Shown here piece by piece: positions 1 to 64,000 of a stretch of 64,000 nucleotides of DNA. This DNA comes from Takakia lepidozioides (taxonomy: Eukaryota; Plantae; Bryophyta). Under the pieces are notes generated by a model. It saw only the letters and a list, made by a program, of their open reading frames with translations, made no database searches and was not told the origin of the DNA. A program made the position numbers and the translations under genes. How positions within the stretch are numbered: position 1 is the first letter of the stretch; the number at the start of each line of letters is the position of its first letter. The stretch is from contig CM060731.1 of the NCBI GenBank assembly GCA_030704615.1, positions 56,668,001-56,732,000 on the forward strand, in the 5' to 3' direction.

Positions 1-129
1 AGCACAAGGAATGGGAAGTCTCACATTGGAGACGTCTCATCCAAAACAGTGACAGGTATTTTATGGGTCCTTATTTACTGGCCTCTGGGATGGTTTGAGA
101 CCGATTGGAAAGCCCATGCAGCCCTGGAT

Positions 130-751
130 GTATGCAGATGTCAGGAGCTGGAAAGGGAGCTGGAAACATGGATTGGTGATGAAGTCATCAGCATTGGCTA
201 TTGCTTGTTGGAAGTGCACTTCACCACACATGTGCCCACACTGCTGCAGCCGGTTTCCATGCACAGGCTCCAACTTACCTTTGATTCCGCTACACTTGCC
301 TTCCAAGAAGCTCAGGTTTCACTCAACACTTCTGGCCATAGCCCATGTCACTAATTATTCCATATTCCACGGATGAATGATGAATATTATTATTATCCAT
401 AGTCCGTTTCCTTCCATAATGAGACTAGTCCATAGTAATGTTCATTAATAGCAACAGATGCAGGGTGTATGCAATTTCAGTATTTTAGAGCGACTACATG
501 TAGGAGCACTGTCTCTGTCTCATGCCAACTAATTATGGACCATAGGAAGCAAATTTGAAGTCTTGACCATGTACTGTGGGATGATGCAGCTCAATCCAGA
601 AGATGTACCAATAGAGGACATTGTGTCTGAAGCCACGCTAAAATTCAGTTCTGTACCTCGCATATCAAATGGACGAGAAAAATTTGTCAAGCAACTTTTA
701 TTCATGGTGGCTCAAGTGCAGCATCGCCTGAGAGCCCATTTGCTCAAGATG
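130..751 (+). CDS. Internal/3' exons of a multi-exon gene entering from the left edge; possibly a ZWINT1-like/RWD-type kinetochore protein
   Basis: Two exon-like segments (..HRLQLTFDSATLAFQEAQ|GT at ~316; AG|LNPEDVPIEDIVSEA..VAQVQHRL..KM|GT ~590-751) with canonical splice sites. The family call rests on remembered similarity only. Confidence 0.35.
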
Positions 752-2551
752 GTCTATATTGGCCCTCTTGAATAATGTGATACTTTGTATGCATTCAGGG
801 GGGAGATATACCAATCTGAAGGATGTGCGCTTCACATTTGTTATAGCAGCTCACGGAATGTCCAATATTGTGACAGTTGCATTAGTGGCACAAACAATGT
901 CCTTCATGCATGTCGTGCCTTTCACCAGTAATACAAGAACAACAACATCTTGGAATCATCCCACTCCACTTGGTAGATGCTGACTCTCCACGCTTTGCAT
1001 GTATCTCATTGACACCAAGATTTACTTTGTGTAAGTTGGAGGACTTCTGGTCTGAATTGCATGTGTTGGCTTCCGGGCTGCATGGCCAATCAGCATGTTC
1101 CAGTTATGCTAGAAATATTGAGATTTCGAAGATGTTGCAATCCTTTCTGCAGAGTGAGGTCTGAATCTCGGGTCATGAGGCCCACTGCCCGTGGCAGTGT
1201 GACCCACCCATTACGCGGGCACCAGGCCGGAGGATACTTACCTTACTCCTCTCAGAAACGTGCCTGGACCTCTCACCTCAACACCCATCCAACAGTCATT
1301 ACATAGAATGGAGGCAAGACCCCCACATTACTTGCATAAACACTCTCCCTGTATGTCAAGACGTCAAGACCTTCTGCCCCCCCTTTAGACCACCGCACTG
1401 TCCCAAGTTGGAGGGGAAGCGTCACATCATGCAGCAGATTAACGAGCCAGGCTGTAGAGCTGAAGTGGGTATCCAGCTAGGCAGTCCCCGGTCTGGTACC
1501 CTTGCGAGTACTGGCTACGATGTCTTCCCAGTCTCGGGGAAATCGAAGCAAGGTACGGACAGGTAATTTTTGTGCGCAATTGGTCTTTGATCTGTTTGAG
1601 ACGGTGCAATCCAGGTCCGATATTGTGCTTGACAAATCCTAGGTGTCCTCTTGGTCGAAAAATGTCGATTTATGGGGATACAGTGTACTTAGCATTCTCG
1701 CCCTCCTTCCATCAACTGCTTTAGTACCTACTGGAATGTCTTGGAATGTCTGAATTCATCGTCTTTCCATTGACTGCAAGAGAGAGATGCAGAGGGCTGA
1801 CCCTATTTTGGGAAAATTTCCACCAGCCTGTAATCACGTTTAGAGTATGATAAGACTTCCGCATAGGCAAGTCCCACTGCAAAGTCCAAAAGATGCAATT
1901 TAGTCCTTAGTGTGGAGGGACGCTGACCACGATTGCATCACACGTCAATGCGGTCCCTTTGGAGCAATGCAGAGCAATAGTCGTCAATGACGCTGTGGGG
2001 TCGAGAGAGATGTGCTCACTGCGGAGGTCGGTGGGACACAGGAAGAAAAATATTAGTCCCCAGGAGGTCCAAATGGGCGTCCATGAGAAAGAGATAGTCA
2101 GATCTTTAAGGGAAGTCTATGGTAGACGTTCTCAGTAAGATTCACGTTTACAATCTAAGATGTATGTTTAAATCGATCTTTGTATGCAGGCCAAATAATG
2201 AGCACAGATTGTCTCTGGAAGGATTTCTTCTCAGATCCTTCACAGTGGTGGCACGTCAGGTGTGATAAGGTGAAGCTTTGTTTTTATATATGTACATATA
2301 TACATAAGGGGATAGACTTTGCCAGGGTGGGCGTGTGACTGAAGCTGGCAAGATGATGTTTTGTGGACTGGAGTGGGACTGGATTGTACCTGCAGTAGTG
2401 GGCATGAATTTGTCTCGAAAAAAGAACAAAAAATGGGGCGTTAGTTTTGCTATTAGTAGGTTGTCCTTCATTTTGAGCTGGCATGTGAGTAGCTCAAGGT
2501 TGTCCCCTGTTATGTGAAAGATACTTGGAGCGTTGGTGGCTCTAGCCTGTC

Positions 2552-4840
2552 ATGCTAGGCTATGGTTGGAACTACGGCTGCTCAACTGCACAAGCTTGGA
2601 TTTCACAGAAATCTCCAAGATCACGAGATCTCAGACAGCGCACAAAGGAGGCCCTTTGGATAGATGCTTGGTTGAACCCTCGTTGGGTGAAAGCAGAGCT
2701 CACTGTAATACTACAAGGTGAAGAACAATGTGAGGATGTGAAGAGATTATGTACGGCAGGACAACCGGAAGCAGCCCTTCACATGAACCAGCAAGGCATT
2801 TCCGCAGTCTCTGATACTTTTGTATGTCTCTTGCGAGATTGCATCAACATGCAAAAACTAGCTGAGGGAAAAGAGGTGCACGCCCAGATTATCACAAGTG
2901 GATTAAAGCCGAACACCTTTTTACTCAACACCCTTGTCAATATGTATGCCAAGTGCGGAAGTGTGTTGGACGCCCGGCAAGTGTTTGACAGAATGCCTGA
3001 ACGAGATATTTTTACCTGGAATACAATGATAGCAGGATATGCCAAGCATGGTTATTGCAGGGAGGCCATCAAAATGTATGAGCAAATGATACGAGAAGGG
3101 ATGATCCCCAACAAGGTGACGTTCACTTGCATTCTCAAGGCATGTGCCGGCCTGGCAGCCCTGCAAACGGGCATCGAGGTACACAAAGACATGATCAAAG
3201 CTGTTCCTGTGCCAGATGTCATTCTGGAGACTGCCCTTGTTGACATGTATGCCAAATGTGGGGGCATGAAGGATGCATGTGAAGTGTTCAACAATATGAC
3301 TAAACGGAATGTGGTCTCATGGAATGTCATGCTGACAGGCTATGCTCAGCACGGTTATGGTATGGAGGCTTTCAAGATGTACAAGCAAATGATACAGGAG
3401 GAGGTGACCCGCACCAAAGGCTCATTCATTGGTGTTCTCAATGCATGTGCCAGCCAAGGAACCCTGGATGAAGGCAAAGAGGTCCATGCTGACATCCGCA
3501 AAAGTGGAATTGTGCCTGATATCGTTCTAGAGAATACCCTCGTGAACATGTATGCCAAATGTGGGAGTGTACTTGATGCACGTCATGTGTTCAACAATAT
3601 GGCCACACGAGATGTGGTCTCGTGGAATGCAATGATTGCAGGATATTCTCAGCATGGATGTGGCAGGGAGGCCATTGAGATGTATGAGCAAATGATACGG
3701 AAGGGGGTGAAGCCTGACACAATTACATTTATTTGCATTATCAATGCGTGTGCCATCCTAGGAGCCTTGGGAAAGGGCAAGGAGGTCCACTTTGACATCA
3801 TGAAAGCTGGCATTGTGCAAGATACCATTTTGGAGACTGCCCTTGTCAACATGTATGCCACATGCGGGAATATGAAAGATGCACGTCAAGTGTTCAACAA
3901 TATGGCTGAAAAAGATGTGATCTCCTGGAATGCAATGATCACTGGTTATGGTCAGCATGGTTTTGGTAGGGAAACTCTGCAATTATTTGCACAAATGCAA
4001 GAGGAAGGCTTGAAGCCGGACAGTACCACATTTATATCTCTTCTATCTTCATGCAGCCATGTGGGCCTAGTGGATGAAGGTTGTCACTACTTTGACTCTA
4101 TGAGTCAGGAGCATGGTCTCACTCCTACAGTGGAGCACTTTGGCTGCATGGTGGACCTTCTTGGCCGTGCAGGGCGATTAGATGAGGCAGAGGACTTTAT
4201 TAACAAAATGCCAATAGAACCAGGTGCTGTGGTGTGGGGCACCTTGCTTGGTGCCTGCAGAATTCATGGCAATGTGGAGGTAGCAGAACGTGCAGCAAAA
4301 TGCCGTCTTCAGTGGGATCCACAGCATGCTCCAACTTATGTGCTGCTCTCAAACATCTATGCTGCTGCTGGCAGGTGGGATGACACAGCAAAGGTGAGAA
4401 AAATGATGCATGTCAGAGGTGTCAGAAAGGAGCCAGGGCGCAGCTGTATTGAGGTGGATAAACAAGTGCATACATTCATTGTAGATGACAAGTTTCATCC
4501 ACAAATTGGGGAAATCCATACTGAGTTGAAGAGGTTGTCTAGGCAGATGAAGGAGGCTGGGTATGTGCCTGATACTCACTTTGTATTGCATGATATGGAG
4601 GAGGAGCAAAAGGAATTCTCTCTCGGCCACCACAGTGAGAAGCTGGCCATTGCTTTTGGGCTCATCAGCACGCCCGCTGGGCTACCTATCCGCATCATCA
4701 AAAACCTTCGGATATGTGGTGACTGCCATGCTGCCACCAAGTTCATCTCGAAGATTGCTGGGCGAGCAGTTGTTGTACGAGATGCCTACCGCTTTCACCA
4801 CTTCCAAGATGGGGTTTGTTCTTGTGGGGATTACTGGTGA
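2552..4840 (+). CDS. PLS-class pentatricopeptide repeat protein with E/E+/DYW deaminase domain (organellar C-to-U RNA editing factor)
   Basis: Intronless 762-aa ORF with repeated L/S/P motifs (LVNMYAKCG..DVVSWNAMI), PG box PGRSCIEV, HSEKLA, CGDCH and terminal CSCGDYW. Confidence 0.97.
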   Translation: MLGYGWNYGCSTAQAWISQKSPRSRDLRQRTKEALWIDAWLNPRWVKAELTVILQGEEQCEDVKRLCTAGQPEAALHMNQQGISAVSDTFVCLLRDCINMQKLAEGKEVHAQIITSGLKPNTFLLNTLVNMYAKCGSVLDARQVFDRMPERDIFTWNTMIAGYAKHGYCREAIKMYEQMIREGMIPNKVTFTCILKACAGLAALQTGIEVHKDMIKAVPVPDVILETALVDMYAKCGGMKDACEVFNNMTKRNVVSWNVMLTGYAQHGYGMEAFKMYKQMIQEEVTRTKGSFIGVLNACASQGTLDEGKEVHADIRKSGIVPDIVLENTLVNMYAKCGSVLDARHVFNNMATRDVVSWNAMIAGYSQHGCGREAIEMYEQMIRKGVKPDTITFICIINACAILGALGKGKEVHFDIMKAGIVQDTILETALVNMYATCGNMKDARQVFNNMAEKDVISWNAMITGYGQHGFGRETLQLFAQMQEEGLKPDSTTFISLLSSCSHVGLVDEGCHYFDSMSQEHGLTPTVEHFGCMVDLLGRAGRLDEAEDFINKMPIEPGAVVWGTLLGACRIHGNVEVAERAAKCRLQWDPQHAPTYVLLSNIYAAAGRWDDTAKVRKMMHVRGVRKEPGRSCIEVDKQVHTFIVDDKFHPQIGEIHTELKRLSRQMKEAGYVPDTHFVLHDMEEEQKEFSLGHHSEKLAIAFGLISTPAGLPIRIIKNLRICGDCHAATKFISKIAGRAVVVRDAYRFHHFQDGVCSCGDYW

Positions 4841-7374
4841 ACCAAGCAACATGGGCGAAAAGAAAGTGCGCCGCTTCAAAAATGACAGCAGATCTGACCT
4901 CTCACTCACACATTATCTTCCACAAGCACGGCTATTAACCCAGCATTCGGGTCAAAGAATTTCAGTTTATGGCCATTGCAAGGACTGCAGAGGAAGGTGT
5001 GTGCGATTTCAAGACACCCTTGACCTGCTTCCATCAGCTCTCTCAATAAACCCTGAAATCCAACATCTTCTTGCTGTTCATCAATGAAAGAGAAACAGAG
5101 AGATTCCTTAGCTTGCTTTACGGCCTATCATCTGTGCAATGTCCTGGGTTTCGGGAAATTAAACAGCAGGTTCTCAGGCTGTGAGTGATGATTGTGGCTT
5201 TCTCCAAGCCCATATAAATCCTATCCCAAGCTCCAAGCGGTACAAACATTTTGAGTTCACCCCAGACTTTGAAGGGCTGTTTACCAGAGATGTGACACAC
5301 ATTGTTGTGGTCTGTCTGCAGCATGGCAGCACCACAACTGTCAGTCACACAGGGAGAATATCAGTCTTGAAAGATGTTCACATCGACAGTTCCTTGTGAA
5401 CATTGGCTCAACCTACATTTGAGGGCATTGTGCGACAACTACATGCCCAATTACATTTCTTTGAAGTTTGCATTTTACTGTGAAGCGTCTACATCAATCT
5501 GAGACTGGAGGTCTTTGGCCACTCTTGCCTCACTATCTACCTTAGATGAAGGGTAAGCCTACTGAGGAATATTTGAGGGTGACTGATGTAAGACCTCATC
5601 GTCGGCCTCCTCAACTCTCTCTACAGGTCCTGCCTCACCCCCCATCTTTACACTCTTGCGTCCACCTCCCTAGCTGCTGTTTGTAGAAACTTCCTCACTC
5701 TCTCCTTCGAATAATGTTTTGCCTCCCTCACCAAAGAAGTTGCTAACTCTGATTGCCTGAACCTCGACATCTGTATGCTTTGCTGAGCAGCGTGCATGTC
5801 AATCCTCCCAGAGCCAGTTGAACTTCTTTGTGATAAAGCTAAAGTGGAAGGAGGCATGGGTGGGATGGAAGATGCAATATTCAATGGTGCTGGGTCATTG
5901 GCCATTCCAGACCTCACTAATGTCTCCATGACAAATGTAAGCCCATTTTCTCCTAGGTCACCTAGGTCAGTTTCTCATAGTTAAAGCACTGTTCCTAGAA
6001 AAACTTAATTAATGGTCAATTTAGTTTGCGGGGCAATTCTGTGGCGTTAACTACAATTTTCACCAAGGGGGAGGAAATGTTGTTGGGCCTGGATTACATG
6101 CAGGGTGCAGGTGCCAGCATAGACTCAGTGTCGAATGTGATGATTTTGTAACATAAAGGATAGTCGTGCAGAAGGTACCTTCGAATCATGTTCTAATTTC
6201 ACAGGGACAGGGCTAAGCTCTTAGGCAGTTTAAGTTCCTTTCTCTTTCTTTTCTGTCTGAGCCGATGTCTTGTGTCTTGTAGCAGTGATGGAATGAACAG
6301 TCATTTTCTAATATGTTGTTTGTACTACCTCTCACATCAAATTTCCTATGACCAGATTGTTGTTGTGGGATGCCTCATGCAAGTCTCCCTGTCAGGATTT
6401 AAGATGTGATGACTCAGTAATTCTGCAGGTACACTGCTTCCCCTTGCAATTTCCAGACATGCGCTTCTTTGTTAAGCCAGAAGGCTACTCTTGCCATGTT
6501 GTGCACCACCGTTTCTTTCGCCATGAGGGTGTGTAGGATAGGAAATGCTCCCTTGTTCTCACAGGATCGTTGCTCCTGTAGGAAGTCATCTCCAGGGTAA
6601 TGACCACGTCTCACTCGGTAATACGAAATGAACGTGAAGCACACCATTTTCTGTTCCCTATTTTGTGTCAAAGATATGCTTGTCGCTATCCAGAGGAGGC
6701 TTAATGTTAGTGAGCACAGCAGCGATCCCACCCCTTAACTATTTCCCATGTCTGCAGGAGTCTGTAGGTCACGAGCATATTGATCTTGATGATAACTTTG
6801 TCAATTCGATGTGTGGCAAAGAGGAACAAATGAGTGTGGTCTTACATTCCTGGCTCATGTATACCGTACATTTCATCAATGGGAGATGTAGGCCCCGAGG
6901 CTGAGATGGAAGTGGTGAAGGAGAATGTGGTCCACCCACAGTATTGGCCATTGTGAAGGTTGATTCCTGTTTCCTATCTCCTGCTTCCCTTTTTAATGGA
7001 GAAGAATCCAAATCAGCCTTCAGAAGCATACTAGATTGGATGCTCACAGTTTAAATGGCTCGTAAGGTCCATGTGTAACATATCTCAAAGGTCTTTGTCT
7101 AAACATAATTTCCGTCACATTTGAATGTAGTTTCTCTTGATGAAGATGACTTATTCTGTTATGTGCATGGTACCTCCAATAGATTTGGACCCTGGTCCCA
7201 ATGTCTTTGGCTGACCAGACTGGGTACCTGGGTTTTCAAGTCTCAATGGAAAGAAATGTCACTAGGTAACACAGTTACCCAAGTCCGTTACAAACTGCGC
7301 ACCTCCAAACCAAACAGTATTGAGGTTTAGGCACACATTCTGGCTGACTTCTTTCTTAACTTCGCATTGGATTC

Positions 7375-7870
7375 AGGTTTGAGTAGTTGGGGAAATATTC
7401 CCTTTTATATAATAAATACGTCCCTTCAAAAAGTTGGGAGTTGGTGAATGCATTAGCTCTAGAATTACTACGGTTATCCGAGTAGCAAGGTAGCATCTAA
7501 GAAAGTATAACTGATTTAATGAGCTATTCGTAGTTTCATAGTACAAAATAGTTAACACTTACACATGTGTCTCTTTTGGAAGTGATTTTTGTGTGCTACC
7601 AAGTCAAGTTAGGTCATGGGAGGTGTGTTGTGAAACTGCCTTTGCTGGAAAAGTTCTGCCACAAAATATTGGACCTCTTTTTACCTTGCACTTGGAAATA
7701 CTCCTGCTACAAAGTATGTAAAGCAGATTATTCCAACCATCACACTTTCTTGCTAGAGTGAGTTGTGATTCAAAGGCACAAGTGCACACCGCACACACTG
7801 CTTTCATCACTGATAATACTTTCGAGTAAGTAAGAGCTGCGCACAAAAAGGTTGATGCAGCAGAGGAAGC
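7375..7870. repeat. Diverged ~0.5-kb segment duplicated at ~12334-12857, downstream of each PPR gene
   Basis: Shared colinear anchors GTAGTTGGGGAAA, TAACTGATTTAATGAGC, GCTACCAAGTCAAG, TGCCACAAAATATTGG, GATGCAGCAGAGGAAG at both loci. Confidence 0.8.
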
Positions 7871-9201
7871 TCCCTCTCCTCACCTTGAATACTTTGTGAG
7901 TGCTAAAGTGCCACTGTCATGCCCGCATACTTCGTAACAATTGTCCGCAAGAAGCAAAACATCGACTCTGCAACTGATAAGCCACAGTAAGCAAGGAGTT
8001 CTCCCCTCCATTCGCAATTTCCTTCTGCTGCTCATGCAACACATACGATCTCTCCTCACTGAAGCCGTGCCAATTTTGTTGGATGCGCCAATTTTTGTCT
8101 CCATTGTCTATGTTTTCGGACATCCAGGACACATTTTAGTAATACTCGTACCCAGCAATCTTAGCAAACTAGACTCAAACTTTGCATGTTTCGTCACCAA
8201 CCTTTCTTCTAATTACCGAGACCTCAATGTCCTTGGCACAATGATAAAAATTCTCCTTGACATCAGAGACATACCTTGCAAGCAGTTGGAAGAAAGAGAA
8301 GGAAAGATGCATGCCTGGTAAGCAGCCAAGACCCGGACAAAATGGGCAGTGATTGAGGGATGGGCAGATGATGACTGCAAGTCAGAATGTGTTGCTTTTG
8401 GTAGCTTTCAAAATGCAGCTCGAATGCTTTTGAGACTACAATCTCTTTGCAAACCTAATATCGTGTATGCATTTTCGTCTCAAGTCCTCCATGTAGAGCA
8501 GGCCCGTACCCACCAGCTTTGTCCTCACCGTGCAACTGAATTGCCGCAGGCAGCCATAGCCGTCGCCATTATTCTGTCCTGTGATAGGAAGTCAATGTGA
8601 GTGCTTCCCGCATCGCCCCACGGAATGTGATTTGTGTGTTCTGGTCCTTGATCCTTGGTGTATGGTCTGTCATTGCAGTAGTTGATGCAGTTTTGAGTAT
8701 GTGAGTGCTTGTAGCTGATGATGTGGTGGAGGGGGAACGGGATGCGAAGGCCTAAGAGGAAGGGAGGAAGAATGAAAGAAAGGAGATATATGAGTATTTC
8801 GTGTTTGTTGTTTTGGATTCCTTTGTGTTCTGCAATTCGGTTTCTGGTTTCAAACTTCTGCGGTGGTCTTCCGTAGGTGCATTTAGGTCATGGAGGATTC
8901 GGAGTATAGGACACGGGTGAGACCTCAAAATCCTGGCGATTTCAAATACTTCTTCAGTGACGTTTCATGGGTTTCCAGCGGCAGGCCTGCAGTATTCGGT
9001 ATGTTCCATTGTCATCCCCCTCTCAATTCTTCGCAGACTAGAACAAGCATGGGCTGCAGTTACTTGCAAAAGTCTAGTTGCTACTATGTAGTAACAATCC
9101 TGTACCTGAGATGAAATTATGTTGAAGTGTCTACATTGTTTAGCAGATGTGTAAGCAGTACTAGTTGAGGGTTGGCTCCTTGAATATTCTGAACCTCCAA
9201 C

Positions 9202-11799
9202 TTGAAGGCGCCATGCAGGGTGGTGGGACTTCACCTGTGGAGTCAGACTCAGTTGTTTGTTCGGCAACAGAGTGGAGGGAATGGCATTGGCCTTGGAATA
9301 TCCCCCATGAAGAGTGTTTCAAATCACGGGCAGAGAGAAAATGGAAGGTGGGAGGGAGTAAATGAGGACCTGTGGAGCGTTATGCCTACACAGTGTACTG
9401 AGGGACGATTGAAGGATCCAGTGCATATTTTGGATCTCATGGATCAAGGAGGCATCCAGGCACACTTGGACACCTACATTCATCTCTTGCAAGGGTGTAC
9501 CAAGTTGAAGTCCCTGGCACATGGCAAGCAAGTTCATTCCCACATCATCAAAAATGGATTTGAGACGGCATTCTTACTAGGGAACGCCCTTATCAACATG
9601 TATGCCAAGTGTGGGAGTATGGTGGACGCTCTCCAAGTGTTCGACAGAATGGTGAAACGAGATGTGGTCTCATGGACTGCAATGATTGCAGGATTTGCTC
9701 AGCAAGGGCTAAGTGAAGAGACCTTTCATTTTTTTCTACAAATGGAACAGGAAGGTGTGAAGCCAAACAGAGTCACCTTCCTCAGCATCCTTAATGCATG
9801 TGCTAGCCCAGCAGCTCTGGACCATGGCAAGTGGGTCCATGCCCGGATCATCAAAGCTGGATTTGAGTCAGATGTCCGTGTGGGCAATGCCCTTGTCAGC
9901 ATGTATTGCAAGTGCGGCAGTTTGGCAGATGCACGACAAATGTTTAAGAAAATGCCTATTCAAGATGTTGTCTCATGGACAGCAATAATTGCAGGATCTG
10001 CCCAACTTGGTCATGATGAGGAAGCTTTCCAACTCTTCCAGCAAATGCAAGAAAAAGAGGTGAAGCCAAACCGGGTCACCTTCATGAGCATCCTGAATGC
10101 ATGTGCTAGCCCAGAAGCTATTGCACAGGGGAAGCAGGTCCATACCAGCATCATCCAAGCTGGATTTGCATCAGATAATTGTGTAGGCAATGCCCTTGTC
10201 AGCATGTATGTTAAGTGTGGAAAGGTGGAGGATGCACAGCAAGTGTTTGACAAAATGCAAAATAGAGATGTAATCTCGTGGACCACAATGATTGCAGGAT
10301 TTGCTGAGCATGGTCGTGGTGAGGAGGCTTGGGATCTCTTTCAACAAATGCAACAAGTAGGCGTGAAGCCAAACAGGGTCACTTTCATGAGCATCCTCAA
10401 TGCATGTGCCAGCCCAGAAACTCTACAACAGGGCAAGGGGGTCCATATTCACATCATCAAAGCTGGATATGAATCAGATGTCCGTGTCGCCAATGCTCTG
10501 GTCAGCATGTATGTTAGGTGTGGGAGTATTATGGATGCTTACCAAGTGTTCAACAAAATGCTGAAACGAGATGTGGTCTCTTGGACTGCAATAATCACAG
10601 GATATACTCAGCTAGGTCAAAGTGAAGAGGTATTTGGACTCTTTCAGAAGATGCAAGGAGAAGGCATGAAGCCTGACAAGGTCACTTTTATTAGCATCCT
10701 CAATGCATGCGCCTGTCCCACAGCTCTGGAACAGGGCAAGTGGGTGCATGCCCAGGCCATGAAAGTTGGATTTGAGGCAGATACCTGTGTGGGGACTGCC
10801 CTTGTCAAGATGTATTGCAAGTGTGGAAGTGTGGTGGATGCACGCCAAGTGTTTGACAAGATGCACATGCGAGATGTACTCTCATGGACTGCTATGATTG
10901 CAGGATATGCTCAACATGGGTTTGGGAAGGAAGCCCTTCAAGTCTTTGCACAAATGCAAGTTGAAGGAGTGAAGCCAAACAAGGTCACCTTTGTTGCTGT
11001 ATTGTCTGCATGCAGCCATGCGGGTCTAGTGGATGAAGGCCATCACTTCTTTCATTCTATGACTCAAGATCATGGCGTCACACCAACAGTAGAGCACTAT
11101 GGCTGCATGGTTGACCTTCTTGGTCGTGCAGGGCACTTGGTTGAGGCAGAGGATTTAATCAGCAAATTGCCATTCAAACCAGGTGTTTCAATGTGGGGGG
11201 CCTTGCTTGGTGCCTGCAGAATACATGGAAATGTGGATCTAGCTAAACGAGCTGCAGAACGTGCTCTACAGTTGGAACCAGAAAATGCCGGAGTGTATGC
11301 ACTGCTATCAAACATCTATGCCACGGCTGGCAGATGGGACGATCGAGCAGAAGTGCGAAAACAAATGGAAGACAGAAGTCTGAAAAAGGAGGCAGGCCGC
11401 AGCTGGATTGAGGTCGAGAACATTGCACATTCATTTGTTTCAGGAGATAGATCACACCCTCAAACAGAAGAGATTTATGGGGAGTTGGAGGGTTTGAATA
11501 GGCAGATGAAGGAGGCAGGATATGTGCCAGACACACGATTTCTGTTGCATGATGTGGGTGATTGGCAGAAGGAACTGACTCTCTGCCATCATAGCGAAAA
11601 GCTTGCCATTGCTTTTGGGCTGATCAGCACACCCCCTGGGACCCCTATCCGCATCTTCAAGAACCTTCGGGTGTGTGGCGACTGCCACAACGCCAGCAAG
11701 ATCATCTCCAAGATTGTTGGGCGAGAAATAATTGCGAGGGACTCAAAGCGATATCATTACTTTCAGAATGGTGTGTGTTCTTGTGGTGATTATTGGTGA
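9202..11799 (+). CDS. PLS-class PPR-DYW protein, paralog of 2552-4840 (start codon uncertain; first in-frame ATG ~9307)
   Basis: 865-aa open frame with PLS triplets, AGRSWIEV, HHSEKLA, CGDCH, CSCGDYW and an N-terminal transit-peptide-like region. Confidence 0.97.
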   Translation: MKAPCRVVGLHLWSQTQLFVRQQSGGNGIGLGISPMKSVSNHGQRENGRWEGVNEDLWSVMPTQCTEGRLKDPVHILDLMDQGGIQAHLDTYIHLLQGCTKLKSLAHGKQVHSHIIKNGFETAFLLGNALINMYAKCGSMVDALQVFDRMVKRDVVSWTAMIAGFAQQGLSEETFHFFLQMEQEGVKPNRVTFLSILNACASPAALDHGKWVHARIIKAGFESDVRVGNALVSMYCKCGSLADARQMFKKMPIQDVVSWTAIIAGSAQLGHDEEAFQLFQQMQEKEVKPNRVTFMSILNACASPEAIAQGKQVHTSIIQAGFASDNCVGNALVSMYVKCGKVEDAQQVFDKMQNRDVISWTTMIAGFAEHGRGEEAWDLFQQMQQVGVKPNRVTFMSILNACASPETLQQGKGVHIHIIKAGYESDVRVANALVSMYVRCGSIMDAYQVFNKMLKRDVVSWTAIITGYTQLGQSEEVFGLFQKMQGEGMKPDKVTFISILNACACPTALEQGKWVHAQAMKVGFEADTCVGTALVKMYCKCGSVVDARQVFDKMHMRDVLSWTAMIAGYAQHGFGKEALQVFAQMQVEGVKPNKVTFVAVLSACSHAGLVDEGHHFFHSMTQDHGVTPTVEHYGCMVDLLGRAGHLVEAEDLISKLPFKPGVSMWGALLGACRIHGNVDLAKRAAERALQLEPENAGVYALLSNIYATAGRWDDRAEVRKQMEDRSLKKEAGRSWIEVENIAHSFVSGDRSHPQTEEIYGELEGLNRQMKEAGYVPDTRFLLHDVGDWQKELTLCHHSEKLAIAFGLISTPPGTPIRIFKNLRVCGDCHNASKIISKIVGREIIARDSKRYHYFQNGVCSCGDYW

Positions 11800-13400
11800 T
11801 AGTAAGTGAACAAGTGACATCATGAGCTTTCATGTCTCAAAGAGCCATCACAACATGTGTCAAAAGTATTCTCTTTCCACCCCCAAAAAGGTGACTGCTA
11901 TGTCCTTAAGACTGTAGCTACATTGGGTTGCATCTTCCCACCTTCTGTCTGTGTCTCTCCTTCCACCAGGCAAACATCTGGGCAAGGTAGAGTTTGAGTA
12001 GCACTGGTGGAGGTGTTTTCTAGCATGATGTCAATTGAGCTCTTTAATCAACACCCAGTTTCCTCTAATTGGATTGCCATGAGCTGTGCTCAAGGGTCAT
12101 GGCAGCTTCAGGCTGAGATTCTGTACTGAGGGGGGTGGAAACTAGAAACCCCAAGGTGGGAGGGTTGGTATCCCAAGGGGACTATTCATTGAGGGTTATG
12201 GCTAACACTCGCAGGAAGGCAATGAGTATGTCCAAAGGGGAAGGTTGCCTTTCCGTTAAAAGAAGTCAGTCCACCTTGGAAGAAGGCAACCTGTACAGCC
12301 AATTGGTGGGCATGATGGTCAGGTAGCAAACAGTTTGGGTAGTTGGGGAAACATGGATGGGAAAGCCCGCATGGGCCTTTTATCTATTAAGTACGTCCCT
12401 TTCCAAAAGACGGGAGGTGGTGCATGTATTACGTTTATCGGAGTAGCAAGGTACCATTAAAGAAACTATAACTGATTTAATGAGCCATTCACAGTTTCAC
12501 AGTACAAAAGAGTTTATACCTTGCACATGCATTGTCTCTCTTTTGGAAGTGATCTTAGTATAGACTTCGACCATGCGGCATACATGAACTGAATGATACT
12601 GGGCTACCAAGTCAAGTGTGAAACTGCGTTTGCTGGAGAAGTCCTGCCACAAAATATTGGGACTCTCTCTATATTGCACTTCGAAATATTTCCTGCTACT
12701 CTTGGGCTACAAAGTATGTAAAGCAGATCATTGCAACTGGCGTCATGCTTTCCTGTCGAGAGTGAGTTGTGGATCAAAAGCACAAGTGCACACGACTGCT
12801 TTCATCCCGAAGTTATTGCGAGCTGCGGACGAAAAGGTCGATGCAGCAGAGGAAGTTTCATGGTGCGGGTCCCGCCCCATCTATCCACTTATCCACATGT
12901 TTGCCAAGCGTGTGGCTAGCGTAGGCTCTGCGGCCCCGTTTGAGGCTCCAATGGCAGCCATCCACAAGTGCACGGGGCAGGAGTCAAGACTGGAGCCGTG
13001 AAAATCCTGAGCGTTACATGAAACGAGGAATCGGACAAAGTTCCGACTCTCTCGTGAAACAGAGAATGGTAATATGTCGCTTCTTTCTTGTTTCTTTGTG
13101 GGCGATGCGCAGTTGGCTGAAAAGAGACAATCACAGTTCCACATGACAGTGAAGAAACAAAATAGGAATATGAATGTGAGAAGATGGAAAGACAGAGGAA
13201 GTGCATGATTAGCTCTTGTGCCCGAGTAGTGTGTGTGTGTTACAGAGTTGGAGATGGTACTCACTCCCCACAGGCCCCTTCTCTCCTCGGGTAGATACAT
13301 AGACCATATTTCGCCAACCAGGGTTAAGGTGGGTTTCAAGCATTTCTAGGAAGTGCCAATAAAAGTAGGCCAGTTCTGCAGCAGGCCGCGCCCTGGTTTG

Positions 13401-15300
13401 ATGGATTGCAGAGCTGTTGCATTGCAGGGGTCAGTAGTAAGCCGAGTGTCTCAGGCTTCCCAAATATTGCATTCATCTTTTCTTACTACAGCGCACCTCG
13501 GGGTGGAAGAGATTGCAGGTTTCGGCACGTGCTTGAGAGCTTCTTGGCAACCAAAAGAGAGGAGGTGGTGTGGAGTTTTGATAAGGGCGGTGGAGAAGGG
13601 GCTTCAGACTGAAGACGAAGAAGATCTTGATGTTATTCCAGGCTCAATCACTCGATTTCTTCCTTATTTCATGCGACGTAATTCTTGGGCTGTATTTCTA
13701 GATCCATTCCAGAACGTGGGTGAGCGCTCTGCTTCGCGATCCAACATACCCAGCAGCCTCTATGGCTTGAATCACGTGTGCACAGCAGGTGACCTAGCAG
13801 AACTACTTCGGCCAGGCTTGGGTATCTCAAGCCTCTTTCCCTTGGGTTTGAACTCAGCTGCCCTCAATGAGGACCCTATCTCACAGGACATGGGTGGTCT
13901 AATTTCCACCAATCAAACCGCGGTGTTTCCCGCAGCAACTATACCGGACATCCCCCGCCACTACTCCAAGCACGGAGCCTTTTTTAGAGAGCTGGCTAGT
14001 GGGGTTAGCTGCGGACCCCAGGGCTTTCAGGATTCTGTGAGTTTTCCACTGCATATCTCTCCAAAGTCAATAATATCTAGGCTTACAGCGCCATCAGTAG
14101 ATATGGCCGGGTGTACCAGGTCCGCAGCCCCAGATCTCGCTCCTCAAGTCTCCTACGGCGCACATTCAAGGCCTCAAGCAGAGCTGTGTGCAAAAAATGC
14201 AGAGTGCGTGACCGTGGAGGATTTGGGATCCATAGGAGGCCTTGGTATGTGGCTCACCGAGCGGCTGCCCTCCGGCAGGTCTCAAATCGCTTTGTGGGGA
14301 ACGGCGCCGGGGACCAAACGCGTGGCCAACCTTTGGACAGAGCTGGTTGAAGGAGAGATCTCACTGGAGGATGCTCGACCGCCCAAGCGGACTGTGCATG
14401 TTGCAAGGGTGAAGATCAGAAACGAGGCGGGTTTGTATCTGATCGAAGCTTATCAGGTACTGCATTTCTGAATGTTATGTTCTTACCCAGCCTAGCCTCA
14501 ATTAGGGTTAGCATAGCAGGCCAAGGTACTTTTGTTTTCCCAACAGAATTTCCCTGTATGTTTGAATAGTATTTGTGTCATCAGGACCCTACAAGTAATC
14601 TCCATTGGCCATTGTCAACTTGCTACTATCCTGCTGTTTAAACCTGGGTGCCAAATCAGTTACGTCAATTACCCTCAAGTGGAGTTATCGCCTTTGAAGC
14701 ACTACAAGTTGGGCTGATCAAGCTTCAGCCGGCCCACATGGGAGTTGGTCTCTGTCCTTTTTCAGCGGTGCTCAAGGACCTGATGATGAAGGTGTGCCAG
14801 CTGTCATAGAGGTTCTAGCTTGCCTGTCTTTTTTCCATTGTATGTGCTCAACTTGGCTTGATGATTTTGTGGTTCAGGAGATGGCAGATGGCCAGACCCG
14901 GGTGAGAAATCGACCCCTTTCTGAGAAAATGCGGCCTGGTGAGAACGTGGAAGATGCATGTTTGCGCGGCATTGTTGAGGAGCTTGGTTACCAAATGGGG
15001 GGTCGAGATAGAGTGTCTGTGCTGCCTGAAACGTACACGCGAGAGGAGGAAGAACGGGAATCATTTTCCTACCCAGGGTTGTTAACGCGCTATGTCATAC
15101 ATACTATGGTTGCGTTGGTGAAACAGCTTCCAGATGCTGAGTTCTCCACGGTCGAGAATGAAGGGACCCAGACAAATGGAGGGCTAGTTGCATCTGCTGC
15201 AGGAGATGCCTCAGGCAATGGGAGTTTAAAACATGAGGAATGTGCTCTTGGTGTGAAGAGGCACTTTTGGAGATGGATATCTGAAAGCGAATTACCCTAA
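13401..15300 (+). CDS. Conserved plant protein with C-terminal Nudix-like fold and probable plastid transit peptide; exons ~13401-14456 and 14878-15300
   Basis: GT at 14457 and AG at 14876-14877 join YLIEAYQ|EMADGQTRVRNRPLSEKMRPGE..ACLRGIVEELG, a Nudix-box-like motif. Also WGTAPGTKRVANLWTEL. Confidence 0.8.
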
Positions 15301-15659
15301 ATTGTGATGAAATAGTTGGCACCCTTTTTCACTCCTTACACGCGGTTTTCCTAGGTTTCCCACCTTTTCTCTCCCGCTCTCTTTCACTCTCTTTATTCTT
15401 TCGTATGTGTCATGTATCTGTTACTGTTTGATGTGTATAGCCCATCGATTTTGCCTGCAAATTCTATGTAGGTCTGCATGGTTTCCAAGAGACCAGAGAC
15501 GGTTGGAGTGGAAAATAAATTGGCAACATTTAGTGGTCCATTTGAAGGACTCGAGACATGTAATGGTTTGAACAGTATCTACCATTGCCAGCATTCTGCT
15601 GCTGGTTTCAGATTGGTCCATTGTTTGGTTTTTTCTCTGTCTCACTCTCTCTCACACAC

Positions 15660-15885
15660 GCAGCCCAGGCCCTTTTGGAGCCTTGTTATTGGGCAAACCA
15701 CACAGCAGATTGACCCTTGTGTGAAGGGATTTCTAGTGGATATCTGGAAAACTCGGATTAATCATCTGTTTCACTACCGGCCCCAGCCCTGACAAAGGTA
15801 GTTTCTGTCCCTTTGTGTTCCTCTCAAACTGAGCGAAGGCTACGGCAAACGGCTTATGCGTACATTCTCACACACACACACACAT
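15660..15885 (+). mobile_element. 3'-terminal remnant of a LINE ending in (CA)n; same family as 19805-20190 and 53600-55620
   Basis: RPFWS..TQQIDPCVKGFLVDIWKTRIN matches RPSFWANHTQQIDACVKGFLQDIWKTRIN in the 19809-20186 ORF. Shared 3' motif GCTACGGCAAAC. Confidence 0.8.
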
Positions 15886-17135
15886 ACATCAGCAATGTTA
15901 TTCACCATGATAGGACTGACAATTGGAGAGGCCCTGCCTGCTCTTATCTCCCCCTGGGGCTGGCTGGACTTTCCACGGTTGCTGGTCATCAGCTTCTGTG
16001 AGCACAGCGTTGGACAGCAAATCCCATGCGCAGCAGCTGCTCCTCTGATTACTCGTCAACCAAGTTGCAGTCCTCAACAGTCAGTTCGTTAACGAACAGT
16101 CGTTGTGCGCTTCGAACTCGAGGGCAGAAGCGGATGGATGGAGCCAACACGATACAAGTGTCTCACTCGGTGCGGTGATGACTGGCGACAAGCCAGCAGG
16201 CGCCACGTGAAGATTTCCGTGGGATGCCAATCCAGGTTGCCAACGTGTCGAGCAATGCTCTACACACTTGCCTGTGTCTATCTTTCCCCTATATTCGGCA
16301 GCCTGGCAACGGCAGCCTTGGGGGGACGTTCAGACTAGATAACCGAATCTCTCTTTCCTCTTCAACGTACTGCGTCTCTCTCTTGTTTGTGTCTTGTTGT
16401 TTCAGGCTTCTAAAGTATCTGGAACCGTGAGCAGATTTTCCTAATTGCATTACTCTCTCTGTCTCTCACTCGTTGTTCCCTCCCTGTGTCTCTCCTATCG
16501 TGCCAGGTTGTTTTTATCTCTCCTGTCGGCCTTCTCGATTGCCGTCGCATTCACCATCTGTTCTGAAGAGGTGACATGATCTTTCCTTCTCATTTGGGGT
16601 TGCGTGATCATAGACGTCGGGTGCTTAGGAGCACATGGAAACGACGTGTCGGGGGTTGTGGCTTTGTTTGTCTAGGGAGGTGCCTGTCTGCATTAATTTT
16701 GTCTGCAGTTGAGATCAGTGATGTGGCAATTTCTAGTGGAGGTGAAAGTCTTGAATGTGTGCCGAGTTATTTTGGATTGCAGTACACGGAATTTGTTGCC
16801 TGGGTCCTTGCTTGGACTTATTTGCACTTATTCTGTCCACGTACTTGAGTTGCTCTGAGGTTTAGGTGGGGATATTGCAATCTTAGAAGATATGTTCGTG
16901 ACGTAATTGTTCTTGCTTACTGTGGTGTCTGAAGTAATGCCGGATACTGAAGGACACTAGACTAGACTTTAGACATTAAACTAGACTGGAAGCAGGAGTC
17001 ACAGGTTGAGCTTGGACATACAGTTGGCATTATCGTTTCAACCGGTGCCAAGGTTTCAACCGTGTCTGCAAGGATATGTTTCTCATTTTCGGTGCTTGTG
17101 TGGTGATGCCATGGAACAGGAAGACTATCAAGACT

Positions 17136-17764
17136 ATGATAATGACAGACTTTGAAGACCGCGAGCTCACAGTCGAACCGTGTGGGCTGCCATTTGGGGA
17201 GCCAGATATGGCCATACCAGTACCCGTCACCACCAACACGGCAGAGATGGGCCCCTTGGATATCGGCCACAAGGAATCCGTCTACTCCATCGTCGACGAC
17301 GGGTATGTAGCTGTCCCAACCTGCTCTCTAGTGCTCTTCTTCCTCCCTCCCCGCTGTCCTCGATTCCCTCTAACGCTATCGTCCGTCTTCGTTTCGTTCG
17401 TCCATAACGACAGGGCCTTCGACGAAGCAAGCCCGACGCCCGACAGACACACCGTCTACTTCGACTACGCCGCCGCCGGCCACCAATGCGCCGGAGGGGG
17501 GGCGGATTTCGACATGGAAGTACCCATTTCCGGCGATGACATAATCCGGGCCGGTGGGCTCGGCGCCCGCGACGATCTGGACAGCTTTCTTCCGTCGGCC
17601 GTGGACGCGACGGACGTGGAGCAGTCGTTGGTGGACGCCCTGGACTACGAGGATTCCGGCGACGGCAAACCTTTCCCCGTGTCCCGACCTGGCCTTGGAG
17701 CCGTGATCGACGTTCCCGGCGACATTAGGGTTCCGTGTGGAGCCACTCATCCCGCAGCAGCGTG
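17136..17764 (+). CDS. Small acidic conserved plant protein of unknown function (IRAGGLGARDD..FLP motif); intron 17303-17413
   Basis: GT..AG intron with pyrimidine tract and a GC-rich second exon. Motif DDIIRAGGLGARDDLDSFLPSAVDATD..LDYED is recognised as conserved in land plants. Confidence 0.7.
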
Positions 17765-18729
17765 AAGCACGCACCCGCACAACACGCCCATTCGAGTCCG
17801 TCACTGCATTGTTGGACACGACCGAGGGGTTTAGTGTTCAAACTCAGGAGCCGCATGCCAATGTGTGGGTTGTGTGGACAATGGGTGGGTGAGGGAGGGT
17901 GGCACCCTAATGTCATCAACAGCTGTGTAGGGGTAGCGGGAACAGTTATGTACAAAATGCTCAGGAGCTTAGCAAGTTAGAAAGTTAGATGTAGTGTAAG
18001 TTAGAGTGGCAGGCTAGACGATGGTACCCATGTGACACATGGTTTTGCAAGTGCCACTGTGTGAAATCTGTCACCAAGACTCTTTTTTTGTCAAGTAATA
18101 GCAGCTCATAGCAGTGACAGTTATCTGTTTCAAATATGGCATCATGGAGCTTCAGGAGAAGTAAACAGAATCAGGGACAAGACATGGTAATAGACAACTG
18201 TGCACTTGCTGTAATATAACATTCATAAAACACTCATGTTCTGAGTATCTTTTTCTCTTTTTTTTTTTTTTTTTGGAAAGTTCTGAGTACAGGGATAAAG
18301 GCCTTGGATATTTATTAAAAGATGGATGAAGCAACAATAAACTGGAAAAAATAACCACCCTGGAGCTGCGAAGGTTTATTGGGGGCTACCATCTCGTAAC
18401 CATAATTCCAAGAGACCACAAGAAGGAAAGAGAGAAAATGCATGAAAGAGCCAAATGCATCGCAGCGCCCAAAAAAAGTAAATATGTGCAGATGGACTGC
18501 AAGCCTGCAAACAAAAACTAGGGCAGAAGCTGAAAGCGGATAGTAAGCAGCCAACTAACAACCAGAACTGCAAAGACAGAGAGCAGGCGAGCCTAAAAGT
18601 TGAAGGTAATCTTCCTACCTTCATAACTGCAAAGCCAGATAACGGTTGAGCCTGAAAACAACAGAGTCTAGAAACAACAGAAGTCAATGGCGAGCCCAAT
18701 GCGCTAAAGATGAACACTAAAACTTAAGA

Positions 18730-20535
18730 TGAGCCCTGGATGTAGAATCCCTAGCGCGTTGTGCCTCCAGTTGAAGTCACACTCTTCCCCATCAACCCGA
18801 GATTTCCCATTGGGGGGAAAGGTTTACTTTCCAGCGCATTGTTGTGTCGGACAGTCTAGTGCCGAGGAGGTCATTCTTGCACCAGGAGATATCAAACTTC
18901 TTGAGAAGCGTCGCCCTGCGCCGTTCTGAAGCTTGGGGAAGAGCTGCACACAAAGCTAGCCAGGCTTTCCTCCCCTCAATTCTCAGATCTATATAAACAT
19001 TAAACAGAATGGACACTAAGGGATTTTCCTTGAAAAATCCAGGCACATCTGGCCTTCCAGATTGCCCACAAAGAATGAGCACGCTAGCAACCCCACACTG
19101 GGCATTTAAACATACTCCCACCCTGCCCACAATTAAGAAGAAAGAGGGGGGGGAGGGGTAGGAGATTAAGGAAGAGATTCCCAGTTCAAATAGAAACGGA
19201 TGACCAGGGACCAAGCTCTCTTTGCCAAAAGACAAGCCACCAGACAGTGTTCCAGGGTTTCTTGATTTCTTGATTTCCTGAGCACATGTCACAATCCACA
19301 TTATCAGTTCCCATAAACATTCTTGGAGATGAGCAAGAGCCTTGGAATCCATTTTGCGAGCAAGGCTGAGATCTGCGAGGTTGGATCTATGATACCAAGA
19401 CCACCTTTACTTTTAGGCTGGCAGAGTTGCTTCCAAGAAACCAAAGCTCTCTGTTGTGGGCTGGCTAGGGTAGCACCCCAAAGAAAGTTGCATCAAAGCC
19501 TTTAAACGTTTGGTGAGCTCTGGACCAGGGGACCAAACAGCAGCAGGAAACCAAAATGCAGCCAACAAGACCTGATTGAGCACCAGTGCTCTGCCTGCCA
19601 GTGACAACATAGCCGAGCTCCAATAGATGAGCCTCTGCTTTACTTTCCTGAAAGTGCCCTCAATCCGTTGCTCATGCGTGAGATTGTGACCCATCTGATA
19701 CCCCAGCAGCGTGTGGGAGGAGCCCTCGGGCAGCCAACGCAACCCTAACTCCTCACCCCATGCTTGGCAATGCCGAGAAGAAGAATTTTCTTGCAACAAA
19801 GATTGTACTCATAAGACGTTGTTTGCCGTAGCTTTGTGGCCAGTGACCCCGCGCCCAGTTTGAGCGGGAACAAAAGGGACAGAACCTACCTCTGTCAAGG
19901 GCTGACGTTGGTAGTAAGACTTACCTTCATATAAAGAATTAATCCGGGTTTTCCATATATCCTGTAGAAATCCCTTCACACAAGCATCAATCTGTTGTGT
20001 GTGATTTGCCCAAAAACTAGGCCTCAGGAGGGCCTGGGCTTTTGGCTCAGCCTCGAGACTTTCAAAGTTGGTAAACAGGGGTACAAGAACAATTCCCTTG
20101 ATAGAGTTGAAGAGAGCGTCTCTTTGGTGAGAGAACCCCGGACAGTGTATCAGAAAATGAATATTGTCTTCAGATTGCCCACACAATGGGGAATTGCAGC
20201 AAAGAGAGCATTCCTATGGACTTATCCCAATTCACCATGAGACCAGAGGCTAGACAGAACTGATTTAGAGCCAAAAGGGCTCTCTCTATGTTATCGAGCC
20301 AGGAATTATCCAAAAGAAGAGTCGTGTCGTCGGCATACATAGAAAGCTTCACCATCGTTGGCCGGTCTGCTTGAGCTGGGGGCAGGTGGAGCCCCACAAT
20401 ATCATCCTTCTGATCCCAATGGTGCCCCAAAGTATCCACGGCAATTAGAAACAAAAAAGGGGCCAATCGACATCCCTGGCAAACCGATCTAGAGAGTGGG
20501 AACGAGTCAGAGACAACCCCATTCAACATAACTTT
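18730..20535 (-). mobile_element. Degenerate L1/Tx1-type LINE ORF2 fragment (RT C-terminal half plus downstream region), 5'-truncated by the LTR element
   Basis: SRSVCQGCRLAPFLF, MYADDTTL, GLMVNWDKS, LSLAGRALVLNQVL. Confidence 0.9.
19803..20193 (-). mobile_element. 5'-truncated LINE 3' end (CCHC finger) nested in the L1 fragment
   Basis: CGQSEDNIHFLIHC is near-identical to 55520-55600. Flanked by the near-duplicate TTGCAACAAAGA (19791) / TTGCAGCAAAGA (20194), a probable TSD. Confidence 0.8.
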
Positions 20536-20615
20536 GTTGGAGGTGTGTCGTGCGCATACATATTGCTACACAACTACATCGATGTCCAAAACCACACAAC
20601 ATATGTGCACACCAA

Positions 20616-21625
20616 ACACTAGTCTATCACTAGTCCACCACTAGTGCACCACTAGGATGCCACTAGACAACCACTAGTCACCACTAGTGCAGCCACTAGT
20701 CCACCACTAGGCTGCCACTAGCCACCACTAGTACAGCCACTAGTCCACCATTAGGCTGCTACTAGTCCACCACTAGTGCAACCACTAATCCAACCACTAG
20801 GCTGCCACTAGCCACCACTAGTGCAGCCATTAGTCCAACCACTAGGCTGCCACTAGTCCACCACTAGTGCAGCCACTAGTCCAACCACTAGGCTGCCACT
20901 AGCCACCACTAGTGCAGCCACTAGTCCACCCACTAGGCTGTCACTAGCCACCACTAGTGCAGCCACTAGTCCATCACTAGGCTGTCACTAGCCACCACTA
21001 GTGCAGCCACTAGTCCAGCACTAGGCTGCCACTAGCCACCACTAGTGCAGCCACTAGTCCACCCACTAGGCTGCCACTAGCCACCACTAGTACAGCCACT
21101 AGTCCACCATTAGGCTACTACTAGTCCACCACTAGTGCAACCACTAGTCCAACCACTAGGCTGCCACTAGCCACCACTAGTGCAGCCATTAGTCCAACCA
21201 CTAGGCTGTCACTAGTCCACCACTAGGCTGCCACTAGTCCACCACTAGTGCAGCCACTAGTCCAACCACTAGGCTGCCACTAGCCACCACTAGTGCAGCC
21301 ACTAGTCCACCCACTAGGCTGTCACTAGCCACCACTAGTGCAGCCACTAGTCCATCACTAGGCTGTCACTAGCCACCACTAGTGCAGCCATTAGTCCAAC
21401 CACTAGGCTGTCACTAGCCACCACTAGTGCAGCCACTAGTCCAGCACTAGGCTGCCACTAGCCACCACTAGTGCAGCCACTAGTCCACCCACTAGGCTGC
21501 CACTAGCCACCACTAGTGCAGCCACTAGTCCAACCACTAGGCTGCCACTAGCCACCACTAGTGCAGCCACTAGTCCACCACTAGGCTGCCACTAGCCACC
21601 ACTAGTGCAGCCACTAGTCCATCAC
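20616..21625. repeat. ~1-kb minisatellite of CCACTAG-containing 10-12-nt monomers with ~45-bp higher-order unit
   Basis: Recurring CCACTAGTGCAG-CCACTAGTCCAA-CCACTAGGCTG-CCACTAGCCA. Confidence 0.97.
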
Positions 21626-22336
21626 AATTGTCAAGTTATTTTATCAGCCTGCAGGTAATTTCTTTGGACAGAATGTTGTTGGGGCCTATATGTACCTCTA
21701 TTTGCTCCATTTTTGAACCTTCAGCAAATGGTGTGGTTTCCTGAGGTGGTTCCATTCGGAGGAATGGCTGGTGGACGTAAGGAGGCACTGGCGGAGACCC
21801 TGTGGAGGCTTGCATGGGGCCTTGGAGGCCAAGTTTCATGAGCTCGTGGAGGGCGGTTTGAGGAGTGTCTACAAGATGCTCTCATGGTCATGCAAGTGAG
21901 AGAAGAGAGGAAAAAAAAAAAAGGGTGTTGGGATGAGAGCGTGCTTGGGATAGGCATTGCTCTAGTTTCTCTTCCTCGTAGCTTTCTACCTTCTCTGTAG
22001 GCCGAGACATTTCCGTAGGTGGAGGCAAGAGTCAGTCCGGGTTTGGGCTGGGTTGCAGGAGCGACATTGTGGAGAGATTTTTGGTGTGGGGGAGTTGTTG
22101 TTTTCATTCTTGTGTTTGAATCCCTTCCACACTTGCATGCTTGATTGTGCGCCATGCTAGTTTTGTGTGGGCGCTTGATTTTATCGGTGGTGGACTCGGG
22201 CTTTATCGCCGATCCCACCCTAGAGCATGTTGTCGATGGTGAGGCTAGGTTGATGACCAGTCAGACCATCTTTGTTTCTCCTGTGGTGAGGTTGGAGGTG
22301 ATGACCAGCCAATCATAGGAGTGCCTGCGGTGGATG

Positions 22337-22370
22337 CAGGTGCAGGTGCAGGTGCAGGTGCAGGTGCAGG
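22337..22370. repeat. (GCAGGT)n hexamer microsatellite, ~6 copies
   Basis: gcaggtgcaggtgcaggtgcaggtgcaggtgcagg. Confidence 0.9.
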
Positions 22371-22539
22371 CTATGTTAGGAACCTAGTATTCCAAACCAT
22401 AAGCCGCATCAGGTTCTCTACTCGGTTACCTTGTGGAAAGGGGGTTAGAGACATGTTCATGACCGGTTGAGTGTCAGTTTGTCAACACGGAGGTGCCACT
22501 AGTTGCTGGGAAAAGTGCCGGTACGAGCACTAGCGATAC

Positions 22540-25160
22540 TAGCGGTTATGCGAGACGAGGTGTGCGGTTTAGGCCACCTTCACCTCCTGTGTCTTCTACG
22601 GAAGGTTCTGATTCGGATTGTGAATAAGGAAGACTCACACCGGCGGTGCAAGTTGTTTCCTTGCCATTGCTGTGTGACACAGTGGAGGAGATGTATGGAG
22701 CCACCAAGGGGCCACGAAGGTACTTTGGGGCGGTGGGCACCATTGAGTTGGATGATTTTATCCAAGAGTTTAGTTGGTGTGACTTGCAGCAAATGCGCAA
22801 TCCACAACTGTTTACGCCTTTCATGGCATGGAAGGGGCTGTTTCAGCACCTTGAGGGGCCGCCCATGGACAATTACCATGAGTTTAGGCGGGGGCACGAT
22901 GTTGAGATCGAGGAGTGGAGGATGTACTGGTCACCCGACTATGTCTCCATCACTAGAGGCACTAGAGGCACAAGGGCAGCAGCCACACCGGCAGTTGCAC
23001 CAGCAGCAGCACCCACAACAACAACTTCCACGAGCAGTAGTAGGACTAGTGGTACAGCAACTACGACGGCCACCCAAGCTACTTCTGCACCAGCACCAGT
23101 GGCGGTGCCTACCTTCAACCCTGTTGTGGAGTTCTTCGAAGAGTTGAGAAGGAACTACCAAGGGGTGAGGACAGAGAAGTTGAGGAGCTTGCAAGAGTTC
23201 TAGAGGAAGCCTACTGAGAGCTTGAGGGAGGCTTTCACTGGCATGAGGCGCTTGATAAATGTAACCCAAGGGGTTACGGAGGCTCAGGCAGTCCAGTTCT
23301 GGTACGAGATATTGGACAATGAGCTGAGGAGAAGGGTGCGGGATGCAACTCTCCTACAAGCGGCCCAACCCACCTTAGCAAATGTGTTTTTGCTGGCAGA
23401 GCGGATAGAGCTCAACATAGTGGAGGAACGAGTGGTCATGGTGGGATTTGCTAAGGAGGCACCACGGGGTAGTGGTGCTCCTAGCCAGCCACTACCTTAA
23501 CGGGCTCAAGGCAGCAAGGGAGCTCAGGTGAAGCCCAGGGAAGAACAGAGAGGACCTGAGATGCAGGGGTCTCTCCCTTCATTTGTAAGCCAACAACGGG
23601 CGGATGTGGTGTGCTGGACATGTGGAGGACCCCATGTCAAGAAGGATTTCCCAGAGGGAGGCAATGGTTTGGCACCGACACAGCCTGCACAGTTGCAGTG
23701 TGGGCATTGCGGCAGGTACGGGCATAGAGAGGCTTAGTGCTATGGTTTGCACCCTGAGTTGCGCCAGGCCAGTTCCAAGGGAACAATGGTGGCCGGGGGC
23801 GAGGTGGAGCAGCCAGAGAGGACGAGGTGGCCACGCACGAGGTGCAGGCCAAGGGCAAGCTCAACATGGCCAAGGACGCGGAGGTCAGGGTGGTGACCAA
23901 GGCATGGCCAACCGGCTTCAGCAGCTAGAGCAGAGGCTCGCTGCCATGGCCATAGCTCAGGTGGTACCGGCTCGAAGGCCAGATGGTCCACCTCCTCCTC
24001 CTGAAGGAGGAGACATGGGAGGCATGGGATTCATGTGCAGGGCAGCACTACCACTAGTGTAGGGTACACCCTACCACTTGGGTGGGGCACCCACTACCAC
24101 TAGGGGTGCGACTACCACTACCACTGTGGGTGGGGCACCACTACCACTAGTGCCGAGCAGCACTACCACTACCACTATGTGCGGGGCAGGACTATCACTA
24201 GTGCAAGTGGAGTCAGCTGCGGCAATGACTCGAGGAGCAGCACGAGTTCCTGAGCCACGGGGTGCGGAGGTGGAGTTGGATCCACAGCGTGGGGAGGCAA
24301 GCCGTCAGGCCAGGCTTCTTCAGTCATTCACATTGGCGGAGATAGTGTCGACTCCGTCCATGGCACCTAGTTCTCGCCCGACTGTTACCAAGGCGGAGGT
24401 TACTATGCCATTGGGGAGAGCTACACGGGCAGCACCAATACCTAGTGTTGCCAAGGCTACGGCAGCTAGTGTGCTGCTGGGGGCGGCCACAGCTGTGTGC
24501 CAGGCTCCATTGTTCTCGGCTACCATGATTGCGACGCCGGGGATAAGACCAGCTGAGGTGTTCAGGCTGGCAGCGACACTCTGTGAGAGTGGGGAGGTTA
24601 CTTCATCTTCTGCGGGAGATAGTGGGAGGTGTAGTGCCGGAGGGATCCTCGGATGTGAGGGTCAAGACTGCCCCGGCGGCGCCATGGCAAGCTGCAGCTG
24701 CCAGGTTGATGGAGTTGTCAGCTAGGCCAGCCATTGAGCGCGCCATGGTGACACCTGGAGTTGTCATATTAGACAACCAGGATGGCATTTTCTGTTTGAG
24801 TGGACCGGCAGGCAAGAGGTACCGGCCATTGCGGGTCTTGTTGGACTCGGGAGCTCAGCCATTGATGCTGGGCAGAGCTGCTATTGCAGGCTTGGGCCCA
24901 CGGAGGCGGATATGGAGTCGTGCCCTTTCCAGATACAGACATCGCTGGAGATCAGCAGCAGCTCGAGGCATGACACACGGCGTGAGTTGGCTATCAGACT
25001 ACAGCTGGATCATCCTAAGATGGCTCAGTGATGAGAGCCAAGGCCATTGTGACAGACGCGGTCTCGTACGATGTCCTTGTTGGTGGGACAGTATTGTACC
25101 CCATGGGCTTCACCCTGGATTTTTGGGAGGAGTCAGCTTCCTATAGGCCTGGATGGCAGT
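22540..25160 (+). pseudogene. gag (with zinc knuckles) and aspartic protease of the Ty3/gypsy element
   Basis: ELDDFIQEF..W, LRSLQEF*R..ESLREAF, CWTCGGPH, CGHCGRYGHREA*C, RVLLDSGAQPLMLG. Several stops and frameshifts. Confidence 0.85.
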
Positions 25161-25429
25161 GAGGGGAGGGCCAGTGTGTGCAGCTCCCTGTGACGTTCAT
25201 AGGAGGAGTTGCGGTTGCCCCAGCGAGGCAAGATGCCACACAGCATCATTCACAGCTGCAGTGACTTGGCCCTAGAGAGTTTGGGCAACGTTCATTCAGG
25301 ATATGTCACCTCCGGGGGAGCAGGATGACATGTATATGGCGGAGTTGCCTGCCATGGTTGCTCAAACTTCATTGTGGGGCTCGAGCAAGGATTTGCAGCA
25401 TATTGCTGATTGTCGTGTGGACCATTGGA

Positions 25430-26400
25430 CACCACACCAATAGTGTGGCAGTGTCCGGATGAAGGCATCTGCCTTCTGGACTTGTTTGGCGGGATCAGCA
25501 CCGGATTGGCTGTTGTTCTACAGGCAGGTGTACGAGTACGGCGTTACTTGTATGTGGAGAGGGATGAGACTGCACGACGCGTCTCCCTCCGTCATGTTGC
25601 TCAGTTGGTGCAGCAGTACCCTGAGTTGTTGCTGGTATCTGCGGTTCGTGGATATCAGCAGGCCTTGCCAGCAGACATCTCTTTGCGGGGGGCGCAAGAT
25701 TTGGAGCGGGTTGGCTCCATTGATTTGGTAGTGGCAGGTTGGCTCTGCCAAGGGCATTCATCAGCCGGGCATGACAATGGATTGCGAGACTCGAGGTCGG
25801 GTCTGTTTTGGAGATGGTGCGGGTTTTGCGCCACTTACACAGCTTTCATCAAGCTGTATCTCCAGCATACATCTTGGAGAATGTGCCACTGATGGGCAAT
25901 TCTCGGGCCAGGGTGATGGCCAGTGTGCATCAAGTCCGGTCGTGGCTTGGGTCAGCAGTGTTGCTGGATGCAGCTACAGTGGGGTCACGGGTTCATCGTC
26001 CACGGTTATGGTGGACTAACTTGATGCCACCCGCACTGCTTAAGCGTGCATTTGATGGGGTGCAGCGGCCAGCACACCTCACAGTGGATAGCATTTTGGA
26101 CACATGGAGGCAGTCTCAGCGTGTGAGACACGATGACCGTTCGCCTTTGGCAGTGGTCAACAAGGTGGGTCGACCACGAGCAGCACTACCTACACTGCTC
26201 AGCTTCCTAGAATCGCATGCTTTCCGGGATAGCGGACCTGACCTCCTGTGGGATGCTCAGTTGTAGCAGTTAGTGGAGCCTAATGCTGACGAGCGAGAGC
26301 GGGCTATGGGTTTTTCCACTGGGACCACGGCGGTGCCTTCTCTTTCTGAGGCATCACGTCGTCAGGTGTTGGGGCAAGCGATGGATCTTGACCTGGATTA
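25430..26400 (+). pseudogene. DNMT3-like C5-cytosine methyltransferase domain inside the retrotransposon polyprotein
   Basis: Motif I LLDLFGGISTG, II YVERD, IV DLVVAGWLCQGHS (PC changed to LC), GLRDSRSGLFW, VI ILENV, VIII HRPRLWWTN, IX/X ERERAMGF..RRQVLGQAMD. Frameshift ~25810 and stop at 26264. Confidence 0.92.
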
Positions 26401-26949
26401 TCAGCTTGGCTATGGCTGAGCAACGTAGAGTGCGGAGTGCACTTCCCTTGACGGTCTCTCTGCCTACCGAGACGGTACAGGCAGTGAGTGGGGGCGAGCC
26501 GGTGAGGACCACGGGATGTAGACATCCATGGCACACGTGGGAGGTGCTCGAGGTTCAGAGGGAGTTGGCAGCCAAGGCGACTGTGATGGATGAGGTTGGG
26601 GATTCTTCTCGGGTTGAGGAGGTCCTCAAGGATCAGATGATGGGGCAGGATGAGGCCTTGTCATTGACTGAGCAGGCAGGGAGTACTGCTCAAGAGGTTG
26701 CGGCATAGCAACCACGGGAGTCATCTACCTCTAAGTCTGCTGGACTTAAGGTTACAGTTACGAAGGGCAATTGGGAGCCTGACATTGGACCTATTGTCAC
26801 TAGAGGAGAGAGACGACGTATACGGCAGATCCTGAGGTTTACAGGAATTGCTTTGCCTCTCGTGCTACGGTGAAGGAGCATGAGAGACATGTTCAGGTTG
26901 TGCATCGACTGGGTTTGGTCAACAGGGATGCGGATGGATTCCAAGACTG

Positions 26950-27405
26950 CAGTGGAACAGCAAGCACACAAGAGGGCTCCCTGGAACTGTAAACATTCCC
27001 CAACTTTGAGTACTCTATTGACAACCTACCATAGAAAAGCTGATATCTTTGATGGGGGTTTGATCCACACTAAGCCCCAAAAACATTTCCAGTTCTCATC
27101 GCTGAAGTTGTACAACCCCCATTTTTTTTACATGGGTTGGGTGACTGACTGAGCCTTTTTTGGTTGTATATGCAAAGAAGGGTTCTAGGGAATTGTTGAA
27201 TTTCCACAACCATTTGGAGGGGTCAATTTCCAATTCTGCAAGCGGCCTGCCCATAATCCATACAAAGGAGTTGGTTGCTAGCCATGCCCTAGTGGTAATA
27301 GTGAGGGGAGGCTGGGGATTCATTCCCTTATCTGTGGCTGTCCAACAGCAGACACGGACTGGAGTGAGAGGCATAGTTCGAATTGTCAAGGGTTCTGTAG
27401 AGGTA
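26950..27405 (-). mobile_element. Probable L1-type LINE ORF2 C-terminal fragment
   Basis: Trp-rich open frame (..RAWLATNSFVWIMGRPLAEL..KWLWK) between two unrelated elements. No diagnostic motif seen. Confidence 0.4.
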
Positions 27406-28964
27406 ACATTCATGATAGAAATTTGAGGACTCTTGCAGAGAAGGAGCCTCCCGCTCAGGATACACCGGGTAAAGGTAGAAAGGCAAAGGGAAAGGATGTT
27501 GCTGGTGGTGTGGGGAAAGGAAGGGGTAGGGAGAAGGGGGCACAAGGGTAGGTAGGTGGGCAGGGAAGTGTTGCAGATACTGGCCCTCTGGTGGATGTCC
27601 AGCAGACTCAACCGCATGGTAGGGATCCGGGAGAAAGACAAGGGGATGGTTGATCCCAAGGACCCGTACCATGCAGTGGAGCATCCCACGAGGGTCATTC
27701 GCCCTACCAGCTTGGAGATGGCCAACGTCGGGTTCCTTGCCATGATGGAGTCCAAGAAATCTGATTACAAGGGCGAACCATCACCAGTGTGGGAGAGGAT
27801 TGTGGAGTTCCTCGGCATGGTGCGTGTTGTCTTTTGCTTCTTGTCTGTTGTGGGCATGGATCGTTTCAATCCTTCTGAGCATTCCATTGTATGCTTGTTT
27901 GCAGGCTAAAATGACCAAATCCTGGGTCAACGGAAAGGAGAAGCCATATGCAGCCGAACTCATCATCTTGGATATCTCTGATGGGTTGCCAGTCCCGGAT
28001 GTCCTTCCATCGGGTGCTTGTCCAGGTTGAAATGCTTTTGATGAGCGCTACTGGCAGTGGATTTTCTCCTTTTGCAATTTCTTTCTGTCCGATGCAGGTG
28101 TTTTTGGTGCTCATCCAGTCCATCGACCTTCGCTGTCGCCGTGCACTTGCCAGCTATTTGAAAGCCTCTAGTATGAGGGTCGTGAAGACATGGAATTGTG
28201 TTAACAGCATGTACCTGATAAAGGGGGATCGTCCCGGAGAGATGGTAAATCTGCCTTCTTATTCCTCTTCTTGGTGGTTCTCGGATGGAGTTGCATAAGT
28301 CACTCAAATGAATATGTAGGGGCCTGGTTTTCAAGCTTCTTAGTTCTTTGTGTATGTCATGTTCGTAGACTCGTTTGTTTGAAGTTGTTTGTCTCATCCG
28401 AGTGCATCCACCTACGACTCCAGCCGTCATTAGGGAGTTTGCCATCACTCATGGGGGCAAGTTCATAGACGAGAGGACAGATCCTCCCACGGATGACATG
28501 CACCACAACTACGTGGACAACAACGTGTGCTTGCGAAGGGGGAATGGGGTTCCTTGGAGAGGGGCCAGGGAGAGGAGCCCGGCTTTCATTCAGACGATTG
28601 TGGAGTGCTGCACCTACACAAACGCCAGAGTTCTGGATTTGTCAATGGGCACAGGTTTGTCTCTTGAACATTCACATTTCATGAGGTTTGTTTGAGCTTG
28701 CACTTTCAGCTCTTCCCACCATTCCAAATGTGTCTTCAATGTCTGTTTCCTTCATTGTATTCCACTGCAGGTGCCTCGTACCACGCTTGCAAGGCCAGTG
28801 CGCGACATCTCTTTGGGATTGAAGGGGATGCCGAGATTTACAAGAACCTCCTGATGGGTTTGGGTGGATACACTTCTCAAGTCCTTCCGAAGCCCCTACC
28901 CGCTGATATTGATACAGGGGAGACTTCCAACAAGGAGCTGGACTCCGACTTTGCCTGTGAGTAA
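27406..28964 (+). pseudogene. Beta-class N4C/N6A methyltransferase-like domain, partial copy (4 exons)
   Basis: ELIILDISDG, TGA in place of W at 28028, RERSPAFIQTIVECCT..VLDLSMGTG|ASYHACKASARHLFGIEGD. Confidence 0.75.
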
Positions 28965-30068
28965 GTTCAACCTGTGGATGCTTGCATTGTTGTTTCAATA
29001 CCCAGAATCACTGTTCTTAAGGCGAAGTGCACATGGGAGACATCCTCGTCGTTGGACTTGTGCATTGCATCATTGTGTTCAAAATGGTTTTTTGTCGACT
29101 TGTGCAGGAGTCCGCGTGCTTCCACTGACCCTCCAGGGCTATCACACTTTTTTGGACTTTTTTCAAGTCCTCCTCAGTCTTACGTGCTACCTCTCTATGC
29201 GGAGGCACTCGCAGCAAACATGTCCGTTCATGGCACTCACAGTCCAACAATCGACGGCCGTGGTAGAAGACGTGGTGTTGGGGTCGGAATCTTTGTGGAT
29301 GACATAGCATAAGAGGTCGATACTGATTCTGATGACTGTGACACTTGATATGAAGTTTTCTTTTTGCTTTTATTCGGGGCCAATTTGGAAATGGGATGGT
29401 TGTGTGTCCATGTTGTCCTGTTTGCAATGTGTGCGTGGGATGCAAATTCATGGGAACAGACTATCGTTGGAGATGGGGGTTGCATGGATTGCCCGGATTG
29501 TTCCTTCAATCTATTTAGTGTTTTGCAAAGCTCACAGGCTTGTTAGCATTGCAAAAACAAACAAACATCTTTGGTTCGGGTAGAGCATTCTCGCATCATT
29601 TGCTCGTTGGTCTCCAAACCATTCCTGCTAGAAGAATGCTTGGTAAATCCATCACGTTAAAGTCCACGTGATCAAAGATCGTTCAGGCATTCTCAATTCT
29701 GGTGAGCATCCATGATGCTCCCGCATATACTTGGCATGTTCGCAAGGGTGGTGAGTAAGAAAAGATTTCGCAGGGATCCGCTTTGGATGATGTGAGTGTG
29801 CACCTGCTCACGACGTAGCCACATTCCAATGCAGGGGCTTAGTATGTTTATAACGTCTAAATGGATGCAATGGATAGTAAGGATGGATACAATGGATATA
29901 ACACAACCAGTCTGCATTCCCTGCAAATGGCTGATCAACCCGCGGTAATAGGGGACACCCGCAGAAATAGGCCATGTATGCATGCTGACGTGGCGTGAGC
30001 CTGTGCTGGGCTCACGGTTTCTTGGGCTCACAGGCTCACGCCTCCGGGCTCACGGAATAGCACCCCCT
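27406..30068. repeat. Second, partial copy of 36192-38827: 3' half of the ParB-MTase gene (+) and 3' end of the convergent gene (-)
   Basis: Colinear similarity from GAAATTTGAGGACTCTTGCAGAGAAGG to GGGCTCAC.GAATAGCACCCCC. Confidence 0.95.
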
Positions 30069-30069
30069 G

Positions 30070-30363
30070 TAGTTGGGTAGTTGGGCTACTATTGAGAGAT
30101 TATATTCTTGAAAACACTCCACTTTTTTGTTGATCCGGAGGCACTGCACGGATTTGAAACAGGGAACCATTGTCTTCTTTTCATATTTCTATCAATTGTC
30201 GAATCTTTTTTTATCCAATTGGCTCGTGACACCATGTATTTGTGCAAAATAATATATTATCCATATTATAAATTACATATAAATGGTATTATATTTGAAT
30301 ACATATAAACATAATAAGTTCAGTAAACCTACAATACAAATTAAACCATTGTCCCCTGTTTTG

Positions 30364-30399
<36 letters not shown>

Positions 30400-30729
30400 A
30401 TATCCACGTGACACGTGGCTCGTTGTGGCATGTGTGCATGATAACGTCGTCCCTACACCTGTCATCAGACACGTAGCAGTCCGGGGAGAGTCGTGTGTTG
30501 CTAGAAATCAGTCACGTACGTGACCAAAAACACGGTCATGTATCTTGCTCACTAGGGGATGTCACCCAGAGTCATATTCATGACGCGGATATTAGAGTCA
30601 TCGTAACGACACGGTCTACATGATTCTTTGGAAAAGAGGAAAAGAGTAAAAAATGAGTCGAAATGATAAAAAAAAAGTCATGAAAACAGTAAAAAAAAAA
30701 TGTTATGAAACCCGTTTTTTGTACTAGTG
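30070..30729 (+). mobile_element. One end of a CACTA (En/Spm) transposon with subterminal repeats and an A35 run (30364-30398)
   Basis: Ends CCCGTTTTTTGTACTAGTG, reverse complement CACTAGTACAAAAAACGGG. Clustered GTCAC/GTGAC/CATGAC/GTCAT motifs at 30400-30710. Partner end not found. Confidence 0.75.
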
Positions 30730-30960
30730 GTATGATCCTTCATCACCACAACATAGGGTCGGCACTGGAGTTGTCATTGGTGTGCCTGGCAAAGACACAT
30801 ATCACAGTCTAGTTATTTCTAAAGGCATGTACCGTGTTGAGGTCGAGTATGTCCATGTTTCACATTGTCGCTTGCCTCATCCTAATGAGGAAGACAACCC
30901 ACCGCAAACTGAGTTGGACCACGTCCTCAGTAGGTCCAACACCTTGGCCAGAGAAGTACC
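30730..30960 (+). pseudogene. C-terminal fragment of a CACTA ORF2 (TnpA/Tnp1-En/Spm-like) protein
   Basis: VGTGVVIGVPGKDTYHSLVISKGMYRVEVEYVHVSHCRLPHPNEED..ELDHVL..WP matches the G..H...G..RV.V...LP.P...L...WP pattern of this domain. Confidence 0.6.
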
Positions 30961-31691
30961 TGAGGAGGGGTTAGAAGTAGGGTTCGCCCGGGCATAAACA
31001 TTGTTGGCAGTGAGGAAAAGGCAGGAAAGTACTTCATAGCTTTTAGCATGCTTGCGGAGACATAGTGTAGATGTAGTATGTCACCCTTTATCATGGCTGG
31101 ATTTTGTTGACTCTGTTCCAGCACTTTCTCTCTTGGATTCTATTCTGTTTTTTGAATGGTGAATCTTTAAGAGTGTTTGGGTATGCATATTCGCTTGAAA
31201 TGTATGGGAATTGTATGAGAATGTATGAATCACTTACACACCACTCTGTTAGTGGTATATGTAAGACTGTCACAGTAGGCAAGAGTGGTTGTACTCCTCC
31301 AGATGCAGCCCTAACCACTTATATACCACTAGATGGCAGTAATAATTCCAATACATGGTCCCTACAGACGCAGTGGATGACCCAGTGAGTGGTTCTAACA
31401 CACAAGTACATGCAACGTATGCACATATTTTCTGGCACTTTATTTCTTGAATAATACAAAGACGCCGAAATGGATGAATTCCGTTCGCACACAATAACAA
31501 CACCCGCATCCAAATACGGTTGACAATGTCCTATTTTGATTTTGGTTACATGCAATAGCAACCCTTGTTGCAAACGTCAAACTGGAGAGCTCCAGAGGCA
31601 TCGTGGGGAGCCCTTGTTTTCCGCGAGGAGGAAGAGAAGGAAATCATTGTACTTCACGAACTCTAGAAACAGGAATAGAGCCAGATATAGA

Positions 31692-34600
31692 ATGAGGATG
31701 GAAAGAGTGGCCGAAGAGGAAAAGGCGGAAGAAGAGGGCAAAGACACAAGTTCGGCGATGGAAGAGCAGGAATCCGGGGAAGACCAGCAGCCTGCCATAG
31801 TTCCTAGAACAGATGAGGAGGACATTGCATCCGAGGGAGAGGCAGACGCCGAAGATGATGTTGACGCTGGCCTCACAAAGACCCTAATAGTGGAAGAGAG
31901 GATGGGGGAGATGCTCCAGAACACGAGAGGCGTGGAGAGCAGTCCGAAGCGCAAAGGGTCCCCGGCGATTGGGGAGTCTTCTGGAGCAGCCCAAAAAAAG
32001 GTTCAATCTTTGGAACCCATCTTTGTGCTTCATTGCTGATGTGAACCCAAGTTGAGATTCCATGTCGATATGAACATAGACTGCACGAGGCATCTCTGCA
32101 GGTTGCATCAACCGTGAACAAGAAGCTCAAAAAGTGTAGCCAAAACGGCCAAATTGGGCACTCTTTGAGCACACCTTGTCTTTGTTTTTCCCCTGTGAAA
32201 TTCGGCAATACAGGGCAAGTCTTGGAGGTTCAATCATCAGTTGCATGGCAGCTCAAACAGTGTGCGTCAACGCACACTGTTTGAGCTGCCATGTCATTGC
32301 ACTTGTCATCTGAAAATTGGCCACATAGGGTTTGAATTAGTGGTTGAATCATCACTATCCTGGCAGCTCAAACAGTGCGTTGGCGCACACTGTTTGAGCT
32401 ACCCTTATCATTGCTTTTTTCATTTGAGAATGGGCCACATAGGGCATGTCTCTGAGGACAGATAAAAACTTATTTGGCAGCTCAAACAGTGTGCGTTGCC
32501 GCACACTGTTTGAGCACACCTTCTCTTTGTTTTTCCACTGTGAAATTCGGCAATACAGGGCAGGTCTCGAAGGTTCAATCATCAGTTGCATGGCAGCTCA
32601 AACAGTGTGCGTCAACGCACACTGTTTGAGCTGCCATGTCATTGCACTTGTCATCTGAAGATTGGCCACATAGGGTTCGAATTAGTGGTTGAATCACCAC
32701 TATCCTGGCAGCTCAAACAGTGTGCGTTGGCGCACACTGTTTGAGCTGCCCTTATCATTGCCTTTTTCATTTGAGAATGGGCCACATAGGGCATGTCTCT
32801 GAGGACAGATGAACACTTATCTGGCAGCTCAAACAGTGCGTTGCCGCACACTGTTTGAGCACACCTTCTCTTTTTTTTTCTGTGAAATTTGGCAATACAG
32901 GGCAGTCTCGGAGGTTCAATCATCAGTTGCATGGCAGCTCAAACAGTGTGCGTCAACGCACACTGTTTGAGCTGCCATGTCATTGCACTTGTCATCTGAA
33001 AATTGGCCACATAGGGTTTGAATTAGTGGTTGAATCATCACTATCCTGGCAACTCAAACAGTGTGCGTTGGCGCACACTGTTTCAGCTACCCTTATCATT
33101 GCTTTTTTTATTTGAGAATGGGCCACATAGGGCATCTCTGAGGACAGATAAAACTTATCTGGCAGCTCAAACAGTGTGCGTTGCCGCACACTGTTTGAGC
33201 ACACCTTCTCTTTGTTTTTCCACTGTGAAATTCGGCAATACAGGGCAGGTCTCGAAGGTTCAATCATCAGTTGCATGGCAGCTCAAACAGTGTGCATCAA
33301 CGCACACTGTTTGAGCTGCCATGTCATTGCACTTGTCATCTGAAAATTGGCCACATAGGGTTTGAATTAGTGGTTGAATCATCACTATCATGGCAGCTCA
33401 AACAGTGTGCCAACGCACACTGTTTGAGCTGCCCTTATCATTGCCTTTTTCAATTGAGAATGGGCCACATAGGGCATATGTCTCTGAGGACAGATGAACA
33501 CTTATCTGGCAGCTCAAACAGTGTGCGTTGCCGCACACTGTTTGAGCACACCTTCTCTTTGTTTTTCCACTGTGAAATTCGGCAATACAGGGCAGGTCTC
33601 GAAGGTTCAATCATCAGTTGCATGGCAGCTCAAACAGTGTGCTTCAACGCACACTGTTTGAGCTGCCATGTCATTGCACTTGTCATCTGAAAATTGGCCA
33701 CATAGGGTTCGAATTAGTGGTTGAATCATCACTATCCTGGCAGCTCAAACAGTGTGCGTTGGCGCACACTGTTTGAGCTGCCCTTATCATTGCCTTTTTC
33801 ATTTGAGAATGGGCCACATAGGGCATGTCTCTGAGGACCGATAAACACTTATCTGGCAGCTCAAACAGTGTTCTTTCAACACTTACGGTTGAATGAACAC
33901 TTACCTTGCACCTCAAACAGTGTGCGTCAACGCACACTGTTTGAGCTCACCTTTTCTACCACAGATGGCCTGTTTGCTATGCTCAAACACCCTCGTCTAA
34001 TGCCTCACTCTTATGTCAATTTGAATGGACAACCCTGCAGGAGAAGATGCAAGTGTGGCGGAGGAGATCCCTTCGGGACTGGGGAAGGATATCATTGTTG
34101 ATGTTGACGATGAGTTCTATGAAAGCAAAGCCGCTGAGATGCTGGGGGGTCAGAAGGTAAACTCTCAGCTTGTGGTGCAAAGTATGCTTGCCCCGGGTGG
34201 GAGGTTGAAGATTCCCCTGTGTAGGATGGTTTCCATGCCCGTCGTTCGACCACCCCTCATCAAGGACATTCTCAAGCTAGAGGCCGAGTTTGTTCATGGG
34301 TATTTGGATGGATCCGCAGTGTTTTACGTTTGTACAAAGGATTCCACAGGCAATGAGCTCCTTGTGGATGAGTCAATCGTGGACTCCTGGGATCCTATTT
34401 GGAGACAGGTGAACGAATCCTTCGAACTTCTTCTCTCCAGGAAACCTTCCACCCAGGCATTCTCGGGGAAGATGTTTTACGTTTGGGATGGGAACCACCG
34501 ATTGCTTGCATGGATGGCTGTTATTGGGAGGCTGCACTCACAGGAGGAAGAGTGGCATTACTCTGTTCGATCGATGGTGCTGGATTGTGAGGGGAACATG

Positions 34601-37600
34601 ATGGGTCTTCTGACGGCAATGAATGATGTGAACAGGTTGGTTTCTCATTCTACCTGTTCCACTTGCAGTTCCTTGGTTCTTTGATTAAAGTCCTTGAATT
34701 TCATTCTGACTTTCAGATATCATTCTGCAGAGAAACGGAGACATCGCATGTCAAAACGAGTCTGGTTCACACACTGTATAGGATACAAAGGATCGGGCAG
34801 ATGCCCTTGACCAACACTTTCAGCGGAGACGTACAAGAAGTGCGAAAGCTCCAAGACATCGGAAACGTGGTACTCGTTGACACGCGAGGCTTTCATGGAG
34901 TACATGTACACGGTGAGATACATCTTCCTTCATCTGCCCTTTCCATATTCCTGCTTCCACATGTTTGTTTCTGTTTGTTTCCCTTGCCCTTCGGTTCATG
35001 CAACTCTCGTGCATTCCCTTGCAGCAAGACATTGCAGATGCAGGGGAGCGTGGCAAACTGGAATACTACAGGTCAACCCCTGAGGAGAGAAGGACAGCAA
35101 AGGGGGTTGAGACTCACATCCAAAAAGAGATGACCGCTACAAGAAGGACTATAATGAGTGCTTTTGTGAAGCAGTTGAGAATTGCCGACCCATCATTCGG
35201 AGCGCAGTTTCTCTTGGAGATAAAAAACCATTATAACAAGCCAGGCAAGCCAGAGATGGCCCAGGAGAAGTTACACAGGTTGTCTACCGCCGTTGTGTCT
35301 TCAGAACAGAAGGTGAAGTGGCTACAGATATGGAACTCCGATCCCACAGTTAGGGATACACACATGTTCCCCAGGCCGGAGAAAGAGAAGAAGACCCAGC
35401 GTGTCATTCCAGTCAGTGACAATGTGCTGGACACATGGCTTCACAAGGCCACTTACTGGAGCCAGGTGTGATGTCCTTTCCTGTGTCACTTTCTTTTCTC
35501 TTTTCCTGTCCTTCTCTTTCCATTGCCTCTCACATTCGCTGTGATTTTTTTGGGTTCATTCTTGCATTTGAATTGTTTTGCAGTTGGAAGAAAGGGCACG
35601 GTCGGTTCTGCATACTCAGCTGGCTGACTATGGCATCACTATGACAGCACCGAAGGTCTCCTTCGAAGCATACATGAGGAAATGGAGAGCCACAGTGTGG
35701 CACTCTTGTTTCTTTAGAGAGTTCAGCAAGGAGGGTGGCATCAGTCGAACACATGACCTTGACCAGCAAAAAAAGAGGAAGCCTGGAAACGATGCCTTTA
35801 CAGGTGCACTCCCTGGGCAGTTCAGTTTACTTAGTGTCCTGTGGTTGCAATGTACTGTGACGCATACAGTTTAAGGGGAATGTGATGGAAAAACTGAGAG
35901 ACAATAATTGCATTGCATAATGAGGCTGTCTTTGTTCCTGCAGGTACATAAAGTTTGTTCTCATGGAAGAGAATTGTTTGGACAAACATCCAGATTTCGT
36001 GGACCTCTGGCTTGTCCCTGCTGGAAATCAGACTATGTTTACTACTGGGATCTTGCATGACTGGGGCCCAGACCATCTATCTTCTTGTGGTTGGTATTTG
36101 GATTGCCCTCCTTCTGAGACCCCAGCTCCGGAGGTGTCTTTGAGGAGAGAGAATGAGCGAATTGCAGCCACTGCCGCAGCAGCCGACCTCGACATTCATG
36201 AGCGAAATTTGAGGACTCTTGCAGAGAAGGAGCCTCCCGCTCAGGATACCCCGGGTAGAGGTAGAAAGGCAAAGGGGAAAGATGTTGCTGGTGTTGTGGG
36301 GAAAGGAAGGGTAGAGGGAAGGTGGCACAAGGGCAGGGAAGTGTTGCAGATATTGGCCCAGTGGTGCATGTCCAGCAAACTCCACCGCATGGTAGGGGAT
36401 CCGTGAGAAAGAACAAGGGGGTGGTTGATCCCAAGGACCCGTACCATGCAGTGGAACATCCGACAAGGGTCATTCGCCCTACCAGGTTGGAGATGGCCAA
36501 CGTCGGATTCCTTGCCATGATGGAGTCGAAGAAATCTGATTACAAGGGCGAGCCATCACAGTGTGGGAGAGGATTGTACAGTTCCTCGACACGGTGCGTG
36601 TTCTCTTTTGCATGTTCTCTGCAGTGGGCATGGATCGTTTCAATCCTCTTGAGTATTCCATTGTAATTTTGTTTGCAGGCTAAAATGACCAAATCCTGGG
36701 TGAACGGGAAGGAGAAGCAATATGCAGCCGAACTCATAATCTTGGACATCCCTGATGGGTTGGCAGTCCCGATGTCCCTCCATCGGGTGCTTGTCCGGGT
36801 TGGAATGCTTTTGATGAGCGCTACTGGCGGTGGGTTTTCTCCTTTTGCAATTTTTTCCTGTCCGATGCAGGTGTTTTGGTGCTCATACAGTCCGCCGACG
36901 TTCGCTGTCGCCGTGCACTTGCCAGCTATTTGAAAGCCTCGGGCATGAGAGTCCTGAAGACATGGAATTGTGTGAACAGCATGTACCTTACGAAGGGGGA
37001 TCGTCCGGGAGAGATGGTAAATTTACCTTCTTCTTCCTCTTCTTGGTGGTTCTCGGATGGAGTTGTATAGGTCGCTCGATCTCATATGTAGGGGCCTGAT
37101 TTTTTAAGCTTCTTAGTTCCTTCTGAATGTTTGTTCGCAGACTCGTTTGTTTGAAGCTGTTTGTCTCGTCCGAGTGCATCCACCAACGACTCCGGCCGGC
37201 ATTTCGGAGTTCGCCATCACTCATGGGGGCAAGTTCATAGACGACAGGACAGATCCTCAACGGATGACATGCACCACAACTACGTCGACAGCAACGTCTG
37301 CTTGCGAAGGGGGAATGGGGTTCCTTGGAGAGGGGCGAGGGAGTGGAGCCCGACTTTCATTCAAACGATTGTGGAGTGCTGCACCTACACAGACGCCAGA
37401 GTTCTGGATTTGTCAATGGGCACAGGTTCGTCTCTTCAACATTCGGATTTCATGAGGTTTGATTGAGCTTGCACTTTCAGTATTTCCCACCGTTTCCATA
37501 TGTGTCTTCAATGTCTGCTTCCTTCATTCTATTCCACGCAGGTGCTTCGTACCACGCTTGCAAGGCCAGTGCCCGACATCTCTTTGGGATTGAAGGGGAT

Positions 37601-37736
37601 GCTGAGATTTACAACAACCTCCTTATGGGTTTGGGTGGACACACTTCTCAAGTCCTTCCCGAAGCCCCGTCCCGCTGATATTGATACAGAGGAGACTTCC
37701 GACAAGGAGCTGGACTCCGACTTTGCCTGTGAGTAA
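31692..37736 (+). pseudogene. Multi-exon gene: acidic N-terminus + ParB/Srx-like domain + linker + beta-class amino (N4C/N6A) DNA methyltransferase fold; several frameshifts
   Basis: FYVWDGNHRLLAW at ~34475-34513; ELIILDIPDG..GWNAFDERYWRWVFSFCNFFLSDAGVF; WSPTFIQTIVECCT..RVLDLSMGTG|ASYHACKASARHLFGIEGDAEIY. GT-AG introns at e.g. 34636-34730, 35466-35583, 37426-37541. Linking the 31692 exon to the rest is inferred. Confidence 0.75.
32165..33950. repeat. Higher-order tandem array: ~5 x 345-bp units, each of three ~115-bp monomers carrying a 40-50-bp palindrome
   Basis: Unit starts (GAGCACACC) at 32167, 32512, 32857, 33197, 33544. Core GGCAGCTCAAACAGTGTGCG-NNNN-CGCACACTGTTTGAGCTGCC. Confidence 0.98.
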
Positions 37737-37766
37737 GTTCAACCTGTGCATGCTTGCATTGTTGTT

Positions 37767-40700
37767 TCAATATCGAGAATCACTCTTCTTGAGGCAAAGT
37801 TCACATGGCAGACATCCTCTTCGTTGGACTTGTGTATTGCATATTGTGTTCTGAATGGGTTTTTGTCGACATGTGCAGGAGTCCGCGTGCTTCCACTTGC
37901 CCTCCAGGGCTATCACACCTATTTGGACTTCTTTCCAGTCCCTCTCGGTCTTGCGTGCTACCTGTCTATGCGGAGGCACTCGCAACAAGCATGGCCGTTC
38001 ATGGCACTCGGAGTCCACCTATCCACGGCCGTGGTAGAAGACGTGGTGTTGGGGCCAGAATCTTTGTGGATGACATAGCACAGGAGGTCGAGACTGATTC
38101 TGATGACTGTGACACTTGATATGAAGTTTTCTTTTCGTTTTATTCGGGGCCAAATTTGAAATAGGATGGTTGTGTGTCCTTGTTGTCCTGTTTGCAATGT
38201 GTGCGTGGAATGCACATTAATGGGAACAAACTATTGTTGGAGATGGGGGTTGCATGGACTGCCCGGATTGTTCCTTCAATCTATTTAGTGTTCTCTGGAC
38301 CTCACGGACTTGAGTGCATTGCAAATACAAACAAACGACTTTGGTTCGTGTAGAGCATTCTCGCATCAGTTGCTCGTTGGTCTCCAAACCATTCCTGCTA
38401 GAAGAATGGTTGGTGAATCCATCACGGTGAAGTCCACCTCATCAAAGAGCTGTGAGGCATTCTCAAATCTAATGAGCATCCATGATGTTCCCGCACATAC
38501 CTGGCATGTTCGCAAGGGTGGTGAGTAAGAAAAGATTTCGCAGGGTTCCGCTTTAGATCATGTCAGTGTGCACCTCCTAACGACGTACCCACATAAACTT
38601 CTGAGGGCTTGGTATGTTGATAACGTCTGCATGGATGCAATGGATACAATGGATGTAACATATCCACTCTGCATTCCCGGAAAATGGCTGATCAACCCGT
38701 GGAAATAGGTGACACCCGCGGAAATAGGCCCTGTATGTATGCTGACGTGGCGTGAGCCTGTGCTGGGCTCACGGTTTCCTGGGCTCACAGGCTCACGCCT
38801 CCGGGCTCACAGAATAGCACCCCCCGTCTGGTGGACAGCTGGCTGGGTGTTCGGATCTCCATGGATTTGGGAAACATCAAGAACATGTATGGAAGACCCA
38901 CCGGCAATTGCTTCCTCAGACTCTTCTGTAAGATCTATGATACGGGTTTGCGTTCCCAGATTAAGTTCGGTCATCACGTAAGACTCATCTATGGCTTTCG
39001 CCACTGAGCGCACGAAAACGGGACTAACCTGGAAGGTCATAGAAGGCAGGCCACGGGGAGCTAGATAAGAATGCTTTACCGGTGACCTGATGACGTCGTC
39101 AGTGAATGTGCCTGGGGGAAAAGTGGACTCGGTCAAAACACTCATACTGGCAGATCCTAAAACATGTTGTTGGGAACTCAGCAGAAATTCGTCCACAGGG
39201 TCCCGGTGAGGCCAGTGCATCCGAGACTGTTGCACAATCCAGGGAACAGACTGGCTGTTAGTCTCCTGGATAGTCTGCTCGGCCATCTGCTGAGTGAGTT
39301 CGCCAGTGTGCTGCACAGTCTGCTGAGGGGCAATCTGCTGGCTGGATTCGTCGGTCTGATGCACGGTCTGCTGTACAGTTTGCTGAGGGGCAGTCTGGTG
39401 GCCATGTTCGCTGGTCTGCTGCACAGTCGGCTGAGGGGCAGTCTGTTGGCCGGTCTGTTCTCCGGTCTGCTGCAAAGTCTGCAAAGTTCGCTGCCTGCTC
39501 AGTACTGTTTGCACATACTGAGTATGTGTGTGCGGGGCAGTCTGCTGGGAGTGATCCGGCCTATTACCCGGGATGGTCTGGTGCACATGCTCGGTCTCTA
39601 GCACTTGGGCAGTCTACCCACATGTGTCGCGGGGAATATGTTGTTCGACATTCTTGTGGCCAGTCTGTTGGACAGTCTCCCGAACTCTTTGTAAAGCCAG
39701 GACAAGGTCCCTTGCACCTCTGGCAAAAGAGTCGAAAGCAGCCTGCACTTGCTTGTCTCCCAGATCAACTCGCCCTGCGACACATGTTTATGCAAATGTG
39801 AACTTGTAAAAAAGTTGGCAAAAGAAATTGAGCTGAAACACGAAAGTTGCCCATAACATTTTACCTTCCAAGAGATTTCCGACGAGGCCAATGTCCTTGA
39901 TTTGCCGGCACAGGCATGCTCCATCGAGATGAGCAATGGCGCCGATGCGGTCTTCAGTTGGGATCCCACACCACAGGACTTTGAAGACATTGGGATTCTG
40001 CAAAACAATGTCAAATACTGCTCGCTCCATCACCAATGCAAACCAGTGCAATGCATCATCCACTACAAACTTCTGTGAATGGTCTGTTCCATGGAGTAAG
40101 TCCATCCTCAAACTATGCAGATCCTTCATCAACTTGTTGTATGAGCGGAAATTGCCAAATTGCATCCATCTGTGTTGTAGGAAGGAAGCTGCCATGCGCT
40201 CAAAGTCCTCCTCAGTCAATCCGAACAAGTGCTTTCTTGCACCCCAAAGGTTGGATGTGCCATAGGCATATGTCTGAGGTCTTCAGGCCGTGGGTCATCC
40301 ATGAGAATCAGCTGCACAAGTAGTGGCGGCGCATTTTGGTCGTTTGTGGCTTCAATGGCAACAGCAGAGGCGGCTTCTAGAACATGGTTGGCTTCCTCAA
40401 TAGAAAACTCCATGGAATAATGAAAGGGTACAAATGACCACCGGCGGTCCGCAACAATCCGGTGGAGCTCATTATGCCACTCCAAATGGGGATTAATTTC
40501 TCCCACCCTAAGCCGGGGAAGTGTGAGGTCTTCAGCTCCGGGTCGAATTACCGGTGATGGCGATCGCCAAACTGCAAAAACCGCCATGCTATGTGAGAGA
40601 AAGGCAGTCTGCTGGTCCGCAGTCTGTTGGATGACAGGACTTCCCATTGGCATGGGCTGCATGATGGGCTCCTGGAGAGGAGTCTGCAGGATGACAGGCT

Positions 40701-41890
40701 GCTCGTTGGGAGTCTGCTCCGTTGGAGTCTGCTGGATGACGGCCTGCTGAATAGGAGTCTGCTGGATGGCAGACTCGGCTGTCCCAGACGCATTCCCCCC
40801 CGACGCGTCTTGAATATGTAATGCCGCTATAGCAGCAGATGACCCAGGATACTTCAATAATATGTACTCTCGCACGCGGTCCACTTCCGCACGCACTGCA
40901 GTCGCTTGTAAAGGAGCATCATTGCTAGGTATCCGCCAAGCCTGAATGGCCCTACGAATAGAAACACGTTCATCCTGGTACACGGCAGAGAACTTTGACG
41001 TCAGGAACATGGACGTGGACTCTATATTCACCTCATGCAGCGGACTGGACTCACAGACCAGCAGACTGTAACGTGCGTACGTAGGGTGGAGACAACTAGT
41101 AGACTATACCAGTGGACTGGACCAGCGGACTGACAAACGGACTCAGTAAGTAATGCAGCGATATAAAACAGACTAACTGACGAGCGGAGTGAGCCAGCGG
41201 ACTGACCAGACTGAATAGGCAACGTGACCCCGATGATGAACTCAAACAGCACAGAGAACAGACTGGGCGGTCAGATTGACCATTACCTCCTCTACTTCAT
41301 CATCGTCATCTTCATTTTCAAAGTTGTTCAACCAGTTCTGTTCCGCCTGTCGGATGAATGTGCGTAGCAGACCTGACTGGGCAATTCTGTAGAAATAACA
41401 AGAAGTCTGGATCCCCAATTGGTGGGCACTCTGGTGGGAAAAGCCCAAAGTCAACGAGGCGCAATGTGCCAGGGCAGACTGGCCCTTCAGTGCTCTGTTG
41501 AGTTTTTGGTTTTGACCCTAAACCGATGGCATGGGTCGCAATATTTGTGTGAGTCTATTGCCGAGTCTGGTCAGGCAAGTCAATGTCCACTGGACTTGTC
41601 ATCCCTTCCAGGCCCTGAGCAGATTCACTTTCAGTATCAGTACTGATGGTGTGGGTCTGCCGCCCAGGACGGGGTTCAGTCTGTTGCGTGGATTTTGCCC
41701 TTGCCTCGCGAGCAGACCTTGCAGCCTTCTCCTTTTTTTTTCTCCTTTTTTTGGGCCCCATCACTCAGTTTACGTTTTCTGGGAGCGTCCGGCGTTCCCT
41801 GCACTTGCAAATCCTCCATTGATGGGCCACCACAATGGACGCCATACCGTGCGCGCACTTCGTCTAATTCCAAAGTGCGGGGGTCAAGCA
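37767..41890 (-). pseudogene. Long degenerate gene of unknown function, convergent with the ParB-MTase gene; Gln/Thr-rich repeats and Cys/His-rich C-terminus
   Basis: Chain of same-strand ORFs (41676-41909, 40216-41031, 39788-40228, 38807-39604, 37767-38018) linked by frameshifts. The 3' part is conserved in the second copy (29017-30031). Confidence 0.55.
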
Positions 41891-41914
41891 TTGATCCGCG
41901 CAAACGCATTGTGG

Positions 41915-42966
41915 TCCCTTTCTGTGGTGCTATAGTTCTTTTCTGCTGCTGTCAACAATCTGCTTGCATAATAGATTGGTGAATCTATTGTGCCTGTCAC
42001 ATTCTGAGCTAGAACCGCTCCCAAAGCAATGCCTGATGCATCACTGTGTACATGAAATGGTAAATCCCATCTTGGATTTATGAGAATTGGTGCTGATGTG
42101 AGTGCCCTTTTTAGTGAATCAAATGATTCCTGGCAAGCTGGAGACCATCGATATTCGGCATCTTGCTTCAGCAGTCTATAGATTGGTGCCGCTCTGTGAG
42201 TATATTTGTCTATGTACCTTTTGTAATAGCTCGTCTGTCCCAGAAATCTCTTGAGTTTCTTGGGATTTTCTGGTGGTGGTATTTTCTGGATAACCTCCAC
42301 TTTTTTTGGATCTACCAGAATTCCCTGTTGGCACACAATGTGTCCCAATAATAATCCTGAATTCACACACAATGTACATTTTTCCGGGTTGAGACTTACT
42401 CCATTGTTTCTGCAGGCTTGTAAGCAAAGTTTTAAATGTGCCAAATGTTTGGATTTTTGTCCAAAGACACTGAAATCATCCAAAAATACCTGCATAAAAT
42501 CATTGAGATAGTTCTTGAATATCTCAAATACTGCTCGTTGAAATGTGGCTGGTGCATTGCAAAGTCCAAATGGCATGACTTTGTAAGCATATGCTCTCCA
42601 TTCAGTGATGAATGCGGTCTTTTCTCGGTCTTCTTTTGCCATCTGTACTTGGTTGTACCCACTAAACCCATCCATGAATGAGTACATTTCATGTCCAGCC
42701 ACTGTGTCTAACACTATTTCAGTGAAAGGTAGTGGAAAAGGGTCTTTCTTGGTTCCTGCGTTTAACTTGCGGTAGTCCACACACACTCGTAGTTTTCCAT
42801 TTTTCTTGGGTACTATCACAATGGGCGATAACCATTGTGGTGTCTCTACTGGGTATATGAATCCTGCATCCAGTAATTTCTTGATTTCTTCCCAAACTTT
42901 AGCTGCATAGTTGGGGTTCATTCTGTAACGGTTCTGACGAATTGGTTGTGTCAACTTCCAATTCAA
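41915..42966 (-). mobile_element. Ty3/gypsy reverse transcriptase and start of RNase H, truncated at both ends
   Basis: WLSPIVIVPKKNGKLRVCVDYRKLN, MDGFSGYNQ, MPFGLCNAPATFQR, VFLDDF, HSDASGIALGAVL, NYSTTER. Confidence 0.97.
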
Positions 42967-42969
42967 TTC

Positions 42970-44220
42970 GGTGCTGACTTGGGGGCAGTGGCAACATTAG
43001 TTACAGGGGCTGAAGCACCCTTGAGTGCCCAAGGCACTCAAGGAGGCGGAGGCGCTCACTAGGTGGAGCCCCGCACACTGGGTTGCGGTGGGGTTGGTTC
43101 CACAAGGGGTGGTGGTAGCTTAGTGGGACTTAGTGGGGTGGCATAGGACTCACCATGGGGCGGAGACCTTGTGGTGGGAGTCGTGGGGAGTCTTGGGACT
43201 CATCACGATCCAATGGGACCGTGGTGGGTGGGCCAAGACTCACCGCGACTCATCACAGGGAATCGAGGGTTTTTGTGGTGGTTCGCCATAAAATGGCATG
43301 GTTGTTTGTGAAACCCCCGCGGACAGTCACAGAAGTATATATAGGGAGTAGTAACCCCGAGAACGGTGCAAGCCCGTTGGTGACCAAAAACTAGTGAGCA
43401 AGCGTGCGAACCGGAAAGCGACCAAGGTGTGGGGAGCGATTCCGGACTGCCATCGACCAAAGGGAATTTCCACTTGGCCCAAATCGAGAGAGGGTCTTGT
43501 GGAGGAGTAAAGGGGGACCGTTATGTCCCGGTGAGCAGCCGAAGCTCCGAGTTGGCCCGGCGGCCAGTTTGAGAGTTAGGCGCGCGCATCAAGCGAGTAA
43601 CTATGGCTTGAAGAGGAGCTTACCGAAGTGAGGTGCGTGACACTTGGTATCAGAGCTTAGAGTTCAGTACGCGATCGTCCTTGGGATCGGCCTCATCATG
43701 GGGTCGGGCAAGCGAAAGCGGAAGCGGAACGGCCCGAAAGATGATGATCCTGGTGAGCCCGATGGGGGCGACGTGTCACCGAAGCGGCCATTTGAGGAAG
43801 CAATGCATGCCTTTGGAAGCGAGGCCGCTCAAGAACAGGGGGAATCTGAGGAGTCGGAGCCCGAGGAATTCCTGAGAGCTCCGGCAGACCAACAGATGCC
43901 TCCTATGCCAGCAGCTTTTTGGGAAGGGTTGTTAGCGTAGTTTGGTGGGACGTTGAAAGACGTGTTGAAGGCGGCTAATGCAACTTCCACTAAGACAAAG
44001 TTTAAGGTGAAGCCTAAGGAACCCGACCCCTTCGAGGGCGTCCGAAATCGGAATGCACTCAACACCTGGCTCTTCGAGCTAGAGCAATACTTCCGGGCGG
44101 CCAAGTTGAGTGACGAGGATTGGGTGGAAGTGGCTCCCACCTATTTGAGGGGCTATACTCAACAATGGTGGCAGAAACGCCTTCACGACCGAGGTCCAAA
44201 CCCGGAGACCTTGAAGGTAT
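42970..44220 (+). mobile_element. 5' part of a chromovirus-like Ty3/gypsy element: partial LTR (ends 43642), tRNA-iMet PBS (43645-43656), truncated gag
   Basis: GTGACA-CT-TGGTATCAGAGC; TATATATA ~43337; gag KPKEPDPFEG..LNTWLFELEQYF..YLRGYTQQWW with an in-frame TAG at 43938. Confidence 0.9.
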
Positions 44221-45650
44221 CCTAGCTTGAAAAGCAATAGATTGCCGACGATAACAAATGTTAATTGCATCAGCATAATCTAACGTCTCTTGAAATAGAA
44301 CAACATTTGAAGCGAATTTGGTTTTCACAGGGGTCTTCGGTTTGCGAGCAGGCAGACCTGCCTCGACACAAGCCCTATCCCATTCTTGCCTTCTTTTTCC
44401 CGACTTCTTCGTCCATGTGATCGTTTTCTGCGAGGTTGCATGTGCATCTTTTATGGAAACTTCCCTCATTAACTGACAGACTTTGTCCTCCGTGGTTGCA
44501 TACTGGCACACTTTGACATGACGTGACCAAAACAAGTGCCTGGAAAAGGCTTCACCAGTTGCAATGATTTACAAGTAACCACACTTGATAGAGCTGACTT
44601 TAGTATTCCCAAATTCGAACCCTCATCTTTGACATAGGCGATGACTTTATCAGTGAGCTGAAACTCAGCCAATAAGGGTTTCACGATCTCAGCCAAAGCA
44701 ACACCAGATGTACTCCTAGCCTCGAATAGGCCGATTGTGACATGCCTTGGAACCCAGTAGTCATCGATAAAGTTCACCACCATAGCAAACGTGTCAAACC
44801 CTGCTCGTGACATCCACAAATCAAAGGTAATACTAACCGTAGCAGCAGTAGATATTAATGGCAATCAAACTGATCCATTGTTTTAGCCAACATTGCTGGT
44901 ATGTATTCCTTCACGAGCTGCTTCATTGTTGGAAAAGCCACCTTCGCATCACACCGCAAGACCATTCTTCTCAACCAGGGACTCTCAACAACTGACAAAG
45001 CGATGCACCCTTTAGCGATCAACAAAACAAGCTCCTCAATGAAACGTTGTTGCTGCGGGTCGTTCTTGTTGTAGGGTTGCCACGCTCCAAAGAACTCTGT
45101 GATTGAGGATGGTGACACGTTTTTCCGTTTTCTTGCACTTCTGCCTACTTGATTCCACAGTTTCTTCTGTTTTGGACTGTAGCTCATATCGAATCATATC
45201 TGCATTATGTTCGTTCTGCAGACGCTTCTTCATGCTGGTAATTCCGTGAGAACATTATACTTAACGATACCCTTCCTGCAACGTGTAGTTTTGTGTGAAC
45301 TCTGGGAGGATGCAACAGGGTGACATATGATGCATCTCATGACTTGCGGCACTCTAACGTCTATTTTTGTATAATCACCTTCATTCAGAAATAAGAAAGC
45401 CCAAACAAGTGATCTCCGATGGTGTGGAACCCACAACTGCTGATTTGCGACAAGTGCAGCGTATCGAACACGCCATACTGCAAGTGCTTCGCCTGCAAAA
45501 GCACATCTACCTCATTCTCCGCTGGTTCTATTGTTATCCCTGCAGACTCTACAGACTCGCTCCTCCTCCCGGCCTCATTCTCTTCATGACCTATACATAG
45601 TGATACATCACCACTGACCCAATTATCTTCTGGCATGATTTGTCTCACTG
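44220..45650 (-). mobile_element. Degenerate hAT transposase (BED finger and N-terminal DDE region)
   Basis: SLVWAF..MRCIICH, ALSVVESPWLR, VSITFDLWMSRAG, VKDEGSN, CFGHVMSK, PVKTKFAS. Multiple frameshifts. Confidence 0.88.
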
Positions 45651-45859
45651 ATCGTACTCAAGATTTCTCACTTTCCTTACCGATGCCTAAAAATCCTCCA
45701 CTCACTGCTCTTACCTTAAACAACTACTGCTAGTAGAAAACAAATCATTGTAGCCCAATCCATGCACACAAAGCACCCTGCGAACAACAAGAGTGCAGAC
45801 AAGAGCGCAGGAAAGCAAGACATTTTAGCAGTACATATGAATCATAATATAATTGATAA

Positions 45860-46300
45860 AGAACACAAATTTTTTGCAGCAGTGTACCAGTAACTCACTG
45901 CCGGCAACATTGAAGGCTCGACGGCATAATCACAGATCACACCCCCAAGACCCAAGACCTGATTTTTCTAGGCTTGCCTGGGAAGTATAGAAGAATTCCT
46001 TGCTGAGCAAATTTTGAGACTGCGCAACTACTTTATCCCGATTTAAGGCCAGAATGGGTTGCGAGCTGAGCTCAGGTGCAGCCGAATCAACCCATAGGAC
46101 AATTTCTGAGGAGGCAGGAGAGGGCTGAGGGACCTTAGGGCTCGGACCTCTACCCAAGATGGATGCAGCTGAGCCTTCAGCCCCTGCTGTCCTTTTGGGA
46201 GCCCGAGTTTGGAACTTCCCTCTCCCCCCAGAAGCCGAGCCCCCACGTCCCCCCTTCACCATCAGTTCTCTTTTGGGTGCCATCTCAAAACAACAAGCAC
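45860..46300 (-). mobile_element. Possible LINE ORF1 N-terminal fragment
   Basis: Basic Gly/Arg-rich ORF start (MAPKRELMVKGGRGG..) next to other TE debris. No diagnostic motif. Confidence 0.3.
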
Positions 46301-48026
46301 AACGAAGAAAGCAGCGAGAATCGGAGAGGAAAGGAATAACAGCAAAGGGGGGTTTAGGAAGACAACTTATACCAGCGTCGTTCCCTCGGGACCTTACCCA
46401 GCTGGGTACCCGAGCTTGCCAAACATTAGAAAAGGTCGGCGCAATAACTGTGCACGACACCTTACCTGACTGAAGCAGCCCCGAGCGGCGGTACGTCAGG
46501 GAGGAATGGGGGAATTGGAGCTTGAAGGAGCGAGAGAGAAACATCCGGTTGAAGAGATAAATCACCTTAAGCAGGGAGATTTAGAAGACAGGATGAGCAC
46601 CCAACAGGGGCAATTAACCAAACTGGAACCTTCCGAGGCCGACAAACAGCAGAGGGCGCAAGGGGGGGAGCCAGTGAATGGGGTTAATGCTGGGCACACT
46701 TGCCAAAGAGAAGCAGGGGAGAAAGAAAGGGGGAAAGATCACAGTGCCAGCACTCAGGTGCTTTGGGGGGGGGGGGGGTGTTGGGGAAATGAATTTTAGA
46801 ACGGCCCGAATGAATGCAGAGCTTGTTTAGAGCGGCGTCCTTACGAAGACCTCATTGTCCTGGAGACCCGAGGCATCGAGAGCCAGCGAAGGATGCTCGT
46901 CGCTAGGTGAGGTCGAGGAGGAGAGCGGAATTTTTCCAAGTCCCTCAACCTCCTCACCGCCTTCCGCGGAGCCATCCCCACCACCATTATCGATCGGCTC
47001 AAATTCGGTACTGAAATAATTTGATCTCAAACTTAGGGCCGAGTACCTAATGGGCACAAAATTCCATTGCTCTTGGTATATTAACATAGTCGTCACCAAT
47101 ATCTCCCTTTTCTCTCTTATGATAGCTTGGGGTATCTTTTGGATGAATCCAAATTGTTTGAAAAAGAAAAAGAAGCCACAAAGAAAGAAGTGCGTACTCG
47201 AATGTATTGAAATAAATCAGAACAATCAGAGGATAAATCAAAGAGCAGTTCAGATACTGTAGAAAGGGAAAAATGTATTTCAGAGCCTTCAAACTATCAG
47301 CATTGCAGTTTCCACCAGCGAATCTGATGTATCTGTACATGAACATGCAAAATGTGAAGGGAAGCAACCTTGGCCTTCATCACCCTGCTAAAATCATGCT
47401 ACACTGTAATTTTAGGAATTGGTGTATCAAACAAGTTGGGAACTAAACTCTATAATAGTACATTGTTACCGGACGTCAAGCAGACACCTCTGCTTGCCAG
47501 CAGTTGTGCTCAGACTGCCACCCCACTACCCCCTCCTGTGTCCTGTCTCAGAGATTCTCCCTCACCATACCATGTCACTACCACAACACATCTTGTAAGT
47601 GAGTGTCAATGTTTGTAAACTGTTCTTTTTGCGGGAATCCAGAATCTCTACAAATGTGTCCCAAAGATGAGACACGACTCCAGGTTCTATCACAACCCTC
47701 GCTCATTGAAGTGAGCACGATGTCTCCTTTCTCCTTGGCTGTACTAAGAGATTTCTCTCAGACGGGTATTGTCAATGGCCAAAGAAAATGAATCGAAACA
47801 AATAAGAAAAAATAAAAGGGTTGCTGCATGAACATTACTTCGAGCTTGCGAAGACTCTCCCATCTAGCAGCCCCTTTGCCATCAAAAGAGACCCTTGCCA
47901 TGGTGATAGAGGATCAAGATGTGTGGATTTCCAGCCAAGAATTATGCCCACACAGCCCAGTTTTATGCCTTTAATGCACATATCATCTTGAGACTCCCTC
48001 ACTCACCAAATGTGGGACTTCCTCAC

Positions 48027-49586
48027 CTACTGATTGCTCCTTCGCGTGTAACGAATGCTGTGTCGCCGCAACCAGAGCTCATACATAGTCATGTGGAAGG
48101 CATCATAAGGCCAGGGAGGTGTGTTCCACTCCATGTGCTTGCTGGCTTGCTGTCCAAGGAACTGCATCCTTTGATACTGCTCTACGGAGATCGCCATCAA
48201 TATGCTCTTCACCTTTGCAATGCCCTTTTGACTAAGAACTACTGCAAATTCATGCCAGTTGAGAACATCCTGGAAAGGTAAATCATAGAAACGGCCATCG
48301 GAAATGACAACAGGCACACATCCAAATCGCAGCGAATCCACAATGCTCAAGGTATCATGTGGGGAGAGGCTTAAACAAAACCTGCTTGTTGCCAGACCGT
48401 TGTAGTATGAGGACGGTTCCCGGTTCCCTGTTTCTAGAACAAAGCTGGGATCAGCCTTCCAGGCCTCATAGACTGAATTAATGGCAGGATCTCCTTCAAT
48501 CGGACCAGCATAATATGCAAGATTTTTTCGAAGAGCCTTCCCCTTACGAAGACCTTCTAGTGCGATGCTCTTTTGAGCACTGACAGATCTGTATTGCGGC
48601 ATGACAATGTCCTTGTGAGGGAAGAAGTCTTGAGTTCTTTGCAGCGGAGAACATGCTACCTGGACAGCATTCTTGTTCAGCTCTAGAAAGTTTCTGTCAC
48701 CATCTGCCTCGTATCCATGACACGAGACGTAAAAGTGATCAACCCCAAGGGTCCGCTGCCAGTAAGGGTAGTTCTCTCTTAGCTTTTGCACGTAACGTCT
48801 CAAAGAACCTCCAACCTTTGATGGCCCAATTCCTGGAGCCCTCCACAAGGCGTCTATTGAAACTGGCACCAAGAAAAGGATTGCTTCTTCAGGGGAGTCG
48901 GTGGTGAATTTGCTACCAAAAAGGCTTTTCACGAAAAAGGCTTCTGTGCAATTGACATCCTCAGCTTGTTCACTCCCATCAAATAAGCTGTATTCGTAAG
49001 TGCTCTCATTCTGAGCAGGATAGATATAGATCTTAAACTTCCTGAGCATCTCATTATAATTCAAAGAGAAAACCTTCGATGAATGGTACAGTCGTGCCAA
49101 TGTTTCATGATTGGTGGCATCTGATAAGTCGATCGATGTAAAGATTTGCTGAGACGAACCTTCTTCCTTGGCAGATCCATTATCGCCTGCGGACCTCTCT
49201 TCCGCCTCCACGGAGCTGATGGATCTCTTTGACGCCTTGGACATCCACTGATAGTCAGGAACAGAGGAACTCCTGGCATCCTCGGCGACAGAGGAGATGG
49301 AAGGACTGTGTGAACTATAGGGTTCACTGTGAGAAAAGCTGAAAGGATTGGAGAGAGAACCTACATTGACAACAACAGCTAACTTTTGACTGAGAGACTC
49401 TGTATACCAGCATCCGAGTACCAGTGCCGTTATCATGGAAAACACTACTACCACTGTAATTATGCTCTGCTTTCGCAGGAAAGCCTCAGTTACACCTCCC
49501 TTACTTACATCTTCACTTCTACCTCTGCCCGGATCAACCTCATACATCTCTGACAAGGATGCCTGTCCAAAGATGACAAAACTCAT
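48027..49586 (-). CDS. Exostosin-family glycosyltransferase (GT47), type II membrane protein
   Basis: N-terminal TM helix, FKIYIY, YPYWQRTLGVDHFYVSCH, SRFCL, FGCVPVVIS..DLPFQDVLNW, DAFHMTMYELWLRR. Confidence 0.95.
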   Translation of the reverse strand: MSFVIFGQASLSEMYEVDPGRGRSEDVSKGGVTEAFLRKQSIITVVVVFSMITALVLGCWYTESLSQKLAVVVNVGSLSNPFSFSHSEPYSSHSPSISSVAEDARSSSVPDYQWMSKASKRSISSVEAEERSAGDNGSAKEEGSSQQIFTSIDLSDATNHETLARLYHSSKVFSLNYNEMLRKFKIYIYPAQNESTYEYSLFDGSEQAEDVNCTEAFFVKSLFGSKFTTDSPEEAILFLVPVSIDALWRAPGIGPSKVGGSLRRYVQKLRENYPYWQRTLGVDHFYVSCHGYEADGDRNFLELNKNAVQVACSPLQRTQDFFPHKDIVMPQYRSVSAQKSIALEGLRKGKALRKNLAYYAGPIEGDPAINSVYEAWKADPSFVLETGNREPSSYYNGLATSRFCLSLSPHDTLSIVDSLRFGCVPVVISDGRFYDLPFQDVLNWHEFAVVLSQKGIAKVKSILMAISVEQYQRMQFLGQQASKHMEWNTPPWPYDAFHMTMYELWLRRHSIRYTRRSNQ

Positions 49587-52123
49587 ACCACAAATCAACT
49601 CACTAAGGTTGAGAAAGGAATATGGCGGACAAGTTCAGGCAGAGAAAGACGTCGGCCGGGAACACACTGAGGCGAATTTGGGAGAGATTGAACCATACAC
49701 TCTACTCTAGGATAGCGAAATGTTGAGAGAGAGGAAAAAGCAGCCCCAACCTAGAGAGACTTCTAAACCAAACAGAGCGCAGAATGGAACTTCCGAGGGA
49801 GGCACAGGATGGACTGAACAGAAGCACATTAAATGCGAGTGATGGGCTAGGAATAACTGCGGGCCATTAGCTCTACATCCACGCACCACGTTGGAATCCA
49901 TGCTATTGTCTTCTTCACGACTATGAGTCTCAAAGAGGGAACTCCAGTGGGAACAAAAAAGATCGTGAGAACTTAAGCGAGAACATGGGAAGAACTAACA
50001 CTATAATAATGTCTCCAGTTTCCACCACACGAGGCACAATCCAGAAAAGTTAAAACTTCGACAGCACTAAAACTACCATACACGAGTTTCATCATCGAGA
50101 CAACAATTGTACACATTTCTTGTTTAGGACCTTTGGTGGAGGTCCTGCAGAGGCTATAAGCTGCGGGATTCCACCTCCAGAATCCGACATGCATGACCAC
50201 GGGGCAATCAAACCATAAAATCTACCAAGTATAGTTGACCGTAGCACATCTCGAAACCATGCAGAGGAACAAACATCAAACACACCATCTGTCTAAAGTC
50301 TCTCAGCAAAACCATAGTACAGGTAAATGGTTGACAGGGTTTGGACCGCCAAGTCAGATCTCAGAGAAACTGGACGCCACATAACAGACGAAATTACTAA
50401 AGTGTCCCTGAACATCCACCTACTCTCGCCTAAAAAATTGGGGATTATGATATTCAACCAAATTGCACTGCTTCACATTATATTGATGCACCTGAAAGGC
50501 ATTCGTTACTCACTGAATGGTATGTACAGCTTCTTCAACTAAAAGAGTTGGTTGATGTCCAAATATACAAGACATTAGCCACGCCTACCACTTTTAGAAG
50601 TCTCTTCTTGAGAAAGAGATCCTATTGTGTGCCTCTACGACAAGAACAAAACAATAGCCAGCGTTATTCTTTATGATGAGAATCAGAGGCTGCAATGTAC
50701 TCTGTGCACAAGAAAAAAGCTGCCAGTCCATAACATATGAGACAGTCAGCAGAGTGATGTGCATAGTCTCTAACTCGAATCGATCTTTTTCTTCCTGTAG
50801 CAATTATATTGAGCATCAACAGTTGTAAGTGAGAGAGTGTGGACTGAAGGTATGAAAAGAGATTTCAGCATGGCGTGAATATTGAGCAAATACTAGGCCT
50901 GAAAGTAGAGAAACTAAATCTGGAGGGTCTGGACTAGGCAGACAGATCGTTTCCAGTAATTCTGTCAGATACCATCACTATCTGGCACCATCACTCAATC
51001 ATGCACTAGCTCACCTAATATCATGGGAATTTCAGCATGAAGTTAATACCCGATCTGCAGATAGAGAAAGTAATCTTAACAGAGTTGGCTGCACTTATCT
51101 CGTCCGTATCATCTGATGTGTGTACTGATGTAGAACAAACAGATCATCAGAGGCGATATTGATCTTTATCAGTTACAAATCCACCATTAGCTGTTGAGGC
51201 TGCCTTGGACACCAACACGCTGTCCCTCTCTAGACATGCGTGTGATATAATATATATAACTTGACATTGCTTTCTATGTCGTTTTCCTGTCTCTGGAGAT
51301 CTTTCCTCTCAAGAACAAGCACATAGTCACTGAGATCCCCCGATGAATACTCCACTGAAGTTGACAGTCGCCTCAAGTTCCACATTGAATTCAAAATCTC
51401 TCGAGTGCAGCGATCAACTATCTCGCTCTCCCCCGACTCCCCATTCCGCAAATATACATAGTGTCTATATTGGCGAGTCCCAGTCCTCTTTTATCATCCC
51501 CTTTTCTCCGCAGTATGGAGAGGTCTGTTTGTCTCACTCTCCTGGTTTCTTTACTTTCGCGTCCCACCATGCACGCAAAAACAGACGCTCCAGACGTGCC
51601 CTTTGGCTTGTTCAACTTCGAACAACTAAACCGACAGGCGTTCTTTCATCCAATGATGGCAGAGAGTGGATGCATTCTTAGTACAGGTTAGGTTCTCAGT
51701 GCGGGTCCAGTTACAGTAGAGGTACTTATTAGGAGCAGTTTGTGGCATGATGAGAAACAAGAGAGTCGCTTACATTCTCAAAGACACCAAAACATTTTCC
51801 GATTCCTGTGGCTCAACTCGCCCATAAGAAGCTACGAGTACTACAATCGAAATGCAGCTACAGTTTTAAGGAGGACTCTTAACATTTGAATGCAGCTCCA
51901 GTGTACTGTTCACTCAAATTTGCTTCTTGTGATCTTGGTTTGCTTACTGCACCTAAAGAGCCGATGCTTGTGCAAGCACACTAAGGAGCTACTTCAGAGG
52001 AATAAAACCCGACAAGATGTAAGTGACAAGATACAAGGTGTACACATATAATTGTGATGCTTGCCTTTAGTGCAGTTTTACTGTTATTGCATCTGCCTGA
52101 ACAAGGCAGCTGTAACTTGTAAA

Positions 52124-55100
52124 CTAGCCAAGTGAAGCTCTACCACCTTTTACACTATTTACAGCAGCCATGCCAAATGCCTGGGTGAGGATATGCCTGT
52201 CTAAGACTTCCCACACTCGCACCACAACTCCATTGGCGGCAGCAGTAAATGCATAACGAGCTGCCTCTCTCCTCATACAGAGGCTCACCTCATCACTCAA
52301 CAGTTCATGCAATACATCCAGCAATTGCTCCCCATCAACCTGCACTTCACAACCTTCAACCAAGATGAGAGAGAGAGGTTTGCAACTACACGCTGTAGTC
52401 AATTCTTTCATCTCTGTACACACGGATGGGATTAATAATCACATGAAAAACACCCCCTGACACTTCGTTTTCAAAGGTGTGTCATTGGCAGTTCACACAT
52501 TCAGTAGCTGCAATTCAAGGTCCATATGGGTGGTCAGTGAGGCTTGGATTGGTTTGCAATCACGCAAAGTCAAGAAAAGCAAGCAAGCAAAGCACCCTGA
52601 TACCCTACTGGAAAGCCCACACAGCCAAATGGTACAAAAAATCAATTTGCACCTGCTGAACAGATAGTGGAGCCAGCTTCTGCATCTCAGACACCATTTC
52701 TGCGAAATGCCCTATGTGATGCCCTGTGCAGGAACACAGACATGACAACATAATACACAAACCTTTGACCTTGCAATGACAAAGGTAGTGAAAGAAGCCA
52801 AGCTACAGGAACTCATGTCCAAGCATTATCCTCTAATACAGGCTAGTTACAGAGTCAAGCTGAGCTTCTTGAGCATACAAGCAAGGCCTAGACATGCATG
52901 TGGATAGAGCATACCAAGCCTCATATGCAAGAGTGCCATGTTATTGGCCATCTTGTCGTTTGCCCAAAGACGCCCTCTGAGAAATGATCAAGTTGGTCAC
53001 TTCATCCAATTATAAACACTGATTTAGCTCACAAATACATACCCGTAAGGACAGCACATCCCGCAGCAGCAGCTTCAGCAATATTGTGACCTTTCAACCC
53101 TTCAACAAGAGATCCTCCCACAAAGGCAATAGGCACCAGAGCATACAATTCTTTAAGTTCACCTGCATAACATGACCAAATAGGTGTTGCAAACGGTCAT
53201 TGAGTACATGCTCTCTACGTTCTGCACACAATGCTGACTGATTGACCGAAAATGCAACTCAGTGGTTTCATACAGAACAACCAGATAAACAATGTAGCTA
53301 CAACGAGGTACTATCTGCTACCTTAAAAAAACAAACTTGTGTTGTCAGTGCCTGTAGACACATTCTCCTTAACATGTCCATTTATCCTGCAATTACCTAC
53401 ATAGGAAAAGAACAAACCTATCGTGTCAGCAACATACACATCTGTGCCTTTGAGAATCGGTTCTCCTTGCGATCTTTGTGAAACATCCAATCCCTCCTCT
53501 TGCAAGCGCTGCCCTATCAATATAGAAAGTCAAGCTTCACTTCATGCAAAAGCTATCTTAACATAGCTTCCACCAAAGCATTCCAAATTTGTATTGCAGG
53601 TGTGTGTGTGTCTCTCTCTCTACCGTGAAAACTGTTCCTATGATTCAAAACAGCCCTGATGAACTGGAGTATATTTCAATGGCTTATAACGCTCCCATTA
53701 GTTCTTCTGAGATTGTGGAAGCACTTGAACATTTAAATGGATATAAAGCTGGTGGACCTGATGCTATTGTCAACGAGCTTATCAAGCACGGTGGCGATCC
53801 CATGATAGAGGCCCTAGTTCTCCTCTTTAACCTTATCTGGAAGACTGAAATGATCCCCTTTCGCTGGCGACAGGGGGTCATTGTCAATCTATACAGAAGG
53901 GTGACAGAGAAGAACCGGGGAACTACCGTGGCATCTGTTGGAAAACCACTGGCGTGTGGTCGGGCTAGGGATTGAACCTAGGACCTCCCCCATTCCGGTG
54001 GGGTGCTCTACCACTGAGCTACCCGTCCCGTTCTGTTCTCAAAGTGCCGTGCAAGGGCTATAACCTTGACACTCCAACAGCATCACGCTCCTCAATGCTG
54101 TTGGCAAGACATTCTGCAGAGTTATAAGTACTCGTCTCGAGGTTGATCTGGAGTCCAGAGGTTGTTTCCACGAAGGCCAAGCTGGCTTTCGGCGAAACAG
54201 GGGCTCTGTGGATCATATCTTCACTCTAAGCCAGATTATCCAGGGAAGGAAAAAAATGGGAAACCCACTTATGTTTTTTTCCTGGATGTCAAAAAGGCTT
54301 ATGACACAGTGTGGAGAGATGGCCTATGGTTCCCTGACATTAGCCTCTAGCTCCCAAAGATCAAAGTATCTCTTCACGCAATCAATCAGGAGATTGGTTG
54401 GAGTCTCCCCTATGCCTGCGAAGTCATCCGCAAACATAAGGGCTGGTATGGTGATATCACCCACCCTTAACCCAAATCCCTCACTTTCCACATCCTCGAG
54501 GAGTTGATTGATGAAAACATTGAAGAGCAGAGGGGAGAGAGTACATCCTTGAGCTACACCTTGGTCTATGTCATAGAAGTTGGACTTCTGTCCGTTAACA
54601 GTGACACGGCTTTTGGTGTGAGCATACAAGTTGTGGACAACTCTCCACATCTTCCCCTTGATCCCACAAGACCAGAGCAGTGGTAGCATTCAACGACAGA
54701 GGAGAGGGAGGAAGTGATCTTAAGTGGCAGTGGGGTAGCCAAGAGATCCCGGTCCTCCCTTCCTACACTTACCTGGGCGTTGAGTTTTCCTCCAATTGTA
54801 ATTGGGATGCACATATCCGGAAAGTTGTTCAAACTGGCAAGGGCAAAGCTCTGGGGCTCACTAAATTTTTCCACTGCAGAGGGGTCAATTAAGAAAACTA
54901 TGCTTTGTCGCGTTATTAGACCTGCCTTGGAGTACGGATCTGCAATATGGGTTGATAACTCCAACCAGGCTAAGTCTCTAGAATCCATTCAAGTGGGGGT
55001 GCTTAAGGAGTGTATGTCAGCATGCTCCAAAACAGCCAATGTGGCTGTTCCGGGTGAGTTTGGCATTCCGTCCTTAAGCTCCCGACGAGATGAATTCAAG

Positions 55101-58100
55101 GTCAGATGGTGGGGTCAGCTGCAACATATGTCCAACACCAGATATACTAGGTTAATCGACTCTATATCTTGGAAACAGGACCGCCCTGTCAAACAGGCTA
55201 AGTCCTGGCAGAAGAGAGTAGAAGAGATTCTCAAGGACCGGGACCTGGATCTGCAAGTCTTGACCCTGCTGGATAAATCTGACTTAGAGGCTGTAGTGTC
55301 CAAAGCCATGTCTGTTGCCATGAGATTGTCTGATAAAAATGAAGTTAGGCAGAAAAATTCCCTGAACTTGTTTCCAGTCAGTGACATGGGGGAGGACATC
55401 TTGGATGACCTCAAGGGTCTACCCACTCTTGGCACTAGACTGAAATTTAAACTCAGGGCAGGAAGCCTACCTTTGAACAGCAAACAGAAGCAGAGAGGAA
55501 AGGGAGAGTGCAATTGCCCGTTGTGTGGGCAATCTGAAGACAGTATTCATTTTCTGATACACTGTCCGGGGTTCTCTCACCAAAAAGACGCTCTCTTCAA
55601 ATCTATAAAGGGAATTGCGCCTGTTGGATGGTTATTCTAAAATTAGTTCAAAATGCACTAGAGAAAGTTATCATTGGCTTCACATCAGATAACAACTGGG
55701 TTCAAAGCTATGGGAGATGACACCAGTATATTAGTAACCTCGTCAATGGCACTCAACCTTCCATTTCAAACCAATCTCTTTTCTAATAATAACACCTATG
55801 TACCCTAAAGACCTTCATAAATCGTCTCCGAGTACCCATTGCAGTTTTCTTCTGGTCGATGTAAGACACAAGACATTGCCTACATTCATATCCCTTCTAT
55901 ATGTGTGCATATACTTTTAGTCCCCAAGGATATGACACCTCATAGTTTCAGGTTTTGCTGTGTGCATAGGCACATACAAACATGACCACTACTTAGTGGC
56001 AAGTAGTACTCACAGTCCGAATCTGATGACCACGCTCCGGATGCCTGGGCGCAATGATGGTAAGCAAACTTGGTGTCCGGCTTTTGAGCTGCTTGTGGAG
56101 GCTTACAATTGCTGCAGCCCATCCATTCACACCAGAATCCCAAGCTTCCGTCAGCCAACATTATAAAATGAACTATGTATGACCTAATGGTGTTATAGAA
56201 TGTTGGAGTCATATGATTGTCTAAAATGGGTAGGATGCAGTGTTTCAAGAGATCATATCCAGAAAAAAGAAATATGGACACCTGACATTGGTAAAAACGT
56301 AGTTCTAAGTTCTCTCCCAATCCTTCCATCACTTCACTAGTCCCGTACGACAAGAGTGAAAGAAAGACCGTCTTCTTCTTCCATGTGGGTGGAGGCAGCG
56401 AGCCAAATTTTTCTGCCAGACAACCCCTTTTGTAGTTCAAGCAACAATGGTCCCACTGCTCGTGTAGAGATTCTCGCCTTCGCATGCTGTGACGAACATG
56501 ACTGAATGTTAGAGAGGAGAGCCATAGACATGGTTTCATTTTTCCCTTGGGTAAGTCACCAACACGCTCTTTGAATGTTCTCTGGAAACTACGGCTTTGA
56601 GGTACCCATGAGTGTATCTTCCCTGAAGATACTAACAGAGAGATAGAGAGAACACATCAAGAAAAGACGTCATATTCAATTTGAAGCCAGTTGTGACTTG
56701 GTATGTGCACAAAGGAGGGCAAACTACACTATCTGCCTACCAAAGCAGATAAACAATAGAAAACAAAAACCGTTTCTCTCAATAACCTGCCAATAAGATA
56801 AAACAAGCATACTTAAACCAGGTAACAATACTGCATACTCAATGCAAATACATTTTCCAGCAACTTACCATACTTGAGATTGAAAGGGAATGGAAGTGGA
56901 TCACAAAGGGAGGTGCCCCCAAGATCTGGAAGCGCACTGCCTCCTTGGTGCTCTACCTTTCCATCCCAGAAACCAGGCATGTCAACCTCAATGACTACTT
57001 CATGTGCACAAATCATCTGCATGCCTTGTAACCAAGGCAATTGTGGCCAGATCCAGTTGTCCATTTATGAGGTACAAAATCCTGAGAAACAAAAAATAAA
57101 AGAGATCAGCACCACAGCTTTTTCTCAGAGAGCAGTAGTTCCGAATCTTAGCGGAAGTCGGAACTTGTGAGGCTTCCAGAAACTAAAATAGTTTTAAGAA
57201 AAAGGCCTTGATGGCCCGTTTCTTGATATATTGGTGTTCTTCCTTGCGTATATACGCGTGCAGCTTGGATCAGACTTTTGTAAGTGTTAGGTGAGGCAGC
57301 TTGTAGTCTCAAAAAACACACATGAAACAAAAGTGGAAAAACTTACCAGAGGGGCAATAAGCAAAAACTGCGAGAGCATGGTTGCCACAAGCGATCTCAC
57401 TGGTGTTAAGGACCACCGCTCAAATGACTTTGCTGACATGCGTGCATTAAGCAGTGCCAACGGCATCGGCCTCCATACACATTTCAAATGAGAGTGAGGT
57501 AAGATCCACAAATGGCTGGGACTCGCCAATTCTTGGAAGTCTGTCAATTGAGTATTCTTACTACCAAAGCATTTCAAGTAAAATGAGAGTTTGTAAAAGA
57601 TGAGGCCTAACCCTTGTCTTGCAGATGCTAAAAGAAGATTTGGCCACAATTCACTTTCCATGAAGATACCAGCTTGTGGATGCCAATACCTCAAGAACCT
57701 CTCCACTGCCACAGGAGTATCCACCGGTGCAAACTGCACAATTTCCATCCAAGAGGTTGTGTCAGATGCTCATATCATCTCTGCAGGACCAGGAGAGATT
57801 TGGAGATTCGGAGACTGTAGTGTTACTTAACAGTCGCGAAACCGGTTGGAGATTTAGGTCATAACAAGTTATTCTGGGCACGTGCAAAACTGCAATCAAT
57901 CACTGCAGGAGAATTAAGACCCACCTGACAAAGCACACCTGGTGGAAGGAACCGCTCCAAAACAGAGCTGTGAATAAGCCAACAAGTCGAGATCAGCTGT
58001 GTCAGAAACAGCGTGCATGCCTCTGCATAAGTGAACGGATTCAGACAAGGTACTCGTGCAAGGTTGCACTTGTGATGCTTACAATGGCGACACTGAACAT

Positions 58101-58793
58101 AGCACAGAGGTCTTGTGGAATGCAGCTCTAAACAACAGAAGACGGGAAGGAAATGATGATAAAGATCACGAGATATTGAAAGCATATCAGAGACTTACTT
58201 TGCTGTCACTGTTGAAGTTGTCATCAGAATGTTAACAGAAGGTCGAACCTGGATACAATGTCGTATAATTGGAATTGCTGCCATCCCATCCCCTGTTGTA
58301 AAAAGCCCACGTATCAAAAAAATGACAATTGGTACTACGCTGCTCGAAAACTCTTCAACACCCACGGGTGCGGAACGTGTGACAAAGGTTCCATCTTTTG
58401 ATTGTTGAGGCAATTTACACACTTATACTGATCTATAACATCGAAATGCCCTGATCGAGCGATCGGCTAAACAAGTTCCAACGCAGAGAGAGAAAACAAT
58501 CCATGCGTCAGAATTACAACCAGCAGACAACAGATTGGACCCTGTATCTACACCAGTTCTTGAGTACATTCACCAGTGCCAGAGAACGCACCCACAGAGA
58601 CGGCATGGAACCATAAGAGAGCTCCCGACGGCCGAGGTAGGGACGCGTAACCCAGGCGCTCAGACCATCGCAGAACATGCTCACGGCCCCGCATACGTCT
58701 CCATTGCACATGCAGCAACAGCATCGGCGACATGCCTGACATCAAAAAGCCATACACCAAGCTCGCCCAACCTTTGCTCCATTCCGGGCCCAT
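52124..58793 (-). CDS. KDTA: 3-deoxy-D-manno-octulosonic acid (Kdo) transferase, GT30, ~12 exons
   Basis: Exons encode WSERLG..LWFHAVSVG, MESELWPNL, LLNARMS, WLAASTH, IAPRHPER, DTIGEL..AFVGGSL..GHNIAEAA with canonical splice sites. Confidence 0.92.
53936..54079. mobile_element. 144-bp solo-LTR-like element (TGTTGGA..TCCAACA) with 5-bp TSD GCATC
   Basis: GCATC at 53931-53935 and 54080-54084. Removing the element restores NYRGITLLNAVGK. Confidence 0.9.
53957..54028 (-). tRNA. tRNA-like sequence (A and B boxes intact, atypical anticodon arm) inside the 144-bp element
   Basis: GGACGGG-TAGCTCAGTGGTAGAGC-ACCCCACCGGAATGGGG-GAGGTC-CTAGGTTCAATCCCTAG-CCCGACC-A. Confidence 0.8.
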
Positions 58794-59523
58794 CTCCCAT
58801 TCCCCTCCTCCCTTTGTGAGTTCTTCCCCCTCTGAATCTGAGTTGTGCGTGAACTTCCTCAGCCCTACCGCGGGGATGAAAGGCACCGATTGTGGATGAA
58901 GCAAGTGGCTCTCTACCTCTCTTCTACGATTTTTTTACCGGAGATACCCTCATATTTTCGAACTTTGATGTGCAGCGATTGAGTGTGCAGGTGTGTGAAT
59001 ATATACTTATCGAAGGTGCTCAATGGAAGTGGTCATGTCATTTGCTGGAATAGGTTCTCATATCGAAAACGAGGAGTAAATGGGATGTTCGTGGTACACT
59101 CTCGATCAACTATCGAAGCAAACTTCCTGCTTACCCTGTCTGCTGCTGAGGATTCATCGGACATACACAGAATAGGGAAGAATACACTGTCTGCCTGCCC
59201 GGAGGACAGTGTCTTTTAGAAATTGTTGAATGTAAAGAGCATCATCAACGAAGATGAAGCCATGCTCCACATTCAAAGCCCCAGTTTCCAAGTGATAGGC
59301 TGCACACGTCTGCGAAGCTTAGTGCAAAAGTGTGGGAAAAAAAGGTGAGTTGAGAAAGGGTGCACGATAAAGGTAACACAGATAATACACTTCGTGACCG
59401 GACATACTGGCCGATGCACATTTCTCTTATTAGGCTAACTTAGTACAAGATCAAAACATTGAAAACTGTCAGCCTCGTCAAATTGTACAGCAAAAGGTCC
59501 TAAAGAAACTAATCAAAAATCCT

Positions 59524-61924
59524 CTACAAATTCTCATTCGGACTATTGACGGTATCTTGAATAGATTTGGAAGCTTCCGCCAAACTCTCTCCGACGAAGG
59601 AAAGAATTCCCTTTCCTGTCTTCGAGGTCTGCTCGGTTACGCTCTGATCTGCTGTGTTTTTAGAAGAATCTGAGACTCGGCTCGCTGTATCGTGCCCAAT
59701 CTCCTTAGCTTCATTTCCCTTCCTCGCAACAGCGTTCGTAGCTTCTCCCGCTTTACCATCAGCAGCTCCTGCCGTCTCAGCAGCCTTCTGCTTGGTAGCA
59801 CCCAAAAACGATCCGGCATTATCCTTGACTTTACCGCCCTCATTTTGGACAGCACCAGCAGTTTGGGAAACCTTGTCCTCAACGCCTCCCAAAAACTCGC
59901 CAGCTTTCTGCTTTATTCCATTCCAGGTTCCGCCAGCTCTACTCTGCACATCCCTTGCTTCGTTTCCTGTGGCATCGGCAGTACGGGACGCTTTATCTTG
60001 AACAGATCCAGCTGCATCTTTCACTGCATCCTTAGCTTCATCAGCTTTGGCTCCTGCTCCATCAGTAGCCTCTCCTGCTCTATCCTTACCCTTCCCAAAT
60101 TTCTCTTTGGCAGAATCGGCAGTTCCAGATGCTTTATCTTGGACATTACCCAGAAATTCACTACCTTGGTCCTCCATTGAATCCTTAACATCCTCTGTCT
60201 GCTGCTTTGCAGCATCAGTTGTCTCAGATGCTTTCCCCGTTACGTCAGTATCAGGAGTGTCGGAGGCCTTCTCCTGTGTCGAATTCCACGTAGATCCCCG
60301 TATCTTAGCTCCCTCAGCTTTCTCTTGCGTGACATCTGCTGCTTTAGAGGCATTTTCGCTCGTCGCCTCAGCTGTTTCCGAGGCCTTATCGGCTGCTTCA
60401 GATGCCTTTTCCTTCGTCTCATCAGCTGTTTCAGAGGCCTTTTCCTTCGTCTTATCCCAGGTTGAGTCTGCACTATCCTTCACCCCCTCTGCCTTGTCCT
60501 GGACGGCATCTGCCGTTTCAGATGCCTTTCCCTTAGTGGAATCAGCTGTTTCGGATGCCCTTTCCTTCGCTCCAGAGGCCTTGTCCTGGGCAGCGTCCGC
60601 AGTCTCAGAGGCCTTCTCCTTTGTGGCATCCCACGTAGATTCCGCAGACTCCTTAGTTTCCTCTGCTGCTTTAGAGGCGTTTTCCCTCGTCGCATCAGCT
60701 GTTTCCGAGGCCTTGTCTTTTGTAGCATCAGCTGTTTCAGAGGCCTTTTCCTTAGCTGCCGCGGCCTTGTCCTTGGCAGCATCTGCAGTCTCAGAAGCCT
60801 TCTCCTTTGTAGCCTCTGTCACCCCAGAAGCTTTCTCCTTGGCGGCATCCCAAGTATCCGCTGCCTTCTCCTTGGCAGCATCCAATGTGTCTTCAGCTGT
60901 GTCCTTCACATTTTGCAATGTCTCGCCTGTTTTCTGTGAGGCAGCGTCTGCTGTCTCACTGGCACTTTGCTTAGCAGCATCGGATTTTCCCTCGAGACTC
61001 TCCTTGGCTTCATTGCTGTTATCCTTTGCAGCCCCGTACCTACATTCGTAACAGAAACCCATTTTAGAAATCTGGACCGACATGCATGCATTGTTCGGAA
61101 GTGCAATACTTTGGTCAAAATCATATAAAGCTACTTCTGTAACTAACGTATAGCAGATTGCTCGATCGGTCCTTTACCCATCTTGGGTTCCTTTCTTAGC
61201 ATCGTCAGCTGTTTCACCAGCAGACTCGGATGCTTGATTGTATGTGTCCTGGGCGCCTTCCTTGGTGCTCTCGACACCGTCACCCACAGCCTGTTTGGCC
61301 TGGTCATACTTGTCCTTTGCGCCATCTTTAAACTGTTCTAACTTATCTCCTGCTGCGTCTGAATACTGCGATAAGTTGTCCTGCATACATCACGAATATA
61401 TATTAGCAGGTCATATAAGCAGATCATAAATGGAAATAAGGACTCATCGATCAAAATTCTCTAAATCGGTTACCAAGATGTAGCAGAGATCATGAAAGCT
61501 TCGAATCAATTCGAACCATGTACACAGAGATGGCTCTACTAGCTAGATCCCCAAGTTGTCACGCTCACAACGTGATTACTCGGAACACCGCCACTACTAG
61601 CATCCAATTTCCGAAATCAATTCCAACGTGATTTCTGTCAAAGCTGAATCTGCCCACGTGCAACATCCTTACCGAATTTTCATCTTTGGATTCGGAAGCC
61701 TTCTCCGCAGCCTGGTCCGTTTTGTTGGCAGCTAGCCCTTTGGCTGCCTGGTACCGATCCTGGGCGCCCCCAATTACAGAATTAGCGCGGTCTTGCACGC
61801 CCCCCCTCAACTGTGCCAGAGACGCGTATGCCTCGTCTTCATTGTTCTTTAGGTTCTCGGCCGATGAATCACCTGCTTGGTTACTCTCCGCCTCGGCTTG
61901 CAGGTTGTTCAAGTCGGCATCCAT
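59524..61924 (-). CDS. Large group 3-type late embryogenesis abundant (LEA) protein; exons ~61672-61924, ~61180-61381, 59524-~61039
   Basis: Many 11-mer repeats (AKEKASETADA); hydrophilic A/K/E/D/T composition; GT-AG junctions. Confidence 0.88.
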
Positions 61925-62159
61925 GGCTACAAGCTGGTCTACCGCACTTAGAGAGATGCACGCACAGTCTCGGATCAAATCAAGCTCAACTGATCTCCAA
62001 GCTTCGCACCACCTCAACTCTCAAATCCGATTCCTCCCGCACAACAACAGCAATGCAAGCAGACGTGATGTAAGTGCACAAATTAAGTCTGGGTGATGAG
62101 TCGCTCTGTGTCTGTGGGACTGTGTCTGTGAGGATCGAAGTTATTGTGGGGCAACGATG

Positions 62160-62310
62160 ATGACGTGGCCCGCGGAGACCTGAGATCGACCCATTTGGCA
62201 GGCCGCAAATGGGTTCCGGCCCATTCTGTCGACACGTGGCAGAATCCACCTGTCAAGAAGCTGGCGAAGAAAGCGCAGGCTTTATCTCTAAGCATGGGAC
62301 GCGTGGCGAA
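62160..62310 (-). promoter_or_regulatory. ABRE/coupling-element cluster upstream of the LEA gene
   Basis: ACGTGGC at 62163 and 62234; ACGCGTGGC at ~62299. Confidence 0.7.
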
Positions 62311-64000
62311 AGGCCGGCGGCGGGATGGCGGCCACATAAGCAGTATGCATCCACCATCCATGCACGCTATTAATACTTATGCGATAGAATTCTGGTGACC
62401 GCTCAATTTGGAGACGATGGTGAAAAATGTAACGGTGAATTTTGGTCATTTTTACCTCAGGTAAATTTCATAAGGTGTCCCACATATGGGGCAACCTACA
62501 AACTTGGAACTAATTGATTTCATGAATCCTACACAAAGTTGTAGGGTTTCAAAGTCTAAACCAATCAGAATGCTTGTATACACCAAGAGCCCTATGACCA
62601 ATCACACTTTTGGGGGGGTTATATCAAATGATTGTTTGCCAAGTGACAAAAATGGAGAGTCTTGGGACCAGCACTGCATGCTGACAGAAGCGTTAATGGG
62701 GTGTTCGGTCATAGACACCTATTCGGTCATAGGCCAACTTACCCTAGTTTTAGTGTAGCGCAAGAATAGGGTGCCATAGTGCCAAATCATCGTTGCCACA
62801 TCATTGCTGCCATTTGTTCTAAAGCTGCCCAGATTGTCTGAAAAATTAAAATAAAAAATGAAAAGACGTCATCCTGCCACGTCATCAACGTACATTTCTT
62901 TGAAGCTGCCAGGAGTTACTGGAAAAAGAAATGAATTATGAGATTCATTTTTGTCAAATCTTTTCTCCACTCACTCCACTATGGGCCTTGGCCAAACCTC
63001 AACAGACAAACGGCGAAGAGGGAAACTCGCCTACAACCCGGGGATGCCTCCACGTGAGCATGGCCACGTGAGCGTGTGAGCACGTGAGCGCAGCCAGGCT
63101 CACGCCACGTCAGCAGTTCTCGCCACGTTGGTTCACAGGTGTCACGGCACGTCAACAGTCCTCGCCAACATGGTTGACGCCACGTCATTTCCAAATGCAC
63201 AGACCTATAACCGCGGACAAAAGGTAGGTGCCTATTTCCGCAGAATGATTTATTTTTTCCAATCATTGCAGACTACATCTTTAACATCCAACCGACCGAT
63301 TGGATGAATGTAGGACTGTTGGAGGGATGAATATAACATGGATGAGTGCGAACAATGCGAAGGATTCATGAATGCAGGATGGATGAATGTAAAGGGAATG
63401 AGTGCGAACACTACGATGGATTGATGTAGTTTTTTCCCTGAAAGCAATTTCTCACTTTGTTGGATTTCTTATCTTTCAATATCATGTGGGGCCATGTCAA
63501 CCCGTGAATGTAATTAGTCATTCCGTTCGTACTTGGGACAAATGAACAGTCGCAACAAGTCAAAATACTTTTATGAGGATGAAGAAAAGTACATAGAAAC
63601 TTTGAAGGTCAATTTGACTCGGACTCATCATAACATATCCCCGCATCCTCTGCATCCAAGTCCAAAAATTTCATAACTCCGGACCTGGATGTCTACTCCC
63701 GCGTGCAGATCGGGTGATGGAGCCTCAGACATGCAAAGTGTCATTTCTTCTGCATACACAGGAAGCAAAGAACTGGGCAGGGGGCTGTCGAATACGGAAT
63801 CATCCCACATCATGGAGGCTTTTGAAGACCCACAGCTGTCTTTCCTGCAAGGGAGATCCAGAAAATTGGTATAAATAATAAAATCAATTATGCGGGCTAA
63901 CATGTCATCCAAAGACGAATGAAGAAGTCTATGCTCCTTCGCGGCCAATGCAGCTATTCTTCTCTGATACTCGTCCTCGTCGAGAGGCGCCAGCAAAAGG

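Follow-up and report, generated by a model that had tools for sequence, protein, structure and literature searches.

A probable transposon accessory gene of Takakia lepidozioides joining a ParB-like domain to a methyltransferase-like domain, and the palindrome array in its first intron

We analyzed a 64,000-nucleotide stretch of the Takakia lepidozioides genome (hereafter, the window), in which a 10-exon gene at positions 31692-38119 joins a predicted ParB/Srx-fold domain to a domain resembling beta-class N4C/N6A DNA methyltransferases (MTases). The interpretation that we favor, and which we hold with about even confidence, is that the locus represents one copy, decayed and truncated on the left, of a Mutator-like DNA transposon present in high copy number in seed-free land plants; that intact members of this family carry a transposase gene and this accessory gene head-to-head; and that the accessory product would be a VANC-like self-recognition, anti-silencing protein and probably not a classical base methylase.

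The features of the locus are summarized in Table 1. The introns of the main gene have canonical GT..AG ends, and its exon order is common to four homologous loci (L001, L003, L013 and L014), consistent with an earlier note on this DNA, which had described an intron-containing plant gene. That note had the gene spanning 31692-37736; the start was retained, while the end was moved downstream because a further coding exon, 37879-38119, is kept in L001, L003 and the fern protein P0130. This last exon is under selection (dN/dS 0.31). Exon 1 is the least certain of the ten, since no homologue matched it. All motifs quoted in the earlier note were located in the window: FYVWDGNHRLLAW at 34475-34513, WNAFDERYW at 36801-36827, VLDLSMGTG at 37401-37427 and ASYHACKASARHLFGIEGD at 37544-37600. 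The MTase motif ELIILDIPDG, at 36730-36759, lies 2.2 kb downstream of the ParB motif, as had been estimated. RERSP and DISD, which had been quoted for this gene, are likewise present, but they belong to a second, truncated copy; the main copy reads REWSP and DIPD. Roughly 9,200 contigs of one DNA run aligned on 4.9 kb with widely spread identities, and a high-copy family is therefore indicated.

The main copy was correctly described as frameshifted. It carries about eight frame breaks (near 34050, 34815, 35770, 36312, 36560, 36770, 37258 and 37658), and no in-frame stops were seen in its exon pieces. Contigs from this organism's own DNA runs show a frame-keeping state at 6 of the 8 break sites, and the remaining 2 breaks were located by reference to the second copy and L003. 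Most of the breaks consist of a one-base change within a run, and some may therefore be errors of assembly; the contigs are compatible both with decay and with assembly error as the source of the breaks. As assembled, the main copy could not give rise to a protein; its array could still be bound in trans.

Table 1. Features of the locus, in window coordinates
Feature	Position	Strand	Remarks
Second copy	27406-30067	+	5'-truncated, exon 6 to right end; 89.5% identical to main copy; motif IV DISD; premature stops and frameshifts
CACTA right end and TnpA-like fragment	30705-30729 and 30731-30994		outside the element as far as tested
Exon 1 (probable)	31692-32000	+	acidic, low-complexity N-terminus; ORF and GT donor
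Intron-1 array	32159-33947		347-bp unit x5, each of three ~115-bp subunits; candidate parS-like binding platform
Exon 2	34041-34635	+	predicted ParB/Srx-fold domain: VRP, DGNHR at 34475-34513, terminal Asn; 1-nt break near 34050
Exon 3	34731-34912	+	11-nt deletion near 34815 in main copy
Exon 4	35025-35465	+	conserved middle region, candidate DNA-recognition part
Exon 5	35584-35803	+	frame break within A-run near 35770
Exon 6	35944-36593	+	5' part conserved, then low-complexity linker; breaks near 36312 and 36560
Exon 7	36679-37016	+	MTase-like strand 4, motif IV DIPD (36730-36759), then PxWN; break near 36770
Exon 8	37141-37425	+	PWRG-x-RE, motif X, SAM-binding motif I VLDLSMGTG (intron-split); break near 37258
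Exon 9	37542-37732	+	rest of motif I, acidic motif II (FGIEGD); break near 37658
Exon 10	37879-38119	+	conserved LPxY..A, acidic tail FVDD.A.E, stop codon
Element right end	38740-38825		GCTCAC repeats, then GAATAGCA, C-run; common to second copy and L003

A search of 50%-identity cluster representatives returned 565 relatives of exon 2 at E<=1e-3, indicating that its pattern is not a product of chance. An AF2 model built from a 71-row alignment reached a pLDDT of 92; prediction from the single sequence reached only 36, and the alignment-based model was used. In a Foldseek search with this model, the top 44 rows were all ParB, Noc, KorB, PadC, sulfiredoxin, SerK, SbnI or related proteins, each of them a weak match (E>=0.08). 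An independent aligner (VIA) returned ParB/Srx structures as the top 12 of 14 rows, with KorB and PadC best (Z 7.5; rmsd 2.7 over 89), and the Atlas models matching exon 2 included DndB and ParB_N (TM 0.50-0.54). The ParB/Srx assignment rests on the consistent rank order across these searches rather than on any single score, each of which is modest. Taken together, the models show exon 2 with a predicted ParB/Srx fold, its alpha/beta core included; the ParB-like domain claimed in the earlier note, which had also proposed a structural check, thus survives that comparison. Searches with the window gene were run one exon at a time. Pfam searches of the window exon pieces gave no ParB or MTase match, and among 71 family members there was none to ParB_N and a weak one to DndB in 2. 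The sole result of a PDB profile search with the ParB alignment, ribosomal eL24 (E 0.003), was rejected as spurious given the fold.

Exon 2 shares with the ParB/Srx superfamily (ParB, KorB, PadC and Noc; the DndB/SspE DGQxR clade; DUF3723) its fold, a DGNHR box at the arginine-patch position and the terminal Asn. With its following residues this box reads DGNHRLxA/W, compared to GxxRxxA in ParB, and we take it to resemble the DndB/SspE branch. In contrast to the superfamily, exon 2 contains an insertion of ~30 residues and lacks a Pfam ParB_N match, and the HTH, CTP binding and a ParA partner are so far features of known ParB proteins. The nearest named family by language-model features, which is a lead only, was fungal DUF3723, a conserved cargo gene of giant Starship transposons (bioRxiv 10.1101/2021.12.13.472469).

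Named relatives of the gene came from Riccia sorocarpa, Adiantum nelumboides and A. capillus-veneris. Although the window exon pieces covering the second domain are too short for Pfam, they align with homologues, on which the MTase homology rests. The Riccia homologue P0159, annotated as a single protein of 1207 aa, contains the two domains together; window exons 2, 4, 7 and 8 match it in this order, exons 7 and 8 weakly. Its C-terminus matched PF01555 at E 5e-5, short of the gathering cut-off, and phage DNA-MTase PHROGs at E 2e-7 to 9e-7; N6_N4_Mtase clusters were matched with an Atlas score of 0.95, and motifs X and I align with those of phage enzymes at 97% probability (hhalign). By sequence homology, these matches show exons 7-9 to encode a beta-class N4C/N6A-MTase-like domain in which motif IV precedes motifs X and I. 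Both the class and motif order proposed in the earlier note and its joining of ParB and MTase in one gene are borne out; P0159 holds the two together, and its matches follow the order of the window exons.

The earlier note had also read the catalytic DPPY as altered. The D-h-P-x of the family aligns on the DLPY, DIPY and DPPY of phage enzymes, and the catalytic loop is indeed altered, but I or L at position 2 is unremarkable, since phage enzymes read DLPY or DIPY there; as judged from the alignment, the actual change is loss of the base-stacking aromatic residue at position 4. A survey of motif IV found DIPD, DISD, DLPE, DVPE, DVPS, DLPT/DMPT/DLPS, DMPS, DFPI and HLPT. The aromatic is kept only in one fern clade (DVPF/DLPF in A. 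nelumboides P0114 and the similar P0190), outside of which the catalytic pattern [DNS]-P/h-P-[YFW] was not found in the family. In N4CMT, the Tyr of motif IV has been modelled as stacking on the target base (PMC10406627). At the FxGxG position of motif I the window reads D-L-S-M-G-T-G, Riccia D-F-A-G-G-W-G and L003 D-L-T-A-S-T-G, and the acidic residue of motif II is kept. Beta-class PF01555 MTases (phage DLPY/DIPY/DPPY enzymes, CcrM, DpnA, DN4MT1 and N4CMT) have the same placement of motif IV before X and I, the same D-x-P register and the SAM-site motifs, whereas compared to the phage enzymes the family is only ~20% identical and without the aromatic at motif IV position 4. Marchantia DN4MT1 and bdelloid N4CMT carry (T)SPPY with no ParB domain reported, in contrast to the ParB-joined, aromatic-less family described here; DN4MT1 itself reads TSPPY, and its preprint makes no mention of ParB.

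Despite the lost aromatic, coding comparisons show the MTase-like domain to be under purifying selection. Between L003 and L019, both DLPE-type, dN/dS was 0.04 for the ParB domain, 0.10 for the middle region and 0.12 for the MTase-like domain (p 9e-20 for the latter); between the two window copies it was 0.33 (p 3e-6). The ParB tree is unrooted and poorly resolved at its base, and is thus silent on the ancestral state of the aromatic and on the donor.

By eye, a transposon nest occupies about 20-47 kb of the window, amid intact DYW-PPR-type and other host genes. No transposase was found in the window, from which the left end of the element is also missing, and the carrier was therefore inferred from relatives. 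In 5 independent loci with enough upstream DNA, two of them metagenomic, the gene has a transposase head-to-head with it, always of one family: L001, L006/L007, L010 (Riccia), and L011 and L012 (Adiantum). L004 had no transposase upstream, despite enough DNA. The transposase motifs FD, FMAD (ADxA), CLFHW and NxAES correspond to D, D, CxxH and the E-region, and presumably fit the Mutator D-D-CxxH-E pattern; because the transposase has no MULE match in Pfam, the Mutator assignment rests on knowledge of these motifs. In Riccia (L010), both genes sit inside an 11.9-kb unit whose ends read GG and which shows a candidate 8-bp duplication, the repeat of which is itself palindromic; a search for target-site duplications in L001, L011 and L012 gave nothing convincing. 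Both window copies end at the same point (30067 and 38824-38825), the end of L003 carries a similar motif in its own form, and the right end in the window reads GGGGG on the reverse strand. With the linkage to the transposase established in relatives, we infer that the carrier is probably a Mutator-type DNA transposon.

The array in intron 1 comprises 15 full palindromes of ~45-50 nt and one half site, phased ~115 bp apart, with the core TGCG-N4-CGCA. Since the nearest relative, L013 (64% identical in exon 2 and the sister row in the tree), has several palindromes with this core in the same intron, just before exon 2, the array belongs to the element. Near the gene, Riccia (L010), A. capillus-veneris (L012) and the L004/L007 family carry palindromes of other sequence, each with a type of its own. 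Palindromes thus differ among families (window/L013, L004/L007, L010 and L012), and a core is common to the two closest relatives. No array was found in L001, L011 or L014 at the threshold used.

The nearest families of the gene indicate a probable prokaryotic ancestry. No relatives were found in viral contigs or prokaryotic genomes; tblastn of window exon 8 against phages gave no relative, the Riccia MTase domain had weak phage MTase matches only, and the transposase had no match in plasmids. Contamination was ruled out by the canonical introns, by the plant DYW-PPR-type and host genes recognized by eye in the window, and by matches to thousands of contigs from this organism's own DNA runs. 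None of the RNA runs holds the main copy, and no spliced joint for the family was seen in them. Two runs guessed to be RNA each contained one 2.7-2.9-kb contig with a short exon 4 match, plus a shorter contig matching the DGNHR region. Because the loose ends flanking the exon 4 match encode similar residues, transcription of a diverged relative is possible, although this is a hint only.

In the anti-silencing interpretation that we favor, the protein would bind as a dimer, through its ParB domain and middle region, to the palindromes of its own element, which would act in a parS-like manner (15 phased sites in intron 1), and it may spread from them in a nucleotide-dependent fashion. By analogy with VANC, cognate copies would be kept open or unsilenced. 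The MTase-like domain may still bind SAM and DNA; since the base-stacking aromatic is missing, it is most likely a DNA-binding, dimerisation or shielding module, or a module with a non-standard substrate, rather than an ordinary 4mC/6mA writer. A bolder form of the idea, which we think doubtful, is that Mutator elements of land plants use their own palindromes as sites for a bacterial-style ParB/parS clamp and that the aromatic-less MTase domain does new chemistry, or reads or shields methylated cytosine. If true, the transposon would encode an epigenetic writer or shield that is programmable by sequence, in which protein and palindrome have co-evolved family by family over several hundred million years.

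We considered whether the product could instead be an active DNA amino-MTase, its ParB domain targeting palindromes and its remodelled MTase domain writing 4mC/6mA as a self mark, or altering a modified base such as 5mC. Retention of the motif IV Asp and Pro, the motif I Asp/Gly and the motif II acid would be expected of such an enzyme, as would the low dN/dS of this domain (0.12) and the DVPF/DLPF of the fern clade; beta-class 4mC enzymes are in use in Marchantia and rotifers, and the same proposal has been made for Ectocarpus Sola1-1. However, most lineages have D, E, S, T or I at position 4, motif IV is HLPT in one A. capillus-veneris copy, FxGxG is degenerate, and the downstream Trp is no evident replacement for the Tyr, since it also occurs in phage enzymes that keep Tyr. 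We consider an active enzyme of this kind unlikely. Less probable still, in our judgment, is a purely structural role in transposition, in which a ParB clamp loaded at the arrays would bridge or compact the element, which is long, and so allow its short and weak terminal repeats to pair, or would retain excised intermediates, with no part in silencing. Large elements with short ends (11.9 kb in Riccia), constant linkage to the transposase, the ParB/DGQHR-type fold and the proximity in language-model features to DUF3723 proteins of giant Starship transposons would all suit this role, but it leaves the conserved MTase-like domain unexplained, and the array of the main copy lies within an intron of the gene, not near an end.

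Two further explanations place the gene in the element as cargo. Passive, Pack-MULE-like capture of a host gene, with the array as an unrelated MITE-derived satellite, would agree with the position of the locus in a nest of transposon fragments, with the possible transcription of a diverged relative and with the loci that lack an array; but comparison of element copies shows strong purifying selection, liverwort, fern and metagenomic loci all have the same transposase as partner, and the array core is kept in position and sequence in L013, and we regard this explanation as very improbable. The earlier note regarded the gene as cargo of a plant DNA transposon, with a CACTA end upstream. A DNA transposon is upheld and the CACTA end at 30705-30729 is real, followed on the same strand by a TnpA-like ORF piece 0.7 kb upstream of the gene, the resemblance of which was judged by eye (30731-30994 has no Pfam match); moreover, algal relatives of the ParB-modifier design ride EnSpm/Plavaka elements. 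The end is, however, a right-hand one that faces away from the gene, which is not enclosed by CACTA ends. Both copies finish in a C-run rather than TAGTG, as does L003 in its own form, and a Mutator-type transposase is present in every relative with enough upstream DNA except L004. Carriage by a CACTA element therefore appears scarcely credible.

To our knowledge, VANC has no described ParB or MTase domain. Like the family examined here, VANDAL elements of Arabidopsis are Mutator-like and encode an accessory protein with family-specific tandem target motifs in non-coding regions; VANC binds these tandem motifs and counteracts silencing (PMC5735166). Whereas VANC activity is proven, the targets here are long palindromes and the function is predicted. 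In the literature covered here, no transposon system other than VANDAL/VANC is shown to bind its own sequence and modify it, as one of these studies states (bioRxiv 10.1101/2025.02.11.637652). In architecture, as opposed to sequence comparison, the closest likeness is to Ectocarpus Sola1-1_Ec32, a large DNA transposon with an accessory gene on the strand opposite the transposase, the 1104-aa product of which combines ParB-like and N4C/N6A DNA-MTase parts and has been proposed to bind and modify its own element (PMC12477816). That system involves a brown alga, a Sola1 carrier and a predicted catalytically competent enzyme, in contrast to the land plants, Mutator-type carrier, aromatic-less motif IV and intronic palindrome array described here. 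Bostrychia Plavaka elements, and Chondrus Mutator elements as well, carry PAG2/PAG3, a ParB-like protein beside tandem inverted repeats with a PF01555 methylase in the same cassette (bioRxiv 10.1101/2025.02.11.637652); there, ParB with a 2OG-oxygenase and methylase with SET form separate genes, whereas ParB and MTase-like domains are here in one protein. ParB-linked N6A MTases have also been listed in chlorophytes, chytrids and phage loci (Iyer et al., PMC4738411). The architecture is thus less unheard-of than the earlier note implied, given the ParB and N4C/N6A MTase accessory proteins of algal transposons.

No algal sequences were among the matches whose names were looked up, and we found no description in the literature of a land-plant Mutator version of the ParB-plus-modifier design. 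These findings suggest that a transposon design until now predicted only from algae also has a land-plant Mutator form, which appears new. The main copy itself, being defective, contributes little other than its unusually long array. The family, in contrast to this single copy, reaches high copy number in liverworts and ferns; its proteins and palindromes form several diverged pairs, and some members keep the aromatic in the active site while others lack it. Self-recognition thereby becomes directly testable in Marchantia or Physcomitrium, and the family could also supply a ParB/parS-type clamp of eukaryotes and a tool for sequence-specific work on the epigenome.

By language-model features, the ParB exon (window 34127-34633) of the main gene, which encodes a ParB/Srx domain and a beta-class methyltransferase-like domain, was closest to fungal DUF3723 proteins, which are carried as cargo by Starship elements (bioRxiv 10.1101/2021.12.13.472469), and DUF3723 may itself include a ParB-like domain. 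At the other end of the gene, exon 10 (window 37879-38119) terminates in an acidic motif, FVDD.A.E, that is conserved in the window, in the homologous locus L001 and in the fern homologue P0130. This motif is possibly a short one that binds a host protein.

We also found brief matches between two segments of the gene (window 34460-34516 and 35247-35285) and long contigs from two sequencing runs guessed to be RNA. Because the contig flanks beside the 35247-35285 match translate into similar residues, a diverged relative, possibly domesticated, may be expressed.

Repeats in the window and the Riccia unit
Feature	Position	Strand	Detail
Satellite	20617-21625		45-bp units, ~22 copies, built from CACTAG-containing 12-mers
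Ty3/gypsy-like element, decayed	22400-26950	+	includes C5 DNA-methylase ORF pieces, 25410-26266
Right-flank ORFs, Q-rich repeats	38826-41400	-	265, 146, 271 aa
Gypsy-type RT/RNase H fragment	within 41884-45500	-	PF00078, E 2e-28
hAT-like transposase fragment	within 41884-45500	-	DUF4371, weak match
Stretch like the element's subterminal right end	63080-63245	-	34-nt match, 94%; GCTCAC-type repeats
Riccia sorocarpa unit	L010 2401-14307		transposase, ParB-MTase-like gene, several palindromes

Pfam searches with two of the three right-flank ORFs returned nothing informative; this flank is probably another repeat into which the main-gene copy inserted. The stretch at 63080-63245 is probably the end of a family related to the main element. 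With the C5 DNA-methylase ORF pieces (window 25410-26266; PF00145, E 2.7e-5, Pfam), the nest that holds the main gene contains another methyltransferase carried by a transposon.

The unit at the homologous Riccia locus has GG ends and an 8-bp repeat at its borders. Its protein is named 'trimethylguanosine synthase' in UniRef, a misnomer. This unit is a good candidate for experiments.
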